Source: a bacterium
GTDB taxonomy: Bacteria; Patescibacteriota; Dojkabacteria; SC72
DNA: 64,000 bases
Reading direction: 5' to 3'
Assembly: GCA_021463465.1 (NCBI GenBank)
Contig: JAJTYH010000002.1
Span: 137,799 to 201,798 of the forward strand
The notes under the pieces were generated by a model. The model ran no database searches and was not told the origin of the DNA. It was given only the letters and a program-made list of their open reading frames with translations. Position 1 is the stretch's first letter, and the number at the start of each line of letters is the position of its first letter. The translations under genes and the position numbers were made by a program. This document shows, in pieces, positions 1 to 64,000 of this stretch.

Positions 1-21
1 GGTACCCCGACAGGAACAGCT

Positions 22-3000
22 GTGGCAAACGGAATTGCAGGTAAAGCACGTAGTTTTAACGGAAGTAGTGACCTTATAGATGTTGGTGATGGAACAACCT
101 TGGATGCATCATCTACGATGACATTGTCAGTATGGATAAAACACACTGGAAGTTGGCCAACCAATGAAGGGATCATTGGTAAACGTATTGGTACGACTGA
201 ATATGCACAATACTCTCTGGGGGTTTCATCTGGCTCACTGTACTGGCTTCAATCATCAACCGGTACAACATGGCAAACACTTGTATCAACAACTTCCCTC
301 CCAAGCCCAGATCAATGGCATCACATAGTGGGTACCAATGATGGTACAGTGGCAAGACTGTATATCGATGGAGTAGAAGTAGGTAGCGCAGATGGTTCAC
401 CCGCCACATCACTTGCAGCCAGTACTGAAAGTTTAAAAATTGGTCAAACAAGGATAAGTGGTGCAAATGATTATTTTACGGGGCAAATCGACGAAGTTGC
501 TCTTTACAATATTGCAAAAAACTCTGAAGAGATCGCGGAAATGTTTAGACAAGGCAGAGACACTTTTATTAGAAAAAGCTTTTCATCAAACGATATAACT
601 GGAACTTTAATGATACCTTTTCAAATTGCAGGAGATAGACCAGGCACCTACATTCAAACCTCTTTATCGGAATCTCCATATATAAACAGCGAAGCGGATT
701 TAAATACAGTTGGGGAATGGGGATTAGATGAGATATCTGGCACAGGAGCATATATAAAAGACACCAGCGGAAATACAAACCACGGGACACCTAACAACAC
801 TATTTCTACGCAAGGAATTTACGGCAAAGCTAGAATTTTTAATGGATCAAATAGTTACGTTGGGATTCCAAATAACAGCGTTCTTTCTCCGACAAACAAT
901 ATAACCGTTGAAGCGTGGGTAAAAACTACTAGTACAGGTAGTAATCAAGTTATTTTAGGTAAGAGTACTGGATGTATTACATCTGGATATTTGCTATGGA
1001 TAAACCAGAATAATCTTACACCAGGTAGACCTAACTTTATTGTAGGAAATACAACCTGGCTTGACTCAAATGTAGCAGTTAACGATGGTAATTGGCACTA
1101 TGTAGTAGGTACATATGATGGTACGACTGCGAGAATTTATGTTGATGGCCAGCTGAGTAATAGTGGGGCTAGGAGTGCAACACTATCATCGACAACACAA
1201 CTCCAAATCGGAGGCTCAACAACTGGGGGAGGATGCTCAGGGGTATGGTTTAATGGCTCAATCGATGAAGTACGTGTAAGTAATGTAACTAGAAGTGCCG
1301 CCGAGATTAGGCAAGCCTATGAGGCCGTCCTAACCTCGCATCAAATTACAATTCAATTTGGTGCAAGACTCTCTACAGATGATTTAGTAACAAACAGCTC
1401 AGACTTGGGTTTTGAGATAGATGCTACATATTACGGACTCCCTCAACAAGCAACTTCTCTGTATAAAGGTGACAAGATTATTCTTCGCGAAAACTACAAC
1501 GGGATAGAATACTATGCACAAGGAACAGTCACTTCGGTAAATACATCAACAGGGTCCGTTACTGTAACCTCCTGGGACACAGGTTCCACATTTCCTTCGG
1601 GGGGATACAGTGGAAACGCGGATGTGTTCAAATGGCAAAGAGAGTACTGGACAGTTAAAAATGAAACTCTTTCGTCTGCTTGGGATTCACTTACAGGAGT
1701 TAGCTTCAGGTTAACTGATGGAAGTGAAGCAAGAACCGTTTGGATTGATGACTATCGAGTGAATAGTAACTACATGACAACACCTGGGGGTTCAACCATA
1801 ACTAGCAGTTTGGGATCTCGTTACTTCCAGTACCGTGCCATTCTCTCCAGCTGGGGAGATTATGTTTCTCCGACAGTAACTTCTGCGACACTCGATTACA
1901 CTACGAATACTTCTCCTGCTACCCCTTCACTGAACTCACCAAGTAACGCAGCAACGGGACAATTACTTCGTCCTGTACTAAGAACTACCGCCACTGATGC
2001 CGAATCTAACTACTTAAGATACAAGATTGAACTGTGTCGAGATTTCGCTATGTCGGCAGGTTGTGTGACTTATGACCAAACTTCAAGCCAAACTGGATGG
2101 AGCGGACAAAATACCCAAACCTCAACTGCTTATACCTCAGGAACTCAAGCTGTATATACACTCCAATCAGATTTACTTCCCTCGACAACCTATTACTGGA
2201 AAACATACGCAATAGACCCAGGAGGATCAAATCGATGGTCTTTGACTCAAAGCACTCCAAATCATTTCCTTACAAACTCTAAACCTCGTTCAACTGCTAG
2301 CCGAGCTCTTACAATCTATAGCTCGAGAAGAACATCTGAAGCTGTAAGTACAACAAATGGATGGGCTAATATTAGCGGTTCAGTTGATACAGGAACTACT
2401 GGTTCAAGTAACGGATGGGTAAGTTCAAGCAATCTAAACGGAGGGCGTAGATATCTGATTTACGCTACAGGGTCTCACAGTACTGATAATACTTCAGGTA
2501 AAAGTGGTCTGAGAGTCGTCCACGGCACAACAACTTTTGAAACATCAGAGTCAGTCGACGTGACAGATAATACAACCGCAGGATATAAAATCCCTTATTT
2601 CTGGTTTACTGTGTGGACAGCAGTCACGGGCGAAAGTCTAGAAGTTCAACAGTACTGGAATGGCACAGGAGCGCAGAGTAGGGTGGAAGATATAACTCTT
2701 ATGGTAATAGATGTAGATGATCTCATTACCAGTGGTGACTTCCAGTATGCCATTAACACTACCTATACAAGTCTAACGACTACTTTAAGTAACGTTCTAA
2801 CTCATACTTTCACTCCAGCTAACAATAACGACATCTGGTGGGTAGCAGGATACACACAAACCAGCGCTAACAACGGTGGAGCTGGGAGCAAAATCGAAAA
2901 CCAACTGACAGTGAATTCAACTACTTATTCAAATAATAATGTTACTATTAATGCAAACAGTCTATCTCCAATCTTACCTTTAGGTGGAACATTAGCTCTA

Positions 3001-4506
3001 CCTAATTCAGCTACTACCCTTGCTATAAGAGCCAAGGAATCTGGAAGCGATCAAGTCACACAAGCGAATGGTGTATTCGCGTTGCGCTTAAACTTATTTG
3101 AAAATTATTTGGCACATGAAAATACAACTGGTACGGTTATGACTTCCTCAGGTAGCTGGGTAAACCAGCAATCAGTCAAGGTCGTTAATTCATTTAACAA
3201 CTCTGAATGGGTAGTTGCAGCAGGTGCGAATGTGACAGATGCTGATGCACGAGTAATAGCACGAATCCAAAACGGTGGAGTCAGTATTACAGACGATATG
3301 GGTGGGTGGAATAACGGAAGCGGGGATCTAATGCCAATCTTTCTTACAGATTATATTTTAAACCTTTCAAACGGCATCAAAACTTACACATTTGATACTC
3401 AAACGACTCTTTCTGGAACAGCTCCAATCTCATACCCATGGTTAGTTGCTTTTAGCCGAGAGCTAGCTCCAAGTTATCCAGCAATGGATCTTCCTACCAA
3501 TAATAACCCCTCCGTAGCCTTAAGACCTCAATTAAGAACAACTGCAACTGACCAAGACAGTGATTATCTTAGATACAAAATCCAGATATGTACTAATGCG
3601 GCAATGACCTCCAGCTGCCAAACCTTTGACCAAACCTCGAGTCAAACTGGATGGACCGGACAAAATACCCAAGGTAATACTGCCTACACTTCTGGTACTC
3701 AAGCCATCTACACACTCACATCAGATCTTATAGCCGACACTACATATTACTGGAGAAGTTATGCTATTGACCCAGCAGGTACTAATTCATTCACTTCTGA
3801 AAACCCAACACCGTTTTCATTTACGGTAACTGCTGCACCTACTGCCCCTACAGATTTATGGACTGAAGGTTCTACAAACCCTACATCGGTTACAGATACA
3901 ACGCCAGAATTTTCAGCAATTCACAACGACCCTGAGAGTGATTCTTCTGCAAGCTATCAAATTCAAGTAAATACACACTCTGACTTTTCGGGAACTAGTA
4001 TGTGGGACTCTGGGAAACAGAGTATAACGGTTGCTAACGGTGCAAGATCATCTGATATTTCGTATGCGGGAAATGCTCTTGGCCTTACAGGTACAACCTA
4101 TTATTGGAGAATACGGTTTTGGGATACCAATGATTCAGTAGGCTCGTATTCATCAGTCGCACAATTCACCATGAGAGCCATGGAAGAAGCCAATGCATGT
4201 TATTTAGTAAAAACACCTAACAGCTCCTCGCTTACATTCCACTGGAGAGATAATACCTCTTTGGAAGACGGGTATAAGGTACAAAGAAATGTTGATGGAG
4301 GTGGATTTAGTGATTTAATAACTAAGGCAGCGAACTCTTCGTCGCATACTGACTCTACAATTACAATGAACCACACATATCAATACAGAGTAGCTCCAAC
4401 CAACGGTAGCGTTACAGGCACATACTGTACAAGTAGCATTGCAAGTCTCTTTCAAGGTAACTTACAAATAGGTGGAATCAGGATGGAAGGTATACAAATT
4501 TACTAA
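22..4506 (+). CDS. Large secreted/surface protein, 5'-truncated by the window edge; three concanavalin-A/LamG-like modules followed by fibronectin-III-like repeats; ends at TAA
   Basis: 1494-aa uninterrupted ORF. Recurrent LamG-like signature (GKARxFNGS...WxHxVGTxDGTTxRxYxDG). Two ~94-aa near-identical modules (LRPxLRTTATDxxSxYLRYKIxxC...TYYWxxYAIDP). Thr/Ser-rich extracellular composition. Confidence 0.55.
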   Translation: MANGIAGKARSFNGSSDLIDVGDGTTLDASSTMTLSVWIKHTGSWPTNEGIIGKRIGTTEYAQYSLGVSSGSLYWLQSSTGTTWQTLVSTTSLPSPDQWHHIVGTNDGTVARLYIDGVEVGSADGSPATSLAASTESLKIGQTRISGANDYFTGQIDEVALYNIAKNSEEIAEMFRQGRDTFIRKSFSSNDITGTLMIPFQIAGDRPGTYIQTSLSESPYINSEADLNTVGEWGLDEISGTGAYIKDTSGNTNHGTPNNTISTQGIYGKARIFNGSNSYVGIPNNSVLSPTNNITVEAWVKTTSTGSNQVILGKSTGCITSGYLLWINQNNLTPGRPNFIVGNTTWLDSNVAVNDGNWHYVVGTYDGTTARIYVDGQLSNSGARSATLSSTTQLQIGGSTTGGGCSGVWFNGSIDEVRVSNVTRSAAEIRQAYEAVLTSHQITIQFGARLSTDDLVTNSSDLGFEIDATYYGLPQQATSLYKGDKIILRENYNGIEYYAQGTVTSVNTSTGSVTVTSWDTGSTFPSGGYSGNADVFKWQREYWTVKNETLSSAWDSLTGVSFRLTDGSEARTVWIDDYRVNSNYMTTPGGSTITSSLGSRYFQYRAILSSWGDYVSPTVTSATLDYTTNTSPATPSLNSPSNAATGQLLRPVLRTTATDAESNYLRYKIELCRDFAMSAGCVTYDQTSSQTGWSGQNTQTSTAYTSGTQAVYTLQSDLLPSTTYYWKTYAIDPGGSNRWSLTQSTPNHFLTNSKPRSTASRALTIYSSRRTSEAVSTTNGWANISGSVDTGTTGSSNGWVSSSNLNGGRRYLIYATGSHSTDNTSGKSGLRVVHGTTTFETSESVDVTDNTTAGYKIPYFWFTVWTAVTGESLEVQQYWNGTGAQSRVEDITLMVIDVDDLITSGDFQYAINTTYTSLTTTLSNVLTHTFTPANNNDIWWVAGYTQTSANNGGAGSKIENQLTVNSTTYSNNNVTINANSLSPILPLGGTLALPNSATTLAIRAKESGSDQVTQANGVFALRLNLFENYLAHENTTGTVMTSSGSWVNQQSVKVVNSFNNSEWVVAAGANVTDADARVIARIQNGGVSITDDMGGWNNGSGDLMPIFLTDYILNLSNGIKTYTFDTQTTLSGTAPISYPWLVAFSRELAPSYPAMDLPTNNNPSVALRPQLRTTATDQDSDYLRYKIQICTNAAMTSSCQTFDQTSSQTGWTGQNTQGNTAYTSGTQAIYTLTSDLIADTTYYWRSYAIDPAGTNSFTSENPTPFSFTVTAAPTAPTDLWTEGSTNPTSVTDTTPEFSAIHNDPESDSSASYQIQVNTHSDFSGTSMWDSGKQSITVANGARSSDISYAGNALGLTGTTYYWRIRFWDTNDSVGSYSSVAQFTMRAMEEANACYLVKTPNSSSLTFHWRDNTSLEDGYKVQRNVDGGGFSDLITKAANSSSHTDSTITMNHTYQYRVAPTNGSVTGTYCTSSIASLFQGNLQIGGIRMEGIQIY
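1966..2247 (+). repeat. Internal protein-coding repeat copy 1 (~282 nt module) within the giant surface protein
   Basis: Copy encodes LRPVLRTTATDAESNYLRYKIELC...YYWKTYAIDPGGSNRWS, about 60% identical to copy 2 at the aa level. Confidence 0.5.
3521..3802 (+). repeat. Internal protein-coding repeat copy 2 within the giant surface protein
   Basis: Copy encodes LRPQLRTTATDQDSDYLRYKIQIC...YYWRSYAIDPAGTNSFTS. Confidence 0.5.
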
Positions 4507-4526
4507 CTCTTAGTAAAATCTTTGCT

Positions 4527-5255
4527 ATGAGCTTAAAATACGACTCATTTAAAAAACTTAGAAAAGAGAAGGCTAAACACAAGATTGACTCCTGGGAGGA
4601 ATATGACGACCTCGAAGCTGAAATTCTCAAAGAGAGAATGCAGGGGAAAGAGCCAACTATTAAAGCCCAGGTGAGAATAACAGGTGGGAAATTTAAGAAC
4701 TTCAATATTGAGATTCCTAAAAATACTCGCCCTCTTACAGATCGCATGAAAATAAGAATCTTTGATATCCTAGGTTCTGACATTGCTAACAAAACCATTC
4801 TGGATTTATTTGCTGGTTCAGGAAGTTTCGGATTAGATGCACTTTCAAGAGGTGCAAAATCATGTACTTTTATTGATGCTTCCAGACACTCAGAACGTAT
4901 CCTCAAAATGAACTTGGAAAAGATGGGACTGACAGAAACGGAAGTAATAAGAGGTAAGGTGGACGATTTTCTTTTCAAAAACCAACAAAACGACTCAGTC
5001 TTTGAGATAATTTTCATGGATCCTCCTTATAAACTTTACAACACCAAAAGAACTCAGAAGATGAATGAGACTATATCAATGGCTTCTAACCTACTTCCAG
5101 CTGTTAAAAAGTCAAAAGGCAGATTCAAAGGCGCATTGATAATAAAACATCCTCGGAGGTATCCTATTGATTCACTTGAGTTTGAACATATCAAAAAAGT
5201 TGAGACGTATGACTTTGGACTCAATGCCATTTCACTCTACATACTGAAGAAGTGA
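4527..5255 (+). CDS. rsmD: 16S rRNA (guanine966-N2)-methyltransferase RsmD family
   Basis: DPPY motif (IFMDPPYK) and LDLFAGSGSFGLDALSRGA SAM-binding motif. Stop is TGA. Confidence 0.75.
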   Translation: MSLKYDSFKKLRKEKAKHKIDSWEEYDDLEAEILKERMQGKEPTIKAQVRITGGKFKNFNIEIPKNTRPLTDRMKIRIFDILGSDIANKTILDLFAGSGSFGLDALSRGAKSCTFIDASRHSERILKMNLEKMGLTETEVIRGKVDDFLFKNQQNDSVFEIIFMDPPYKLYNTKRTQKMNETISMASNLLPAVKKSKGRFKGALIIKHPRRYPIDSLEFEHIKKVETYDFGLNAISLYILKK

Positions 5256-5350
5256 TTGCAAATATTAGGAAAAATATATAGAATACAAAAGAAATGTTTA
5301 GAATACTTGGTAGAAACAAAGAAATACTAGTTAAGGTTGTTTACCCCACA

Positions 5351-5373
5351 TCCCGCTAATGTCGGGAGTTTTT
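5351..5373 (+). terminator. Candidate intrinsic terminator hairpin (tcccg-ctaatgt-cggga + T5) between rsmD and thrS
   Basis: 5-bp GC stem followed by a TTTTT run, about 100 nt after the rsmD stop and 55 nt before the thrS ATG. Confidence 0.3.
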
Positions 5374-5426
5374 ACTTACCCCAAAATATACGCGCAAATT
5401 TCCTTTTAAATTGAACGTTCACATAT

Positions 5427-7178
5427 ATGCCAAAAGTTAAAAAAGATGTAGAAAATGTGCCAGAAATAGAGAAAATGCGTCATACCGCTTCTCACATATT
5501 GGCCCAGGCAGTACTTAAATATTTTCCAGATGCTAAGCTTGGGATCGGCCCAGCAATAGAAAACGGTTTCTATTACGATTTTGAATTTTCTGAGCCTATC
5601 AACGAGGAACACTTGGAACAGATTGAGAAAGAGATGAAGGATATTATCTCCCGTGATCTTGCAATGTCTCAGATTTTTATGAGTCGAAAAGAAGCCCTCA
5701 AGCTACTCCAATCAAAAGATCAAAATTATAAGATTGAGCTTTATAAAGATATCCCTGACAAGAAGTTGAGCTTCTATATCACCGGGAATGATGAATTTGT
5801 AGATTTATGTCGAGGTCCTCATGTTGTGTCGACAGGTAAAGTAGGATCTATAAAACTTCAAAGTATTGCCGGTGCGTATTGGAAAGGCGATGAAAAACAA
5901 CCGATGATTACCAGAATTTACGGCCTTTGCTTTCCAACCCAGGAAGAACTTGATTCGCATTTGAATATGTTGGCTGAAGCAGAGCGACGAGACCATCGAG
6001 TCCTAGGTCCACAGCTTAAACTTTTCATGTTCCATGAGACTGCTCCAGGTATGCCATATTGGTTGCCCAAGGGTGTCAAACTATTTAATGAATTGGTGAA
6101 TTTCTGGAGAACAGAACACGAGAAGCATAATTACCAGGAAATAGTATCTCCTTTGATTAATAAGTCACAATTATGGAAAACCTCAGGTCACTGGGACCAT
6201 TACCAAGAGAATATGTTCATTGCAGACATGGGTGAGAATGAAGTATACGGTGTAAAACCAATGAATTGTCCTAATGCAATGGTTGTATTCGGAAGCCAGC
6301 AGATTTCTTATAAAGACTTGCCTCTAAGACTTTCGGATACTGATAAATTGCACAGGTATGAACGCTCAGGTACCTTAAATGGACTTTTAAGGGTAAGATC
6401 TTTCCAACAGGATGACTCACACAATTTCATCTCTGAAGATATGGTTGAGAGCGAATATATGCATATTTTCGAACTCTGCGAGCGCTTTTACAGCATTTTT
6501 GACATGGATTATGAATTCCGTATGGGTACTCGACCTGAAAAATTTATGGGTGATATTGAATCCTGGGATAAAGCCGAAGCTGCACTTAAAAAAGTACTAG
6601 ATAAATCAGGACGTCCTTATAAAGTATTAGAAGGTGATGGCGCTTTCTATGGACCAAAAGTTGATATTCTCATGAAAGATGCCATCGGTCGTGAATGGCA
6701 AATGGGTACAATACAGCTTGACTATCAGATTCCTAAGAATTTTGATCTCAAATATACGGACAAAGACGGTAGCAAAAAGACCCCAGTTGTGGTTCACCGA
6801 GTGATTTATGGCTCACTTGAACGTTTCATTGGGATATTGATTGAGCACTTTGCAGGAGCTTTTCCGTTGTGGTTAGCACCTGTCCAATTAATTGTAATTC
6901 CTATTGCTGACAGACATACCGAATATGCTCAAAAGATTATGGCTGAATGTCAGGAAGCTAAAATCAGAGTCGCACTTGATAGTCGTTCGGAAACCCTTCA
7001 GTCCAAAATTCGCGACCATGAGCTACAAAAGAACCCTTATATCGTTATTGTTGGAGACAAAGAGATTGAAACCCAGACGGTATCAGTCAGATCTCGAAGC
7101 ACTAAAGAGGTAGGTCTTATGAAGCCAACCGAATTGGTGGAGAAGCTTCAGCGCGAAATTATTAGTAAAGGTAAATAA
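5427..7178 (+). CDS. thrS: Threonyl-tRNA synthetase; begins at the N2 editing domain and lacks the N-terminal TGS domain
   Basis: RHTASHILAQAV...IGPAIENGFYYDF matches the ThrRS editing-domain signature. Class II catalytic core and anticodon-binding domain follow. The in-frame upstream region has no start codon and a TAG 33 codons up. Confidence 0.9.
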   Translation: MPKVKKDVENVPEIEKMRHTASHILAQAVLKYFPDAKLGIGPAIENGFYYDFEFSEPINEEHLEQIEKEMKDIISRDLAMSQIFMSRKEALKLLQSKDQNYKIELYKDIPDKKLSFYITGNDEFVDLCRGPHVVSTGKVGSIKLQSIAGAYWKGDEKQPMITRIYGLCFPTQEELDSHLNMLAEAERRDHRVLGPQLKLFMFHETAPGMPYWLPKGVKLFNELVNFWRTEHEKHNYQEIVSPLINKSQLWKTSGHWDHYQENMFIADMGENEVYGVKPMNCPNAMVVFGSQQISYKDLPLRLSDTDKLHRYERSGTLNGLLRVRSFQQDDSHNFISEDMVESEYMHIFELCERFYSIFDMDYEFRMGTRPEKFMGDIESWDKAEAALKKVLDKSGRPYKVLEGDGAFYGPKVDILMKDAIGREWQMGTIQLDYQIPKNFDLKYTDKDGSKKTPVVVHRVIYGSLERFIGILIEHFAGAFPLWLAPVQLIVIPIADRHTEYAQKIMAECQEAKIRVALDSRSETLQSKIRDHELQKNPYIVIVGDKEIETQTVSVRSRSTKEVGLMKPTELVEKLQREIISKGK

Positions 7179-7200
7179 ATTAAACTATTTTTAATTATTA

Positions 7201-7785
7201 ATGGAGTTTAGAAAATTCAAACGCAGCGATAGCTCATTCAATCGTCCCAAAAGAGACTTTGGACCAAGACGTAATGAATTTATTAGGGTACCAAGCATCC
7301 AGGTAATTGACCAAGATGGGAACAACCTAGGTGAAATGAAAACCTACGAAGCACTGAAGCTAGCTCAAGAAGCTGGGCTTGACCTTGTAGAGGTTGCACC
7401 TAACTTAAACCCTCCAGTATGTAAAATCGTTGATTACGCTAAATTTACTTACGAACAGAAAAAGAAGGAAAGAGGGCACAAAGTTTCTCAAAAAAGTATG
7501 AAGGAATTTAAATTTTCACCAGTAATTGATGTTCATGACAAAGCTACTCGAATTCGTAGAGCAAAGGAATATCTGGATAAAGGTCATAACGTACGGCTCA
7601 TGATGGAACGAAGGGGGAGGCAAGCACCGGAGTTAGCCAAGAGTGTTTTTATTGAAATATTGACTAATTTCGCTGATTATACTACCATTGAGCCCGAACC
7701 TAAGTATGAAGGTAAGAGGATATTTCTAACGTACAAACCTAATGGCAAGACAAAAAACAAACAAAACAGCAGCAAAGCGAATTAG
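7201..7785 (+). CDS. infC: Translation initiation factor IF-3
   Basis: NEFIRVPSIQVIDQDGNNLGEM...LDLVEVAPNLNPPVCKIVDY is typical of IF-3. The C-terminal tail overlaps rpmI by 44 nt. Confidence 0.85.
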   Translation: MEFRKFKRSDSSFNRPKRDFGPRRNEFIRVPSIQVIDQDGNNLGEMKTYEALKLAQEAGLDLVEVAPNLNPPVCKIVDYAKFTYEQKKKERGHKVSQKSMKEFKFSPVIDVHDKATRIRRAKEYLDKGHNVRLMMERRGRQAPELAKSVFIEILTNFADYTTIEPEPKYEGKRIFLTYKPNGKTKNKQNSSKAN

Positions 7786-7957
7786 AGTTTCAAACCCAAG
7801 AGGTAATAGAAAACCTAAGATTTTGTATAGCAAAACAGCTCAACATCACCTAAAAACTAAAAGATCAAAGCGAGCCAAAAGACGCAAATCAAATATTGGT
7901 GTAGCATCATATACCAATGCTAAGAAATTACTTAAAGCAGTCAAAAATTTAGCGTAA
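7742..7957 (+). CDS. rpmI: 50S ribosomal protein L35
   Basis: MARQKTNKTAAKRIRV...KRAKRRK. Confidence 0.85.
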   Translation: MARQKTNKTAAKRIRVSNPRGNRKPKILYSKTAQHHLKTKRSKRAKRRKSNIGVASYTNAKKLLKAVKNLA

Positions 7958-7964
7958 CCAAATA

Positions 7965-8303
7965 ATGAGAACATCAACAGGTAACGTCAGACGAAGAAAA
8001 CACAAAAAAGTATTAGCCGCAACCAAAGGCTTTAGAATGACTAAAAACAGACTGTACCGTGTGGCTCATGAGGCCTTCATGCATGCTGGAGCATATTCAC
8101 TTGCTCACCGCAGACAGCGATTAGGACAGATGCGTAGCCTTTGGATTAAGCGTTTAAACGCAGCTGCATTGGCCAACGGTTTGAAGTATAACCAATTGAT
8201 TAGCGGAATGAGGAAAGCAAATGTATCTATTAACCGCAAGGTATTAGCTGAAATTGCCTACACGCACCCTGAAGTTTTCACAAAGATAGTAAAGTCATTT
8301 TAA
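7965..8303 (+). CDS. rplT: 50S ribosomal protein L20
   Basis: RRRKHKKVLAATKGFRMTKNRLYRVAHEAFMHAGAYSLAHRRQRLGQMRSLWIKRLNAAA. Confidence 0.9.
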   Translation: MRTSTGNVRRRKHKKVLAATKGFRMTKNRLYRVAHEAFMHAGAYSLAHRRQRLGQMRSLWIKRLNAAALANGLKYNQLISGMRKANVSINRKVLAEIAYTHPEVFTKIVKSF

Positions 8304-8356
8304 CTCTTTTAACCATTTCCTCTTTTGGTGTAAACTGTACATCATAAAGAAGTGGT

Positions 8357-9412
8357 TTGTTTGATATTTATACAAATATGGAGTACGAAATCGAATCAGT
8401 AAAACAATTGGCCAGACAGCTCGAAGATGACATTCCAACCCTCAAACTTGAAGACCTTCAGAGTAAGTACATGGGTAAGAATGGGCTTTTAAAGCAACTA
8501 CTAACTGATATAACCAATCAATCTGATGAGCAAAAAAGAACTTACGGCCGTGAAGCAAACCTTTTAAAGCACTATTTTACGGAACGTGTTTCGCAGCTTT
8601 CATCTCATATCACTATTGACAGTAGCACAGAAAAGATTGATCCTACGGCCCCATTTGATATAAATACACCCAAAGCTAATTGGCCTAAAGTCAAAGGAAT
8701 CGAAGGTACTATGCATCCACTTATGCAAGAGATGGAACATGTTCTTAAGATTTTTCAAAACATGGGTTTTGAAATTGTAGAGAGCAAACAACTTGATGAT
8801 GATTATCATATGTTTGAATCTCTTAATATCCCCAAAGGACACCCAGCCAGGGATATTTGGGATACTTTTTGGACAGATGATGATCTAATTCCTCCAGCAC
8901 ACACATCCACAATGCAAAATCGAGTTATGAAGGAACGAAAGCCTCCAATAAGGGTAATTGTACCTGGTAGATGTTATCGAAATGAAGCCACCGATGCTTC
9001 GCATGAGCATACTTTCTACCAGATAGAAGGGGTATATGTTGATAAAAACATTTCATTGGGTGACATGCTAGGAACAATCAAAACCTATCTCGAAGCATTC
9101 TTCGAAATGGATCTGGAAATCAAAGTTCAACCAGCATATTTTCCTTTTGTTGAACCAGGCTGTGAATTCATGATCAGCTGTCCATTCTGTAAAAAGACTG
9201 GGTGCTCGGTTTGTGGTTATGATGGTTGGATGGAGATTATGGGTTGCGGAATGATACATCCTAATGTGTTAAAAGAAGCGGGAATTGACCCAGAAGAGTA
9301 CACAGGTTTTGCATGGGGTTTTGGTCTTGATAGACTCGTGATGATTAAACATTCTATTGCTGATATTCGCAGACTACATAGCGGAGATCTTAATTTCTTA
9401 AAACAGTTTTAA
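8357..9412 (+). CDS. pheS: Phenylalanyl-tRNA synthetase alpha subunit
   Basis: FPFVEPGCEF...GCGMIHPNVL...GFAWGFGLDRLVMIKHSIADIRRL. The TAATG junction overlaps the pheT start. Confidence 0.9.
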   Translation: MFDIYTNMEYEIESVKQLARQLEDDIPTLKLEDLQSKYMGKNGLLKQLLTDITNQSDEQKRTYGREANLLKHYFTERVSQLSSHITIDSSTEKIDPTAPFDINTPKANWPKVKGIEGTMHPLMQEMEHVLKIFQNMGFEIVESKQLDDDYHMFESLNIPKGHPARDIWDTFWTDDDLIPPAHTSTMQNRVMKERKPPIRVIVPGRCYRNEATDASHEHTFYQIEGVYVDKNISLGDMLGTIKTYLEAFFEMDLEIKVQPAYFPFVEPGCEFMISCPFCKKTGCSVCGYDGWMEIMGCGMIHPNVLKEAGIDPEEYTGFAWGFGLDRLVMIKHSIADIRRLHSGDLNFLKQF

Positions 9413-11907
9413 TGAAAGTCTCTCTTGAAAGCATAAAAAAACTCACCCCAATCTCGGTACCTATTGATGACCTTATTGCCAAAGTCTTTACCCAAATAGG
9501 GGCTGTCGAACATATTCAAGATCTATCCAAAAAATATGAAGGTACGTTAGTAGCAAAGATTATTCAGAAAAGGGCACACCCTGACTCAGACAAACTCGGA
9601 GTATATATGGTCGATATTGGAAGCGATACTTTGGTACAAGTGGTAGCAGGAGATAAAACACTAAATGAAGGTGATATGGTGGCATACTTTTCTCTTGGCG
9701 CAAAACTCCCATATAACGCCAGCCCTGAAAAGAACGAAGATGTAGTGAAAAAAGTAAAGCTTCGAGGTGTAGATTCAGAAGGGATGATGGCTTCAGCTAA
9801 AGAATTGGATCTTTCAAACGATCATACTAAAATCATGAGACTCGATACAGATTTACCAACTGGCTCCCTCTTCGCCAAGGCATATGGAATGGAAGATACC
9901 CTAATTGAGATCGAGAATAAAGCAATTGCCAATCGAGCAGATTGCTTCGGTCTTTTGGGGATTGCTCGGGAGATTGCCGCAATACAAAGAACCCTTTTTG
10001 AAAGTCCAAAATGGTATAGCGATCCTCAGACCAATAAACCGGAAGAAGGTAAAAAGTACACGCTCGAAGTCGATAACCAAAATCAAATAAATTGCCCCCG
10101 ATACATGGGTGTGATCATTGAGAATGTGAAAGTCGATCAATCCCCAATGTGGCTCAAAGTCGAGTTAGCCAAGGCCGGAATCAAACCGATTAATAATGTC
10201 GTAGATGTAACTAACTACCTAATGCACCTTACCTCACAACCTCTTCATGCTTTCGATTTTGATAAAGTATCAGCAGGAGACAGTGAAGGTAGAGGATGTA
10301 AAATCGTCGTCAGACAAGCTAAAAGCGGTGAAAACGTCTTAGGAATAAATGGTAAGGTTCTTGAGCTGGATGAGAGTATGACTGCAATCTGTGACAGTCG
10401 CACACCTATTGCTATAGCAGGAATAATTGGTGGAGCACAAACAGAAGTGGGTGATAATACCCAAACCATAATTTTGGAGTGCGCGAATTTCAATAGATAT
10501 AATATCCGAAAGACCTCATGGAAGTTGGGACTTTTCACTGATGCCGCAACTAGATACACCAAAGCTCAAAGTCCGAGCAATTGCGAACCCGTACTCTATC
10601 AAGCAATTAAACTAATATCAGAACTTACTGGAGGAAGTGTTGCTTCAAATATCGCTGATGTATATCCAGAGCCTAAAATGCAAAAAGAGCTTCGATTAGA
10701 TATCAATCGATTCAACAAAGTGTCAGGGCTGAATATTTCTAAAACAGAGATAGTAGAGATTCTGAAGGGGATTGAATACGGTGTGAAAGAAATAGATGGT
10801 TCGATTAAACTAGGTATTCCTCTATTTAGAGAAGATGTGAATATCATAGAAGATGTATACGAAGACATTGAAAGAATCTACGGATTTAATGCTATTGAAG
10901 TAACTCTTCCCAAAAAATCATTACTCCCTGCAAAAAATAATAGAGTTTTGGATTTCAAACGCAAAGTCAGGTCACTGCTTGCTTCATTGGGTGCTAATGA
11001 GGTCTTAACTTACAACTTCGTAAGTAATAATGACCTTACAGACTTTGGACTTGATTTGAATCAGGCATTTCATCTTAAAAATTCTCTTTCCCCAGAGCTG
11101 GAATTCATGAGGATAAATCTCTTACCTTCACTACTTAACAAGATGTCTGAGAATATTAATCGAGGATATAGCAACCAGACCCTATTTGAAATCAATATTG
11201 GACACAATCAAACTGAAAAAGATAAAGAAGGATTACCTCTTGAGAGATGGACAGTGGCACTGGTGACAGCCCAAGGCAATGTCGAATCTAATGCGTCATC
11301 ATATTATGATGTAAAAGTATATCTTGATCAGATCCAGAAGAAACTAAACTTGAAACAACTTGATTACACTTTACTTGCTGATACTGATAGTACTTCGCTT
11401 CCACAATGGATCAAAATACAAAGCAATCAATATAATATGAACCGATCAGCCATCGTTACATACAACCAGGAAGCTAAGAAGATATTTGTCGGATTAATCG
11501 GCGAAATATCCAACCAGGTCAGATATACTCGAGGACTACCAATTTCATCTGCCGGTTTTGAGTTGGACCTTGAAGCCCTTTACAACGGTATTAGTGATAG
11601 AAGCAGATATCAGGAACCTTCTAAGTACCCTAAAATATCCCAAGATTTATGTTTTGTTACGACTAAGGCAGTCCCATATCTGGAAATGCTCATTGAGATA
11701 GAGCAGGTACTTAAAGCAACACGAATGTACTACGAGGTGGAACCAGTTGATATATATTCCTCGGAAAAGGATCCTAAAAATAAGCAGGTTACTTTCAGAG
11801 TTAGTCTTCAAAGCCACGATAAAACATTACAGACTCAAGAGTACGACAAGGTAAAGGAGAAACTTGAGTATGTGATGAATGAAAAATTCCAGGCGAAGTT
11901 GGTTTAG
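9412..11907 (+). CDS. pheT: Phenylalanyl-tRNA synthetase beta subunit
   Basis: N-terminal tRNA-binding domain (KIIQKRAHPDSDKLGVYMVDIG), then B3/4 and B5 domains. Sits in the conserved thrS-infC-rpmI-rplT-pheST arrangement. Confidence 0.9.
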   Translation: MKVSLESIKKLTPISVPIDDLIAKVFTQIGAVEHIQDLSKKYEGTLVAKIIQKRAHPDSDKLGVYMVDIGSDTLVQVVAGDKTLNEGDMVAYFSLGAKLPYNASPEKNEDVVKKVKLRGVDSEGMMASAKELDLSNDHTKIMRLDTDLPTGSLFAKAYGMEDTLIEIENKAIANRADCFGLLGIAREIAAIQRTLFESPKWYSDPQTNKPEEGKKYTLEVDNQNQINCPRYMGVIIENVKVDQSPMWLKVELAKAGIKPINNVVDVTNYLMHLTSQPLHAFDFDKVSAGDSEGRGCKIVVRQAKSGENVLGINGKVLELDESMTAICDSRTPIAIAGIIGGAQTEVGDNTQTIILECANFNRYNIRKTSWKLGLFTDAATRYTKAQSPSNCEPVLYQAIKLISELTGGSVASNIADVYPEPKMQKELRLDINRFNKVSGLNISKTEIVEILKGIEYGVKEIDGSIKLGIPLFREDVNIIEDVYEDIERIYGFNAIEVTLPKKSLLPAKNNRVLDFKRKVRSLLASLGANEVLTYNFVSNNDLTDFGLDLNQAFHLKNSLSPELEFMRINLLPSLLNKMSENINRGYSNQTLFEINIGHNQTEKDKEGLPLERWTVALVTAQGNVESNASSYYDVKVYLDQIQKKLNLKQLDYTLLADTDSTSLPQWIKIQSNQYNMNRSAIVTYNQEAKKIFVGLIGEISNQVRYTRGLPISSAGFELDLEALYNGISDRSRYQEPSKYPKISQDLCFVTTKAVPYLEMLIEIEQVLKATRMYYEVEPVDIYSSEKDPKNKQVTFRVSLQSHDKTLQTQEYDKVKEKLEYVMNEKFQAKLV

Positions 11908-14840
11908 TAATTGATTTTAAAATTCACACTATTGCTGTAGAACATCGAGATTCCTTTAAGTGCTCTAGCAATTAGTTGATAGTCAGAATTATTGTGAGGA
12001 GCGGAGCTATCGTTGAAAGCGACTGACCACCCATCTCCACCATTGGTATCTGTCAATAACTTACTATACCCACCGGGACCTGTTAGAATAAATTCGACTT
12101 TAGAAATACCCGCACCAATAGACGCGGCTGAGAAATTAGTAGGCAGAGATATTACCTCCGACCCAGAAGATGGACTAATCATTGTCAGGGAAACAGTACT
12201 ATTTGAAACATTAACAACAATTGTAGAGCTACTAGTTTTCCCATCGGAGCTATACACTATCGCAGTAATGTTATGCGAACCAGCAGATGTACCAGAGGGA
12301 ATCTCATATGGAGAAGCGTATGGTGCAGACGTATCAGAAGCTATTACACTACCATCAAACAGAAACTCTACCTTGGTAATTGGAGCCCCAGCGTTAGCGA
12401 AAGCACTAATGTCTATCGTTGAACCAGCATAGACAGTTTCATTATTACTAGGCGAAGAAATCTGAACAGTAGGATTATCACCATCTAAAGGTAGTTTACA
12501 TTCAGCTTCTTCTGGCTTGGTAAAGGTATATGAATTATTTTTAGTCAAATACTTTTCATAGTTGGTCTGCTGCAAAGTGTTTTCGAGTTTCTTATCCAAA
12601 AAAATCTTATCGTTGACTAATCCATAGTTCTTAGCAAATTCGGCATTGGTGGATAACTTTCCAGAATCTTTACAAATGTATATTTTGGTTCGTCCATCAC
12701 TCTTTGGGGACTTACCGGAAACATAAATAGTAGGAACCTTCTTACATGAGCTATCTTTTCCAGCGCTTTCCCCCGTATCGTTACAAACAGTACCTGCAAT
12801 AATGCCAGTGGGTCTATTGAACGGTTCTGGCTTATATTTCCCAGCCATCTTCGTCATAAATGATCCTGCAATAGGCAAAGGGACAGTAGTACTCCAAGCA
12901 CCTGGAGTTTCAGTATTATCATTATTACCTGCCCATACACCAACAACTAATGATTTAGAATACATGAACGAGGTTAAATCTTTAGGACCATCTGTGGTAC
13001 CCGTCTTACCGCAGAAAGTTCTTCTCCCATTTAACATGTAATTCCTATTCTCTGGCTGATCACCAAATCCTCCCAAATCACAAAGTATCCAGTTGAGCAT
13101 GTAAATCTCTTTCTCGTCCCAGATTCTTTTGCCAGGATTATCTTTTTTAGCTAGAATAACTTCACCCGCTGAGTTTTTTACTTCCAAAATTGCTCTTGTA
13201 CCATGTTTTATTCCCCCTGTAGCAAATGTTGCATAGGCATTAGCATGCTCCAGTAGTTTCATCTCAGCTGCTCCCAGAGTAAGACTGAGTCCGTATCTAC
13301 TTGGTTCCGTCAGAGTAGTAATTCCAAAAGTTTCAGCTGTCTTGATAAAGTTTTCCACTCCAATTAACTGCATTGTATATACGGCAGGAAGATTTCTGGA
13401 TTGAATAAGTCCTTGTCTTGCTGTCATAGGACCGTAATACTTGCCATCCCAGTTCTTCAACTTATAATTTCCAAAATTAAGCTGAATATCTGGTGTTTCT
13501 AACCATGGGCCATACCCCTGACCAAATGCCGTCAGATAAGTGTAAGGCTTAACTGAAGATCCCATCTGCCGAGGACTAATAGTAATATTTACATTTCCAT
13601 CAATCTTAGGATTTTTAGAATAGTAGTTAATAGAACCTACCATTGCAAGAATATCACCAGTTTTGGGATCCATCGCAACCATAGCGCCATTGTTAACATT
13701 GTATCTTTTACCTTTCGAGGCTATCCCTTCTTTAACCTCTTTCTCAGCTAGTTTTTGCATAGAATAATCAAGGGTAGTCTTTACCTTGAGTCCACCGTGA
13801 ATTACCTGATCTGGACCATAAAGCTCATCTAGCTCTTTTTTCACATAGAAAACAAAATGAGGAGCTTTTATATCGACGTTGACTGATTTATAAACAAGTT
13901 TTTCTGCCAAAGCTTTGTCTACGTCCTCCTGTGTCACACCTGTAAAATCACTATGGCGAAGCATTTGATTTAATACATACTTCTGACGCTCTTTAGCTAA
14001 TTCAGGGTTTGTACCACCGATAGGAGCATAAACACTTGGGGTTTGAATAAGACCTGCAAGCAAAGCACTTTCAGCTAGGGTCAACTGTCGTACATCCTTT
14101 CCAAAGTATGCCTTAGATGCCGATTGAAAACCGTAGTTTACACCTCCCATAAACACCTCGTTCATATAAAGCTGCAAAATCTCGTCCTTACTCAACTTCT
14201 GCTCCATCTGCATAGTAGTCAGCCACTCTTTGAGTTTTCGCGTCGCAGTTCTTTCATAGGCTTGAGTTCCTAAACTATCTTTCAAGATTGTATTTCTGAT
14301 AAGCTGCTGCGAAATCGTACTACCACCAGATACATACGTACCCGTAGTCAACTTCTGGAATACTGCACGAACAATGGCTGTAATATCTAAACCCTTATGC
14401 TGATAAAATTCCGCATCTTCCGCTGAAAGTAATGCCCACTTAGTATGGCTAGGAATATCCTCTAATTTCACAAACTCACGATTCTCCTCGCCATAAAAGG
14501 TATACAACAAAGTACCATGTCTATCAAAGATTTGTGTACTCAATTTAGCATCTCTCTCTACTAATTTTTCAGGGTCAGGTAACGAACGTTCCAAATTTTT
14601 AAGATAAATAGAGAGCACCACCAAACCTATTGCGCTCAGAAAAACCCCGACTCCAAATAAAATAACCAAGAACTTTGATAAACTCTGTTTGAAACTGCTG
14701 GCTTTCTTATTTTTACCACCCGTCACCGGTTTACTGGTCGCTCTAGGCCTTGCTTTAGAACCTGCAAAATACAGCCCTGAAGGACGTTTTTGCTGAAATG
14801 TTTTAGAACCTTTTTGAGTTAAACCGACTCGATATCTCAT
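11904..14840 (-). CDS. Bifunctional class A penicillin-binding protein (glycosyltransferase GT51 + transpeptidase) with basic cytoplasmic N-tail and C-terminal Ig-like domains
   Basis: GT51 motifs (SAEDAEFYQHKGLD, GGSTISQQLIRN), transpeptidase KTGTTDG, N-terminal TM. The C-terminal ~250 aa is Thr/Ser-rich and looks beta-sandwich-like. Confidence 0.85.
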   Translation of the reverse strand: MRYRVGLTQKGSKTFQQKRPSGLYFAGSKARPRATSKPVTGGKNKKASSFKQSLSKFLVILFGVGVFLSAIGLVVLSIYLKNLERSLPDPEKLVERDAKLSTQIFDRHGTLLYTFYGEENREFVKLEDIPSHTKWALLSAEDAEFYQHKGLDITAIVRAVFQKLTTGTYVSGGSTISQQLIRNTILKDSLGTQAYERTATRKLKEWLTTMQMEQKLSKDEILQLYMNEVFMGGVNYGFQSASKAYFGKDVRQLTLAESALLAGLIQTPSVYAPIGGTNPELAKERQKYVLNQMLRHSDFTGVTQEDVDKALAEKLVYKSVNVDIKAPHFVFYVKKELDELYGPDQVIHGGLKVKTTLDYSMQKLAEKEVKEGIASKGKRYNVNNGAMVAMDPKTGDILAMVGSINYYSKNPKIDGNVNITISPRQMGSSVKPYTYLTAFGQGYGPWLETPDIQLNFGNYKLKNWDGKYYGPMTARQGLIQSRNLPAVYTMQLIGVENFIKTAETFGITTLTEPSRYGLSLTLGAAEMKLLEHANAYATFATGGIKHGTRAILEVKNSAGEVILAKKDNPGKRIWDEKEIYMLNWILCDLGGFGDQPENRNYMLNGRRTFCGKTGTTDGPKDLTSFMYSKSLVVGVWAGNNDNTETPGAWSTTVPLPIAGSFMTKMAGKYKPEPFNRPTGIIAGTVCNDTGESAGKDSSCKKVPTIYVSGKSPKSDGRTKIYICKDSGKLSTNAEFAKNYGLVNDKIFLDKKLENTLQQTNYEKYLTKNNSYTFTKPEEAECKLPLDGDNPTVQISSPSNNETVYAGSTIDISAFANAGAPITKVEFLFDGSVIASDTSAPYASPYEIPSGTSAGSHNITAIVYSSDGKTSSSTIVVNVSNSTVSLTMISPSSGSEVISLPTNFSAASIGAGISKVEFILTGPGGYSKLLTDTNGGDGWSVAFNDSSAPHNNSDYQLIARALKGISMFYSNSVNFKINY

Positions 14841-14854
14841 ATCCTCTAATTATA

Positions 14855-15583
14855 TCAATTTGTGGAAGAATAGCTAAGATAGTACTTCTCGTACCGTTTA
14901 AAGTTCTTTTGCACTGAAATCCAGAGCCAATAGCCAATAAAAACCATAAAAACAGCAAAAATCGCATCCAGAATAGTATTAATAATAGCGGGTAGATTAA
15001 ATCCTACTACCAGTTTAGCGATAAAATAGATTATAAAAGCAAAAACGAAGTATAGCACCGTCTTTTGATTAAAAGTGCTGAAATAGCCAGCCAACATCTC
15101 CAGCAGTAACTCGTTTTCCTTTTTTTTGTTGGTAACATTGATTAATAGCTGAGCTAAAGCCCAAGTTTTATAGCTTTTTTGAATAGTGAAATGCTCACGC
15201 AATAAGAAATATTTAGGGACTTGCATACTCTCGTTAAGACTGAGTCGAGTAAGTCCTTCATCTTCCTTTAACTTCTCTAGCTCCATTTTTCTGTCAAAAG
15301 AGTAGGAGCTAGTTGGTTCTATAACGACTTTTGACAAATCAAACTGAGGTTGATTACCTATTAATCCAATCTCTAAATCGCTCAGGTTATAAACTTCAAT
15401 TGCCTCATCAAAAGCAAAAAGTAGATGCTTATCAGTAATATAAAAATTAGGAGTTGAGAAATCTACGATACGGTAATCTAGCGGAACAACCGAAAAAGTA
15501 TAGATAATATCCTCATCTTTCTCGAGCAATTTTTTGATATTTTCAAGTTGAGAAATTGTAATATCACTTCTTAATCCTCGCAT
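14855..15583 (-). CDS. Hypothetical membrane protein (N-terminal soluble domain + 2-3 C-terminal TM helices)
   Basis: ORF only; hydrophobic C-terminal segments; TGA stop. Confidence 0.35.
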   Translation of the reverse strand: MRGLRSDITISQLENIKKLLEKDEDIIYTFSVVPLDYRIVDFSTPNFYITDKHLLFAFDEAIEVYNLSDLEIGLIGNQPQFDLSKVVIEPTSSYSFDRKMELEKLKEDEGLTRLSLNESMQVPKYFLLREHFTIQKSYKTWALAQLLINVTNKKKENELLLEMLAGYFSTFNQKTVLYFVFAFIIYFIAKLVVGFNLPAIINTILDAIFAVFMVFIGYWLWISVQKNFKRYEKYYLSYSSTN

Positions 15584-15620
15584 ATTTCATCATATGGTAT
15601 TTGAATGGACACGGCAAGAA

Positions 15621-16088
15621 TCAAACATCTAACCTTTCACCAACCTCGATCTCAGAGGGATCAAACATCAAAGGAAGCTTTTCCCTCAAAGTTGGAAATG
15701 TTTCGCAGCACTCTATTAAATGTTGCAAGACTCGCTCCTTTTCTGAAGGATTAACACCTTTTATTATGGCAAACTGCTCCGCTAAATGTTCACCAAACTC
15801 TTTTGCAGTTTCAGAATCTAAGATAGTGTTCTGATCCTGAACAATTATAACTTGAGGACCAGAATATATCTCATATTTTTCAAAAATAAGACCATTATTT
15901 ACGGTACATACAATTTCATTTTCATCGAGAGAACTTAATATCCGAGTGAATTCACAAGTCCATTTATCAAAACGAAAGTTAGCTCTATTTACTCGGCAAA
16001 GATGAACTCCTTTTCTTCCAAACATTATACCTTTAACGAGTACTAACGAATCTACGGGGGTATTTAAAACTGGTAATGTGACTGCCAT
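15621..16088 (-). CDS. Hypothetical protein
   Basis: ORF only; no recognizable motif. Confidence 0.35.
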   Translation of the reverse strand: MAVTLPVLNTPVDSLVLVKGIMFGRKGVHLCRVNRANFRFDKWTCEFTRILSSLDENEIVCTVNNGLIFEKYEIYSGPQVIIVQDQNTILDSETAKEFGEHLAEQFAIIKGVNPSEKERVLQHLIECCETFPTLREKLPLMFDPSEIEVGERLDV

Positions 16089-16121
16089 TGCGTAAGAAAA
16101 ACACTGGTTTAATCAATGATT

Positions 16122-16151
16122 ATAACATTTTTTGGGAATCTCTGATATAAT
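16122..16151 (+). promoter_or_regulatory. Candidate sigma70-type promoter with extended -10 (TGATATAAT), weak -35 (ATAACA), 18-nt spacer, facing hisS
   Basis: Sequence ATAACA-N18-TATAAT with TG at -15/-14; sits in the divergent intergenic region. Confidence 0.35.
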
Positions 16152-16160
16152 CAATCTATT

Positions 16161-16208
16161 ATGAGAAAAACATATATGACAGCATTGCATCATCACATGG
16201 GACACTGA
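16161..16208 (+). promoter_or_regulatory. His-codon-rich leader mini-ORF (MRKTYMTALHHHMGH* or MTALHHHMGH* from 16176) in the hisS 5' leader
   Basis: ATG AGA AAA ACA TAT ATG ACA GCA TTG CAT CAT CAC ATG GGA CAC TGA. Three consecutive plus one more His codons, just downstream of the promoter and upstream of a terminator hairpin. Confidence 0.45.
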
Positions 16209-16235
16209 GTCGTCTTGTGTTTTGACATATATACA

Positions 16236-16258
16236 AGCCGGCGAAAGCCGGTTTTTTA
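16236..16258 (+). terminator. Intrinsic terminator/attenuator hairpin (GCCGGC-GAAA-GCCGGT + T6) 24 nt upstream of the hisS ATG
   Basis: 6-7 bp GC stem, GAAA tetraloop and TTTTTT run on the + strand. It lies inside the hisS leader, not at the end of a + strand gene. Confidence 0.55.
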
Positions 16259-16281
16259 TTTAATTTTGATATACTGAAAAA

Positions 16282-17556
16282 ATGAAAACATACAAATTAA
16301 CAACTCAACCGTATAAAGGTACTAACGATTACTATCCAAAGGATATGTATAAGCGCAATATACTATTTGATATCTGGAAAGAAACCGCTATTGAATTCGG
16401 TTATGAAGAGTATGACACACCACTGCTCGAAGAAGCTGATCTTTACCGGGCTAAGTCTGGAGAAGAGTTAGCGAATACACAGCTTTACAATTTCACGGAT
16501 AAAGGTGGAAGAGAAGTCGCAATCAGACCTGAGATGACTCCATCACTAGCTCGCATGGTCGCAGCCAGAATAAACGAGCTTCCTAAACCAATCCGTTGGT
16601 TTAACATTGGTAAATATTATCGCTATGAAAAGCCTCAGAGAGGGCGTACCAGAGAATTTTTCCAATTAAATATCGACATATTAGGACTCGAGACTATCAA
16701 TGCTGAGGTGGAAATCTTCCAATTTATTAATCGCGTAATGGAGAAGCTTAAAGCCCCTAAAGAATCCTGGTGTATCTACATGAACAACAGGTATCTTATG
16801 GACTATTTTTTTAACGAAGTGCTCAATGTATCAGATGATTTAAAACCAAAGCTTTCCAGAGCAATTGATAATTACACGAAACTAGAAGCAAAAGACTTCA
16901 AAGAATACTTAAAAGATTTTGGAATGGATAAAAAACAGGTGGATTCACTCTTAAAGTTCTTAAAATCAACTTCTTCGGATTTAGCTCAATTGGCTAAAGT
17001 AAACAAAGGCGCTAAAGACTTGTCTGAAATCTTAGCCAAGTGTGATGCATTAGGAATAACCAATGTACAGTTCAAACCATATATCATGAGAGGAATAGCA
17101 TATTATACTGGTACCGTAATAGAGCTATTTGATGTTGGTAGTAAAGATAATCCAAGAGCACTTTTTGGAGGAGGACGATATGATGATTTGCTCACAATCT
17201 TTAATAAACCGACAATTCCAGCCTTTGGACTAGGATGGGGCAACATAACCACTGAAAACTTCATAGAAACCTACAATCTATTCCCAACGTACAAAAGTTC
17301 TACGCAAGTTTATGTTACTCTAGGAGATATAGGACAGTTAGAAGGATCGAGTTTAGTTGCTTTGGCATTAAGAAAAAGAGGGGTCAAAGTTGAACAGCAA
17401 TTAAAAGTATCAAATCTTGCAAGGCAAATCGAATATGCCAGTAAAAAAGGCATTCCCTATGTTCTTTTTGTAAATGATGCACAAATTGAAATAAAAAATC
17501 TGGAGAAAGGAACCCAAAAGCGTGTAAGTATTGATGAAATAGTAAAAATTGTGTAA
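16282..17556 (+). CDS. hisS: Histidyl-tRNA synthetase
   Basis: Class II motifs: AIRPEMTPSLARMVAAR, FQLNIDILG, GGGRYDDL. Confidence 0.9.
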   Translation: MKTYKLTTQPYKGTNDYYPKDMYKRNILFDIWKETAIEFGYEEYDTPLLEEADLYRAKSGEELANTQLYNFTDKGGREVAIRPEMTPSLARMVAARINELPKPIRWFNIGKYYRYEKPQRGRTREFFQLNIDILGLETINAEVEIFQFINRVMEKLKAPKESWCIYMNNRYLMDYFFNEVLNVSDDLKPKLSRAIDNYTKLEAKDFKEYLKDFGMDKKQVDSLLKFLKSTSSDLAQLAKVNKGAKDLSEILAKCDALGITNVQFKPYIMRGIAYYTGTVIELFDVGSKDNPRALFGGGRYDDLLTIFNKPTIPAFGLGWGNITTENFIETYNLFPTYKSSTQVYVTLGDIGQLEGSSLVALALRKRGVKVEQQLKVSNLARQIEYASKKGIPYVLFVNDAQIEIKNLEKGTQKRVSIDEIVKIV

Positions 17557-17590
17557 TAATTTTGTAATAAGGGTGTGAGATAAAGGTAGT

Positions 17591-18265
17591 ATGGAGGTCC
17601 TAAAGGACATTCTGGTGGTACAAGAAGAGAGTAAGCTTACCCAACTAATCGTAAAGTGTCTTGTTGACGACTTCAAAGTAGTACATACCTTAAGCATTCT
17701 CAAAGCTTTTAGACTTTTAGAAGAAAGACACTTTGATCTAATTATTCTCAATACAAGGAGTAGCAACGGGAACACAATAGAATTGTGCCGAAGAGTAAAG
17801 TTGGAAAGTAATACCAAAGTGTTCTTCGTATCAAGTTGCAACGATATCAATGTTAAAGAGCTTTGCTTCGAGACTGGTGCAGATGATTATGTATGCACTC
17901 CCTTCTACCCAAGAGAACTTAATTTAAGAATCAAACGCATCTTGAACATCTACGAAATAAAGCGCAAGAAGATAATCGAGAGTAGGGGATTGCAATTACA
18001 TGTCGAGACCAAAGCTTTGAAATTCCACAACTGCACAGTATTTTTATCTCCTACAGAATTTCTACTGCTGGAGTATATGATCCAACACAATAGGTTCTAC
18101 AAAACCGAAGGTCTGCTCAACTATATTACAACTAAAAAGAATAAAGAAATGAGTAATGGAGCACTATTAGTAATGATACAAAGATTAAGAGAGAAATTGG
18201 AGAAGGGAACGGGGATGCAGTTAATTAAAACCAGGTATGGTTTAGGCTACTACATATCACTTTAA
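17591..18265 (+). CDS. OmpR/PhoB-family winged-helix regulator with degenerate (phosphorylation-incompetent) receiver domain
   Basis: Receiver fold present but: DD pocket reads QEES, phospho-acceptor position is Asn (DLIILN), conserved Lys is Cys (ADDYVCTPF). The C-terminal OmpR wHTH (LSPTEFLLLEYM...RLREKL...IKTRYGLGYYI) is intact. No adjacent histidine kinase. Confidence 0.7.
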   Translation: MEVLKDILVVQEESKLTQLIVKCLVDDFKVVHTLSILKAFRLLEERHFDLIILNTRSSNGNTIELCRRVKLESNTKVFFVSSCNDINVKELCFETGADDYVCTPFYPRELNLRIKRILNIYEIKRKKIIESRGLQLHVETKALKFHNCTVFLSPTEFLLLEYMIQHNRFYKTEGLLNYITTKKNKEMSNGALLVMIQRLREKLEKGTGMQLIKTRYGLGYYISL

Positions 18266-20884
18266 GCTATCTTTCCATTTGTGAATCAAATTTAATGATT
18301 CCAATGGCGTTAAATTATCCAGATCCAAATCTTTTAATTCATTAGTAATTTCATTATCTGAAAGTTCAAACAAAGGAATTTGAAGAGCTTTCATCTCCTT
18401 TTCTTTAACTCTCTTTTCACTCTGGACAGGAGGGATATCTGTATCTCTCAATTTACTAGCATTAGCAAACATTGACTCTTGCTCAAAGCCTTCCAGAATC
18501 TCATATGCTCGCTGAATGACTTTAGTTGGTAGTCCAGCCATTTGAGCTACATAGATACCGTAGCTGCGATTGGTCCCACCTTCTACAATTTTACGAAGGA
18601 AAACAACGGTTCCTTTGGATGTATTCTCATCTACTAATACATTGTAGTTCTTAACGCCTTCTTCAACTTTTTCAGCCAACTTCAAGAGTTCATGATAATG
18701 GGTAGCGAATAACGTACGAGCTTTCACCTCTTTACTTATGTATTCCGCTAACGACCATGCGATGCTAACTCCGTCATAAGTACTCGTACCTCTTCCAATC
18801 TCATCCAAAATAATGAGGCTGAACCGAGTCGCACTACTCACAATATTTGCAGCTTCATCCATTTCAACCATGAAAGTACTACGACCTCTTGCCAAATCAT
18901 CTGAGGCGCCAACCCGAGTAAAAATCCTATCAACCAATGAAACCTCACATTCTTTTGCAGGAACAAAACATCCGATCTGAGCCATAAGAACCAAAGTTGC
19001 TACCTGTCGGATATATGTAGATTTACCTGACATATTTGGTCCAGTCAGAATAGCCATCCTATCTGAACCAAGGTTTAGGAAAGTATCATTAGTTACAAAT
19101 TCATCACTTAGATTTACTTCTACCACTGGATGACGGCCATCTTTAATACTAATTATCCCCTCCCGTTTGCCAAAGTCATTAATCTTTGGCTCACAATAAT
19201 TACGAGTTGTAGCCAGATGTGCAAATCCGGCAAGCACATCCAAGAATGCAATGTCACTAGCGACACTTTGTAAAGTCGGGATAATAGGTAAGCACTTCTC
19301 TCTAATTTTTTGAAAAACTTTGTATTCAAGAGTTGCCAATCGTTCCTGTGAGTTCAGTATAAGCTCCTCTTTATCTTTAAGCTCTTGAGTAACATACCTC
19401 TCAGAGTTAACCAAAGTTTGTTTTCGGATATAATCTGAAGGCACTTTCTCATGATGGGTGTGGGTTACTTCGATATAGTAGCCAAAGACCTTAGTGTAAG
19501 CAATTTTTAACGACCCAATCCCTGTTCGCTCCCGTTCTTGTGATTCAAACTCTTTAATCCAACTTTTGGTATCAACAGTCAACTTTCTTAGTTCCTCGAT
19601 CTCCTTATCATAACTAGGTTTAACGATATGACCTTCAGTAATAAGTACGGGTGGGTTTTCCTCAATAGCATTATCCAAAAGTGTAATGAGTTCATCAATC
19701 TGCTTTTTGACACTTTTATCAACAAAGACAGTTGAGAAATGTTTATTCAAATCATTTAAACTTTCTTTGATTTGCATCGCTCTAACCAATGAAAGTTGTA
19801 GAGCCTTTAGATCTCTAGCATTGACTCTGTTTAGCCCTATTTTACCGACTAATCGCTCAATATCATTTATTCCATCAAGCAACACTCTTATTTGTGTCAA
19901 AACTTCAGGAGAATTCACCAAATAGGTCACAATCTTCAGCCTCTGTTTAATAGGTATAATTTCTATCAAAGGTGAAAGAAGCCAGGAATAAAGAAGTCGC
20001 TTTCCCATAAGAGTAAGAGTATGATCTATCACCGAAAACAGAGAACCTGAAGCATCACCTGTATACGAACTTCTCACTAGTTCCAAATTATTAACCGTAG
20101 CACGATCAAGTATCATTGTATTTGATAGGTTAAACCGCTTAGGCTTAATTACATGTTCAGGACTTACCTTCTGTGTTTCTTGGATATATCCCAAAGCCAT
20201 CGCCAATGGAACTACCACGCTATCATCAGCTTCAAGACCTAGTGCTTCAACATCACTCACCTTAAAGAATTTTTTGAGTTGAAGCAGAGAGTATTCTGCT
20301 TTACCCTGTGACTTGGGTAACAAACTAACAGGAAAATCTGGAAAAAACATTCCTTTCTCATTATCCAAAATTACAACTTCTGCAGGTTCGTACATCGTGA
20401 GCAGGTTAGAAAGCGAGGTTTTACTATCCTGTACACTTGTGTATAAAAACTCACCGGTACTTATATCAAGAAAAGCTGCATTAATTTGTTTTTTTTGACG
20501 AAAAAATGTAGAGAGATACTGTTTTTTACCTGAGCTAGCATCACTTTGATCAAGTGTACTTGGTGTTACAATTCTAGTGACAGCACGTTTGACTATTCCT
20601 TTTGCAGCTGTAGGATCTTCGATTTGGTCAACGATTACAGCACAATACCCAGCACTGATAATCTTAGGAATATACTGATTCAACGCATGATGTGGGGAAC
20701 CAGCAAGTGGCGTAGGATCTGTCTTCCGATCGCGAGAAGTGAGTGTTATATTGAGAATTTTAGAAGTAAGCTTGGCATCTTCTCCAAAAGTTTCAAAAAA
20801 ATCACCCATACGAAATAACACAATCTTATCAGGGTATTGATTCTTAAAGCCAAGATATTGCGACATCATCGGGGTTTGCGCCAT
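18257..20884 (-). CDS. mutS: DNA mismatch repair protein MutS
   Basis: N-terminal mismatch-binding MSQYLGFKNQYPDKIVLFRMGDFFETFGEDA; Walker A GPNMSGKSTYIRQ; 875 aa. Confidence 0.9.
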   Translation of the reverse strand: MAQTPMMSQYLGFKNQYPDKIVLFRMGDFFETFGEDAKLTSKILNITLTSRDRKTDPTPLAGSPHHALNQYIPKIISAGYCAVIVDQIEDPTAAKGIVKRAVTRIVTPSTLDQSDASSGKKQYLSTFFRQKKQINAAFLDISTGEFLYTSVQDSKTSLSNLLTMYEPAEVVILDNEKGMFFPDFPVSLLPKSQGKAEYSLLQLKKFFKVSDVEALGLEADDSVVVPLAMALGYIQETQKVSPEHVIKPKRFNLSNTMILDRATVNNLELVRSSYTGDASGSLFSVIDHTLTLMGKRLLYSWLLSPLIEIIPIKQRLKIVTYLVNSPEVLTQIRVLLDGINDIERLVGKIGLNRVNARDLKALQLSLVRAMQIKESLNDLNKHFSTVFVDKSVKKQIDELITLLDNAIEENPPVLITEGHIVKPSYDKEIEELRKLTVDTKSWIKEFESQERERTGIGSLKIAYTKVFGYYIEVTHTHHEKVPSDYIRKQTLVNSERYVTQELKDKEELILNSQERLATLEYKVFQKIREKCLPIIPTLQSVASDIAFLDVLAGFAHLATTRNYCEPKINDFGKREGIISIKDGRHPVVEVNLSDEFVTNDTFLNLGSDRMAILTGPNMSGKSTYIRQVATLVLMAQIGCFVPAKECEVSLVDRIFTRVGASDDLARGRSTFMVEMDEAANIVSSATRFSLIILDEIGRGTSTYDGVSIAWSLAEYISKEVKARTLFATHYHELLKLAEKVEEGVKNYNVLVDENTSKGTVVFLRKIVEGGTNRSYGIYVAQMAGLPTKVIQRAYEILEGFEQESMFANASKLRDTDIPPVQSEKRVKEKEMKALQIPLFELSDNEITNELKDLDLDNLTPLESLNLIHKWKDSLK

Positions 20885-20927
20885 GCCAAGAGTATAACAC
20901 AGTTAAACCGGTAGAATTAAGGTCGGA

Positions 20928-23426
20928 TTAGCTAAGGGAGAGTATGATTTTCGCCTCTTGTTCAACTACCAGTTGTTTGGCATCAACCAGATAATCATGG
21001 GAAACCGCGACACCGTAAGCACCTATACTTACACTGTGTTTAAGCAGTTCTTTGTTATCTTCACAAAGCACAATGAACTTCTTTCCTCGATGTTTAACAC
21101 TCCCATTCAGTGCATCTACAATTTTAAGGATGCTTCCTGCACTTAAATCGTAAATGCTATTCTTACCTTCCAGTGGCAAATTAAACATATGCTTGGCCAG
21201 AGTAGGGGTGTCAAGAATAATACCGTCAATCTCAGCATCAAGAATATCATCAGCCAATATTACCTCCGCAGGATTCTCAACTACAGCATATAGATTAAAG
21301 GAGCTGCCCCGACGTAATCCTCTTGATGAGATATCCTTCTTCAACTCCTTCATTTGCATCCCATTTTGAGGAGCATATAGAGCCAAAGAGATATTTCTAC
21401 AGTGATTAATGTTTCGCATCCTTCTCACCAACCGAAGAACAACATCAAGACTTTTCTTTGACTTCAAGTACCTACCCACACCTCTTGAGCTTGCACGACT
21501 CTCTTCTGACTCATACTCATTACCCTTAGGCAAATCACGGAAATCTGAAACTTTACCCATCCCCAGTGTCACAATAACTTCATTTGTACCTGCACTCTGA
21601 GCTAAGGTTACCAGTGGAGTAACAACCTCGGGCGCATAGGTCTTATACTTACCACTTACAGCAATATCTGCAGGATGTTTACCAAAATCAGTAATAACTT
21701 TATCAATATCAACCATTACTACACCGTCTCCCATAGAGTATTCAGGAAGTATTTCCAATTTTTTAGGTGTAACAAAAACTTTGGTTGCACTCTTAGGTAA
21801 AACAGGGGTCGTTTGTACAACTTGTGCCATTTTAGATTCAGGAAGTGCTGTGACAAATTCTTGTTCAGCCTTTTTAGACTGTATCTGCTGGGCTACAGCG
21901 ATCTCTTCAACTCTCGCTTGATTAATCAAATAAACACTCCCAGATGTACCATCTATTTTGACTATATCTCCAGATTTTAAATGCTCAGAAGCTTGTGTTA
22001 CTCCAACTATTGCAGGTATTGAGAATTCTCGGCATAAAATAGCCACTTCACTTGTAATCCCTCCCACCTCAGAAATTACACCTCCGGATTTTATGACTAG
22101 ATCTGCCAGAGAGCTATCAAATTCTTTCATTACCAAAATCTCATCCTTAGTCACACTATCCAGAGCGTTCATTACCAGATGTACTTTTCCTTGATTCTCA
22201 CCAAAGCTCGCACCAATACCACCCGCAAACACCTTAACTGCTGGCTTCTCTGGCTTAACTTCTTCTTTAACTGAAAGCAGGTCAGAGGCAACAGCCTCTT
22301 TTTCAACCAACTTTTGAGCTTCCATCAGAGCTTTGGCAGCCATACTTTCCACTTCAAGCTTTCGCCCCAACATCTCTTTAATCACTGCTCCAACCGAATT
22401 GGCTACAAAAGCATACCCTCCATACTGCACATGATGAGTCATATAGGACATCTTTGAATGCGCTGCTTTATATTGCAAAATCCAAACTCTTCCGCCACTT
22501 AAAACCCATTCAACATCGACAGAATCACCCAATTTATCTTCAATTAAAAGACAGATTTTGGCGACTTCTTCTACATATCTATCTTCTAATTTCTGTCTAT
22601 GACTCCATGATGGTGAAATCTTAATCTTTTCAAAACCTCCCTTTTCATTTAAAGATCTAACTTTCATCCACTCCTGCGGAGAAATATGCTTTTCATATAC
22701 CTCCAAATTTTTCTTGTGCAGATAGTATGTATCAGGTGTTATTTCACCGTTAGCTATTACATCACCCAAACCAAACACAGCTTCCATACTCATCTGAGCA
22801 GTACTCAAAGTCACAGGATCTACAGTAAAGCAGGTGCCTGAAATTTCTGAGTGCACCATTTTTTGAATTACAACAGCAAGGCTTACGTCTGATAGTTCAA
22901 CACCTTCACGTACTGCGTACATGACTGCTTCATCTGTAAACAGTGAAGCATATATATTTTTGATACTTCTGATTACATTATTAAATCCTCTAACATTAAG
23001 TTCAGTTGCAAAAACATCCGAAAAACTTACCTCTTTTGAAAGGTTATAACAAACAGATGATCGTACTGAAACCCAAGCATCTGAAAAGCCCGATAACTTT
23101 GTATATTCCCTAAGTAATTCACTTTTAACCTGATTGTCAAAATCAAATCTCTGAAACAGATTTGAAATTTCACGTGGTTCAGGATTTTCATCGCGTAAAA
23201 GTTCGTCTTTTTTCTCTTCGAACACTCTTTTAACAAAGTCTGTGAAAACTTTAGGTGATATGACAAAAAACTCAGGAACAGGAACATCAAAGCTATGGAG
23301 ATTAAAAAGACTCACACCTTTGCGACCTAAATGAACCTCGCTAATATAATCACTAGCAATATCGTCAACATGGAAAACATAAGGAACGTGGTTTTCTCCT
23401 ATTTTATTTCCGGGTGTGCTAAACAT
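20928..23426 (-). CDS. PEP-utilizing enzyme of the PEP synthase/pyruvate phosphate dikinase/rifampin-phosphotransferase architecture; canonical phospho-His replaced by Glu
   Basis: N-terminal PPDK_N ATP-grasp-like domain, central mobile-domain signature G-G-I-T-S-E-V-A-I-L-C-R (consensus G-G-x-T-S-H-A-A-I-x-x-R), divergent C-terminal domain. 832 aa. Confidence 0.7.
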   Translation of the reverse strand: MFSTPGNKIGENHVPYVFHVDDIASDYISEVHLGRKGVSLFNLHSFDVPVPEFFVISPKVFTDFVKRVFEEKKDELLRDENPEPREISNLFQRFDFDNQVKSELLREYTKLSGFSDAWVSVRSSVCYNLSKEVSFSDVFATELNVRGFNNVIRSIKNIYASLFTDEAVMYAVREGVELSDVSLAVVIQKMVHSEISGTCFTVDPVTLSTAQMSMEAVFGLGDVIANGEITPDTYYLHKKNLEVYEKHISPQEWMKVRSLNEKGGFEKIKISPSWSHRQKLEDRYVEEVAKICLLIEDKLGDSVDVEWVLSGGRVWILQYKAAHSKMSYMTHHVQYGGYAFVANSVGAVIKEMLGRKLEVESMAAKALMEAQKLVEKEAVASDLLSVKEEVKPEKPAVKVFAGGIGASFGENQGKVHLVMNALDSVTKDEILVMKEFDSSLADLVIKSGGVISEVGGITSEVAILCREFSIPAIVGVTQASEHLKSGDIVKIDGTSGSVYLINQARVEEIAVAQQIQSKKAEQEFVTALPESKMAQVVQTTPVLPKSATKVFVTPKKLEILPEYSMGDGVVMVDIDKVITDFGKHPADIAVSGKYKTYAPEVVTPLVTLAQSAGTNEVIVTLGMGKVSDFRDLPKGNEYESEESRASSRGVGRYLKSKKSLDVVLRLVRRMRNINHCRNISLALYAPQNGMQMKELKKDISSRGLRRGSSFNLYAVVENPAEVILADDILDAEIDGIILDTPTLAKHMFNLPLEGKNSIYDLSAGSILKIVDALNGSVKHRGKKFIVLCEDNKELLKHSVSIGAYGVAVSHDYLVDAKQLVVEQEAKIILSLS

Positions 23427-23448
23427 TTTGGGCAGCTAAATATATCCT

Positions 23449-24624
23449 TTAAACAATACCTTTCGCCTTCAGCTTTTGCAAGTCTTGATAAAATTGGAAC
23501 AAGATTTCAAGCAATACAACTGTAGGGATTGAAATCAATGCTCCAATCGGGCCTGCGAGGGTAAATCCAGAAGCAACAGCTAGTACTACAACAATAGGTT
23601 TAAGACCTACTGCGTTAGCCATTACTCTTGGCACAATCACTGAGTTTTCAAGCTGCTGAATAATTAAACAACCAAGAAGCACTACTACCCCAACACCAAA
23701 CCCACCTGTGACAAGTGCTACTAAAACTGCTGGGACAGCAGCAATAATAGGGCCTATATTTGGGATCGATTCCAATAACCCCGCCAATACTGCAAATGGC
23801 AAAGCAAAGGGCACACCTGCAAAAGTTAAAAGTAACCAAGTTAACGCACCGATAATAAAAGAGAGAGTTAGCTGACCAATAAGCCAGTTTCCTAACTTCT
23901 CCTCCACATCAAAGACTAGCTTTCTAACTCTAGTGCGCTTTTGTTCGTCTACAATTCGAAGCAATACCAAATCAACAAAGTTGTCATGATCAGTAACCAT
24001 ATAAACAGACATGAAAAGCATTGTAACTATCGACACTAATCCACCTGCCAAGCCAAAAACTGTACTTAATGCGGTTTTAACGCCTTCACTTCCAGAACCA
24101 CTTGCAAAAGAATTACTTGCCCAGTTAATAAAGACCTCTTTGTATTCCAGAATGAAAGCAACATCAATAGGTCTACCATTAATATTTATAGTACCTACCT
24201 CCTTCACGAATGCATCCAGATAAGAAGGTAAATCGCCAATTAAAGTCTGAGATTCAGTAACAAAAGGTACTAAAATCAAAGTAAGGGTTCCTAAGAAAAA
24301 CATTGAGATTAAAAGATATACCACAAAAATTGAAAGTGACTTAGGAACGCCATGATTTGTTAATCCTTTAACCAAGGGTAGGGCAGAAGAAGAAAGAATA
24401 AAAGCCAGAAATAGTAGTACTAAGACTTGTACTAACTTCAATCCAAAATATATAATCCCAATTGTAGCTAAGACCAATAAGATACTTCTTAGAGAAATAT
24501 CCACATTAATAGTAGTTTTGTGTTCAGGCAGGGGCAGAACTTGTGTATGTGCGGATGATCTTGAACTTTCAACCAAGCTATCCATACCTCGTTTACTCGA
24601 TCTGGCAATAAACTCTCTATGCAT
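23449..24624 (-). CDS. AI-2E family (PerM/YhhT-like) membrane transporter
   Basis: 8 TM helices and the conserved C-terminal AI-2E pattern (LGNWLIGQL...LESIPNIGPIIAAVP). Confidence 0.7.
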   Translation of the reverse strand: MHREFIARSSKRGMDSLVESSRSSAHTQVLPLPEHKTTINVDISLRSILLVLATIGIIYFGLKLVQVLVLLFLAFILSSSALPLVKGLTNHGVPKSLSIFVVYLLISMFFLGTLTLILVPFVTESQTLIGDLPSYLDAFVKEVGTININGRPIDVAFILEYKEVFINWASNSFASGSGSEGVKTALSTVFGLAGGLVSIVTMLFMSVYMVTDHDNFVDLVLLRIVDEQKRTRVRKLVFDVEEKLGNWLIGQLTLSFIIGALTWLLLTFAGVPFALPFAVLAGLLESIPNIGPIIAAVPAVLVALVTGGFGVGVVVLLGCLIIQQLENSVIVPRVMANAVGLKPIVVVLAVASGFTLAGPIGALISIPTVVLLEILFQFYQDLQKLKAKGIV

Positions 24625-25252
24625 TTGTCATTCTCTCTTTTTCATCCGAATTAGTCAAACGAATTTCAAACAATTTCAGTACACTCAGAACTAGGCCAAT
24701 TCCACCTAGGACACCCGTTACAATACGTTTACTAATGCTATTAATGTACTGAGTAGGCACAGCTTCTATTGCCAATTTTTCTACAAGGGTTTGAAATCCT
24801 ACATCCAATAGTATTGGTAACAAAAGCACTAATATTACCCATCCACTTATTTTCAACTTCTTTGGGTTAACTAAACCTAACAAGAAACCAAAAATTACAA
24901 AAGACCCGTAAAGGGCGATATCTCTAATACACACCGCAACTTTGTATCCAACAGTTTCATTTCCTATATAGTCGTGTCCAAAGTATTCAGGGTATTGATT
25001 TTCAGAAGATTCATTCGGAATCAGCTCTAACATCTTCAACTCCTGAGTAGTATAAAAGCTCTTTTCGCCCATTAAAAAAAGCGATCTCTCAACCCGTTGA
25101 TGACAAAATTTCTCGTAAATCTCATAAATTGTTGTGGCAATAGACGTGTACCCGCCTTTCATGAACATAGGAGCCATAAAAGCCAACCCTAGGTAAAAGA
25201 AAACAATAAGAGAGATTATCAATAAAACTTTTTGATTAAAGGCCAGATTCAT
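24617..25252 (-). CDS. DUF2085-like membrane protein
   Basis: CHQRVERSLFLMG motif typical of DUF2085; several TM helices. Confidence 0.45.
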   Translation of the reverse strand: MNLAFNQKVLLIISLIVFFYLGLAFMAPMFMKGGYTSIATTIYEIYEKFCHQRVERSLFLMGEKSFYTTQELKMLELIPNESSENQYPEYFGHDYIGNETVGYKVAVCIRDIALYGSFVIFGFLLGLVNPKKLKISGWVILVLLLPILLDVGFQTLVEKLAIEAVPTQYINSISKRIVTGVLGGIGLVLSVLKLFEIRLTNSDEKERMTNA

Positions 25253-25295
25253 AGGTTTATGATATATTTTACTGTAATTTTGCCCACCAAAATAG

Positions 25296-26030
25296 ATGTT
25301 AGCAAAAATCCTAAGTTTCTTCGTAGAAGATGAGAGAACAGACTTTTCTTTTTATCGTCTGTATACGAAATTAAAGCAGTGGGCCAAGGAAGGAACTTTG
25401 CCTTGGGAACACGAATTACCTCAATCTATATCCTTTGAACCAAATTTTTGGAAAAAAGTAATTGAGATTCACAAAGCTACAAAGGGCGATAATCACGAGC
25501 GGGCATTTTCTGTTTTTTGGGCAGACGGCGAATTAGTGATTACTGGAGTAACCAAGGGGTCAACATCATCAGTTACTACAAACTCAGTAGTGGGGGTGAA
25601 ATATAGTCCTAGTAGACATAAGGGATATCTCACAAAGACCATAACTGTCGATAGCAACACTTACAGTACCAAAGAGGTTTATCACAAAAATGTACCATCA
25701 CAACTGGAAGTGAAGTATCTTTTCAATGTACATACTCATCCAAGAAAAGTTATTAACAATAACGATTACTATGGTTTTTTCTCCATTACGGATTTAAATA
25801 GTTTGATTAATTCAAACGCAATTATAACCGGCATGATAACAGACAAATTCTGGTTGCTGGTTAAAACTAACAAGTCACCGAAAGCATTGAATAATTACGA
25901 ACAAAACGAGGTCAATACAAATTCGCTAATTGAGAAGATTCGATTAGGTGTCTATTCAGGGGATCTCGGAGGCAAGTTACACCGCCACACGCTTCAGCTT
26001 CCTACTGACAATGTACAAGTTAGTACCTAA
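25296..26030 (+). CDS. Hypothetical protein with possible JAB/MPN-like metal motif (VHTHP...SITD)
   Basis: HxH followed ~14 aa later by SxxD; otherwise unrecognized. Confidence 0.3.
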   Translation: MLAKILSFFVEDERTDFSFYRLYTKLKQWAKEGTLPWEHELPQSISFEPNFWKKVIEIHKATKGDNHERAFSVFWADGELVITGVTKGSTSSVTTNSVVGVKYSPSRHKGYLTKTITVDSNTYSTKEVYHKNVPSQLEVKYLFNVHTHPRKVINNNDYYGFFSITDLNSLINSNAIITGMITDKFWLLVKTNKSPKALNNYEQNEVNTNSLIEKIRLGVYSGDLGGKLHRHTLQLPTDNVQVST

Positions 26031-26891
26031 TATCAATAAGGCTGCTATTCCAAAGATTCCGAAGAGTCTGTTTCCTAATATGTATGCCAACTCATTACTA
26101 AGTGGTCCAGCTGATTCAGGTAAATCAGTTACACCACCACCATTAATATCTCCCAAGGCATAAATAACTTTAACATTGGTTGTAGCTCTAGAACTGTTTC
26201 CTGCACTATCAGTAACTACAGCGCTGAATTCATTTCCACCTACACTAAGAGGAATGTCACGAATAACGAAATTCCCCTTATCATTAGTTTTAGCACTGTA
26301 CTCCTTATCATCCCTTCGAAGGGTAACCGTTGTACTGGCCTCTGCTACACCTCTCACAGTGAATGCTTTAGTATCTACCTCTCTTTCGTAAGTAAAGGTA
26401 ACGGTTTTACTTGGAGGAGTTCTATCCACCAACACAAACACTGGCGAAGTCTTCTCACTTCTAAGACGAATAGGAAAACCTCTGAGTGATGCCGCCTCAA
26501 TTTCGTATCGAGTTCCGTCAACAGTTCCAAGATAGTCATAGCTGAAACGTCCGTCAGTTACATCTACAGTCACGGGTGTTACCTCATCCTGCGAAACGGT
26601 ATCCGAGACCCAAATCATCACCTTGTCATAATCAGTCTCTCCAGCAATAGTCAACTTAACTGAATTAGTTGCTCCTGGTAGTTCATAAAGCATAGGCTTG
26701 GTAACATTTCGATCTTCTCGAGGAGGTAAGTAGTAGAGTACAAACATAACAACACCTACTACAAAAAGCAGGATGCCCAAAGCTACGAGGACAGTACCCA
26801 CAATCATCGAGAGCATATTCTCGCTTTCTGGTTCCTGTGTTACTACCTGTACTTTTTCTACCATAGGAGTATCTAAACGTCGTCTCGCCAT
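25977..26891 (-). CDS. Cell-surface Ig-like/beta-sandwich protein with C-terminal sortase-type sorting signal (LPESAG + hydrophobic segment + SRKLKRVAV)
   Basis: Start placed at MARRRLDT (alternative MVEKVQV at 26864). N-terminal signal/anchor, tripartite C-terminal sorting signal. Divergently adjacent to a sortase gene. Confidence 0.55.
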   Translation of the reverse strand: MARRRLDTPMVEKVQVVTQEPESENMLSMIVGTVLVALGILLFVVGVVMFVLYYLPPREDRNVTKPMLYELPGATNSVKLTIAGETDYDKVMIWVSDTVSQDEVTPVTVDVTDGRFSYDYLGTVDGTRYEIEAASLRGFPIRLRSEKTSPVFVLVDRTPPSKTVTFTYEREVDTKAFTVRGVAEASTTVTLRRDDKEYSAKTNDKGNFVIRDIPLSVGGNEFSAVVTDSAGNSSRATTNVKVIYALGDINGGGVTDLPESAGPLSNELAYILGNRLFGIFGIAALLILGTNLYIVSRKLKRVAV

Positions 26892-27007
26892 TAAAGTTGA
26901 CCTATATAAGTTTATTCTACACCTTGAGTTTAATACATTCCTTAAAAAATAGCAATATAGCAAGATATTTGATAAAATACCGTCAACATAAAACAAACTT
27001 TAGATAC

Positions 27008-27712
27008 ATGTTAAAACTGATTGCCAAAATCACAACTTTAGCCCTAATACTATTGGCCGTGATCTCCATCCTGGTTTTTATGCTTTTCCCTAAATACCCT
27101 GAATTTAAAATTGCTGCCAGTCAGATTGATGTACACAAAATTTCTCACAACACTGTTCTCAACCTATTTACAAAATTATCCCCTCCCGACATTGTAGCTG
27201 TCGAAGACGATCTTATGTCTGATAAGTCGTTAGAACACATATCTCCCGAACTATTAAGCAAGCTCCAAAATGAAGGTAAGGTCCTTTTCAATATGGAAGC
27301 GCAGAACACCTCCTTGTATATTTCGTCCGTTAATATCAAAGGATCCGTTGTTGATGGAAAAGACTCCCACGAAATGGATAGAGGTTTTTGGCACTTCCCA
27401 CTTTCCAGCCAACCTGGACAAAAAGGCAATACTGTAATTATCGCCCACAGATTTTTGCACTTGCCTCCAAGGACTGACACTTTCTTTATGTTAGATAAAG
27501 TGAAAGTAGGGGACAAAGTCATAATCAACCAAAAAGACGGTATTTACAGATACACTGTGACCGAAACCAAAGTCGTAAAAAAGAACGACCGAACCATTCT
27601 GGAACCTACGTTCGATTATCGATTGACATTGGTCACCTGCCATCCATTATGGTCGTCTGAGCAGCGATTTGTCGTAGTCGGCAAATTGGACAAGGTTTAC
27701 GGAAATATATAA
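27008..27712 (+). CDS. Sortase (transpeptidase) family protein
   Basis: N-terminal TM anchor; catalytic His (TVIIAHRF), TLxTC Cys motif (LTLVTCHP) and conserved Arg (RFVVVGKL). Start placed at MLKLIAK, internal to the longer listed ORF. Confidence 0.75.
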   Translation: MLKLIAKITTLALILLAVISILVFMLFPKYPEFKIAASQIDVHKISHNTVLNLFTKLSPPDIVAVEDDLMSDKSLEHISPELLSKLQNEGKVLFNMEAQNTSLYISSVNIKGSVVDGKDSHEMDRGFWHFPLSSQPGQKGNTVIIAHRFLHLPPRTDTFFMLDKVKVGDKVIINQKDGIYRYTVTETKVVKKNDRTILEPTFDYRLTLVTCHPLWSSEQRFVVVGKLDKVYGNI

Positions 27713-27785
27713 ACCAACAGCCACATTATTCTTGATTAAAAGAGTAATTAAAGTTAAACTTACACGCTAAAATAAAGATACACGT

Positions 27786-28811
27786 ATGGATAAGAAATAC
27801 ACTACAAAACAGATTGCCTCCGACACAATTGAAATCAAATTCACATTGGAAAATAGTGCAGTCACTAAATCTTACGAAACCCTTTTAAATAATGAGCTCA
27901 AAAACACTAATTTGAAAGGCTTTAGAAAAGGCGTCACCCCGCGTGAATTAGTCGAGTCTAAACTACAACCTCAGCTACTCTTCGAAGTACTCAACCGTTT
28001 AGCTCCTTTGACTTTAAGCAGCATTGTTAGCAAGGAGAAAATCAATCTCATTGCCGCCCCAGAGTACAAAGAAATTCCAAACCTAGAACTTGGTAAGAAT
28101 ATCGATTTGACTGTTCATGTAACAGTTATGCCAGAATTCAAACTTGGAAATATGAAGAAAATAAAAGTGACTCCTAAGAGCGAGAAAGTAAAAGTGGAAG
28201 AGGTTGAAAAGATAATGACACAATTAGAGAGTAATCCAAACCTCAAAACCAAGAAAGGTTCAAAGGCATGGGCAAAAGAAGCCGCAAAATTGCTTCAAAT
28301 CGAAAAAGCCGAAACAGTTGAAGAACTTAAGGTGGAAATCACCAAAGTCCTACAAGCAGAAAAAGATAACATCCTCAGAAAACAATCCGAGAATGACGCT
28401 TTGAGCCAAGCTATCGCTTTATCCAAAATCGTAATCCCAGATCCAGCAATTCACTATGAAGCTCATGAACGCCAACACTCCTTTGGGCATCAGCTTGAAG
28501 GGATGAATATGACTATGGATCAATACGCAAAAACCCAAGGTGTAACAGTTGAACATATGGTTGAAATGTGGCATAAAGACGCCAAAGAAGCTCTTGAGAC
28601 CGATGTATTTCTCAAGCTTTACGCCAAAGAGAAAGGCATTAAAGTCAGCGATGAAGAATTGAAAATTGAGATTGAAAAAGTCAAGAAGAGTAATAATCAG
28701 ACCCCTGAACTCTACGATAATCCAGAATGGCAGGAATATATACGAAGGGTCACACTAAAGCAAAGAGCTTACGAGCAATTCCTTAAAGATGTAATGCCTA
28801 AATCTAAGTAA
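27786..28811 (+). CDS. tig: Trigger factor (short form)
   Basis: Ribosome-binding signature [10 protein letters not shown] in the N-terminal domain; conserved tig-clpP synteny; 341 aa. Confidence 0.7.
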
Positions 28812-28827
28812 CTTTTATTACTCAATT

Positions 28828-29406
28828 ATGTCATACTTAATACCAACAGTCATTGAAAAAGAACGAGATGGTGAAAGAGCCTACGATATCTATTCACGGC
28901 TACTTAAGGACCGCATTATTTTTATTACCGGCCCGATAGAAGAAGGAATGGCCAACACAATCGTAGCTCAGCTACTTTTCTTAGAAAAAGAAGATCCTAA
29001 GGGCGATATTCAGATGTTTATTAATTCACCCGGTGGGCATATTGACGCTGGAATGGCAATTTTCGACACAATGAATTACATAAAGCCTGATGTTTCCACC
29101 ATTGCCGTAGGACTCGCCGCTTCAATGGGTTCATTCTTACTAGCTGGTGGAGAAAAGGGGAAAAGATTTAGTTTGCCAAATAGTAAGATTCATATCCACC
29201 AACCGTTGGGTGGCGCTAAAGGGCAGGCAAGTGATATTGCGATTGTTGCAGAAGAAATCCTTAAAACAAAAAGAAAACTATACGATATGCTTTCAAGGTT
29301 TACAGGGAAAAAAGTCACACAAATTGAAAAGGATGCAGATAGAGATAAATACTTCACCGCTGAGGAGGCTAGGCTTTACGGATTAATTGACAAGGTAATT
29401 AAATAA
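28828..29406 (+). CDS. clpP: ATP-dependent Clp protease proteolytic subunit
   Basis: Ser-His-Asp triad context: [14 protein letters not shown]..., IHQPLGG. Confidence 0.9.
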
Positions 29407-29491
29407 ATAGACTCTATTGGATTATATAACTTCTCCCAGATAGCTTTTTTTGACTTTAAATAGTCACATAATATAGAATTGCATGAGGTTA

Positions 29492-29568
29492 GGGCGATTA
29501 GCTCAGCTGGTTAGAGCGTTACAATGACACTGTAAAGGCCATAGGTTCAAGTCCTATATCGCCCACCA
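29492..29568 (+). tRNA. tRNA-Val (anticodon GAC), CCA encoded
   Basis: GGGCGAT acceptor stem pairs with ATCGCCC. D-arm GCTCAGCTGGTTAGAGC. Anticodon stem TTACA/TGTAA with loop ATGACAC. T-arm ATAGG-TTCAAGT-CCTAT. Discriminator A + CCA. Confidence 0.85.
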
Positions 29569-29606
29569 TTTACCCATTTTTTGCTGAATAAAGGATTATT
29601 ACTAGA

Positions 29607-30398
29607 ATGATAAAATCACTACTCCTTCCCAGAGAAGATTACAGCAGAGAAATCCAAAAATACAAAGACGAATTCCCGGTCTTTGAGATTATTAGGCCAC
29701 AACAGGCTTTATTCTATTTTGGCGCTAATCATTCGCAAGATCCTAAGAACTCCCAATATCCTTTCCTTAAAGAATACTGGAGGACTTTTTTAGAGTGTAC
29801 AGAGGGGAAAGAAAAGATAGTTTTGATTGAAGGAGGTTTACGAAAGTTAGAAGAGGATGAAGAGTCAGCGATTATAAACAGTGGATCAGAAGGAGGGCTA
29901 ATGACGTTACTTGCGCATCAAGAGAATATTCCTGTAGCATGCCCAGATCTCAACGATATGGAATTGACTAAAGGTATGATAGAAGAGGATAGATACAAAT
30001 TTTTGTTATATAGATTTTTAAGCTGGCACGATAGTTTCCAAAGGTATAGAAATAGCCGAAAGTTTAACTTTGAAATTGAAGCTCAACAATGGTGTGAGGC
30101 TCAAAGCAGTAGAGTTGTTTGGGAAAAACTCGAGGTTTCCCTACCAAAACTAAAGGAGCTTTTTAAAAAACTTTTAGGAAAGGAATTTAATGAAAAAGAG
30201 AAATCAAATGATTATGTGAATCCAAATATAGGCGGGACTGTAATAAATAAAGTTGCTCAAACAAGTAGTGATTTAAGAGATGCATATATTGTTTCGGAGA
30301 TTAAACGCTATTGGAGTGAAGGCAAATGTATATTTGTAGTTTTTGGTAGCGGTCATCTTGTGATTCAGCGAATTGCTTTAGAAGTGGCTCTTAAATAA
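29607..30398 (+). CDS. Hypothetical protein, possibly TraB/GumN-family-like (C-terminal VVFGSGHL motif)
   Basis: Weak motif-level resemblance only. Confidence 0.3.
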   Translation: MIKSLLLPREDYSREIQKYKDEFPVFEIIRPQQALFYFGANHSQDPKNSQYPFLKEYWRTFLECTEGKEKIVLIEGGLRKLEEDEESAIINSGSEGGLMTLLAHQENIPVACPDLNDMELTKGMIEEDRYKFLLYRFLSWHDSFQRYRNSRKFNFEIEAQQWCEAQSSRVVWEKLEVSLPKLKELFKKLLGKEFNEKEKSNDYVNPNIGGTVINKVAQTSSDLRDAYIVSEIKRYWSEGKCIFVVFGSGHLVIQRIALEVALK

Positions 30399-30498
30399 GT
30401 CATTATCTATCGGTTCAAACTTTCAATTCAAATAGCTTAATTCCAAGAAGAGTGTTACAATTGACACTACCCACTTGTTTACTTTCAAATCTACATAG

Positions 30499-30921
30499 AT
30501 GTTCTCCAATCCAAATAATTTAGCCTTTGAAACTAGCTTAGGAGTTAAAAGCGCTCATCAAATAAGTGAAGCCTTTACAGAAACATTTAGTCACGAGGTT
30601 ATTGAATTAGTTAAAAAAGCTGAGGAAATACAACCTGGAAAGCTCTTGGAACCAATTTTTATACCAGCAATTGTTGCAAATGGTAATGATAGCTTTGACC
30701 CTGTAATACTCATTATTGCTAAAAGAATTGAAGTGGGGCTAGAAGTATCCTGTCAAACTACTTTGTATTTAGATGATATGATACGAAAAGATTCTCTTCC
30801 TATTGATTTATTAGAGAGATTAATTGAGGAGTGCCTGCTTCAAGAAAACTACCTATACAAAGGTCCAGATGGAGATTTATACCTATTTGGGACCGAAGTC
30901 CCATCTGTTAATACTGAGTAA
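30499..30921 (+). CDS. Hypothetical protein
   Basis: ORF only. Confidence 0.3.
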   Translation: MFSNPNNLAFETSLGVKSAHQISEAFTETFSHEVIELVKKAEEIQPGKLLEPIFIPAIVANGNDSFDPVILIIAKRIEVGLEVSCQTTLYLDDMIRKDSLPIDLLERLIEECLLQENYLYKGPDGDLYLFGTEVPSVNTE

Positions 30922-30939
30922 AATAAAAAATAAACATTT

Positions 30940-31926
30940 CTATTTACCTGTTTGAGTAAGCATACTCATGGATGCTTTTTCACTATTCCAAAGGGTCAGT
31001 GCCTCCGCAACTGAATGAGTTTCCATAAACTTAATCCTCAGTTCATTTGCACCATCAAAATTAGATATGTATATTTTGAAATACTTTTTCAGAATATCGT
31101 AATTTTTACTGCCCTTCCAAGTGTTTTCAAAAAACTCTAAGTGCTCTCTTAAAACATCAAACTTATGTATAGGCGAAATATCTTTAATCTGAACGGCTTC
31201 ATTAAATAACCAAGGATTTTTGAAAATCCCGCGCCCAATCATACAGCCGTCAACACCGTACTTTTCAATATAATCAAAACCTTGTTTTAAATTTAAAACA
31301 TCTCCATTACCTAGTATAACTGTGGATGGCGAAATTGTATTTTTAAGCTCAACGGCTTTCTTAATCTCATCCCAATCACTTGGAAGGTCTGACATCCAAC
31401 TCGCAGTTCTGCCGTGTACAGTCAAGGCGACAGGCTTAAGTTGGAGCAAAAAACTAATCCACTTTTCTGTCTCAACCTTTTCAAAGCCAATCCTAGTTTT
31501 AATACTTACAGGAAGTTTCCCTGCACCTTCAATGGTTGCTAAGTAAATTTCACGTGCGAGAGTGGGATTTTTAATGAGGGCACTACAAGCACCTTGCTTT
31601 ACTATTTTGGCTACTGGACAACCCATATTTAAATCAATACCATCAAACTCCATTGATTCAATTTCCTTAGCAGCTAGATAAAACTTTTGAGGATCAGTAC
31701 CCCAAATTTGGGCAATTAAAGGATGTTCTATTGAGCTAAACTTCAATCGCTGCTTTACCTCTTTTGCACCTGGAGACAACATTCCTTCAACACTTGTAAA
31801 TTCTGTAAAGAAGAGATCTGGTCGCCCAAGCCCGATGATAATCCTACGGAAAACGGTATCTGTAACATCCTCCATTGGGGCAAGTGCAAAAATTGGTCGC
31901 TTTAATTTGCTCCAGATATTATCCAT
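30940..31926 (-). CDS. dus: tRNA-dihydrouridine synthase (Dus family)
   Basis: FALAPMEDVTDTVFRRII N-terminal FMN-binding TIM-barrel signature. Confidence 0.85.
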   Translation of the reverse strand: MDNIWSKLKRPIFALAPMEDVTDTVFRRIIIGLGRPDLFFTEFTSVEGMLSPGAKEVKQRLKFSSIEHPLIAQIWGTDPQKFYLAAKEIESMEFDGIDLNMGCPVAKIVKQGACSALIKNPTLAREIYLATIEGAGKLPVSIKTRIGFEKVETEKWISFLLQLKPVALTVHGRTASWMSDLPSDWDEIKKAVELKNTISPSTVILGNGDVLNLKQGFDYIEKYGVDGCMIGRGIFKNPWLFNEAVQIKDISPIHKFDVLREHLEFFENTWKGSKNYDILKKYFKIYISNFDGANELRIKFMETHSVAEALTLWNSEKASMSMLTQTGK

Positions 31927-31947
31927 GTAAAGCCAAGGGATTATATA

Positions 31948-34398
31948 TTATTCCTCTACAGCTTGAATTGTAACATCAACATTCTGTTGGGTATAGCAAC
32001 TTGTTGCCGTAGGCATTTCAATCCGCAAATGAAAGTCAACGGTTTCTGAAACTGACACACTTGATTGTAATGTCTGATAGTTGGTCGTAAGCGGTGTAAA
32101 GTTCGTAGGAGGTGAAGCACAACTATTCTCAGTGCTGTTACAGAACTTATGAGCATACTGATCTGTCCCACCCGAAGTTGATAAAGTCCAAGCACAGGAT
32201 GTATTCTGGCCCTTTATATTAAAAACTTCACTCACATTTCCATCGTTTTCTGCAGTTTGTAAGTCATTTAAGTCACCACTAATCGTACTCTTATTGGCTC
32301 CAAGTACCAGGGTTCCATAATTTACAATAGCATCAGAGTTAATTGTTACAGAAACAACTGTAGTTACTGGCTCCCTCCAAGCAACATATTGATAGGAAAA
32401 AGTATTCTCATTTGAGTATGTACTTGAGCCAACGGAAAAGCCATTTGATAGTACACCCGTAATACCTCCCGTAAAGGTTCCAGTATTTAGAAAGGGGAGG
32501 GTAGAATCTCCAGATTGGGTTTGAAATCTTAGTGCACCTGCTCTAGCAGTTCCACCGCTTACCTTTTTAATCCAGATCTGATCAGGTTGAAAACCAACTG
32601 AGGTAATACTCTGACTACTACCATTTCCAGTTAAAGTACCTGTAGCAAAATTACTGGAGTGCTCAAACGCGAAAAAGTCGTATGTACTCCCAGAGGTATT
32701 CAGATAACTGCTATTTCCTTTTTCAAATCCATCGGCGTTTAATGCTTGAATTATATTAGCCGTTGAAGCCAGCGCATGGAAACCAATCGAGGAATCACCC
32801 GATTGGTTGGAAGTTCTAAATGTTCCAGCAGTTGTACCTACGCGTTTCACAACCACTAGGTCGGGAGATATTGGTAAACCTCTAACATCTTGATTGTCTG
32901 ACCCAGCTCCGACATATTGACCCACATAAAAGTCTGAAGAGCCTCCTGATTTATCTGGGCGCATAGCATTACCAAATGCACTCCAGTGATATACAACACT
33001 AGACGTATTTGTTGCGGCATTTGTACCAACTGTAAAACCATCTGAATCTATACTTGCTATACCCCCTGTAAATACTGACGCTGCATTTCCAAGATAGTTC
33101 GTTCTGTCTCCTGACATCAATGAGGTCCTAAACACACCATATTGAGTTGTATCACCTTTAATTAAAACTAAATCAGGCGAAAAACCTAATCCGCTAACTG
33201 AAAATCCTGACCCAGTACCTGTATATGTTCCACTATCCATTTCAAATGAACCTGACCCTGGTGATCTTGCCGATGCACCGCCAAAAGCAACATAGTAGTA
33301 GACTACTGTGCTTGAATTAACATTAGCGGTTGTACCTATTTGAAATCCTCCACCTGGAAGCAGTGACTGTATGTTATTTGCGGCACTTGCTGTGTCCGTT
33401 GCATATACAGAACGATCTCCGTAATTTTCCCTAAAGCTTGCTACCAAAGTCTGTGCGGTTGCGGCGCTAGAATTTTTAGTCCAGACGAAATCTGGAAGGA
33501 ATGTCAAGTTTGAATCATCGGATGAATCGATACTGCGATTATCAACACCATCACCAGTGTATGTCCCTACATCCATATAGTTAGCGACCTCTTTAAAGGC
33601 AAAGTAATAATATGTACTGGCGTTAATATTTACTGATGTGTTGTTTCCTACAGTAAATCCAGTCGCATCTAAACTTGAAATTCCCTCAGTAGCTAGTTCG
33701 TTCGCATTGTGAAAATAATTACTTGCAGTCCCGGACATAGACGAAGACTTCCAAATTCCAACTGCCGACCCTGATCTTTTTACAAATACTAAATCGGGTT
33801 GAAATCCAACACTTGTAATACCTAACGAAGTACCGTTACCAGTGTAGCTTCCAACACAGAATGTTCCAGTGGAGCTGCAGTCTGAACCAGAAAATGCGGT
33901 ATAGTAATACATTACGTTAGCAGTATTAACATCGGTATCTGTTCCAACCGTAAAACCATCAGAGTCTAAACTTTGGATATGATTAGTCGTTAGGTTTGCG
34001 TCAGTTTCGGACATTGTCAGGGTTAGTTCACTTGACATTGAGCTTGTTTTGAAAATCATACCTTCCGACCCAGCGGTTGTATTATCTTTAAGAATCACCA
34101 AATCTGGAGAAAACCCAAGACCAGAAATCTGTCTATTATCACTATTGTTTCCAACATAGTATCCAGTCTGTATTGAAAATGTTGCTGCATATACTTTAGG
34201 GGGCGTTAAAAGCTCTTTCAATCCTTTATCAATAACATTTTTATCTTTAAGCGATAAATAAAGTTTATCGACTACGTTTTTTTCAAGAAACTCATTAAGT
34301 GACAGATGAAAGGTAATAAAAAAATTCAAGAAGACTAATGTGACAAGCATTAATCTAAGGAAATTGTTCGTTCGAATCCTATTGCTATTCTGAGACAT
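31948..34398 (-). CDS. Membrane-anchored repetitive beta-rich surface protein (~7 tandem ~95-aa modules)
   Basis: N-terminal signal anchor. Recurring module G.Y.G.G....G.GF.PDLV..K...(S/T)....SLDxDGFTVG..(N)...YYY.AF. Confidence 0.5.
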   Translation of the reverse strand: MSQNSNRIRTNNFLRLMLVTLVFLNFFITFHLSLNEFLEKNVVDKLYLSLKDKNVIDKGLKELLTPPKVYAATFSIQTGYYVGNNSDNRQISGLGFSPDLVILKDNTTAGSEGMIFKTSSMSSELTLTMSETDANLTTNHIQSLDSDGFTVGTDTDVNTANVMYYYTAFSGSDCSSTGTFCVGSYTGNGTSLGITSVGFQPDLVFVKRSGSAVGIWKSSSMSGTASNYFHNANELATEGISSLDATGFTVGNNTSVNINASTYYYFAFKEVANYMDVGTYTGDGVDNRSIDSSDDSNLTFLPDFVWTKNSSAATAQTLVASFRENYGDRSVYATDTASAANNIQSLLPGGGFQIGTTANVNSSTVVYYYVAFGGASARSPGSGSFEMDSGTYTGTGSGFSVSGLGFSPDLVLIKGDTTQYGVFRTSLMSGDRTNYLGNAASVFTGGIASIDSDGFTVGTNAATNTSSVVYHWSAFGNAMRPDKSGGSSDFYVGQYVGAGSDNQDVRGLPISPDLVVVKRVGTTAGTFRTSNQSGDSSIGFHALASTANIIQALNADGFEKGNSSYLNTSGSTYDFFAFEHSSNFATGTLTGNGSSQSITSVGFQPDQIWIKKVSGGTARAGALRFQTQSGDSTLPFLNTGTFTGGITGVLSNGFSVGSSTYSNENTFSYQYVAWREPVTTVVSVTINSDAIVNYGTLVLGANKSTISGDLNDLQTAENDGNVSEVFNIKGQNTSCAWTLSTSGGTDQYAHKFCNSTENSCASPPTNFTPLTTNYQTLQSSVSVSETVDFHLRIEMPTATSCYTQQNVDVTIQAVEE

Positions 34399-35368
34399 AT
34401 TGGTATGCAGCCATTGAGATATCCTTCATTATTTTTTTTACTTCTTCTCTACCTCCGCTTTTGCTTGAGTCCACCATTACTGTCAACAAATACGGACGAT
34501 TTGGGATATAAACTATCCCAGAGTCAAGATATGTCATCTTTGGATCGTGTTCACCAATCTTATGTGAAAAGACTGTATCTAAAGGGATTCCACTAGCGAG
34601 AAAATCATTAAACTTCGTTTCCGAAAGTACTCTTAACAAGTAGCTTGAACTATCCCTGTTGAGATAACTTGAGCTGTACAAAGCTCTGAAAATTCGTGAA
34701 TATTCTTTCGCGGTAATGTCATAGTTAGCATCATAAAGTTGATCAAGTCCAAGAGCTAAAAGCATCTCTTCAAAATCAGAACCTTCAAGATTTCTAATTA
34801 GAACTCTGTGCGCAGTGTCATCGGAATTAATAATTAGCTCCTTAAGTAGATCATCAATACTAATTTTTGTCCCAGCGGCCTTTTTGTACAAATCTCCAAA
34901 CCCATCGTTTCTATCCTCATATAAAATTACTAACTCGTTTGAAAGTTTCCAATCACCCTTCTCAACTTTTTTCATCACGGCTAAAGCAGTTGGCATTTTA
35001 CTTAGCGAAGCAGGCCAAAAACGATCATCTTGATTAATTGAAATATTTGCACCTGTATTTAAAAATTCGAAGTATAAACCGATTTTATTACCTTTAGATT
35101 CATATTTATCTACAATTTCTTTCAAGTTTCTCCTTAAAGGTTCAATTGTCGATAAAAAATGTTTTTGCTCAACAACCGTTCTTGCAGGATCAATTAATGG
35201 ATACTTACTTATATCTTCTTGAAATAGCGTGTTACCAGGACTTCCTTTTGAAAGAAGTAACACAAGTAACAATATATTAAGCAATATGCTAAAGGTCAGG
35301 ATGAGTCGATAGTTTTTATTTTTAAGCAAGCTTATTAATCCTTTAATCATTGTAGGTAATTCTAACAA
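34385..35368 (-). CDS. Class A beta-lactamase-fold serine hydrolase (putative D,D-peptidase/beta-lactamase-like), N-terminal TM anchor
   Basis: SxxK (ASLSK), SDN-like (SDDTA) and KTG-like (HKIGE...DSGIVYIPNRPYLLTVMV) motifs in the canonical order. Confidence 0.6.
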   Translation of the reverse strand: MLELPTMIKGLISLLKNKNYRLILTFSILLNILLLVLLLSKGSPGNTLFQEDISKYPLIDPARTVVEQKHFLSTIEPLRRNLKEIVDKYESKGNKIGLYFEFLNTGANISINQDDRFWPASLSKMPTALAVMKKVEKGDWKLSNELVILYEDRNDGFGDLYKKAAGTKISIDDLLKELIINSDDTAHRVLIRNLEGSDFEEMLLALGLDQLYDANYDITAKEYSRIFRALYSSSYLNRDSSSYLLRVLSETKFNDFLASGIPLDTVFSHKIGEHDPKMTYLDSGIVYIPNRPYLLTVMVDSSKSGGREEVKKIMKDISMAAYQYVSE

Positions 35369-35377
35369 ACCCTTAAT

Positions 35378-35839
35378 TTATTTCACAGACATTAGACCGA
35401 GATTGTTGAGTATGCTCTTAAGTCTTTTCATTTCAACTTCAAACGTAGAGTTTCTACTTCCTGCAGCAGCAACCACGACCCCATCTTCATTGAATCCATC
35501 TTGAACTCTAACTTCAATACTATTCATATGCCCAAATGGAGGTACTCCTCCAATTGAATATCCAGTAATCGATTTAACCTCTTCTGCGGTAGCCATTCTC
35601 ACTTCGTGTGTATGATTTTGGAGCTTTACATAATCAATATCTAGCCTTTGGTCGCCTGGAACCAAATAAAGGACAAACTTTTTATCAATTTTAACTAACA
35701 ATGATTTCACAATATTGCTAACTAGCACGTTATGCATCTTAGCAGCTTGTTCTGCTGTATGAGTTTCGTCAGTAAATTCCTTGATATCGACCTGGATACC
35801 ATTTTCTTTCAAAAACTCTTTAAAACGACTAATTGACAT
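35378..35839 (-). CDS. YbaK/ProX-type aminoacyl-tRNA deacylase domain protein
   Basis: YbaK-like fold pattern (HTAEQAAKMHNV...VKSLLVK...VLYLVPGDQRLD). Confidence 0.65.
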   Translation of the reverse strand: MSISRFKEFLKENGIQVDIKEFTDETHTAEQAAKMHNVLVSNIVKSLLVKIDKKFVLYLVPGDQRLDIDYVKLQNHTHEVRMATAEEVKSITGYSIGGVPPFGHMNSIEVRVQDGFNEDGVVVAAAGSRNSTFEVEMKRLKSILNNLGLMSVK

Positions 35840-35918
35840 GGTTCAAAAGTATAACACAAAAATACTATCACATATCAATAAAGTGTTGATAGAAGGGGGA
35901 AAGTGATATAAACTGTGG

Positions 35919-36338
35919 ATGATGGCTGCCCCAACAACTATACTTACAAACAAATACTCCTCACAAATTTTTGATGAACTGGAAAGCACATCGGTTTACA
36001 AATTGATTTTCAATGAAGTCAAAGCTCTTGTGTACTGGTGGTATGTAACAATGCCTGTATGGTACGTCTTATCCCTTCGCCGCATTCTTACGATCATAGA
36101 CGATCAATACTCCATCTCTCTGTTACTGTCTCACTTTTTCACCCCTTGGCACAGAGACTTCACTTTCGTTGGGTACTTTATAGGAGTCATAATGAAGCTG
36201 TTATTTTTGCCCGTAGGCTTTTTTGTAATAGTAACAACTCTCGGACTCTACCTATTATTTTTAGTTTTCTGGTTTGCTATCCCAATCATTACCATTCTAG
36301 GAATACTGTTTACACCCTTTTTAGATTTAATACCTTGA
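35919..36338 (+). CDS. Small polytopic membrane protein; TGA stop, abuts the Clp-like ATPase gene
   Basis: 3-4 predicted TM helices; ends 1 nt before the downstream start. Confidence 0.4.
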   Translation: MMAAPTTILTNKYSSQIFDELESTSVYKLIFNEVKALVYWWYVTMPVWYVLSLRRILTIIDDQYSISLLLSHFFTPWHRDFTFVGYFIGVIMKLLFLPVGFFVIVTTLGLYLLFLVFWFAIPIITILGILFTPFLDLIP

Positions 36339-36339
36339 T

Positions 36340-39045
36340 ATGATTACTTGGAACGATTCCGCTAACCGCACAATTACTGGATATCACGACAAAGGCAAGG
36401 GTAAAACCATTGCCTTTGACGGGAAATATCCGATAGATTTGGACCGAACTTATATACCTTTCCTTCTAACAAGAGATTCGTATTTTGAGTTTAACCCCCT
36501 TAACACAAACAAGTTCTTTGAGACTAAAATCAGCGAAAAGTATCTCAAGAGTATAAAGACTAAACTAGCTAATATCCTTATCATTCCAGGGCTTCTGATT
36601 GCTTTTGCCTATCTACTTAAATATGTAGGAATATTCAGTCAGATTGTACTTCTAGAAACTTTTCTAGATTCTCCGTTAATTAATACCTTTTTCTGGATTG
36701 CTTTTTTAGGAGTAATCATTCTGTGGCATGATTACTACTCACATAAAGTAATCTTCAGCAGACTTCCTAAAACAGTACTAATACCAGAATCTGAAATTGA
36801 GGATTTAAGCCACAACGGAATTAAATTTGAAAGGTTTGCACATGTTAATCCTTTGAAATTTATTTCATCTGAATTTTTGGAAAGTATTGATTATGAGAGC
36901 AAGGAGTTTTCTACATTGGAACTTTTTAAGTCCTTGTTGCAAAACGATGATGTAGAACATCTCCTCAAGCGTGCACTTCTGGAGATTAGAGAAGATCGGC
37001 TCAAAGAGTGGGAGATAAATAAAACTGGCCTTCCTAAACTTCCCAAAGGGGCTTACAATTTGCTTCTTCTATACACCCTTGAAGAAGCCCTACTTACAAA
37101 TTCTCCCAATATTCAACCTTTACATCTTTTTCTAGCACTCATAAAAAGTCAGCCAATACTTAGTAAACTCATTATTAAACTGGGCTCAAGCCTCAATGTA
37201 CTGCGTGAAGTCACAGGATATCTGCTTTTGCAGAAAAGACTTGAAAACCCTTACGGATTTCTTAATCCAAGTGTTCCGTACTACAGAACAGGAGGGATCG
37301 CCAAAAATTGGATCTACGGTTATACATTTATTCTTAGTCAGTTTAGTAGGGATGTAAACGAAGAAGTTGCACGGGTTAGTGATACTTTTGGGATAGGGCA
37401 TCAAACCGAGATAGAGAATCTGGTATCAGTATTGGGTAGAGCCAGCAAAAAACATGTACTGTTGATTGGTGAGCCAGGAGTAGGGAAAAGTTCCCTAATA
37501 AAAGGTTTAGCTCAAAGGATTAACCGTGGAGAAGTGCCACCCATGCTATCAGGAGTACGTATAGTTCAAATGGATATTAACGGTTTAATTGCACACTCTT
37601 CAGGCAAAAAGAATATGGAATTCTATGTGCAAAAAGCTATGACCGAACTAGCTAAAGCAGGTAACGTAATTCTTTATATTGATGAATTACAGGAATTAAT
37701 CCCAGCCAAAGCACAAGAAACTGGCCACTCAATCGCTGATATTTTGTTACCTTATGTCACAGAAGGACGATTTGCTGTAGTGGGAACAGTCAATTACGCT
37801 GATTACAAGAAGTATTTTTATACCAATGAGTCGTTCCGACAAAGTTTCAGCAACATCGAAGTTGCAGAACTACCAGCTAAAGATACACTTAGAATTCTGC
37901 AAAGCAAAATTCCTGCTCTGGAAAAAACCTTTGCAATCTATATCACTTTCCCTGCATTAATTAGCGCAGTGGAGCTAGCCCAACGCTATATTCATACCAA
38001 AATGATGCCTGATTCAGCATCAACTTTGCTGGAAGATGCCTGTTCTTGGGCAAAATTGAACGGAATAAATGTCTTAACTCCGGACCATCTAGCGAAGATG
38101 ATTTCACTTCAGACCAATATGTCAGTTGGGGCAATTTCCACTGACGAAGCCGAAAAATTGATATCTCTAGAAGATAGGATAAAACAGAGGGTAATAGGGC
38201 AGGATGAAGCTGTTCATGTAGTTTCCGAAGCTCTAAGACGGGCCAGAGCTGATATTCGCGATCCTAAACGACCGATAGGTGCTTTCCTTTTCATTGGACC
38301 AACTGGTGTTGGTAAAACATACCTTGCGAAAACAATCTCTCAAGAATATTTCAACAATGAGGAAGACATTGTACGTGTGGACATGAGTGAATATATGGAC
38401 GAACAAAGTGTTTCTAAACTACTTGGATCGTACGGTCAAAAGAATGCAGATCAGACTCAGCTCACCCTTCTAGATAAAATCAAAGCTAATCCATATACAG
38501 TGGTACTCTTTGATGAGGTCGAAAAGGCCGACAGCAAAATTCTGGATTTATTCCTACAATTATTTGAAGAGGGCAGACTCACCAGTACTAATGGAGAAAC
38601 AATAGATTTCACCAATACCATCATAATCTGTACAAGTAACATTGCCGCCGATCTGATGCTTAAAAGTTTGGAGGAGGGACAGATGTGGGAAGAGACTAAA
38701 AACCTAGTTACAATGGAACTTAAGCAAGCAATTCGGCCTGAACTTTTTAACAGGTTTGATGGAATAGTAATGTTCCATCCGCAAAGTATCGAGAATCTAT
38801 CAAAAATTTCAGACATGCAACTTGATGAACTATATAAACGGCTGCATGAGAAAAATGTTGAATTGGATTGGGAAGCCACAATCCCAATGATGATTGCTAA
38901 CAAAGCTTATGAACCCGGTTTTGGTGCTAGACCAATTCGCAGGTATGTTCAAGAGAAAATTGAGGGCAAAATTGCTCAAGAGATGATTGCAGGCACAATA
39001 AAAGCAGGTGACAGCATTAAAATCAATGAAAGTTGGATAGTGTAA
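36340..39045 (+). CDS. Clp/Hsp100-family double-AAA+ ATPase (ClpA/ClpC-like) with N-terminal two-TM membrane extension preceding the Clp_N repeat domain
   Basis: AAA-1 Walker A LLIGEPGVGKSSLIKGLAQRI, Walker B ILYIDELQ. AAA-2 FLFIGPTGVGKTYLAKT, VVLFDEVEKA. Clp_N double repeat around residues 170-290. Hydrophobic helices at residues ~75-125. No internal Met before the Walker A, so the TM region is part of the protein. Confidence 0.8.
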   Translation: MITWNDSANRTITGYHDKGKGKTIAFDGKYPIDLDRTYIPFLLTRDSYFEFNPLNTNKFFETKISEKYLKSIKTKLANILIIPGLLIAFAYLLKYVGIFSQIVLLETFLDSPLINTFFWIAFLGVIILWHDYYSHKVIFSRLPKTVLIPESEIEDLSHNGIKFERFAHVNPLKFISSEFLESIDYESKEFSTLELFKSLLQNDDVEHLLKRALLEIREDRLKEWEINKTGLPKLPKGAYNLLLLYTLEEALLTNSPNIQPLHLFLALIKSQPILSKLIIKLGSSLNVLREVTGYLLLQKRLENPYGFLNPSVPYYRTGGIAKNWIYGYTFILSQFSRDVNEEVARVSDTFGIGHQTEIENLVSVLGRASKKHVLLIGEPGVGKSSLIKGLAQRINRGEVPPMLSGVRIVQMDINGLIAHSSGKKNMEFYVQKAMTELAKAGNVILYIDELQELIPAKAQETGHSIADILLPYVTEGRFAVVGTVNYADYKKYFYTNESFRQSFSNIEVAELPAKDTLRILQSKIPALEKTFAIYITFPALISAVELAQRYIHTKMMPDSASTLLEDACSWAKLNGINVLTPDHLAKMISLQTNMSVGAISTDEAEKLISLEDRIKQRVIGQDEAVHVVSEALRRARADIRDPKRPIGAFLFIGPTGVGKTYLAKTISQEYFNNEEDIVRVDMSEYMDEQSVSKLLGSYGQKNADQTQLTLLDKIKANPYTVVLFDEVEKADSKILDLFLQLFEEGRLTSTNGETIDFTNTIIICTSNIAADLMLKSLEEGQMWEETKNLVTMELKQAIRPELFNRFDGIVMFHPQSIENLSKISDMQLDELYKRLHEKNVELDWEATIPMMIANKAYEPGFGARPIRRYVQEKIEGKIAQEMIAGTIKAGDSIKINESWIV

Positions 39046-39048
39046 GTG

Positions 39049-39077
39049 TTGCACAGCGGCGGTATTTCAAATATAAT
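39049..39077 (+). promoter_or_regulatory. Near-consensus sigma70 promoter (TTGCAC-N17-TATAAT) upstream of rpmF
   Basis: -35 TTGCAC at 39049-39054, 17-nt spacer, -10 TATAAT at 39072-39077, 35 nt before the rpmF ATG. Confidence 0.45.
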
Positions 39078-39111
39078 CGCTATGCAATTGTTAATTTGAT
39101 ATCTTGAAGAT

Positions 39112-39306
39112 ATGGCAGCGCTTCCCAAAAGACGTTCCTCAAGCAGCCGAAGAGATAAGCGAAGGGCGACACATGCACTTGTAGCGCCTGCACTTTCTGT
39201 TTGCCCTAAATGCAAACGAGCCAAGAGACCGCACTTTGTTTGTGCATACTGTGGCTACTACGGCAAAGGTGATAAAGTTGAGGCAAAATCGACTCCTAAA
39301 AAGTAA
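39112..39306 (+). CDS. rpmF: 50S ribosomal protein L32
   Basis: MAALPKRRSSSSRRDKRRATHAL...CPKC...HFVCAYCGYYGK with a Zn-ribbon. Confidence 0.8.
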   Translation: MAALPKRRSSSSRRDKRRATHALVAPALSVCPKCKRAKRPHFVCAYCGYYGKGDKVEAKSTPKK

Positions 39307-39728
39307 TGAAAACTGCTAACGATCCGCGACATCAAGCAAGAGTACTAGTACTTCAAAAGCTTTTTGCCGATGATTTCATGGATTTAAAGCGAGAGGAACT
39401 CACAATTGACGAGCTCAAAAGCATAGATGAGATTGAAAAGTACGACACACCTCTCTACGACGAGCTACTCAAAGGTATCACTGAAAAGGTTCAAGAAATT
39501 GACGACATGATAACTAAATTTGCTCCTCAATGGCCACTGGATCAGATTAAAAAGGTTGATCTAGAAATTCTTAGAATTGCGATTTACGAAGGCTTTATTG
39601 CCAACTTGACTCCTCCCAAAGTGGCGATAGATGAGGGGATTGAACTTGCCAAGGCTTTTGGAGGTTCAACCAGCGATAAGTTCGTAAACGGTGTACTGGG
39701 AGCTATATATGATCAAGTAAAGAAATGA
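39306..39728 (+). CDS. nusB: Transcription antitermination factor NusB
   Basis: NusB-like all-helical pattern (DPRHQARVLVLQKLF...). TGA stop inside an ATGA overlap with rnc. Confidence 0.75.
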   Translation: MKTANDPRHQARVLVLQKLFADDFMDLKREELTIDELKSIDEIEKYDTPLYDELLKGITEKVQEIDDMITKFAPQWPLDQIKKVDLEILRIAIYEGFIANLTPPKVAIDEGIELAKAFGGSTSDKFVNGVLGAIYDQVKK

Positions 39729-40426
39729 AAGAAGAAATAGAGCAATTACTCAAACAACTTCAAATTCCTTTCAAAAGCCTCGATTTATACATTGAAGCCT
39801 TTACTCATCGCTCATATATCAATGAGCAGCGAAGCGAGAAGATTAATCATAACGAACGACTTGAGTTCCTAGGCGATGCCGTGTTGGAACTAGTAATCAC
39901 TGAATACATATATTCTCAGTATCCAGAGCACACTGAAGGAGACCTCACAAGTTTCAGAGCAGCAATAGTACGAACTGATTCTCTTGCATTACAAGCCAGA
40001 GAGCTCAACTACGGTAAATCCTTGAGAATGTCTAAAGGAGAGGAAGCAAGTGGAGGAAAAGATAAGGACTATCTCTTGGCTAACACTTTCGAAGCCGTAC
40101 TCGGAGCAATGTATCTAGATTTAGGCTACGAAGTGGCTAAAGAGTTTGTCTACAAGACACTTGTTCCTAGAATACAGGGAATTGTTGATGCTCGATTAGA
40201 CATTGATGCCAAGACTAAATTTCAAGAAATTGCCCAGGCTGTATTCAAACAAACACCAATTTACACTGTAGTTTCAGAAGACGGTCCTGATCATGATAAA
40301 ACCTTTACTATGGCGGTAATGATTGGGGACAGGGAGTTTGGGCAGGGGAAAGGTCCTAGCAAACAGAAAGCAGAAGAGAATGCTGCTCTCCAGGGACTAG
40401 AAATCATAAGTTCTCAACCTAAATAA
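39725..40426 (+). CDS. rnc: Ribonuclease III
   Basis: Signature ERLEFLGDAVLELVITEY, catalytic acidic residues, C-terminal dsRBD. Confidence 0.9.
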   Translation: MKEEIEQLLKQLQIPFKSLDLYIEAFTHRSYINEQRSEKINHNERLEFLGDAVLELVITEYIYSQYPEHTEGDLTSFRAAIVRTDSLALQARELNYGKSLRMSKGEEASGGKDKDYLLANTFEAVLGAMYLDLGYEVAKEFVYKTLVPRIQGIVDARLDIDAKTKFQEIAQAVFKQTPIYTVVSEDGPDHDKTFTMAVMIGDREFGQGKGPSKQKAEENAALQGLEIISSQPK

Positions 40427-40472
40427 CCGAAATTGCTTGAATAAAGAGCTTCCCTTTGTTAGAATTAGCGAT

Positions 40473-40778
40473 ATGTTAAAGATTAGATTAAAACGAACAG
40501 GTAAAAGAGGACAGGCATTTTTCCGCGTAGTGGTAATGGAATCGACTCGTAACAGAGGCAGCAAGTCTGTCGAAGACATCGGTTACTATAACCCACACAA
40601 TAACTCAATTTTTGAAGTAGATAAGACAAAAGCCAAGAAGTGGCTTGATAATGGTGCACAGCCAACTGAAACAGTCGCACAGTACTTTGTGAAGCAAGGT
40701 CTTATGAAAACCTCTCGCAAAGAAGGTTCTACCAAAAGTAAAGGAGCAGTTAAGAAAAAAGCCGCCAAGGAAGCTTAA
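40473..40778 (+). CDS. rpsP: 30S ribosomal protein S16
   Basis: MLKIRLKRTGKRGQAFFRVVVMESTRNRGSKSVEDIGYYNPH. Start placed at the internal ATG of the listed ORF. Confidence 0.85.
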   Translation: MLKIRLKRTGKRGQAFFRVVVMESTRNRGSKSVEDIGYYNPHNNSIFEVDKTKAKKWLDNGAQPTETVAQYFVKQGLMKTSRKEGSTKSKGAVKKKAAKEA

Positions 40779-40799
40779 TTAATTTGTTTACACAAAGAC

Positions 40800-41126
40800 A
40801 TGAAGGACCTTCTAGAGTATATCGTTAAAGCAATCGTAAATAACCCTGACGAGGTATCCGTATCTGAAAAGGAAAGCGTGGACTTTCAAGGTTTGATTAT
40901 ATATTCAATCAAAGTTGCTCAGCAGGATAAGGGCGTAGTCATCGGTCGAAAAGGCAGAACTATCAACGCTATCCGCGATCTTGTCACCATTGCAGCCATT
41001 AGACAGCAAAAACGAGTCAAAGTATTGGTTGAAGAAGATGAGATGGATCGACCTGTTCCAACAGCAAGTGACGATTCAACTCCAACAGAGGACATGCTTG
41101 AGGATAACATGGAGCAATTAGGATAA
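40800..41126 (+). CDS. KH-domain RNA-binding protein (YlqC/UPF0109-like) downstream of rpsP
   Basis: VIGRKGRTINAIRDL KH motif; conserved rpsP-KH synteny; acidic C-tail. Confidence 0.7.
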   Translation: MKDLLEYIVKAIVNNPDEVSVSEKESVDFQGLIIYSIKVAQQDKGVVIGRKGRTINAIRDLVTIAAIRQQKRVKVLVEEDEMDRPVPTASDDSTPTEDMLEDNMEQLG

Positions 41127-41158
41127 TCCCTGTCGTTTCAACAATACTTCAATATTAC

Positions 41159-42007
41159 TTACTTTTGCAGTTTCGATGCTTTCTGCGTAAATACATCAAT
41201 AGTAGGAGTGAATTGAGTGTAGGATGAGAATGGGGAATATATGTTTGGTTTAGTAATTGCATCCTGATTAATGTAGTAGCCTGTAACAGTTAATGCAAGT
41301 TCCCATTGTCCTGACTCAGTTTGTTTTAGCTTCACCTGATCAGTAGCCACAATAAATGGCGAAGCATCTTGTATCTCGTCAAGGAAACTCGTGATCTCTG
41401 TGAAATTTCCTGAGTACTTCAAAGGGCCGCTAACTCCTCTCATAACTGGATCTACGCCTTTAGATTCAGCGGAGGTTCGTACTGCAATATCACCAGCTAG
41501 AATTTCTCTAAATTCTAAGCCGTTTGATTTAGCTGAATCATCAACATAAGAGACAAAATCAGACACTTGAAGACTAAAAGGAATCACAGTTCGGGCATTA
41601 GATAAATCAGTTTGCAACAAAGTAATATCCATAGCATCTAAATCACTACCCAGTTTATTAAGTTGAGTTATTTTGGATTTAGTATCCTGACTTTCAGCCC
41701 TAAACTTCATTCCGCTTGTTACCATAGGAATATAAACAAATATTGTGAGTAATCCGAGGGCAAGTAAGCTTAAGACTGGGACAACCAAATCACCTGGTTT
41801 AAACTTCTTTACTGAGCTCTGAATTGCCTGAAGCTCACTAAATGTCTTATCAAACTGCCTGACAGCATTGGTTTGTATAGAAGCAGCTTCGCCTTCTACT
41901 CGAGCGGCAACAGGTATCCCTTGCCCTTGAGTAGCAACTACCTCTGAAGGTACTGCATCAGGAGTTGCTACAGGAGGGGTGGATTGTACAGGCTTCTGTT
42001 CATCCAT
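41159..42007 (-). CDS. pilO: Type IV pilus assembly protein PilO-like (single N-terminal TM, periplasmic domain)
   Basis: Position after pilM-pilN; TM segment LALGLLTIFVYIPMV. Start placed at MDEQKPVQ. Confidence 0.5.
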   Translation of the reverse strand: MDEQKPVQSTPPVATPDAVPSEVVATQGQGIPVAARVEGEAASIQTNAVRQFDKTFSELQAIQSSVKKFKPGDLVVPVLSLLALGLLTIFVYIPMVTSGMKFRAESQDTKSKITQLNKLGSDLDAMDITLLQTDLSNARTVIPFSLQVSDFVSYVDDSAKSNGLEFREILAGDIAVRTSAESKGVDPVMRGVSGPLKYSGNFTEITSFLDEIQDASPFIVATDQVKLKQTESGQWELALTVTGYYINQDAITKPNIYSPFSSYTQFTPTIDVFTQKASKLQK

Positions 42008-42614
42008 TTTGTGCCTCCTTCTTGAACTCTTCAACATTAAGTTTACCTTCAAAATTAAATCTGGCTCCACCAATATCTTTCACTACAGTTTTGAGGTTTA
42101 CAGACTCAATGAAGCGATCATTGCCAAGCACATACCAGAGTTTAGAAACATCGGTTAGATTGTTAGCACTACCAGTAATATCAAAGCTTGAGCCTTCAGT
42201 AAGTTCGAAAGAATCAATTGATGCAAGACCACTTGAGAGTGACTGAAGGTATGTGATGATGTCCCTTGAAGAATATGTACTCGTTGCGATTTTGGTATAG
42301 AGATTAATTCTTCTTAAAATCTCATCATTTGAGGTCAAAAGATTTTCACGAAGTGATAAATCATTCTCGGCCTGAAAAAGTAAGTCTTTCTGTCGATTAA
42401 GATCAATCTTAGCAAAAATATTAAAACCAACAATCAAAAGCGAAAAAGAGATTAAAATAAAAAGGGAAACCGCTGCACCCACATTCAATTTAACTTTACT
42501 TGTCTCGACAACTATCTCTTCCTGAGTTAGTGGAGGAATAAGGTTAATACTTTTACTACCCCTAATCAGATTAGGTGCATTTACTTTCTTTGTTTCTACA
42601 TTGGTATTACTCAT
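42000..42614 (-). CDS. pilN: Type IV pilus assembly protein PilN-like
   Basis: Short cytoplasmic N-terminus, one TM (GAAVSLFILISFSLLIVGF), periplasmic coiled region. TGA stop; overlaps pilO start. Confidence 0.6.
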   Translation of the reverse strand: MSNTNVETKKVNAPNLIRGSKSINLIPPLTQEEIVVETSKVKLNVGAAVSLFILISFSLLIVGFNIFAKIDLNRQKDLLFQAENDLSLRENLLTSNDEILRRINLYTKIATSTYSSRDIITYLQSLSSGLASIDSFELTEGSSFDITGSANNLTDVSKLWYVLGNDRFIESVNLKTVVKDIGGARFNFEGKLNVEEFKKEAQNG

Positions 42615-43641
42615 CTTTAAGTGCGAGTCCTATTGCAACAGAATATGAAGCCGAGCTTTTGGTGACAATATTTTTAAATCTGTCAGGAATTTCAATACCT
42701 TTCCAAGGATCTGCTAGCATCGCATCAACACCCATGGTCTTAGAGATATAATCAGCAATACCAGGAAGTAGGGCACCATCACCATTAAGATAAATATTCT
42801 TGGGAGCTTGAGCCAATGTCTTATTCTTATAAAACTCAATTCCACGATTAACCTCTGTAATGATTGCATCAACAATAGGTTTGAGAGTTTGATATATCTT
42901 ACCTTCTAAAACTCCCTCAACAATACCATAATTTCGCTTGTATTCTTCAGCTTGTGTATATTCAAAGTTAAACTTATTAACAATTGCTTGCGTTAATGAA
43001 TCTGAGCCAATAGCAATACTTTGAGAAAACACAAGCTGTTCATCAAGAAGGATACTCATATCAGTGGTATTTGAACCAAAGTCTAACATTACCATATGCT
43101 TCATCTTTGTTGATCGGTACATTGCTCTACCAAGTGCAACTGATTCTGTTTCAACATTAATTGGTTCTAAACCAGCTTTCTCTACAACATTCAGGAAAAG
43201 ATCTACCATCTTCCTGGGAGCAGCAACAAGTAGAACTTTCGGAGCACTTTTCTCTTGGTTAAATCCTATGGTTACATAGCTCATTTGAACGTCATCAATC
43301 GGCATTGGGATGAATTCTTTTGCCTGATAATAGACAGCATTATCCAGTTCGTCATCCTTTACTCCAGGAAACTCTAAAAACCTTGTAAATACCAAAGATT
43401 CAGGCAAAGCTACAATTACCTTATTATTTCGTATTTTTGAATTTACAAACAGAGTCTTAAGTGCATCAGCTAGCTGTTTTTGGTGTACTTCATCTTCACT
43501 ATTGATAACTCCATGGGGTGTTTTTTGACTACCAAAATTTTCAAGAAATGGGGTAGGGGTCGAAATCCCTTTAAGTTCAACGGCTTTTACAGAGTGATTA
43601 CCAAAATCAATTCCAACATGGTCGGGCAGTTTTGACATCAT
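42607..43641 (-). CDS. pilM: Type IV pilus assembly ATPase-like protein PilM (actin/FtsA fold)
   Basis: HVGIDFGNHSVKAVEL N-terminal actin-like phosphate-1 motif; 344 aa. Confidence 0.8.
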   Translation of the reverse strand: MMSKLPDHVGIDFGNHSVKAVELKGISTPTPFLENFGSQKTPHGVINSEDEVHQKQLADALKTLFVNSKIRNNKVIVALPESLVFTRFLEFPGVKDDELDNAVYYQAKEFIPMPIDDVQMSYVTIGFNQEKSAPKVLLVAAPRKMVDLFLNVVEKAGLEPINVETESVALGRAMYRSTKMKHMVMLDFGSNTTDMSILLDEQLVFSQSIAIGSDSLTQAIVNKFNFEYTQAEEYKRNYGIVEGVLEGKIYQTLKPIVDAIITEVNRGIEFYKNKTLAQAPKNIYLNGDGALLPGIADYISKTMGVDAMLADPWKGIEIPDRFKNIVTKSSASYSVAIGLALKDE

Positions 43642-43727
43642 TTTTAATCAATCAAATTAGGCAGTATTACTAATAAGAATCATAACAAAGAGTGTGTGAA
43701 AGTCAATTTTAAAAAGATTACAGGGCA

Positions 43728-46211
43728 TTACAAAGGTTTAAAGCCCACTTCTCGTTTAAAGCCTTCTATTTCACCACCGAAGAACATAGGAGCAAAAGCA
43801 AGGTATCTGTTATCAAAATGAATAGCTAGAACCGGATAAGAAGCCGAAAACAATGGGGTTAAATCCCTACGGATTGAAATTGAGAGTCCATTACTTGTAC
43901 CAAAGCCAAGCATACTTCCATGCACCAGTAAGCCATCTCTTACAGACTGTCCAGTGTCAAGCTCAGGCATATCAATTTCACCGTCCGTGAGCAAGAAAGC
44001 TTCAATTATGTCGTATTTAGGATAGCTACTACCTTGTGATTGATAATCTCCTGACTGAATGTTGATATTTCCTTTTGAGATAAACATACACCCATCACTT
44101 TGATTAGGTGAGGTGATATTTGGTCTTAAATTGGTCACTCCAGAAGCAAAGAATACAGTGGGTGTGTTGCAAACAAAGTTTGAATTGATTGTGACATTGC
44201 CAGTAACCTTAACTACACAAGACTTACTTGTACTGCAAGTGCTAATATCAGAACTTTGACCAGTAAAGGATGTATTATCAGAAAAACTCACAACGTTATA
44301 ATCAGAGGGAGACTCAGAAACCTCTTTATCAACCCTTCTGAATAACTCGTCATACCAATAATTTGTACGATTATTTGCTTCAAAATGGTTTAGGCTTCTA
44401 ACAGTATTAACCTCTTGAGGGTGTAATAGGCTAGGTAAACTGCTTGATGCTGCAAGAAGTAATTCTGAGGTGACATCTGCTTCATTTTTACTAAAGCTAA
44501 ATGGTGAATTCCAATATGAATCGTTTGAAAATCCTGAGCTTCCATTTAATTCAACTATCTCAATTCCAGAGGTAGACCCAGCATTAACAAGTCCACCTTT
44601 TGTTGCAATCCAGGAAACTCCAAATGGAAATCCTGAAGTTGCTGAGCTCATATTGCATGCCGCATCAAATGCATAAGCTGTGAAATTAACGTTTCCTTGT
44701 TCGTTGCTGTTCATGTCAATTCTGTCACTCCTTGAGGTGGCACTTGTTGTCCACAGATGATACCCAGAGTACATGCTTGAACCTGTAGCTCCACTACCAA
44801 ATACATAATTGGTGACGCCCGAAGTTTCATCATCAATTTCATCAGCACTTGGGTTTGGTGTTTGTAAGTCTGCATCTCCAACGACTCTTGTGATTGTGGA
44901 ATTAGCATCATTAAATTGCCACGCAACATCAATCCTGGTTGCATCGACAATTGAGAAATTAATCCCACTGCTTACTGGATCAGCAATATCAAGGTTGACT
45001 GACTGGGTTGAAGATGGCCAAGCAATAGTTCCAGAGCCACTACCATATTTTGGTACCGCGCTGATAGCATAGGTTCCACTTGTTAATTTTTCGTAATTAG
45101 TTATGCCAGAATTTTCATGATACGGCTCTAAATCGAGTGTAAGTGTTGTATTACTACCACTTTCAGTTACGCTAACATTTTTAATAGCTGCAGATGCACT
45201 TCCACCAGCTCCCTTTATTTCTCCTCTTAGTCCATTGCCAACTGTACCAACCCTTACCCAAGTTTGTAATGAGCCTCCTGCAACTCCCGATGCGTATCTG
45301 CTTGGAGCATATATGTCGCTCCATACACTTCCTACTTTTTTGACAAGTAATCCAAATTCGGAGTTGCTTGCAAGTGCTTGCTGTTCAGAAGTGGAAAGTG
45401 ATTCAATTGTTGTTGGGTTAGCTCCAAACCAAACTCTTATATCCGATACAGAATCTGAACCAGATGTAGTTGCTACCTGAGCATTTACCCTTACAACATT
45501 ATTCGCACTTTTTCCAAGATATCCTGCACTTGGGGTACATCCGTTAAAAGTGCCGCCACCTCCACCAGCACCCGAGGATGAATTATACAGTGAGTATGAG
45601 ACTGTAACGGGTGGAATCACTGGAATACACGCAAATTGTTTCAAGATGTACTGGGTACAGGTTGGCTCTTCTTCTTCACAGTCTCGACACATTTTGCCTG
45701 GGTTAGATTTTGTAGGGCAATTATACCAGTCTCCACAAATTCTTGGCGGATTATTGTACTTACAGCATGGGCCTGCATCTTGTGCATTACCCCAAATACA
45801 ACCTCTGTATCCTTGGCAAGATTCTGAGACAACTGTGTTTAAATCGGGAATAGTGCCAGAAGGGCAGTTATATGTATTCCAAGGGCAAGTGGGTCCACCT
45901 CCGCCACCTCCGCCGCCTCCGCCGCCTCCACCAGAACCACCGCAAGTTGTACTGCACTCATAATCATGACACCAGCAAATATTTTCATCTTGACCAGTAT
46001 CCGGATTTCTTTGAAATCCACAAGAGTATACTGCTATTCCAGAAGATTGCCCACCACTTACGTTTGGTGTATTTGCACAGATTTCACGGGCATTAATACT
46101 ACAACCCCGTGATGGACCCGTCGTACAATAAGCCAATGTAATCGAAAAAGAAGAGAAAAAGAAAAAAGAAAATAGTAAGCCAACTTTAATAACTCTTTTA
46201 ATAATTTTCAT
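43728..46211 (-). CDS. Secreted Cys-rich protein with poly-Gly tract and large C-terminal beta-rich domain; candidate pilus-associated adhesin
   Basis: Signal peptide (MKIIKRVIKVGLLFSFFFFSSFSITLA). Many Cys in the first ~200 aa. A G17 tract and a second G7 tract. 827 aa. Immediately upstream of, and co-oriented with, pilMNO. Confidence 0.5.
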   Translation of the reverse strand: MKIIKRVIKVGLLFSFFFFSSFSITLAYCTTGPSRGCSINAREICANTPNVSGGQSSGIAVYSCGFQRNPDTGQDENICWCHDYECSTTCGGSGGGGGGGGGGGGGPTCPWNTYNCPSGTIPDLNTVVSESCQGYRGCIWGNAQDAGPCCKYNNPPRICGDWYNCPTKSNPGKMCRDCEEEEPTCTQYILKQFACIPVIPPVTVSYSLYNSSSGAGGGGGTFNGCTPSAGYLGKSANNVVRVNAQVATTSGSDSVSDIRVWFGANPTTIESLSTSEQQALASNSEFGLLVKKVGSVWSDIYAPSRYASGVAGGSLQTWVRVGTVGNGLRGEIKGAGGSASAAIKNVSVTESGSNTTLTLDLEPYHENSGITNYEKLTSGTYAISAVPKYGSGSGTIAWPSSTQSVNLDIADPVSSGINFSIVDATRIDVAWQFNDANSTITRVVGDADLQTPNPSADEIDDETSGVTNYVFGSGATGSSMYSGYHLWTTSATSRSDRIDMNSNEQGNVNFTAYAFDAACNMSSATSGFPFGVSWIATKGGLVNAGSTSGIEIVELNGSSGFSNDSYWNSPFSFSKNEADVTSELLLAASSSLPSLLHPQEVNTVRSLNHFEANNRTNYWYDELFRRVDKEVSESPSDYNVVSFSDNTSFTGQSSDISTCSTSKSCVVKVTGNVTINSNFVCNTPTVFFASGVTNLRPNITSPNQSDGCMFISKGNINIQSGDYQSQGSSYPKYDIIEAFLLTDGEIDMPELDTGQSVRDGLLVHGSMLGFGTSNGLSISIRRDLTPLFSASYPVLAIHFDNRYLAFAPMFFGGEIEGFKREVGFKPL
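45892..45943 (-). repeat. Imperfect (GGN)17 trinucleotide tract encoding poly-Gly
   Basis: ccacctccgccacctccgccgcctccgccgcctccaccagaaccaccgc on the + strand. Confidence 0.6.
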
Positions 46212-46669
46212 GTATTATAAAGGTTGATATTACAGAACCTATTCATAACTTCACAAGCATTATCTTTACACGCACCTGAGAGGAAAATCACATTCTTTGA
46301 AGAAATATAGTCAAAGAATTTATCAATCGTAACAGTTTCAGAACTAAATTCTTTATTTTTATCTACTCTATTTACGGAATAATCTCCTGTATCACAATTT
46401 ATCTTAACCTCCTCAAACATCTTGGACTTTATTTTGTTTGGCCAAACTCCTTCTAAATCAAGTGTATACTTTTCTTCATCAAAACTAACTACATAAAAGA
46501 CACCTGAATTTCTTCTTATATCAAAATCTTTATCCAATTCAACTGGTGGGCTATATGTGATACTTTCTCTCAAATCTTTGTTACGTGGATTTTTCACGAT
46601 TAAATAAAGGCACAAAAAAAGGGAACATACTAGCAAAAGCACAACACTAAAAAAGAACCCTTTACTCAT
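46208..46669 (-). CDS. Small secreted/anchored hypothetical protein
   Basis: N-terminal hydrophobic signal/anchor; 4-nt overlap with the downstream gene. Confidence 0.35.
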   Translation of the reverse strand: MSKGFFFSVVLLLVCSLFLCLYLIVKNPRNKDLRESITYSPPVELDKDFDIRRNSGVFYVVSFDEEKYTLDLEGVWPNKIKSKMFEEVKINCDTGDYSVNRVDKNKEFSSETVTIDKFFDYISSKNVIFLSGACKDNACEVMNRFCNINLYNT

Positions 46670-46860
46670 GTACTTATAAATATCAAATATCTTTACTTAA
46701 AATTAGGATATTTAAATTGCAATGTCAATTATTCCATTCGACGATATTAAAACCCCCTCCAAGTAAAAATCAAGCGGAGAATCTTAATCAAAGGAAGTAC
46801 AAGACAATTGACAATGTTTTATAACAACTAGTTAATTGTCGCTGGAAGTATTACTAATTA

Positions 46861-48114
46861 TCAATACCCAGAAAATGTTTGAAGTGCCTCATCGAAAATT
46901 TCGGGGGTTACTGCGATATGTATTGCAGTTGCTAACAATGACGGAGGGTAGTATATAACTAAAGTTGATCCATCAGGCATCCTTTTTATCGTGATCAAAA
47001 TTAATTTATCTTTGCCGGGCCAAGAAATTTGATAAGATTTAAATTTACTTACTTTTTCATGATCTAAATACAGCAAAGCAGAAATTTGCTCATCGCTTAG
47101 CTTTTTAAATTCAGCAAAAGTCCCATCAATACCTGTTACATCATCCATATACCTGAAAGCTTCTTCAGAAGTTAAAAAACTTTCAACGTATCGTACTTCT
47201 CCATTAATATAAGGAACGGGGCACTGTTCAACATAGGGGAATGAAATAGATTCACCGTTCAATCCAATGTATTCCCGCGTAGTTGGCGGGGCTTCAGTCG
47301 GTTTTATAGTAAGGGTAGGATTTGTTATAACAGTCGGTTCAAGTGAAGGAGTAGGGTTAACAACAGGGGGCTCATTACCACCATCTGACCCATCACCACC
47401 AAAACTTAGCGGTGTTGCTTGTGGAGCAACCCCAGGTTCCACAGGTAGTGATAACACTGCTGGATTTTTAGTACTTTGATAAATAAGCGTTGCCGCAGTA
47501 GCAAGAATTGCCACTCCCATAAAAAGTCCAAGTCCTGTACCTCTTTTTTTGGGGCTTTGTGAAGGAGATGAATTATCTTTACCTTCAGCTGGTCTTTTTG
47601 CTGGTGAACCAACAACAATAGGGGCAACACCGTCGCGAACTAATAACTGAGGCTTCCAGTTATCACCATCATTTTCCCACCTTCCGAAGGGGTCAAATAC
47701 AATATCTCCATTTTCTTGTTTCCTAAATCTACCAAATGCGGTAACCAGAATTTGACCAGGCTCAAGCGAAGTAATATTAAGGTCTGCATCTATTTGATCA
47801 AAGGAATCTCTAATTTGCTCACAAACTTCCTTACGAAGAAAACGCCTTTCATTTTTCCTAAGTGGCTTAATAAAAGGAAGGACCAATGCGTTAATACCGT
47901 TCTCACCACCGAAGAATTCATTTGATAGACTATTGCATCCAACGCCATTAAAATCTTCTTCATCTCCCGTAAATAAGTAAGCTTCAGGAAATAGATTTAA
48001 AGCCTCCTCCAGCTTTGCTTTTGCGCCATCAATCCTCTGGCTAGCTTCCAGAGCAGGGGAACTAGAGGAAAAAGGAGAGATTCTTTCAAAAGACCTTGTA
48101 CTTGCATTTACCAT
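46861..48114 (-). CDS. Hypothetical bitopic membrane protein (cytoplasmic N-domain, 1 TM, Pro/Thr-rich linker, extracellular C-domain)
   Basis: TM segment GLGLFMGVAILATAATLIY; PT-rich linker. Confidence 0.35.
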   Translation of the reverse strand: MVNASTRSFERISPFSSSSPALEASQRIDGAKAKLEEALNLFPEAYLFTGDEEDFNGVGCNSLSNEFFGGENGINALVLPFIKPLRKNERRFLRKEVCEQIRDSFDQIDADLNITSLEPGQILVTAFGRFRKQENGDIVFDPFGRWENDGDNWKPQLLVRDGVAPIVVGSPAKRPAEGKDNSSPSQSPKKRGTGLGLFMGVAILATAATLIYQSTKNPAVLSLPVEPGVAPQATPLSFGGDGSDGGNEPPVVNPTPSLEPTVITNPTLTIKPTEAPPTTREYIGLNGESISFPYVEQCPVPYINGEVRYVESFLTSEEAFRYMDDVTGIDGTFAEFKKLSDEQISALLYLDHEKVSKFKSYQISWPGKDKLILITIKRMPDGSTLVIYYPPSLLATAIHIAVTPEIFDEALQTFSGY

Positions 48115-48180
48115 AGTATTACTTCTAGTAAAGTAAAGTTATTGTATATTATACAACATTAAACCAAGCTGGACTATAGG

Positions 48181-48576
48181 CTACTTATCGCCTAAAACCT
48201 TCTTTACTTCATTTACTAAGTCCGTGTACTCCAACTCAGATTTAATCAAGTAGGATACCGCGCCAAAATCAAAAGCCTCTTTAATAACTTTATCACTCGT
48301 CATATTGGTCAAAATTATCACTGGAGCATCGCCATATCCCTCTTTATCAGCTTTAATCGTCCTCAACACCTCCAAACCATCAAGACCAGGCATCATCAAA
48401 TCAAGTAGAATCAACGAAATTACATCTGGACTTTTTTTCAAAACTTCGAGGCCCTTATATCCATCTATCGCACTCACCACATTATATCCAGCACTTTGAA
48501 CCACCTCGACATAAGAATCCAAAAGAGCTTTCTCGTCTTCAATAATTAATACTGTTTTTTTGTTTTCCATATACAT
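48181..48576 (-). CDS. Stand-alone CheY-like receiver domain protein (PilH/PilG-like)
   Basis: Intact receiver motifs: LIIEDE, LILLDLMMPGLDG (phospho-Asp), ILTNMTS, K in YLIKS. 131 aa with no output domain. Confidence 0.8.
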   Translation of the reverse strand: MYMENKKTVLIIEDEKALLDSYVEVVQSAGYNVVSAIDGYKGLEVLKKSPDVISLILLDLMMPGLDGLEVLRTIKADKEGYGDAPVIILTNMTSDKVIKEAFDFGAVSYLIKSELEYTDLVNEVKKVLGDK

Positions 48577-48581
48577 TCCTT

Positions 48582-49529
48582 TTACTGAGGTTGAAGCGTT
48601 CCAGTACCATTATACAGGACATAATCAAATATCGGCAAAGCCCATTCTTGTTGAGGGACTTGAACCTCTTTAGCACGATAAGAGCCAGTACAGTTAGCAC
48701 CAACAGTCATTTTAACCATCTCCCAATCTGTAATACAGTTAGCATTGGAAAGGGAAGCCCTTAGCGAAATTATTGAATTAACACTACGAACTCTAACTTC
48801 ATCCAAAGAATATCCGCCTGATGCTCCTAAAGGCACTGTAATTTGCGAGCCTGCCGCTACTGGAGTCCAGGAATCTGACAAACTAGGATTGCCACTACAA
48901 TCGCTTCCACCAGCGAAGATGCAGTACGGGAGGATATCGCCGTATGCATAAGGCTTGTACTCACCAGCAATACCCCCTGTGTAGTTTCTCCCGTAGACTC
49001 GACTTATCATTAAACCTCCAACGGCAGTACCGCGAGGCTCAACCGTAAGAAGTAAGGAGCACGAGCCAGGATTAGGAGTTTGACCTCGCAACACAAATGA
49101 CCTAACAGAATCAGGCCTTATCTCCAAATCATCCTGTTCTGACGCTAGCTTGGTTGTTAGTTCTAAGGTTGATGTTTCATCTTGGCAATTAGATAGAGAT
49201 GTAGAAGAGTCGGCACCTACACCCACATCAGATAAGAAACTTACAACATTCTCAACTCCTTGAATCTTACACCCATCAGCTTGATCAATACCCGTTCCAA
49301 ACTCAGGTTTTGCACAACTCGCTTTTAATGCACTAACAGAGGTCCCTTTTACTGAATCAATAATTGAATCGGCTGTTTCAAGAGCTTCCGCAGAAGATTT
49401 TTCATTTACAACTCTGAAATTATCTCTCAAAACACGTGATAACATTGCCATACCCATAACAATAGATATGACCAAAACAATCATAACAATAGCTAATGCC
49501 TGTGCTTTGTAGCCAACTGCGGTTTTCAT
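48582..49529 (-). CDS. Membrane-anchored hypothetical protein, possibly a non-canonical minor pilin/PilX-like component
   Basis: N-terminal hydrophobic helix but no G/A-x-x-x-x-E prepilin motif; position in the pilin operon. Confidence 0.35.
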   Translation of the reverse strand: MKTAVGYKAQALAIVMIVLVISIVMGMAMLSRVLRDNFRVVNEKSSAEALETADSIIDSVKGTSVSALKASCAKPEFGTGIDQADGCKIQGVENVVSFLSDVGVGADSSTSLSNCQDETSTLELTTKLASEQDDLEIRPDSVRSFVLRGQTPNPGSCSLLLTVEPRGTAVGGLMISRVYGRNYTGGIAGEYKPYAYGDILPYCIFAGGSDCSGNPSLSDSWTPVAAGSQITVPLGASGGYSLDEVRVRSVNSIISLRASLSNANCITDWEMVKMTVGANCTGSYRAKEVQVPQQEWALPIFDYVLYNGTGTLQPQ

Positions 49530-49551
49530 ATACTCCTAAAGTATCAAATTA

Positions 49552-50226
49552 CTATTCCCAGGTCAATTTTTGCGTAGCGACCAAGGCTTGTTTGTAGTAC
49601 GCAGGTTGTACATTCTTAGAAAACGACATTTCATATTTTGATTTCATTTCAATAGCAATCGTAATCAAAACATTTCCACTTGGAGTTGAATAATGGTGCA
49701 TCTCAAATTGGTCTGCAAAAACCTCTGAATTATTAAGCACAACGGCGTTTTGCATATATTCAATGTTATCACTATCAAAGCAACTTGCCGGTGCAATATT
49801 ATCAGGATACGAAGACTTAAGGATATAACCCTTAGTCTGATCGCTTAGAGTAGGGAAGTATCCAATACAAACCCAACGATTGTACCCACTAGGTCTAAAA
49901 TGAATCTCAGATGAACTAAGCCCCTCTCCAACAGCTTGATCATAACCCTGAACTGTTCCTGAATTAATGATTTTACTCATACTTTCATCATATAACCTAC
50001 CACTAACATTGTAGAACCGTATATCATCTGTATGTGAGTTCCTTATGCTTCTCCTAACAAGCTCAATTACAAACTCACTCTCTTGGCGTGCAGTTGTTCT
50101 TGCCGAAGTTACTGCGGAAGTACGAATCAAAGTAGTAAGGGTAATTGAAGCCATTAGCACTACCGTTGTTATGATAACAATAGTAATGAGCATTTCCACC
50201 AGACTCAAACCCTCGTACTTTCTCAT
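49552..50226 (-). CDS. Type IV minor pilin (prepilin-type N-terminus)
   Basis: MRKYEG/LSLVEMLITIVII gives a class III signal with Gly-1 and Glu+5. Confidence 0.6.
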   Translation of the reverse strand: MRKYEGLSLVEMLITIVIITTVVLMASITLTTLIRTSAVTSARTTARQESEFVIELVRRSIRNSHTDDIRFYNVSGRLYDESMSKIINSGTVQGYDQAVGEGLSSSEIHFRPSGYNRWVCIGYFPTLSDQTKGYILKSSYPDNIAPASCFDSDNIEYMQNAVVLNNSEVFADQFEMHHYSTPSGNVLITIAIEMKSKYEMSFSKNVQPAYYKQALVATQKLTWE

Positions 50227-50771
50227 TTCTGTAATGTTTTAGTTAAAACATAATACTCGTAGTCGGATACCTCACAATCATCACTATTATCACAGCCTAT
50301 TTTTCCTACAACCATCTTGCCAACAACCAAACCAGTTGCAATATCTGATTCAGGTGTGATACAAAAAACATTAAAAACTGTAGGATCAGAAGAGCTTACT
50401 GCATTCTTACAAGAGTTCCTCTCGCCTGCATCATAATTACAAGCTGGTATAAACACACCACTTGTATTAACAAACTCTGGATTACCAGCGGTTCCAGAAA
50501 CCGCAAAACAGTTGTTAACGTTTGTTGTAATACTTGGAAATAACTTTTCTTCTGAGTTATTATTCTTTTCTGCAATAGTTTTTACAGCAGAACCCCCTTC
50601 AATCGCAATTTGAGTCATACTATCTCCAAGCTCATTAATTACTACCTGTTTTACTGTGTCGGCAGCCACCCCCATAAGCAGTACAGACGCCATTCCAGCT
50701 ACAACAATGGCTAGAAGTGCTTCTATAAATCCTAATCCTTCGTAAGTTTTAGTCAGCTGTTGATGTTTCAA
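50223..50771 (-). CDS. Type IV minor pilin (prepilin-type N-terminus)
   Basis: KTYEG/LGFIEALLAIVVAG with Gly-1 and Glu+5. Confidence 0.6.
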   Translation of the reverse strand: MKHQQLTKTYEGLGFIEALLAIVVAGMASVLLMGVAADTVKQVVINELGDSMTQIAIEGGSAVKTIAEKNNNSEEKLFPSITTNVNNCFAVSGTAGNPEFVNTSGVFIPACNYDAGERNSCKNAVSSSDPTVFNVFCITPESDIATGLVVGKMVVGKIGCDNSDDCEVSDYEYYVLTKTLQK

Positions 50772-51489
50772 TGTTAATTTTTCCCGAAATATTACTTATT
50801 GATATATCTTTTTCTCTTTTAGTTCTAGGACTTTCAATAGTCACCACAAAATCAATCGCATCACTCACTATCGAGCCGCTAGAATCGTAGTTTACTACAT
50901 TACCTGAAACGTCATAAAGGAATGCCCTCCCAGAAACAGCTTCAAATAGTATATAAACAGGAACACCAGCCAAATCTCCAGTTGCATTATTTGAAACAGG
51001 AATATTAATATTAAAATTACTCGCAATCACTCTTTCACCAAAATCTCCACCTTCTATGAGTTCGCTAACATTTGAACCAAGATTGCAATCAGCATTACCA
51101 TAGCTATTCACAGGTAAACTACCATTAAGTGGGCCGAGTGCGAAGTTACTGTCAAAGTTTGGCAGCTCACCTGTTGTCCTGACATCTCCATAACTATTAA
51201 ACTGAGAGCACCATTTAAAAATCTTATAAGTACCGTTACTTGCGAAGGAACTAAAATCTAAACCTACACCATATATCCAACGGTCACCTGCGTCTCTTTC
51301 TAAAAAAAGTGCTGCTCGCTGAGCGTAACGAACATCTTGCTCCAAACTCAACATCTTTTCATTTAAGGTTATACTATCCCTTAGTCCATAAAAAGCTGCA
51401 AAACCTATACCAGCAATTATAATAAAAATTGAAACTACAATGAGCATCTCAACCAGCGTGTATGCGTGATATTTATAAGTGGCAGTCAT
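50749..51489 (-). CDS. Pilin-like protein (Ala at -1, Glu+5)
   Basis: MTATYKYHA/YTLVEMLIVVSIFIIIAG. Start placed at the internal Met to avoid overlap with the upstream sulfotransferase. Confidence 0.5.
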   Translation of the reverse strand: MTATYKYHAYTLVEMLIVVSIFIIIAGIGFAAFYGLRDSITLNEKMLSLEQDVRYAQRAALFLERDAGDRWIYGVGLDFSSFASNGTYKIFKWCSQFNSYGDVRTTGELPNFDSNFALGPLNGSLPVNSYGNADCNLGSNVSELIEGGDFGERVIASNFNINIPVSNNATGDLAGVPVYILFEAVSGRAFLYDVSGNVVNYDSSGSIVSDAIDFVVTIESPRTKREKDISISNISGKINIETSTAD

Positions 51490-51514
51490 ATTTCTCAATT
51501 TATCACAAGCCCGA

Positions 51515-52309
51515 CTATTCTTCAAAGAAATGTTTCCACTTAGTTTTAGCAAATCTCTCCTTAAGCTGATTGTAATTAGAAATACCTTCTTTAAGCGAGC
51601 TATTGCGCTGTTTAAATGTATTAGGGACCAAAGGCTGAACGGAGACCCTCAGAAACTGAAGAACCTTCTTAATCTCGTTTTCACCTTTTAACTCTAAGTT
51701 TTCATAAACAAGCTCATAGATCTTATGCCCCGCAAAAAACTTTCTAAACTCATTTTCATATCTTTCAGTCTTTTCAAACTCATTAATGCATTCCTGATAG
51801 GGCAGGGTAAGTGGAGATAGTTGCTCTGTCTTACCTTTTTGTTCTGCCCACCTTTCTGTTTGACCCGCTTTAAATCTAGAGAGTACAGTGTTAAGCATGT
51901 TACGACGGGTAATGTGCAGTATATGAATGCTTTTATCTTTTTTAAGTTCCTTCCATAGTTCTTTATTTGAAGAGCTTTGCGCATGGTAGTAAAAGAGTTT
52001 GAAGCCAACGGCTTTAACATTTCGACGATATTTGCGAAATAGGTGACTTCGCATATATTTTACTGTGTCTTTTCCCACAGGCTTTCTTTTATCCCACGTC
52101 CTATATCTCTCACCGTAACATAGGATTTGGTTGTGGGAGTTAAGCAAACCTCTTAGGAAATTAGAACCTGTACGAGAACGACCTAATACAATAAATTTGA
52201 TATATTTATCCTGACCCTTTTTCAACTTCAAATCAATTAGTATGTTGCTCAGTACTACTGGCATCCACTTCTTCAGATCAGATGAAATACTACGAATACT
52301 TATAGCCAC
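51515..52309 (-). CDS. PAPS-dependent sulfotransferase-family protein (Stf0-like) embedded in the pilin operon
   Basis: 5'-PSB-like P-loop LGRSRTGSNFL and 3'-PB-like TRRNMLNTVLS (RxxRNxxD/NxxxS). 264 aa, cytoplasmic. Confidence 0.55.
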   Translation of the reverse strand: MAISIRSISSDLKKWMPVVLSNILIDLKLKKGQDKYIKFIVLGRSRTGSNFLRGLLNSHNQILCYGERYRTWDKRKPVGKDTVKYMRSHLFRKYRRNVKAVGFKLFYYHAQSSSNKELWKELKKDKSIHILHITRRNMLNTVLSRFKAGQTERWAEQKGKTEQLSPLTLPYQECINEFEKTERYENEFRKFFAGHKIYELVYENLELKGENEIKKVLQFLRVSVQPLVPNTFKQRNSSLKEGISNYNQLKERFAKTKWKHFFEE

Positions 52310-52321
52310 AATAAAGCTGTG

Positions 52322-53053
52322 TTAATTTAGAAAAAGTAGTGAATTCAAATTGATAAAGCGTGCAAGCAAGAATGCTAAAAGCATGAATGGAAGTAGGGGG
52401 ATGTAAGACTTGAGTGTCCCACGATTGATTGAAACAAGAACTAATGAAAATATGGCAGCGATATATAATGTTAAAAGGAGGAAAGTTAAGTAATTGATAG
52501 GATTAAATATTAAAGCGAAAAAGAGCAATAGAAGTAAATCTCCAAATCCAAAAGATTTTTTAAAATGATTTAGAATTGTTATCCCAGTTGCTACAAGGAT
52601 AAAGTACCCAATACTCAGCCATGCAATGGCATTGTAATTAAGAATAAAAAAAATCACACCAAGAACTAACAAGATGTGTGTTAGATTCGCTGATATCCTT
52701 TGCGTTTTTAAATCAGATATAGACAAACAGTATAGAATTGTCAGGAAAACGTAGTGCCAAAGGCTTAACCCGTAGGATAGAAAGATTAACAAAAATGCTA
52801 TACCTAAAAACAGTTCAGATAAAGGGTGTATGAAATCAATAGATTTCTTGCATTTTGAACATCTGCCTTTTAACACGACCCACGAAATTATCGGAATTAG
52901 TTCATACCACTCTAACTCATGTTTACAATGCTCACAGTGTGAACGTGATATTAATTTGTTTTTCCAATTACCCTTCTTTCCAAATCTGTATACAGAAGCA
53001 TTAAGAAAACTGGCAAAAACTGTACCTAATAAAAATATATAAATATATATCAT
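52322..53053 (-). CDS. pilD: Prepilin peptidase (A24 family, PilD)
   Basis: ASFLNASVYRF, RSHCEHCKHEL...IPIISWVVLKGRCSKCKKSI zinc-ribbon-like cytoplasmic domain, multiple TM helices. Confidence 0.85.
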   Translation of the reverse strand: MIYIYIFLLGTVFASFLNASVYRFGKKGNWKNKLISRSHCEHCKHELEWYELIPIISWVVLKGRCSKCKKSIDFIHPLSELFLGIAFLLIFLSYGLSLWHYVFLTILYCLSISDLKTQRISANLTHILLVLGVIFFILNYNAIAWLSIGYFILVATGITILNHFKKSFGFGDLLLLLFFALIFNPINYLTFLLLTLYIAAIFSLVLVSINRGTLKSYIPLLPFMLLAFLLARFINLNSLLFLN

Positions 53054-53113
53054 GTGAGTATTGTACTAAAAAAAGGGGGCATATACTGCCCCCTTAATGT
53101 TCTTAAACTAATA

Positions 53114-53665
53114 CTATTGCCAGTTCTTCGCTGCTGCAACCCAATCGGTAGCTAAGAATGAACCCGCACCTCCACCTGCATTGCTAATTACCAACGTATT
53201 GAAGGTAGTATCGTCCATCTCCTTTAGTGATACTTTTGTTGAACCGTTAACTGGTAAGATTCCAAACCCGTTACCGACGCAATATCCTCCTAATTGCTGT
53301 GAGTCATCCAATCCTCCGAAGGTCACACAAATCAAAACGCTTTGGCCATTACCATCAGTTGCGTAGTAAAAAGTAGCGTCACTTCCACCGTCAAACGATT
53401 TGCTATCCAAATATTCCTCTAACGCTCCTCCTGTACCAAGTGCCGCAGACCAGCTACCAAATGTAGCCTCATCTGGGAACTCCCTGTTATCAGCATAATA
53501 TGCCTGCAATCCTTGATAAAGCTGATCTGCAGCATTTTGATGCTGAACACGATTAGCCCTCTGAATTGCAAATCTCCCTGCAGCTATACCCATCGTCATT
53601 AAAATGATAAGAATACCCATGACCACAAGCATTTCAACGAGCGTAAATCCTTTATATGTTTTCAT
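53114..53665 (-). CDS. pilA: Type IV major pilin PilA-like
   Basis: MKTYKG/FTLVEMLVVMGILIIL canonical class III signal. Start placed at the internal Met of the listed ORF. Confidence 0.8.
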   Translation of the reverse strand: MKTYKGFTLVEMLVVMGILIILMTMGIAAGRFAIQRANRVQHQNAADQLYQGLQAYYADNREFPDEATFGSWSAALGTGGALEEYLDSKSFDGGSDATFYYATDGNGQSVLICVTFGGLDDSQQLGGYCVGNGFGILPVNGSTKVSLKEMDDTTFNTLVISNAGGGAGSFLATDWVAAAKNWQ

Positions 53666-53731
53666 AAAAAGCAGTTTAAAATAATATCTCTTATAAAGAT
53701 AGCGTAGTGGTATATCCATGTCAATAAGCAA

Positions 53732-54943
53732 CTATCCTACAACACCAGATAAATTGAACATCGGCATATACACTGCTAAAGCGATAAAAGCAATTACACT
53801 TCCCATAATCACCAACATTAACGGCTCCATTAATGTTGTGAGGTTACTAGTTGTAACTTCAACCTCTTCGTTGTAATACTGTGCAACTTTTTCAAGCACC
53901 TTATCAAGCTCACCTGACTCCTCACCAACAGCAATCATCTGACTAACAATCATAGGGAATACATTTGCACGAGCAATTGGTAATGCTAAAGGTACACCTT
54001 TTTCAACTTCTTTTTTAGCTTCTCCAACTGCATCTTTAAAGATTGAATTTGTAAGTGACCCAGCTGTAAGTTCAAGAGCCTTAACAATTGATAGACCGCT
54101 TCGGAGCAAAAGTGATAGCACTCGAGTAAATTGAGCAATCTGCATCTTAACTATAACTGGACCAAAAATCGGAGCTTTAAGAGCAATTCTATGTAGTAAT
54201 ACTTTGCCTGTTGGAGATTCCATATATGATTTAGCTACTATCCCAATGACTGATGCAAATATAATGATAAGCCACCAGAATTTTAGGAAGAAGTCACTCA
54301 TCGCAATCATAACTCGTGTAATAAGTGGGAGCTCAGCCCCAAATTCGCTATAAATATCTGCCATCGCCGGAATCAAAACAAACATCATAAGTAGGACAAC
54401 GCCTATGATAACTACCATGATTACAGCCGGATATATCATGGCTCCCCTTATCTTATCCTTCAATTTTTTCTGAGCTTCAAGTTCAATAGCCAATCGCTCC
54501 AAGATATTTTCCAGATTACCGCTCTGTTCTCCAGCTTCCAACAAATTCATAGTAATGTCATCAAAGACCTGCTTATTACGTCTGAAAGCTTCTGCAAGGC
54601 TCTTTCCACCCTGTACATCACCCAATACATTGGAAAGTGTGCGCTTAAAAAGTGGATTGGTTGCCTGGGCCTCAAGAATCTGAAGGGCTTGAGTAAGAGC
54701 CAAACCTGCACCAATCATAGTAGCAAGTTGTCTCATGAAAACAACCTTATCTTTGATAGGTACACCTCCAAGGTTAATCTCGTTTAGCTTCTCTAATGAA
54801 AAACCCAGTTCTTCTTCAATCCTTACTACAACCAATCCTTTATTCTGAAGACTCTCCGCGACAGCCTGAGCTGTACGAGCTTCCATCGACCCATTAACCT
54901 CTTTACCAGTTTTATCACGGGCAAAATATTTGTATGCTTGCAT
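53732..54943 (-). CDS. pilC: Type IV pilus inner-membrane platform protein PilC (GspF family)
   Basis: Two GspF repeats, 3 TM helices, 403 aa. Confidence 0.85.
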   Translation of the reverse strand: MQAYKYFARDKTGKEVNGSMEARTAQAVAESLQNKGLVVVRIEEELGFSLEKLNEINLGGVPIKDKVVFMRQLATMIGAGLALTQALQILEAQATNPLFKRTLSNVLGDVQGGKSLAEAFRRNKQVFDDITMNLLEAGEQSGNLENILERLAIELEAQKKLKDKIRGAMIYPAVIMVVIIGVVLLMMFVLIPAMADIYSEFGAELPLITRVMIAMSDFFLKFWWLIIIFASVIGIVAKSYMESPTGKVLLHRIALKAPIFGPVIVKMQIAQFTRVLSLLLRSGLSIVKALELTAGSLTNSIFKDAVGEAKKEVEKGVPLALPIARANVFPMIVSQMIAVGEESGELDKVLEKVAQYYNEEVEVTTSNLTTLMEPLMLVIMGSVIAFIALAVYMPMFNLSGVVG

Positions 54944-54946
54944 ACA

Positions 54947-56977
54947 TTAAACCTTGAGTAATCTTACAATCTCTTCTGGATGGACTGCGAACTCTTGAGC
55001 TCTTTCCATCGTAATCAAACCTTCCCGTACCAGCTTGACCAAAGACTGCTCCAAAGAGACCATTCCTATATCTAGACTTGTTCTAATTACATTATCAATC
55101 TGATGAGTTTTACCTTCACGAATCAAATTTCGCACCGCGGGTACTCCCAACATAATTTCTGAAACCGCACGTCGACCGCCACCATCGATAGGAATCAGTC
55201 TCTGAGCAATGACTGCTTCAAGAATGTTAGCGAGCTGAGTTCGAATCTGTGCCTGCTGATTTTCTGGGAATACATCAATGATACGATCAACGGTCTGAGC
55301 TGCACTGTTAGTGTGCAAGGTTGCAAAAACCAAGTGACCTGTTTCAGCCAGAGTAATAGTAGAAGCAATAGTTTCATAGTCACGCATCTCACCGACCAAA
55401 ATGACATCTGGATCCTGTCTAAGAGCACTCTTTAATGCCACTGTCCAGGAGTGAGTATCATCATGCATCTCTCGTTGATCAATCACAGCTTTGGCTGGTT
55501 TGAAGACATACTCAATAGGGTCTTCAATCGTAATCATGTGAGTAGAGCGGGTTAAATTGATGGCTTGAAGCATGGCTGCTAAGGTCGTACTCTTACCGTG
55601 TCCAGTTGGACCGGTTACCAATACCAAACCCTGTCCTAATTTAATAATCTGATTATAAAGGGCAGGTAATTGTAATTCCTCAATCGTTCGAATTTTGGAA
55701 GGAATCAATCGAAACGCGGCAGTTAAATTACCCTTAGAATAGTAAGCATTTATTCTGAATCTAGCTTCAGCATTTTGAAGAGGGGAATAGGCAAGATCAA
55801 CCTCACGGTTAACTTCAAGTAATTCTTTCTTCTGTTCACTAAGCACTGGCATGATAAGCTCTTCAGCATTTACAGGTGAGACCACATTATCATTCACTGC
55901 AATTAAACTACCATCGATCCTAATCATCACAGGATACCCCACTGACACCTGAATGTCTGAAGCATTACGCTCAATCGCTATATCCATGATTTTATTGATA
56001 CTAAGAGGGTACTTAGCGTTTGAAGATGCGCTCTCAACAACTTGAGGATTGACCTGTGTATGATCATTTTCATCTACTGCAGAATTTTCAGAAGAAGCGG
56101 GCAGTGCAGGAGCTGTTACTTCTGAAACTGAAGAATCCACTAAAGGTACTTCAGTAGAAGCTGTATCACCATCAGGTTTTGCAACGACCTCAGGATACAT
56201 CTGCTCTAATGTAGGCACTTTCTTACTAGTATCATCAGTAGAAGAGCTCAACGGATCAACAACCGGTGGGGTAGTATTAAAATCAGGCAAGGCATTGTCC
56301 ACATCACTCACAGGAGCAGTTTGAGCTTCAGGCACAGCTGGCAAAACATCACTCGCAGGAGCAATCATATCGAGACTTTCAGCAGGCACATCAGGAAGTG
56401 GAGAAGCAGTAGCACTAAGCTTTGTCATATCCTCAACTGCCTTTTCAGCATCATCCTTAACTTCTGCTTCTGGAGCGGATGGAGCCTCATGCGCGACTTC
56501 TTCTGGTTTATCTTCACCCTTATCTTGTATCAATTCATCTTTAAGCTTAGCTAATTTTTTAGCTAAAGCCTGAAGTGGGCTCTCATGTCCCTCTTCTACA
56601 GGAGGAGTTACTAACGGATTGGTCTCATGACTAGGAAGTGGATCTTCCACAGTCGCAGAGAGTGCAGAATCAGAAGCTACAGGAGCAGGTACCGTGCTAG
56701 AAATTTGATCTTGTGGGGTCTCAATTACAGCAGGATCAGGCATAACAGGAGGTGGTCCATCTATTCCATTACCTCTACTAACAGATGCTACATCTTCAGG
56801 CTTACTCTCATCAGTAGTGGAAGGGGAAGTTGACGTGAGAACAGAAGCAGGATCCACAGGTGTACCAGTTGGCAAAGGCATACTACCCACAGTCGTAGTT
56901 GTAGCGGGAGCACTTGAATCAGACGCTGGATAGGCAAAATCCCCTAAAGAATTGGATGGTTGGGCAGTCATATTCAA
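54947..56977 (-). CDS. pilT: PilT-type retraction ATPase with ~335-aa acidic Pro/Ser/Thr-rich disordered N-terminal extension
   Basis: C-terminal 340 aa is canonical PilT: GLVLVTGPTGHGKSTT Walker A, Asp box, His box, HTNSAAQTVDRIIDVFP. N-terminal 335 aa is low-complexity (P/S/T/D/E/A) with local GC elevation. Confidence 0.8.
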   Translation of the reverse strand: MNMTAQPSNSLGDFAYPASDSSAPATTTTVGSMPLPTGTPVDPASVLTSTSPSTTDESKPEDVASVSRGNGIDGPPPVMPDPAVIETPQDQISSTVPAPVASDSALSATVEDPLPSHETNPLVTPPVEEGHESPLQALAKKLAKLKDELIQDKGEDKPEEVAHEAPSAPEAEVKDDAEKAVEDMTKLSATASPLPDVPAESLDMIAPASDVLPAVPEAQTAPVSDVDNALPDFNTTPPVVDPLSSSTDDTSKKVPTLEQMYPEVVAKPDGDTASTEVPLVDSSVSEVTAPALPASSENSAVDENDHTQVNPQVVESASSNAKYPLSINKIMDIAIERNASDIQVSVGYPVMIRIDGSLIAVNDNVVSPVNAEELIMPVLSEQKKELLEVNREVDLAYSPLQNAEARFRINAYYSKGNLTAAFRLIPSKIRTIEELQLPALYNQIIKLGQGLVLVTGPTGHGKSTTLAAMLQAINLTRSTHMITIEDPIEYVFKPAKAVIDQREMHDDTHSWTVALKSALRQDPDVILVGEMRDYETIASTITLAETGHLVFATLHTNSAAQTVDRIIDVFPENQQAQIRTQLANILEAVIAQRLIPIDGGGRRAVSEIMLGVPAVRNLIREGKTHQIDNVIRTSLDIGMVSLEQSLVKLVREGLITMERAQEFAVHPEEIVRLLKV

Positions 56978-57083
56978 ATCAAACTATATTATCTCTTCGA
57001 AAATTACATGATTTGAGGCAAGAACGCTAGACCTATAGCAGGTTTCAAAGTATAATGCAGACAATAAAATCAGATTCCCACTT

Positions 57084-57539
57084 GTGCCACCTAGAATTAA
57101 GAACCTAGAAAAAAGCAAAGAAGTTCTATCATTTCAGGTCATAAATCAACTTAGGGAAATGCGAGAAAAGTTTAAAAGGCCTAAGAATTGCGATACTTTT
57201 ACTACAGGACAACACTGGGTCGACTTTAAAGATAAAAGAAAAGGTGGAGGTATCATAAGGGTAACCATTACAGCTCTGTCCAAACCAGTAGGTAAAAGAT
57301 TTTTAAGCGTGGCAGATACAAAAGAATGCGAATTAGATATACACTATTTAGATTGCTCTACCAACGAAAGTACCATAACGAAAGCAAGTATCTTAATGCT
57401 AGATGATGAATTGTATGTAAGGGAATTTTTTAACAACAATGCTTTTGGCCAGCGAGACGAAACCAGATTGGCAAATGTAGTGGAGATCCTTACAGCAATT
57501 CAATCTAACGAGGCGAAACCTTATCCTACCGCAATCTAA
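57084..57539 (+). CDS. Hypothetical protein between pilT and pilB (opposite strand)
   Basis: ORF only. Confidence 0.3.
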   Translation: MPPRIKNLEKSKEVLSFQVINQLREMREKFKRPKNCDTFTTGQHWVDFKDKRKGGGIIRVTITALSKPVGKRFLSVADTKECELDIHYLDCSTNESTITKASILMLDDELYVREFFNNNAFGQRDETRLANVVEILTAIQSNEAKPYPTAI

Positions 57540-57544
57540 TAAAA

Positions 57545-59362
57545 CTACTCCTTAGACACACGAAGCACTTCCTCAATAGTCGTTATCCCCTCCAAAGCCT
57601 TTAGATACCCATCCTGAATCATTGTTACCATTCCAGCCTCAACAGCAGTCTTTTGGACTTCATCACTTACAACATTTTCCATCATCATTCTCCCAACTTT
57701 TTCAGTGATATTTAAAACTTCAAAAATGCCAACTCGCCCTTTATAACCGCTATCTCCACACCTCTGACAACCTTTTCCACGATAAAGATAAACAACATCT
57801 TCTCCAGTAGCACCTTTTTCAGGAGCCTTCAAAGGCATCTTATCTTCTTCAGACCGGCTTGAATTCGCAATACTAAGTCGTTTTGAATAATCAACCACGT
57901 CAAAGCTTTTAATACTACCTAACGTCTCCTTAACATCCTTAATCAGTTCAGGAGACATTGGAAATGCCTCTATGCAATGCTTACAAACCCTTCTTGGTAA
58001 TCTTTGCGCTACTACACACCGTAAAGTGGAAGAGAGTAGGTACGGTTCAACACCCATATCAAGCAAACGCGGAACAGCCGCAGCCGCACTATTAGTGTGC
58101 AATGTTGAAAGCACTAAGTGACCAGTAAGCGATGCCTGTATTGCCAGCTGGGCAGTCTCTTGGTCACGAATCTCACCAACCATTACGACATTGGGATCTT
58201 GTCTTAAAATGGCTCTCAGACCCTTTGCAAATGTCAACCCAACATCAGCTCTTACCTGTACCTGATTAACGCCTGGAATACGAATTTCAACAGGGTCTTC
58301 CAATGTTACAATGTTTACTTTAGGAGTGTTAAGTTTCATTATTGTAGCGGCTAGTGTTCTAGTTTTACCCGAACCAGTCGGCCCAGTTACTAATACAATT
58401 CCGTTAGTAGATTTAACCGAATCTAGAAAAGTTTGAAATGCGGTGCCCCTCATACCGCTATCTTCTAGCCTAATTCCTGAAATATCCGTTTCAAGGAGTC
58501 GCATAACAATTTTTTCACCATAAATTCCTGGGATTGTCGAAACACGGACGTCAACCTTACGATCTGCAATTTTAATTTGCATTCTACCATCAAGTGGAAT
58601 ACGTTTTTCGTCAATTTTTAGCCTTGCTAGAATTTTAACACGAGAAATAACCGCACTAATCATACTTTTTGGCAATGACAGTTTCTCCATGAGCACACCG
58701 TAGATTCTAAACCTGATGCGAAGCTTTGTTTCGGTTGGTTCAATATGGATATCAGAAGCATTTGAAGTCATCGCAAATCGAAAAATAGCATTCACAATTC
58801 TGGCGACAGGCGCATTCCTTAAGTCAATCTTTGACAGCTCCTCATCACCAACATAAGCATCGCCAACAGCATCAAGGTCTGTAACTGGTGCCTCATAATC
58901 CTCAAGAGCAGCAGAAACCTCAGTTCCTAAGTTTTCACCAACCCTTCTATCAAGTATAAAGTTTATTCCTTCTTGTGTAGTTATATGAATATTAAATTTC
59001 TCATTTGCAGCATACTTAATTTCAAGCGCTTGAATGGCCTGAACGTCAAATGGATCTAACATTGCAATATCAACAACTCCATCAGAGTGCCGGAACGGTA
59101 CAGCAGAGAACTGTTTCATTATGTCAATGTTAATTTCTGTAAGTACCGATTCAGGTATTTCAACTGCTTTTAAATCTACATAGGGGATATTGAAAAGTTC
59201 AGACTTTGCTTTAACTATAGTATCTTCGTCAATTAAATTCTTTTCGCGAAGAATCTGTTCTTCTGAACTTGAAGTTTTTGTACGCTCAACATGAATATCA
59301 TTCACTTGCTCTTGAGTGAGCAATCCTTTTGATTGTAGGAACTCAACTAACGACTTATTCAA
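57545..59362 (-). CDS. pilB: Type IV pilus assembly ATPase PilB (GspE family)
   Basis: N-terminal GSPII_E_N domain, Walker A GPTGSGKTRTLAAT, tetracysteine Zn motif CKHC...CQRCGDSGYKGR. Confidence 0.85.
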   Translation of the reverse strand: MNKSLVEFLQSKGLLTQEQVNDIHVERTKTSSSEEQILREKNLIDEDTIVKAKSELFNIPYVDLKAVEIPESVLTEINIDIMKQFSAVPFRHSDGVVDIAMLDPFDVQAIQALEIKYAANEKFNIHITTQEGINFILDRRVGENLGTEVSAALEDYEAPVTDLDAVGDAYVGDEELSKIDLRNAPVARIVNAIFRFAMTSNASDIHIEPTETKLRIRFRIYGVLMEKLSLPKSMISAVISRVKILARLKIDEKRIPLDGRMQIKIADRKVDVRVSTIPGIYGEKIVMRLLETDISGIRLEDSGMRGTAFQTFLDSVKSTNGIVLVTGPTGSGKTRTLAATIMKLNTPKVNIVTLEDPVEIRIPGVNQVQVRADVGLTFAKGLRAILRQDPNVVMVGEIRDQETAQLAIQASLTGHLVLSTLHTNSAAAAVPRLLDMGVEPYLLSSTLRCVVAQRLPRRVCKHCIEAFPMSPELIKDVKETLGSIKSFDVVDYSKRLSIANSSRSEEDKMPLKAPEKGATGEDVVYLYRGKGCQRCGDSGYKGRVGIFEVLNITEKVGRMMMENVVSDEVQKTAVEAGMVTMIQDGYLKALEGITTIEEVLRVSKE

Positions 59363-59447
59363 CTAAGGGCAGATTTTAAAGTATTATCATTGATAATTTA
59401 GAAAAAGTATAGACGTTAGTCAAGAAACTTACAAAATTGATTCCAAA

Positions 59448-60170
59448 TCAAAAAGTAATTTTAGCCTGTGGCTGTGCCTTAGCAACTAAATCCGCAATCT
59501 GATCTAGAATTTCACCATTAACTGGAGCAACTGCAAATCTAAACATACTTCCAGCCTCTCCCTTCACTCTCTCAGGTTCCAACAACCCCACTACATTTCT
59601 AAGTAATGAACGACACGCTGGGGGATTATATTGAACAGTTAGCTGGTTCAAATCAAAAGGTACGCCATCACCTAAACGCGATTCTTTTCCATCAGTTTTA
59701 TCAAATGGCTTGCCATTGGTTGCTATAACTGTATCACCATATGAATCAGCTGCATTGTTCTTGCTATCTTCCAACTGGTCATTACTGGTTGCTACAGAAA
59801 CAATCGGATGACTGATTTCTGCAATTACTTTAAAATGTATTGTGTAGGCTCCACCAACGCCTTCTTGCCAAAAATGATTTGGCTCACTTGTTGAGCTCAG
59901 ACCTAAGTCATCATCTGCAGTCCCAGGTCGAAATCCGTCAATTAGTTCGATTAAACGGACACAACGGGGCAAAGTTCCATTATGTAATTGCCCAAACATT
60001 AATAACAAATCTCCTTTTTTCGGAAGTTCCGGCTCAGTTCTTACCATCAAATCAGTAAAAGATGATTGTTCACCTTCCAAAGTCTTCGGCAACTCATCAC
60101 GAAAAGATATTCCCACACCAGTAAAGAAGTGACTTACACCTTGCTTTAATTGATTTACTGTAACGGCCAT
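59448..60170 (-). CDS. Hypothetical protein
   Basis: ORF only. Confidence 0.3.
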   Translation of the reverse strand: MAVTVNQLKQGVSHFFTGVGISFRDELPKTLEGEQSSFTDLMVRTEPELPKKGDLLLMFGQLHNGTLPRCVRLIELIDGFRPGTADDDLGLSSTSEPNHFWQEGVGGAYTIHFKVIAEISHPIVSVATSNDQLEDSKNNAADSYGDTVIATNGKPFDKTDGKESRLGDGVPFDLNQLTVQYNPPACRSLLRNVVGLLEPERVKGEAGSMFRFAVAPVNGEILDQIADLVAKAQPQAKITF

Positions 60171-60254
60171 AATAATGCATTAAAAATTTTGTGAAAGGAT
60201 TATAGACCTATAGAGCTTAGGAATCAATATCTGAAGTTTAATGTATAATTAAAC

Positions 60255-60686
60255 ATGACACATATAGTAGTACACACTAACCCTGCCGTCAGACAAAGAT
60301 ATTTGCTTAAACTTGTAAATCACCTATTACAAAAAGAATTCACCGATTCTCAGTTATATAATATTCCAGACCTACATTTTGTAAACGAGAAAAACGGTAG
60401 TATTGGCATTGAGATTGTAAAGGAGCTGCAAAAACAGATGATTTATAAGCCCTTTAACGAAATCTACCAGATTGGCGTCATTAGTCAGGCTCATTTACTA
60501 ACTCATGAGGCGCAAAACGCACTTCTTAAAACTCTAGAGGAGCAACCAGAGACAACTGCCTATATTTTGCTTTTAGATAACGAGAAGAATGTTCTAGAAA
60601 CAATTCTATCAAGGGGTGTTAAGCACTACGTGAAGGAGCAAGATAAAAAAAAGAAGTACAAACGGTACCAAAACCTTCAATCCTAA
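60255..60686 (+). CDS. holB: DNA polymerase III delta-prime (HolB)-like, N-terminal AAA-like and SRC-motif region; appears truncated
   Basis: EAQNALLKTLEEQPETTAYILLL...ILSRG sensor-1/SRC region. The ORF stops 8 codons after an A8 run. Confidence 0.55.
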   Translation: MTHIVVHTNPAVRQRYLLKLVNHLLQKEFTDSQLYNIPDLHFVNEKNGSIGIEIVKELQKQMIYKPFNEIYQIGVISQAHLLTHEAQNALLKTLEEQPETTAYILLLDNEKNVLETILSRGVKHYVKEQDKKKKYKRYQNLQS

Positions 60687-60748
60687 ATTTCAATATAATA
60701 GAACAGTTCAAAACTATTGATACACTTTCCCAACAGGATACCAAGGAA

Positions 60749-60958
60749 GTGTTAGAACTTCTAAAAGGAATTCAACAATTCTTCCGAATACAGCTTAGAG
60801 GAGCAATCAAAAACAATGAAAATATCGACAAGATATACAGGAATATTGAAATAGTTAATACCGCATATCAACGAATAAAAGCCAATGGTAATAAGAAGCT
60901 AGTCTTAGAAAACATGATTATGCAAATAGACTATAGTAACTTGCTAAGAGGGCAGTAA
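60749..60958 (+). CDS. Probable C-terminal helical domain of HolB displaced into another frame (no ATG; open from 60647)
   Basis: Frame +2 is open from just after the A8 run at 60645-60652 with no ATG or TTG; only a GTG at 60749. Confidence 0.35.
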   Translation: MLELLKGIQQFFRIQLRGAIKNNENIDKIYRNIEIVNTAYQRIKANGNKKLVLENMIMQIDYSNLLRGQ

Positions 60959-60995
60959 GACTATAGAATAGGAGGATATTTCCATTTCTTTACGA

Positions 60996-62909
<1,914 letters not shown>

Positions 62910-62911
62910 AT

Positions 62912-63745
62912 ATGAATACAATACTTAAAGCCATAACTTATCAGTTTGAACAGAAGAATTGGCAAGAGACACTTGGTTATCTTTTCCTAGCCTTTTTAGT
63001 TGTAGGTTTAATTTCTTTATTCATCTCATTTTCCATTCAGCTACCCGTTGAAATAATGTTGTCATATTTTAGAGAGATGGGCAAAGCTATGCCAGCGGGA
63101 GAATCTATTTCTTCACTCGTATCTTCTGGTACTAACGCCTTGAGAATCCCTGTTATCCTTTATTTGATGGGGTATTTGTTTGAAGTAGTAGGTAATGTGG
63201 TAGGTCAGAAGGAAAAATTATTTCCAACGCACGGCGATTTTTTTAATAGACTAGTAAATGGGTTCAAGCTCTGGGCAATTAATTTCATTGCGCTGCTACC
63301 CACCACTATATTGGCATTGTTAGTAATTGGTTCGATTGCTTTCGCCACATTCTTAGCTTTCTCAGCTGCCTCTAAAAGTATTTTCATGCTCCTCTTAGGC
63401 TTAGCATTATGCTTACTCTTTGTAATCGTAGTAATAGTATTCTCAGTGGTTAACGGTCTTATTACCTTTACTTCTTGGTACATTTACATCAAGACCTCGA
63501 CTTTCTCCAAAGCCATCTCTTACGGTTTAATCATTAAGAGTATTCGTACTAACGAGAGGATCCTACTTAAAGGTTATCTTTACCTGCTCGGACTCCAGTT
63601 CGTACAAGCATTTGTAGGCTTCATGAGCCTATTTATGATTTGTCTCGTATTTTTCAGCGGTCCCATAATCATGTTAGTGGGTTACTTTGCTAAAGCCTAC
63701 ATATTTGCACTTACCTACCAAAAAATGAGTAAATTAGAAGCTTAA
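62912..63745 (+). CDS. Polytopic membrane protein of unknown function inserted between gyrB and gyrA
   Basis: 6-7 TM helices. Confidence 0.4.
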
Positions 63746-63753
63746 ATGTATGG

Positions 63754-64000
63754 ATGAAAAAGAATTGAAGAAAGTAGAAGAAGCCACAACCAATCCGACA
63801 GAGGACAATAACGAAGAGTTTTTAAACAACTACACACCAGAGTTTAAGCCTGGTCAAATCGCACCTCGATCAATTACTGATGAGATGAAGGCCAACTACA
63901 TCGATTACTCGATGTCAGTAATTGTATCCAGAGCCCTTCCTGAAATTAAAGATGGTTTAAAACCCTCGCAGAGAAGAATCTTGGTAGCAATGAACGACCT
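63754..64000 (+). CDS. gyrA: DNA gyrase subunit A, N-terminal fragment (continues beyond the window)
   Basis: [37 protein letters not shown] matches the GyrA N-terminal signature. Confidence 0.8.

Follow-up and report, generated by a model that had tools for sequence, protein, structure and literature searches.

The hisL attenuator of E. coli and Salmonella combines a short open reading frame (ORF) with clustered His codons, seven of them in a row in the enterobacterial leader, with alternative anti-antiterminator, antiterminator and terminator hairpins. The position of the ribosome decides on termination, and the signal is charged tRNA-His. A synthetase operon, pheST of E. coli, is also controlled by an attenuator, in which a leader rich in cognate codons (the pheM leader peptide) is combined with a terminator. 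At E. coli rph-pyrE, the role of the leader falls to the 3′ end of a complete upstream gene and ribosomes control the terminator; attenuation of pyrE senses the UTP-dependent speed of the polymerase and not codon-specific stalling. Outside the Proteobacteria, leader-peptide attenuation of aminoacyl-tRNA synthetase genes has been predicted in the form of classical attenuators of Streptomyces trpS and leuS (Seliverstov et al., 2005; PMC1262725). Naville and Gautheret (2010; PMC2965389) used comparative genomics alone to predict a His leader peptide with a premature terminator upstream of a Bacillus hisS paralog (hisS*) and hisZ; canonical hisS in those Firmicutes uses a T-box (PMC2965389). The T-box of Firmicutes hisS (RF00230) responds to the charging of tRNA-His with a terminator or an antiterminator and binds the tRNA directly, without a ribosome.

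The window analysed here, a 64-kb stretch of DNA from a genome of Candidatus Dojkabacteria (WS6), contains hisS (16282–17556, plus strand), which encodes a class II histidyl-tRNA synthetase of 424 aa (Pfam tRNA-synt_His and HGTP_anticodon; NCBI name histidine--tRNA ligase). A first-pass annotation of this DNA had described in the hisS leader an extended -10 promoter, a mini-ORF with CAT-CAT-CAC and one further CAC, and a strong intrinsic terminator ending 24 nt upstream of the hisS ATG. This pattern was confirmed, with each of the three elements on the plus strand at the position given. By a consensus scan, the candidate leader promoter (16122–16151) reads ATAACA-18-TATAAT with TG and matches at 10 of 12 positions; the -35-like ATAACA is located at 16122–16127 and the extended -10 element, TGATATAAT, at 16143–16151. 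The predicted transcriptional start at about A16158 would leave a 5′ UTR of 3 nt and hence a nearly leaderless transcript. The leader-peptide ORF (MRKTYMTALHHHMGH; 15 codons plus TGA) extends from 16161 to 16208, with the His codons CAT CAT CAC at 16188–16196 and CAC at 16203–16205. A shorter in-frame reading from ATG16176 to the TGA at 16206–16208 gives MTALHHHMGH (10 codons); the 15-codon version from ATG16161 is the likelier translated form. Bona fide genes of the window share the -10-to-ATG spacing of the leader ORF. SD sequences were rare. The terminator (AAGCCGGC-GAAA-GCCGGUUU plus U-run, 16235–16257, -13.2 kcal/mol) has a stem of eight pairs at 16235–16254, five of them G-C, followed by U6. 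The hairpin lacks a U-run on the minus strand, where no gene reads into it either, and a minus-strand terminator was rejected on these grounds. The genes upstream of the leader are divergently transcribed, and the unit is present in single copy, no second copy being found within the 64-kb window.

Taken by itself, the window is suggestive. At least four His codons occur in four of its 385 small ORFs of 10–25 codons, and shuffled sequence folds as well as the leader upstream of the terminator (z=0.02); the single-sequence fold is thus uninformative, and the antiterminator becomes credible only through comparison. The case goes beyond chance because the unit is kept in relatives. It was found in 12 related lineages, all located via hisS, whose HisS proteins are 60–66% identical to that of the window and form one clade on the HisS tree. 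Conservation of the mini-ORF had been set beforehand as a test, and the ORF proved to be kept upstream of hisS or tRNA-His across the 12 Dojkabacteria lineages. Ten further lineages have His-rich ORFs of 13–22 codons at the same position, and one more (L043) has, in place of the mini-ORF, a longer gene ending in a His tail: here the 3′-terminal 13 codons of a TrpR-family gene (105 aa) consist of the tail plus region 2 (see below). The ORF, its His codons, region 2 and the spacing are retained across the 12 lineages while the flanking genes change. In 10 independent mini-ORFs, His accounts for 32 of 178 codons (18%) compared with 1.4% in the large ORFs of the window, an excess with a binomial P of ~1e-25 for lineages that are not independent of each other. 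Between leader ORFs the His positions shift, CAU and CAC replace each other and the remaining residues diverge. A TGnTATAAT or TATAAT box lies 6–9 nt upstream of the leader ATG in the relatives, and in most lineages the ATG at this distance is in frame with the His codons. The terminator is present in all relatives; its closing pairs covary (C-G versus U-A), and its stem is rebuilt in L043. Relatives at 53–58% HisS identity (L002–L025) lack the leader; their hisS is divergent from a PBP gene and is preceded only by the promoter TGTGATATAAT-N6-ATG, so the element is clade-specific.

For the pairing analysis, the leader was divided into regions 1 to 4, with regions 3 and 4 forming the terminator. 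Region 1 (ACAUGGGAC, 16195–16203), directly 3′ of the His run, pairs with 16212–16220 in a 1:2 hairpin of -8.7 kcal/mol. Region 2 (GUCGUCUUGUGU, 16209–16220), immediately 3′ of the stop codon, can pair with region 1 or with region 3. Region 3 (AUACAAGCCGGC, 16231–16242) is the 3′ strand of the antiterminator, which reaches -10.2 kcal/mol with region 2 in constrained folds, and overlaps the 5′ arm of the terminator at 16235–16242. The alternative antiterminator pairing proposed as a check in the first-pass annotation thus exists (16209–16220 with 16231–16242). In the MFE structures, S1 (AUAUAUG, 16172–16178), located in the 5′ portion of the ORF, additionally pairs with the spacer segment S3 (16226–16232) to give the outer section of the anti-antiterminator hairpin.

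Comparison between lineages supported these pairings to different degrees. The segment CCGUCUUG, conserved at the stop codon or just 3′ of it, pairs with the terminator 5′ arm, CAAGCCGG, and shows compensatory changes. The antiterminator helix 2:3 has 93% of its cells paired and five pairs with changes on both sides; none of 500 shuffles was as good, slid controls reached 26–41%, and the RNAalifold consensus predicted the helix independently. In L043, regions 2, 3 and 4 are altered together (CUGG/CCAG/UGGC), a three-way compensatory change. The region 2 core CGUCUUG is kept whether it follows the stop codon or is translated (...AVL*, ...TVL*, ...AGL*), which argues for a constraint on the RNA rather than on the peptide. 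The 1:2 hairpin is predicted in 11 of the 12 lineages (-4.7 to -14.4 kcal/mol; missing in L039), with a homologue ACAAGAC:GUCUUGU in L033, L035, L036, L040, L041 and L001; 69% of its cells are paired and covariation is weak (alignment A1). S1:S3 duplexes are stronger within than between lineages (-6.9 versus -4.6 kcal/mol, permutation p=5e-4).

The spacing between codons and helices was examined with a ribosome-mask folding model, in which the ribosome footprint was taken to extend to +12 nt from the A site. With the ribosome stalled at the first His codon, the antiterminator was free and formed in the nascent RNA of all 12 lineages (-8 to -17 kcal/mol); with the ribosome at the stop codon it was impossible in all 12. 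The first His codon is located 20–28 nt (mode 21) upstream of region 2, and the stop codon starts 2–7 nt before region 2 or directly follows its conserved core. Several lineages have an extra His codon just 6 nt before region 2, where a stalled ribosome would block the antiterminator. Mask folding switched the full-length MFE to the antiterminator in 8 of 12 lineages. In the window, L037 and L039 the terminator stays the full-length MFE even with a stalled ribosome, so that the switch would have to be kinetic, as holds for the E. coli trp attenuator as well. Even when no ribosome is modelled, the antiterminator is the MFE of the nascent RNA in seven lineages, the window among them, which makes the state without translation less clear than in the trp model.

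Conservation, codon bias, alternative helices, covariation and spacing support the layout of ribosome-mediated attenuation that the first-pass annotation had proposed, and it is likely that the hisS leader acts as a leader-peptide transcription attenuator reading the supply of charged tRNA-His. We infer the transcription starts, the translation of the ORF, the coupling of ribosome and polymerase and the histidine response from sequence and folding models. From the extended -10 promoter, transcription would begin only a few bases upstream of ATG16161, so that the mini-mRNA would be leaderless or nearly so, and a ribosome would translate the 15-codon ORF close behind the RNA polymerase. When His-tRNA-His is plentiful, the ribosome would reach the stop codon (16206–16208) and cover region 2 (16209–16220), region 3 would pair with region 4, and the terminator at 16235–16257 would release the transcript. 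When His-tRNA-His is scarce, the ribosome would stall with CAU/CAC (16188–16196) in the A site, covering region 1 and leaving free region 2, which begins 21 nt downstream; region 2 could then pair with the emerging region 3, no terminator would form and the polymerase would read on. Without any ribosome, the extended hairpin (S1:S3 plus 1:2) would compete for region 2. In the window, read-through would enter hisS and add to the transcripts of a proximal leaderless promoter; in related lineages it would first enter a promoterless tRNA-His(GUG) gene and then hisS.

In every gene arrangement, the functional link of the unit is histidine decoding. As all lineages were found via hisS, the association with hisS is in part due to ascertainment, which does not apply to the association with tRNA-His or to the conservation across the clade. 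tRNA-His(GUG) is the first gene after the terminator in four lineages (L033/L034, L036, L001 and L043). In L033/L034 and L036 it follows 13–14 nt after the terminator, and no promoter-like site was found in between; the dependence of the downstream gene on read-through that marks an attenuator is thus indicated for tRNA-His in L033 and L036. On the HisS tree, several rearrangements leave the unit associated with tRNA-His or hisS. We tentatively consider that the element may primarily be a feedback controller of the tRNA-His gene, in which a ribosome on the His codons of a leaderless mini-mRNA would gate tRNA-His(GUG) and then hisS, a reading for which we see a reasonable but not a preponderant chance. 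The tRNA gene would then have left the window locus, where the switch would be retained as an additional inducible input to hisS. If this is true, no tRNA gene would, as far as found, have been described before as controlled by leader-peptide attenuation on its own codons, nor any such switch in Patescibacteria (CPR). With the codons of the tRNA itself as the sensor, the attenuator would close an unusual feedback loop. Our literature search turned up no earlier case of a tRNA gene located behind a leader-peptide attenuator and no report of a leader-peptide attenuator in Patescibacteria. The tRNA-Phe genes of E. coli were considered as a precedent for location behind a Phe leader peptide and rejected, since the upstream region of pheV in K-12 contains only a promoter. 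A pattern scan of viral contigs for further copies of the unit gave two chance matches inside GC-rich phage coding sequence.

A second promoter-like box, TGATATACT (16267–16275, plus strand), lies downstream of the hairpin and 6 nt upstream of the hisS ATG (TGATATACT-N6-ATG). This TGnTATACT box is kept in 12 of the 13 hisS loci of the clade at 6 (range 6–9) nt from the ATG. It also precedes hisS in L043 although no attenuator does so there, and no clear box was found before hisS of L001. Operon-first genes of the window genome (MutS, PBP and a 153-aa gene) show the same box–ATG geometry, and the box probably gives rise to a leaderless hisS mRNA. hisS of the window, with TGATATACT after the terminator, thus probably does not depend on read-through alone; the attenuator would merely add to its expression and is probably a second, inducible input rather than the sole control. 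The first-pass annotation had held that transcripts starting downstream of the hairpin would speak against attenuation. Given the conserved box, this objection probably applies in part.

The conserved box, together with a promoter and a terminator that bracket a unit of ~100 nt, would also fit an independent small gene merely adjoining hisS, which would be expressed only from its own proximal promoter. The product might be a small RNA of ~100 nt or a His-rich micropeptide, for example a metal binder, as His-rich peptides could bind metals. We consider this unlikely. The peptide is not conserved apart from its His codons, and the best-conserved nucleotides (regions 2 and 3) belong to the ORF in all lineages but five, where they are external to it. 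Helix 2:3 competes and covaries with the terminator, and the unit has stayed with tRNA-His or hisS despite rearrangement. Furthermore, in L033 and L036 an essential tRNA-His follows the terminator without a promoter-like site, so that read-through must occur and matter.

Returning to the attenuator, we compared the leader with known RNA families. Rfam searches of the leader (16000–16400) at E<=10, and of the whole window and ten related loci at the gathering score, gave nothing beyond chance-level matches and tRNAs, with no T-box (RF00230) and no His_leader (RF00514). The first-pass annotation had noted the absence of a T-box consensus, and this was borne out even at E<=10. A trans-acting factor might nevertheless switch the hairpins without a translating ribosome, be it a HutP- or TRAP-like protein or uncharged tRNA-His in a miniature T-box-like element, with the His codons as specifier or incidental. 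The CAU/CAC codons of the leader are complementary to the GUG anticodon, and the rarity of SD sequences means that translation of the mini-ORF is not assured. Such a factor is very unlikely in our estimate: the leader is only ~100 nt long, it lacks any T-box match at E<=10, and its antiterminator has a 1x1 mismatch and not the 7-nt T-box bulge, with no UGGN bulge for the tRNA 3′ end. The in-frame ATG at gene-like distance from the -10 box in most lineages also argues against it, as does the stop codon, which always abuts region 2, a spacing that makes sense only for a frame read by ribosomes. In L043, the physical fusion of a TrpR-family (HisR-like) regulator gene to the element counts in favour of a trans-acting factor (HisR family, PMC9413887). 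Against this, proteins of the TrpR family bind DNA. That the hairpin is an ordinary insulator against stray upstream transcription, with the ORF and complementary segments arising by chance in an AT-rich spacer, fits the unexceptional ORF and fold of the window alone and is extremely unlikely in view of the conservation in 12 lineages, the covariation and the divergent upstream genes, which leave nothing upstream to be terminated.

Compared with the described systems, the putative Dojkabacteria attenuator shares with hisL the layout and differs from it in having no sequence or structure match to RF00514 at E<=10, in its 2–5 His codons on apparently leaderless messages without SD, in its host, and in its target, which is the synthetase and/or tRNA-His and not the biosynthetic his genes. 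The pheST attenuator senses another amino acid, and hisS of the window has in addition the proximal promoter-like box after the terminator. With the Firmicutes hisS T-box the leader has in common the regulated gene, the charging signal and the type of output; it is far shorter and would require a ribosome. Only L043 resembles rph-pyrE, in using the end of a full-length upstream gene as leader, so that the terminator would be controlled by ribosomes completing a real gene. The Bacillus leader, compared by its published description only, belongs to Firmicutes and precedes a paralog and the HisZ regulatory subunit (PMC2965389); here, the attenuator-linked gene appears to be the canonical hisS of the cell, plus tRNA-His. 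The Streptomyces attenuators concern other amino acids in another phylum and involve no tRNA gene. The first-pass annotation had called such control unusual for a synthetase gene; in view of the pheST attenuator of E. coli and of the predictions for Streptomyces trpS/leuS (PMC1262725) and the Bacillus hisS paralog (PMC2965389), this was overstated.

In these Patescibacteria the switch would increase the supply of charging enzyme and, for some of the lineages, of the tRNA as well, rather than that of histidine biosynthesis enzymes. This target fits organisms that are generally thought to depend on scavenged amino acids. Their genomes are very small with few recognisable regulators, and to our knowledge almost nothing is known about their gene regulation. 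A conserved attenuator in this group would show that these organisms sense by means of transcription–translation coupling and the stalling of ribosomes at specific codons. It would work on apparently leaderless, SD-free messages and bears on the co-transcriptional translation of such mRNAs. The element comprises ~100 nt and makes clear mutational predictions, so it is directly testable in vitro.

Two further readings of the leader were discarded. The inverted repeat formed by regions 2 and 3 was considered as a protein-binding DNA operator; the spacing of its arms varies widely between lineages, roughly 10–30 nt, which points to an RNA hairpin and not to an operator of fixed spacing. The start of the window's leader peptide, MRKTY, resembles MKTY of HisS, as if the mini-ORF were a copy of the hisS 5′ end with its promoter. 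The leader peptides of the relatives are unlike their own HisS N-termini, and the resemblance is probably just one of A-rich codons.

All results on the leader of hisS are computational. The attenuation reading proposed for it in a first-pass annotation was backed by comparative and structural evidence, and a leader-peptide transcription attenuator is, judged by sequence and folding models, the probable mechanism. The parts listed in that annotation were all recovered: a promoter-like consensus match at 16122-16151 (+; ATAACA-18-TATAAT with TG before the -10 box), His codons at 16188-16196 and 16203-16205, and a terminator hairpin AAGCCGGC-GAAA-GCCGGUUU at 16235-16254 with a U-run to 16257 and a predicted energy of -13.2 kcal/mol. 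hisS itself starts at 16282 (+) and encodes 424 aa with tRNA-synt_His and HGTP_anticodon domains. The mini-ORF MTALHHHMGH from ATG16176 to TGA16206-16208 is present, and only its start had to be moved: the ORF (+) is the 15-codon version with an in-frame extension to ATG16161, encoding MRKTYMTALHHHMGH. The two genes upstream (155 and 242 aa, no Pfam domain found in either protein) are encoded on the other strand, so that no upstream transcription calls for termination here. Four of the 385 small ORFs in the window contain at least four His codons, and shuffled versions of the leader 5′ of the terminator fold equally well (z = 0.02). Taken by itself, the pattern in the window is only suggestive.

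We therefore rely on the relatives, whose loci around hisS (numbered with an L below) were fetched and inspected 5′ of the gene. The best HisS matches all belong to Candidatus Dojkabacteria (WS6; Patescibacteria/CPR); identical HisS proteins on several contigs each have an identical leader, and the next-nearest relatives share only 60-66% identity. The comparative search for the mini-ORF revealed the leader unit in eleven further lineages (L030/L031, L032, L033/L034, L035, L036, L037, L039, L040, L041, L001 and L043). L042 retains the terminator, and its contig ends just upstream of it; positions 1-35 of this contig are an Illumina adapter (CTACACTCTTTCCCTACACGACGCTCTTCCGATCT), an assembly artefact truncating the leader. 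The unit is absent from the distant relatives L002-L025 (53-58% HisS identity), in which hisS and the PBP gene point away from each other and only a promoter (TGTGATATAAT-N6-ATG) precedes hisS. A covariance model built from the alignment found no copy in these loci and a single one within the window. In a neighbour-joining tree of HisS the element-bearing lineages form one clade.

The leader peptides of the relatives are MKTTYITIHNHFHRH (L030/L032), MKINIKNISVHHNKTN (L033), MNNTNQIKLNLHHNKTHSAVL (L035), MTNIINKNLNHHNKTDITVL (L036), MKKINMTHHHHRH (L037), MKITIQKSHQIHHKL (L039), MNNYSETKLIPHHHKTYSAVL (L040), MKNKIKNNLTHHHKTHSAVL (L041) and MELKNTYKSVNHHNKTTVLVVL (L001). Histidine accounts for 32 of 178 leader codons (18%) compared with 1.4% in the large ORFs of the window; because the lineages are related, the nominal binomial P (about 1e-25) assumes more independence than there is. 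Across lineages the His positions move, CAU and CAC are exchanged and the other residues diverge, which is the pattern expected of regulatory codons. What the leader ORF preserves is its series of His codons and not a peptide. The pairing segment that we call region 2 lies just past the stop codon in the window, L030/L032, L033, L037 and L039, and is translated (...AVL*, ...TVL*, ...VVL* or ...AGL*) in L035, L036, L040, L041, L001 and L043. Since its nucleotides are kept in both situations, the constraint acts on the RNA and not on the peptide. An independent micropeptide or small-RNA gene, to which a promoter, an ORF and a terminator could also belong, is an unlikely reading of a unit conserved in this manner.

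Four pairing segments recur in every lineage. Region 1 (16195-16203, +) follows the His run and reads ACAUGGGAC in the window and ACAAGAC in six lineages; region 2 (16209-16220, +) has the core CGUCUUG, region 3 (16231-16242, +) carries (A/U)CAAGCCGG, and the terminator contributes its 3′ arm as region 4. An outer pairing is formed by S1 (16172-16178, +) in the 5′ part of the ORF and S3 (16226-16232, +) in the spacer between regions 2 and 3. The mutually exclusive structure looked for in the leader was found, with comparative support, as a 2:3 antiterminator that overlaps the terminator 5′ arm. In a MAFFT alignment of the leaders, 93% of the cells of this helix are paired, and two-sided changes occur at 5 of 11 pairs; none of 500 shuffles was as good, slid controls reached 26-41%, and the RNAalifold consensus consists, unprompted, of exactly this helix. 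The most telling case is L043, where region 2 (CUGGUUUG), region 3 (UAAGCCAG) and region 4 (UGGCUUA) are altered together. The 1:2 helix, the putative anti-antiterminator, is predicted in 11 of 12 lineages (-4.7 to -14.4 kcal/mol), for most of them within the minimum free energy (MFE) structure; its covariation is weak, with 69% of cells paired in an alignment with register problems. The S1 and S3 sequences vary by lineage, and their duplexes are on average more stable within than between lineages (-6.9 vs -4.6 kcal/mol, permutation p = 5e-4).

To model the ribosome, the RNA was masked to 12 nt beyond the A-site codon and the remainder folded. When the first His codon occupies the A site, nascent RNA reaching to the terminator 5′ arm is predicted to form the 2:3 antiterminator in all 12 lineages (-8.1 to -17.2 kcal/mol; the window gives -10.2). 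Once the A site has moved to the stop codon, the antiterminator is impossible in every lineage and the terminator is the sole predicted structure. The spacing is conserved: 20-28 nt separate the first His codon from region 2 (21 nt in six lineages), and the stop codon begins 2-7 nt before region 2 or directly follows its conserved core. For the full-length leader, the His stall switches the predicted MFE to the antiterminator in 8 of 12 lineages and partially in L036. The terminator remains the MFE in the window, L037 and L039; there the outcome would need to be kinetic, the 2:3 helix forming before region 4 is synthesised. In the E. coli trp attenuator the terminator is likewise more stable than the antiterminator. 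Deviating from the trp paradigm, seven lineages, the window among them, have the antiterminator as modelled nascent MFE also without a ribosome; 1:2 and S1:S3, if formed during transcription, might prevent this or might not. Six lineages (window, 16203-16205; L030/L032, L035, L037 and L041) carry an additional His codon only 5-7 nt ahead of region 2, and a ribosome stalled there would mask that region and promote termination, contrary to a stall at the main His run.

A hairpin switched by a factor or a tRNA is less likely still. The statement that no T-box is present held, with no Rfam family matching the leader even at E ≤ 10; searches with the His_leader and T-box models across the leader, the whole window and ten related loci gave no match, and the sole Rfam match across the 64 kb is a tRNA-Val. 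Chance features beside an ordinary terminator are very improbable in view of the recurrence of the unit.

In most lineages the leader ATG lies 6-9 nt downstream of a TGnTATAAT or TATAAT box; L035 and L041 have no clear -10 box there. The same geometry occurs in the window at PBP, MutS, hisS and a 153-aa gene, and five of its eight strict TGNTATAMT motifs sit 6-9 nt before an ORF-opening ATG. Examples of extended -10 boxes at operon-first genes are 14857-14849 (-), 20899-20891 (-), 35856-35848 (-) and 16267-16275 (+). Shine-Dalgarno sequences are nearly absent (3 of 53 genes, long ORFs of the window). Together, this suggests that leaderless mRNAs are common, perhaps the norm, in this Dojkabacteria genome, and we infer that the leader ORF is read from its first ATG (16161). 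Searching the literature for leaderless mRNAs in Patescibacteria turned up no pertinent work.

The window resembles seven other lineages in having hisS as the first gene past the terminator. In L033/L034 and L036, tRNA-His(GUG) starts 13-14 nt past the U-run and is followed by hisS. A promoter scan 5′ of these tRNA genes found nothing besides the leader promoter, and from -10-like hexamers beside them, inspected by eye, starts would fall inside the acceptor stem; thus, these tRNAs apparently depend on attenuator read-through. In L001 and L043 tRNA-His comes first and hisS farther along. By its placement the element is linked not to hisS alone but also to tRNA-His. As tRNA-linked arrangements occur in three subclades of the HisS tree, attenuator-tRNA-His-hisS may be the older order, which the tree suggests without proving. 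Between the hairpin and hisS is a proximal promoter-like box, TGATATACT (16267-16275, +), 6 nt from the start codon of hisS. TGnTATACT at 6 (range 6-9) nt is found at 12 of 13 loci of the clade, also where a tRNA intervenes and in L043, whose hisS follows a peptidase gene; a clear box is missing in L001, and TATAAT stands at this distance from the ATG in more distant relatives. Given this conservation, some hisS transcripts very probably begin downstream of the hairpin, and the attenuator would be an extra, inducible input. Internal promoters are known inside attenuated operons such as E. coli trp.

The element follows the same logic as the classical his, trp, phe, thr and pheST attenuators with their leader peptides. 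For synthetase genes there are precedents: pheST of E. coli is under leader-peptide control. Attenuators have been predicted for Streptomyces trpS and leuS (PMC1262725), and a His leader peptide upstream of a Bacillus hisS paralog and hisZ (PMC2965389). We found no paper on such attenuation in the Candidate Phyla Radiation and no precedent for a tRNA gene behind a leader-peptide attenuator; E. coli pheV, considered as one, has a plain promoter only. The leader would thus represent a familiar mechanism in a phylum without an earlier description, on an apparently leaderless message and directed at tRNA and synthetase instead of biosynthesis.

Several neighbours of the element were also recorded. 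In L043 a 105-aa TrpR-family protein (1156-1473; PF01371 at residues 10-92) ends in a fused His tail, LHHHKPKFAGL*, directly followed by antiterminator/terminator and tRNA-His; the HisR regulators of Firmicutes histidine genes belong to this family (PMC9413887). In the window the -35 region of the leader promoter is overlapped by a minus-strand TGTTATAAT box (16127-16119) some 30 nt upstream of the 155-aa gene's ATG, giving back-to-back divergent promoters if both are real. The 155-aa ORF (15621-16088, -) occupies a slot between the conserved 242-aa ORF and the leader which holds other-strand ORFs of 278 aa (L030) and 157 aa (L032) and one of 172 aa in L033, and looks like a variable insertion slot with a different gene per lineage. 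Five relatives (L035 2258-2856, L040 2511-2858, L041 2417-2863, L001 2068-2215 and L043 1608-1805) have a GC-rich, hairpin-rich stretch of 150-600 nt adjoining the His element or tRNA-His, in which a strong GAAAGGAGG box is accompanied by long GGGAGG/CCUCCC hairpins; a small hairpin with UUAGCAA.CCU.GA.AAGGAGG behind it is common to those of L040 and L041. Rfam returned no family for the five stretches; an unknown RNA is one possibility for them, a small mobile element another. In L030-L032 a DUF3800 gene is inserted between hisS and a response-regulator gene, and in L030 a DUF3800-IX RNA (RF02968, 50.5 bits) lies beside it at 4303-4375.

Follow-up and report, generated by a model that had tools for sequence, protein, structure and literature searches.

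What is a sulfotransferase doing in a type IV pilus operon? Within the 64-kb window (the whole stretch of DNA that we analyzed), a gene that resembles PAPS-dependent sulfotransferases lies between the gene for the prepilin peptidase (pilD) and the genes for the minor pilins. The known modifications of pilins are glycans and phospho-forms. The initial annotation stated that a sulfotransferase in a pilin operon is not a described component of type IV pili, and full-text searches are in line with this: they returned no report that links a sulfotransferase to type IV pili, no report of pilin sulfation, and no report on sulfotransferases of CPR bacteria. A detailed study of the pili of Saccharibacteria describes a similar locus that lacks a sulfotransferase gene (PMC11623550). 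The type of enzyme is well known; what is new is its setting in a pilus operon, and this setting is confined to a small clade of ultra-small, Dojkabacteria-like CPR bacteria. The position in the operon suggests that the pilus, or the cell surface nearby, is sulfated.

Among the organelles of cultivated CPR episymbionts, only type IV pili have experimental support for a role in host contact (PMC11623550). If the pilus is sulfated, then the modification might tune its charge, and so affect how an episymbiont recognizes its host, attaches to it, or resists pilus-specific phages. A sulfotransferase that is fixed in the unit of pilD and the minor pilins makes this a concrete hypothesis, which mass spectrometry could test. 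Its presence also prompts the question of how a bacterium with such a minimal genome comes by its PAPS. (We found nothing relevant in the literature on PAPS synthesis in Patescibacteria.) If the target is a general polysaccharide of the envelope instead, then this is a modest case of horizontal gene gain in a reduced genome.

A NodH-like sulfotransferase

Given its family, its motifs, and its predicted fold, we are highly confident that the gene encodes a soluble, NodH-like sulfotransferase of the PAPS type; the initial annotation had called it PAPS-sulfotransferase-like. The protein matches Sulfotransfer_3 from Pfam (PF13469) with 40.1 bits, as compared to a cut-off of 27 (E = 6.3e-10), and the match covers positions 3-215 of the 216 positions in the profile. 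Both of the sulfotransferase signatures that had been read from the sequence (RSRTGSN and RRNxxNxxxS) are there: the 5'-PSB motif GRSRTGSN is at residues 43-50, and the 3'-PB motif RRNMLNTVLS is at residues 135-144. Another block, GFKxFYYH, is at residues 102-109. The protein has neither a signal peptide nor a transmembrane segment, and at its N-terminus there is one helix (residues 5-26). An identical protein (MCC7290055.1, from GCA_020853275.1) is encoded on 14 contigs across several samples.

A search of 5.8 billion proteins found 334 homologues of the sulfotransferase, many of which are annotated by JGI as "LPS sulfotransferase NodH." When 120 of the homologues are aligned, 20 columns are invariant, and the protein from the window keeps all 20 of these residues. 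They include R46, G48, and S49 in the PSB loop; H132, R135, and S144 in the 3'-PB motif; and E67, G102, F103, K104, F106, Y107, H109, and several aromatic residues. Another residue of the 3'-PB motif, N137, is conserved in at least 90% of the aligned sequences. The Pfam score, the number of homologues, and the invariance of the motif residues exclude a chance match to the motifs.

Comparisons to known structures lead to the same family. When a profile of the 120 sequences was compared to the PDB, the entry 9vki ("LPS sulfotransferase NodH") matched with E = 8.7e-14 across 219 profile positions, or nearly the full length. In this alignment, the PSB motif is paired with the LARSGSS loop of 9vki and the 3'-PB motif with RENKLASYSS. 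All of the other PDB matches for the profile were sulfotransferases as well, except for the weakest one (E = 0.068). We also obtained a confident model of the structure, by running AlphaFold2 with the alignment (pLDDT = 88.7, pTM = 0.87), and made the comparison to Stf0 and to cytosolic sulfotransferases that the initial annotation had recommended. The best 50 matches from Foldseek in the PDB are all PAPS sulfotransferases (probability 0.99-1.00, TM-scores of 0.35-0.55); they include TPST1/2, heparan sulfate 3-OSTs, Stf0 (1tex), cytosolic SULTs, and the bacterial sulfotransferase 3rnl. The model is thus a single alpha/beta domain with the sulfotransferase fold, and this fold and the motifs together make PAPS the almost certain donor.

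The invariant E67 lies 21 residues past R46 of the PSB loop. The catalytic glutamates of TPST2 and of 3-OST presumably sit at a similar spacing, which makes E67 a candidate for the catalytic base; H109 is likewise invariant.

The pilus operon and the history of the gene

The genes of the pilus block are listed in Table 1. Reading along the minus strand, a PilB-like ATPase, a PilT-like ATPase, PilC, the major pilin, PilD, and the sulfotransferase are followed by four pilin-like genes, and then by a receiver-only response regulator, three uncharacterized proteins, PilM, and a weak PilO-like ORF. This gene order confirms that the sulfotransferase gene sits within the pilin operon, between pilD and the minor pilins. 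The initial annotation gave the spacers as 13-26 nt, which is essentially right: there are 12 nt after the stop codon of pilD and 25 nt before the called ATG of the first minor pilin (at 51489).

Table 1. Features of the pilus gene block, with their positions in the window.
Feature	Position	Strand	Remarks
PilB-like assembly ATPase	57545..59362	-	MshEN + T2SSE
PilT-like ATPase	54947..56977	-	T2SSE at residues 326-596; low-complexity N-terminal extension of ~320 aa
PilC platform protein	53732..54943	-	T2SSF
Major pilin	53114..53665	-	183 aa as called; MKTYKG/FTLVEML cleavage; Pfam N_methyl
Terminator-like G+C-rich hairpin	53073..53095	-	9 pairs, then a T run; downstream of the major pilin gene, upstream of pilD; consensus match only
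Prepilin peptidase PilD	52322..53053	-	A24_N_bact + Peptidase_A24; stop is 12 nt before the start of the sulfotransferase
NodH-like PAPS-dependent sulfotransferase	51515..52309	-	264 aa; GTG start, TAG stop
Minor pilin 1	50749..51489	-	246 aa; prepilin-type N-terminus; invariant A/YTLxEML cleavage, Tyr at +1
Minor pilin 2	50223..50771	-	182 aa; G/FIEAL; orthologues at the same position have a pilin-type N-terminus
Minor pilin 3	49552..50226	-	224 aa; G/LSLVEML; Pfam N_methyl
Pilin-like protein 4	48582..49529	-	315 aa; hydrophobic N-terminal helix, without canonical cleavage motif; in all related operons
Receiver-only response regulator	48181..48576	-	closes the pilin block; conserved in all related operons
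PilM	42607..43641	-	distal end of the pilus gene block
Weak PilO-like ORF	41159-42073		

These short spacers leave no space for independent signals, so we infer that the sulfotransferase is co-expressed with pilD and the minor pilins, most probably by being transcribed with them. A scan for promoter consensus sequences did not add to this picture, as the sites were no more frequent than in shuffled sequence. Judging from its sequence, the hairpin that follows the major pilin gene probably acts as an attenuator for the unit of pilD, the sulfotransferase, and the minor pilins. A hairpin and a T run just after the major pilin gene is a classical layout, with high expression of the pilin and attenuated read-through. 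The three uncharacterized proteins between the response regulator and pilM (417, 153, and 827 aa) have no matches in Pfam, and this block is variable. We considered whether it was gained together with the sulfotransferase, and the data are too sparse for a link.

The order of pilD, sulfotransferase, and minor pilins is conserved. It recurs in the loci L007/L008/L014/L093, L009, and L012/L013, and the nearest groups of homologues (P0002, P0003, and P0004) are all encoded between pilD and the same minor pilin genes. Overall, the arrangement is found in four lineages, whose sulfotransferases are 46-48% identical to the window's (by alignment) and retain all 20 of the residues that are invariant across the family. 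Between lineages, the identity is 80-86% for PilB and PilC, 69-74% for the major pilin, 53-64% for the minor pilins, and 38-57% for PilD. From these ranges, the sulfotransferase has diverged in step with the faster-evolving members of the operon.

Is the sulfotransferase a core component of this type of pilus? A scan of metagenomes with the downstream minor pilin identified 13 related operons, and the junction between pilD and minor pilin 1 varies among them. In L093, the sulfotransferase occupies it; in L092 and L094, there is only a gap (48 nt and about 128 nt, respectively); and in L095-L097, L099, and L101-L104, a second paralogue of the major pilin is found there. We rejected a core role because the gene is missing from L092, L094, and L095-L104, which retain pilD and the same minor pilins. 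Instead, it is an accessory gene, with a single gain and retention since then. The operons that carry the sulfotransferase make up a single clade in a tree of minor pilins 1-3; L092 is the first outgroup to it and L094 the next. In a tree of the sulfotransferases, the pilus-linked proteins are monophyletic, and their sister is P0005, from a MAG of Dojkabacteria. (Both are simple neighbor-joining trees with no support values.) Upstream of the gene for P0005 there is no pilD but a divergent gene for a class II aminoacyl-tRNA synthetase, whose Pfam domains indicate the prolyl type, and the contig stops right after the sulfotransferase gene. As far as the sequences tell, the linkage to the pilus is confined to one monophyletic clade of CPR bacteria, comprising four lineages, and the simplest history would be one insertion into the slot between pilD and the minor pilins, followed by retention.

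The organism itself belongs among the CPR bacteria, and the housekeeping genes in the window are typical of a reduced CPR genome. The proteins nearest to its PheS are named as Candidatus Dojkabacteria or candidate division WS6 (59-67% identity). Among species-level relatives that carry this operon, the MAG with locus L014 is the closest; its submitter labeled it Candidatus Saccharibacteria, and its PheS is 78% identical to the window's. The window's gyrB has an in-frame TGA at the conserved glycine of EGGTH, as might be expected with genetic code 25. We rejected this idea because all five of the public copies in which this site is covered (L001-L005) read GGA at that codon. The TGA is a private substitution, along with four other private differences, and the genetic code is standard.

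Given its conservation, could the gene still be left over from a horizontal transfer and be decaying or inactive, for instance in a host that is unable to make PAPS? CPR genomes are metabolically reduced; neither the window nor 10-kb extensions on either side of it (about 84 kb in total) contain a gene for PAPS synthesis; and NCBI annotates the product as a hypothetical protein. Nevertheless, we consider a remnant to be very unlikely. The reading frame is intact in all 14 of the contigs with the identical protein and also in four diverged lineages, which keep the full set of family-invariant residues. Its composition is fully ameliorated to the host operon (both the GC content and GC3 match the other genes), and 84 kb is a small part of the genome.

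What might be sulfated

Beyond the family of the enzyme, statements about its function rest on the context of the gene. We scanned one genome per species of GTDB and found 78 loci with a relative of the sulfotransferase. Just one of these, L014, had genes for PilB, PilC, PilD, or pilins within 6 kb. For the other 77 loci, we classified 143 flanking genes with Pfam: glycosyltransferases were frequent (21 from GT1/GT4 and 17 from GT2), as were further sulfotransferases (10), and Wzy_C and sugar-nucleotide enzymes were also present. For example, locus L010 from Anaerolineaceae is a typical Wzy/Wzz polysaccharide cluster. This census implies that the family ordinarily modifies glycans, which agrees with the clusters for sulfated exopolysaccharides in cyanobacteria (PMC8205485).

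Our best explanation, which we offer tentatively, is that the enzyme sulfates a glycan in the cytoplasm and that this glycan is destined for the pilus or the cell surface. With similar reserve, we picture the enzyme as functional and as either cytoplasmic or peripheral to the membrane. In this scenario, the sulfotransferase would have been acquired a single time, in the ancestor that a small clade of Dojkabacteria-like CPR bacteria share, and the gene would have entered the variable accessory slot that separates pilD from the first of the minor pilin genes. In the enzyme, the PSB loop (R44-N50) and the pair R135/S144 would bind PAPS, and Glu67 would deprotonate a sugar hydroxyl. The sulfuryl group would move to a carbohydrate acceptor, namely a glycan that is assembled on the cytoplasmic side while linked to a lipid or a nucleotide. 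The sulfated glycan would eventually decorate the pilins or the surface of the cell near the pilus, and the sulfate would give a fixed negative charge to a structure that episymbionts are thought to use for host contact. We favor a sugar hydroxyl as the acceptor because of the precedent from the family, whose neighbors elsewhere are glycan clusters, and we favor a product on or around the pilus because of the gene's fixed position in the pilus operon. A more specific claim is that in this clade, type IV pili carry a modification not known before, sulfation, with a horizontally acquired carbohydrate sulfotransferase having been recruited to act on pilins or on a pilin-linked glycan. We view this claim as possible but somewhat improbable.

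Some of the evidence counts against a glycan for the pilus. First, neither the operon nor the window contains a gene for a glycosyltransferase, an O-oligosaccharyltransferase (Wzy_C type), or PAPS synthesis, and the 10-kb extensions contain no gene for an oligosaccharyltransferase either. The nearest glycosyltransferase is a cellulose-synthase-like GT2, beside a GH26-like gene, about 12 kb beyond pilB and outside the window. Second, the slot is variable, so it is possibly a selectively neutral site for insertions, and the gene for P0005, the sister homologue, lacks an upstream pilD. Third, across the related operons, none of the pilin sequence features that we tested tracks the presence of the sulfotransferase. 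Fourth, the globular domain of an exported pilin is out of direct reach for an enzyme in the cytoplasm. Finally, pilin glycosylation in CPR bacteria is so far a prediction (PMC11623550).

Much of this evidence would also fit with a general polysaccharide or glycolipid of the envelope being the target, which would be unrelated to the pilus; the gene would be hitch-hiking in a permissive, transcribed slot. Members of the family elsewhere belong to polysaccharide clusters. In relatives, the hot spot between pilD and the minor pilins is either vacant or occupied by other genes. The sister homologue does not adjoin pilD, no pilin feature correlates with the sulfotransferase, and a processive GT2 synthase and the GH26-like gene are about 12-16 kb away. 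On the other hand, the gene's position stayed fixed while the identity of the sulfotransferase fell to 46-48% and that of the minor pilins to 54-62%, and the spacers of 12 and 25 nt imply that the gene must be expressed along with pilD and the minor pilins. Neither of these arguments is decisive, and a target in the general envelope seems to us a realistic alternative, albeit one that we would not expect.

A third possibility is that the enzyme sulfates the pilins directly, on Tyr, Ser, or Thr, which would be a new post-translational modification of pilins. The candidate sites are the tyrosine at +1 of minor pilin 1, in the cytoplasm-proximal N-terminus that is exposed at the active site of PilD, and a tyrosine in an acidic motif, before export. 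The best matches from Foldseek are tyrosylprotein sulfotransferases (E = 5e-6 to 5e-5). Furthermore, minor pilin 1, which is encoded directly downstream, has an invariant Ala/Tyr cleavage site that would yield an N-terminal tyrosine, and the major pilin has a conserved LEEYLDS motif. A change of acceptor would also fit with the absence of a loop: 13-17 residues just past the putative catalytic glutamate are present in the polysaccharide-linked homologues and missing from the pilus-linked clade. But by sequence, the protein groups with NodH-like carbohydrate enzymes (the profile's E value of 8.7e-14 for 9vki compares to 0.0025-0.02 for TPST). Also, the Foldseek E values for TPST and for carbohydrate sulfotransferases are only about one order of magnitude apart, and the TM-scores are higher for 3-OST. 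The globular domains of pilins sit outside the cytoplasm. Neither candidate site is specific to operons with the sulfotransferase: the tyrosine at +1 is also found in L092 and L094, and a tyrosine of the major pilin in an acidic context is also found in L094, L099, L102, and others, all of which lack the gene. Overall, we consider direct sulfation of pilins to be unlikely.

Comparison with known systems

The closest relative by sequence with a solved structure is of the NodH type (COG4424; PDB 9vki; PF13469). The protein from the window and 9vki share the PSB loop, a glutamate about 21 residues further on, the GFK block, and the 3'-PB motif RxN...S. Their identity is low, and when the single sequence is compared, the E value is just 6e-4. 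NodH proper belongs to the pathway for lipo-chitooligosaccharides, whereas the gene in the window is in a pilus operon. We rejected NodH proper because the host is a CPR bacterium and because neither the window nor its flanks contain nod genes or genes for chitin-synthase-type enzymes or acyltransferases.

Stf0, the trehalose 2-sulfotransferase of Mycobacterium, is similar in fold (1tex is among the Foldseek matches), and it matches the C-terminal half of the protein weakly. The scores are too low for an orthologue: 20.1 bits for PF09037, as compared to a cut-off of 22, and 18.9 bits for NCBIfam's NF047724, as compared to 400.

Human TPST1/2 are the top structural matches, and they have the broad fold and the scheme for binding PAPS in common with the window's protein. 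Their similarity to the profile is marginal, with no significant stretch. RaxST is a bacterial tyrosylprotein sulfotransferase. We rejected the TPST/RaxST type because the profile is nearer to NodH-like enzymes and because relatives that lack the sulfotransferase keep the candidate tyrosines.

The homologues from polysaccharide clusters of Anaerolineae and cyanobacteria are 37-45% identical to the window's protein, and their genes lie among those for GT2, GT4, Wzy, and Wzz. In the synechan pathway of Synechocystis (XssA/XssE), sulfotransferases from a Wzx/Wzy cluster modify the repeat units at the cytoplasmic face (PMC8205485). By analogy, the enzyme from the window probably shares this chemistry, that is, PAPS-dependent O-sulfation of a sugar at the cytoplasmic face. 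Unlike these relatives, the window's gene has no neighbors that encode glycosyltransferases or polymerases, and its product lacks the 13-17-residue loop.

In its genetics, the window's gene resembles the systems that decorate pilins. tfpO/tfpW of Pseudomonas aeruginosa, and pglL and pptA/pptB of Neisseria, are strain- or clade-specific genes of pilin loci, and the decoration alters surface charge, phage sensitivity, or adhesion. TfpO/TfpW, PglL, and PptA/PptB are polytopic membrane proteins that transfer glycans or phospho-forms on the periplasmic side, and to our knowledge, none of them is a sulfotransferase or has a soluble P-loop fold like that of the window's protein. We rejected a pilin glycosylation system of the TfpO/PglL type because no ORF of at least 120 aa in the window has a Wzy_C or glycosyltransferase domain. 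What the window's gene has in common with tfpO/tfpW, pglL, and pptA/pptB is a similar pattern of presence and absence in a fixed slot.

Variable and conserved parts of the pilus operon

We compared the window's operon with related operons from other CPR bacteria (L092-L104). The slot that separates pilD from minor pilin 1 varies among them and has three states: it is empty, or it holds a second paralogue of the major pilin, or it holds the sulfotransferase. A second block, flanked by the response regulator gene and pilM, also varies, because pilM directly follows the regulator in more distant operons (L098 and L099). In the window, this block encodes a 417-amino-acid single-pass membrane protein with a proline-rich linker, a 153-amino-acid protein, and a secreted protein of 827 amino acids with a cysteine-rich N-terminus and 14 consecutive glycines. 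These may be adhesin genes. The receiver-only regulator itself is kept in all of the related operons (46-77% identity), and its conservation hints that a phospho-relay controls the pilus.

The strong terminator-like hairpin upstream of pilD suggests attenuation, which would separate the highly expressed pilin from the unit formed by pilD, the sulfotransferase, and the minor pilins. The PilT-like ATPase has an unusual N-terminal extension, which is atypical of retraction ATPases and is rich in Pro, Ser, Thr, Asp, and Glu. In two related operons with the sulfotransferase (L007 and L014), the extension has diverged yet is retained (overall identity of about 62%). NCBI's product call for this protein is 346 amino acids only.

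L014 (CAZIIC010000001.1) belongs to the MAG with the closest operon from a GTDB representative, and it is labelled Candidatus Saccharibacteria. However, PheS from this contig and PheS from the window both cluster with proteins that carry the names Dojkabacteria or WS6. The submitter may have mislabelled the MAG.

Coordinates of features in the window and in two loci that reach past its ends
Feature	Position	Strand	Comment
Surface protein, C-terminal part	22-4506	+	first ORF of the window
Surface protein, full length	L106 2352-9980		2542 aa
ORF with bacterial Ig domains	25977-26996	-	convergent to the sortase gene
Sortase gene	26897-27712	+	overlapping the convergent ORF at its start
Three genes without a Pfam match	43728-48114	-	between response regulator and pilM
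Receiver-only response regulator	48181-48576	-	end of the pilin block
Minor pilin 1	50749-51489	-	
Variable slot	51490-52321		between pilD and minor pilin 1
Terminator-like hairpin, strong	53073-53095	-	AAGGGGGCAGTATATGCCCCCTT + TTTTT; between major pilin gene and pilD
PilT-like ATPase	54947-56977	-	extension of ~320 residues, then T2SSE domain (residues 326-596)
GH26-like gene adjoining a 518-aa cellulose-synthase-like GT2	L105 15341-18047		~12-16 kb past pilB and outside the window

Surface proteins and polysaccharide genes away from the operon

The large surface protein contains several LamG/ConA-like domains together with a Rha78A-type Ig domain; it may be an adhesin that binds a host or a glycan. 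The GH26-like/GT2 gene pair suggests that the organism produces an exopolysaccharide with beta linkages. This polymer is another candidate for the acceptor that the sulfotransferase modifies. Where the sortase gene and the Ig-domain ORF overlap, mechanical ORF calling probably mis-set one of the two starts.

Differences private to the window

Five sites (46105, 54446, 56942, ~60645, and 61836) differ from every public copy that covers them (L001-L006). At three of these the change is A to C; pilC and the pilT-like gene each carry one such change. A deletion of 1 nt cuts the gene for the delta' subunit of DNA polymerase III to an ORF of 143 amino acids (234 elsewhere). In gyrB, a G to T change makes a TGA out of the glycine codon of the conserved EGGTH, which splits the gene (60996-61838 and 61905-62909). 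We rejected an alternative genetic code as the explanation for this TGA, since the public copies differ from the window at that site. All five differences look like errors of assembly or sequencing, or else private variants of the source record.

Cleavage site of minor pilin 1

The residues that flank the cleavage site of minor pilin 1 are Ala (-1) and an invariant Tyr (+1; A|YTLxEML) in the window and in the related operons L007, L009, L012-L014, L092, and L094. In more distant relatives, the site is A|F or G|F. The usual prepilin site is Gly|Phe, and minor pilin 1 of the window's group has Ala|Tyr instead.
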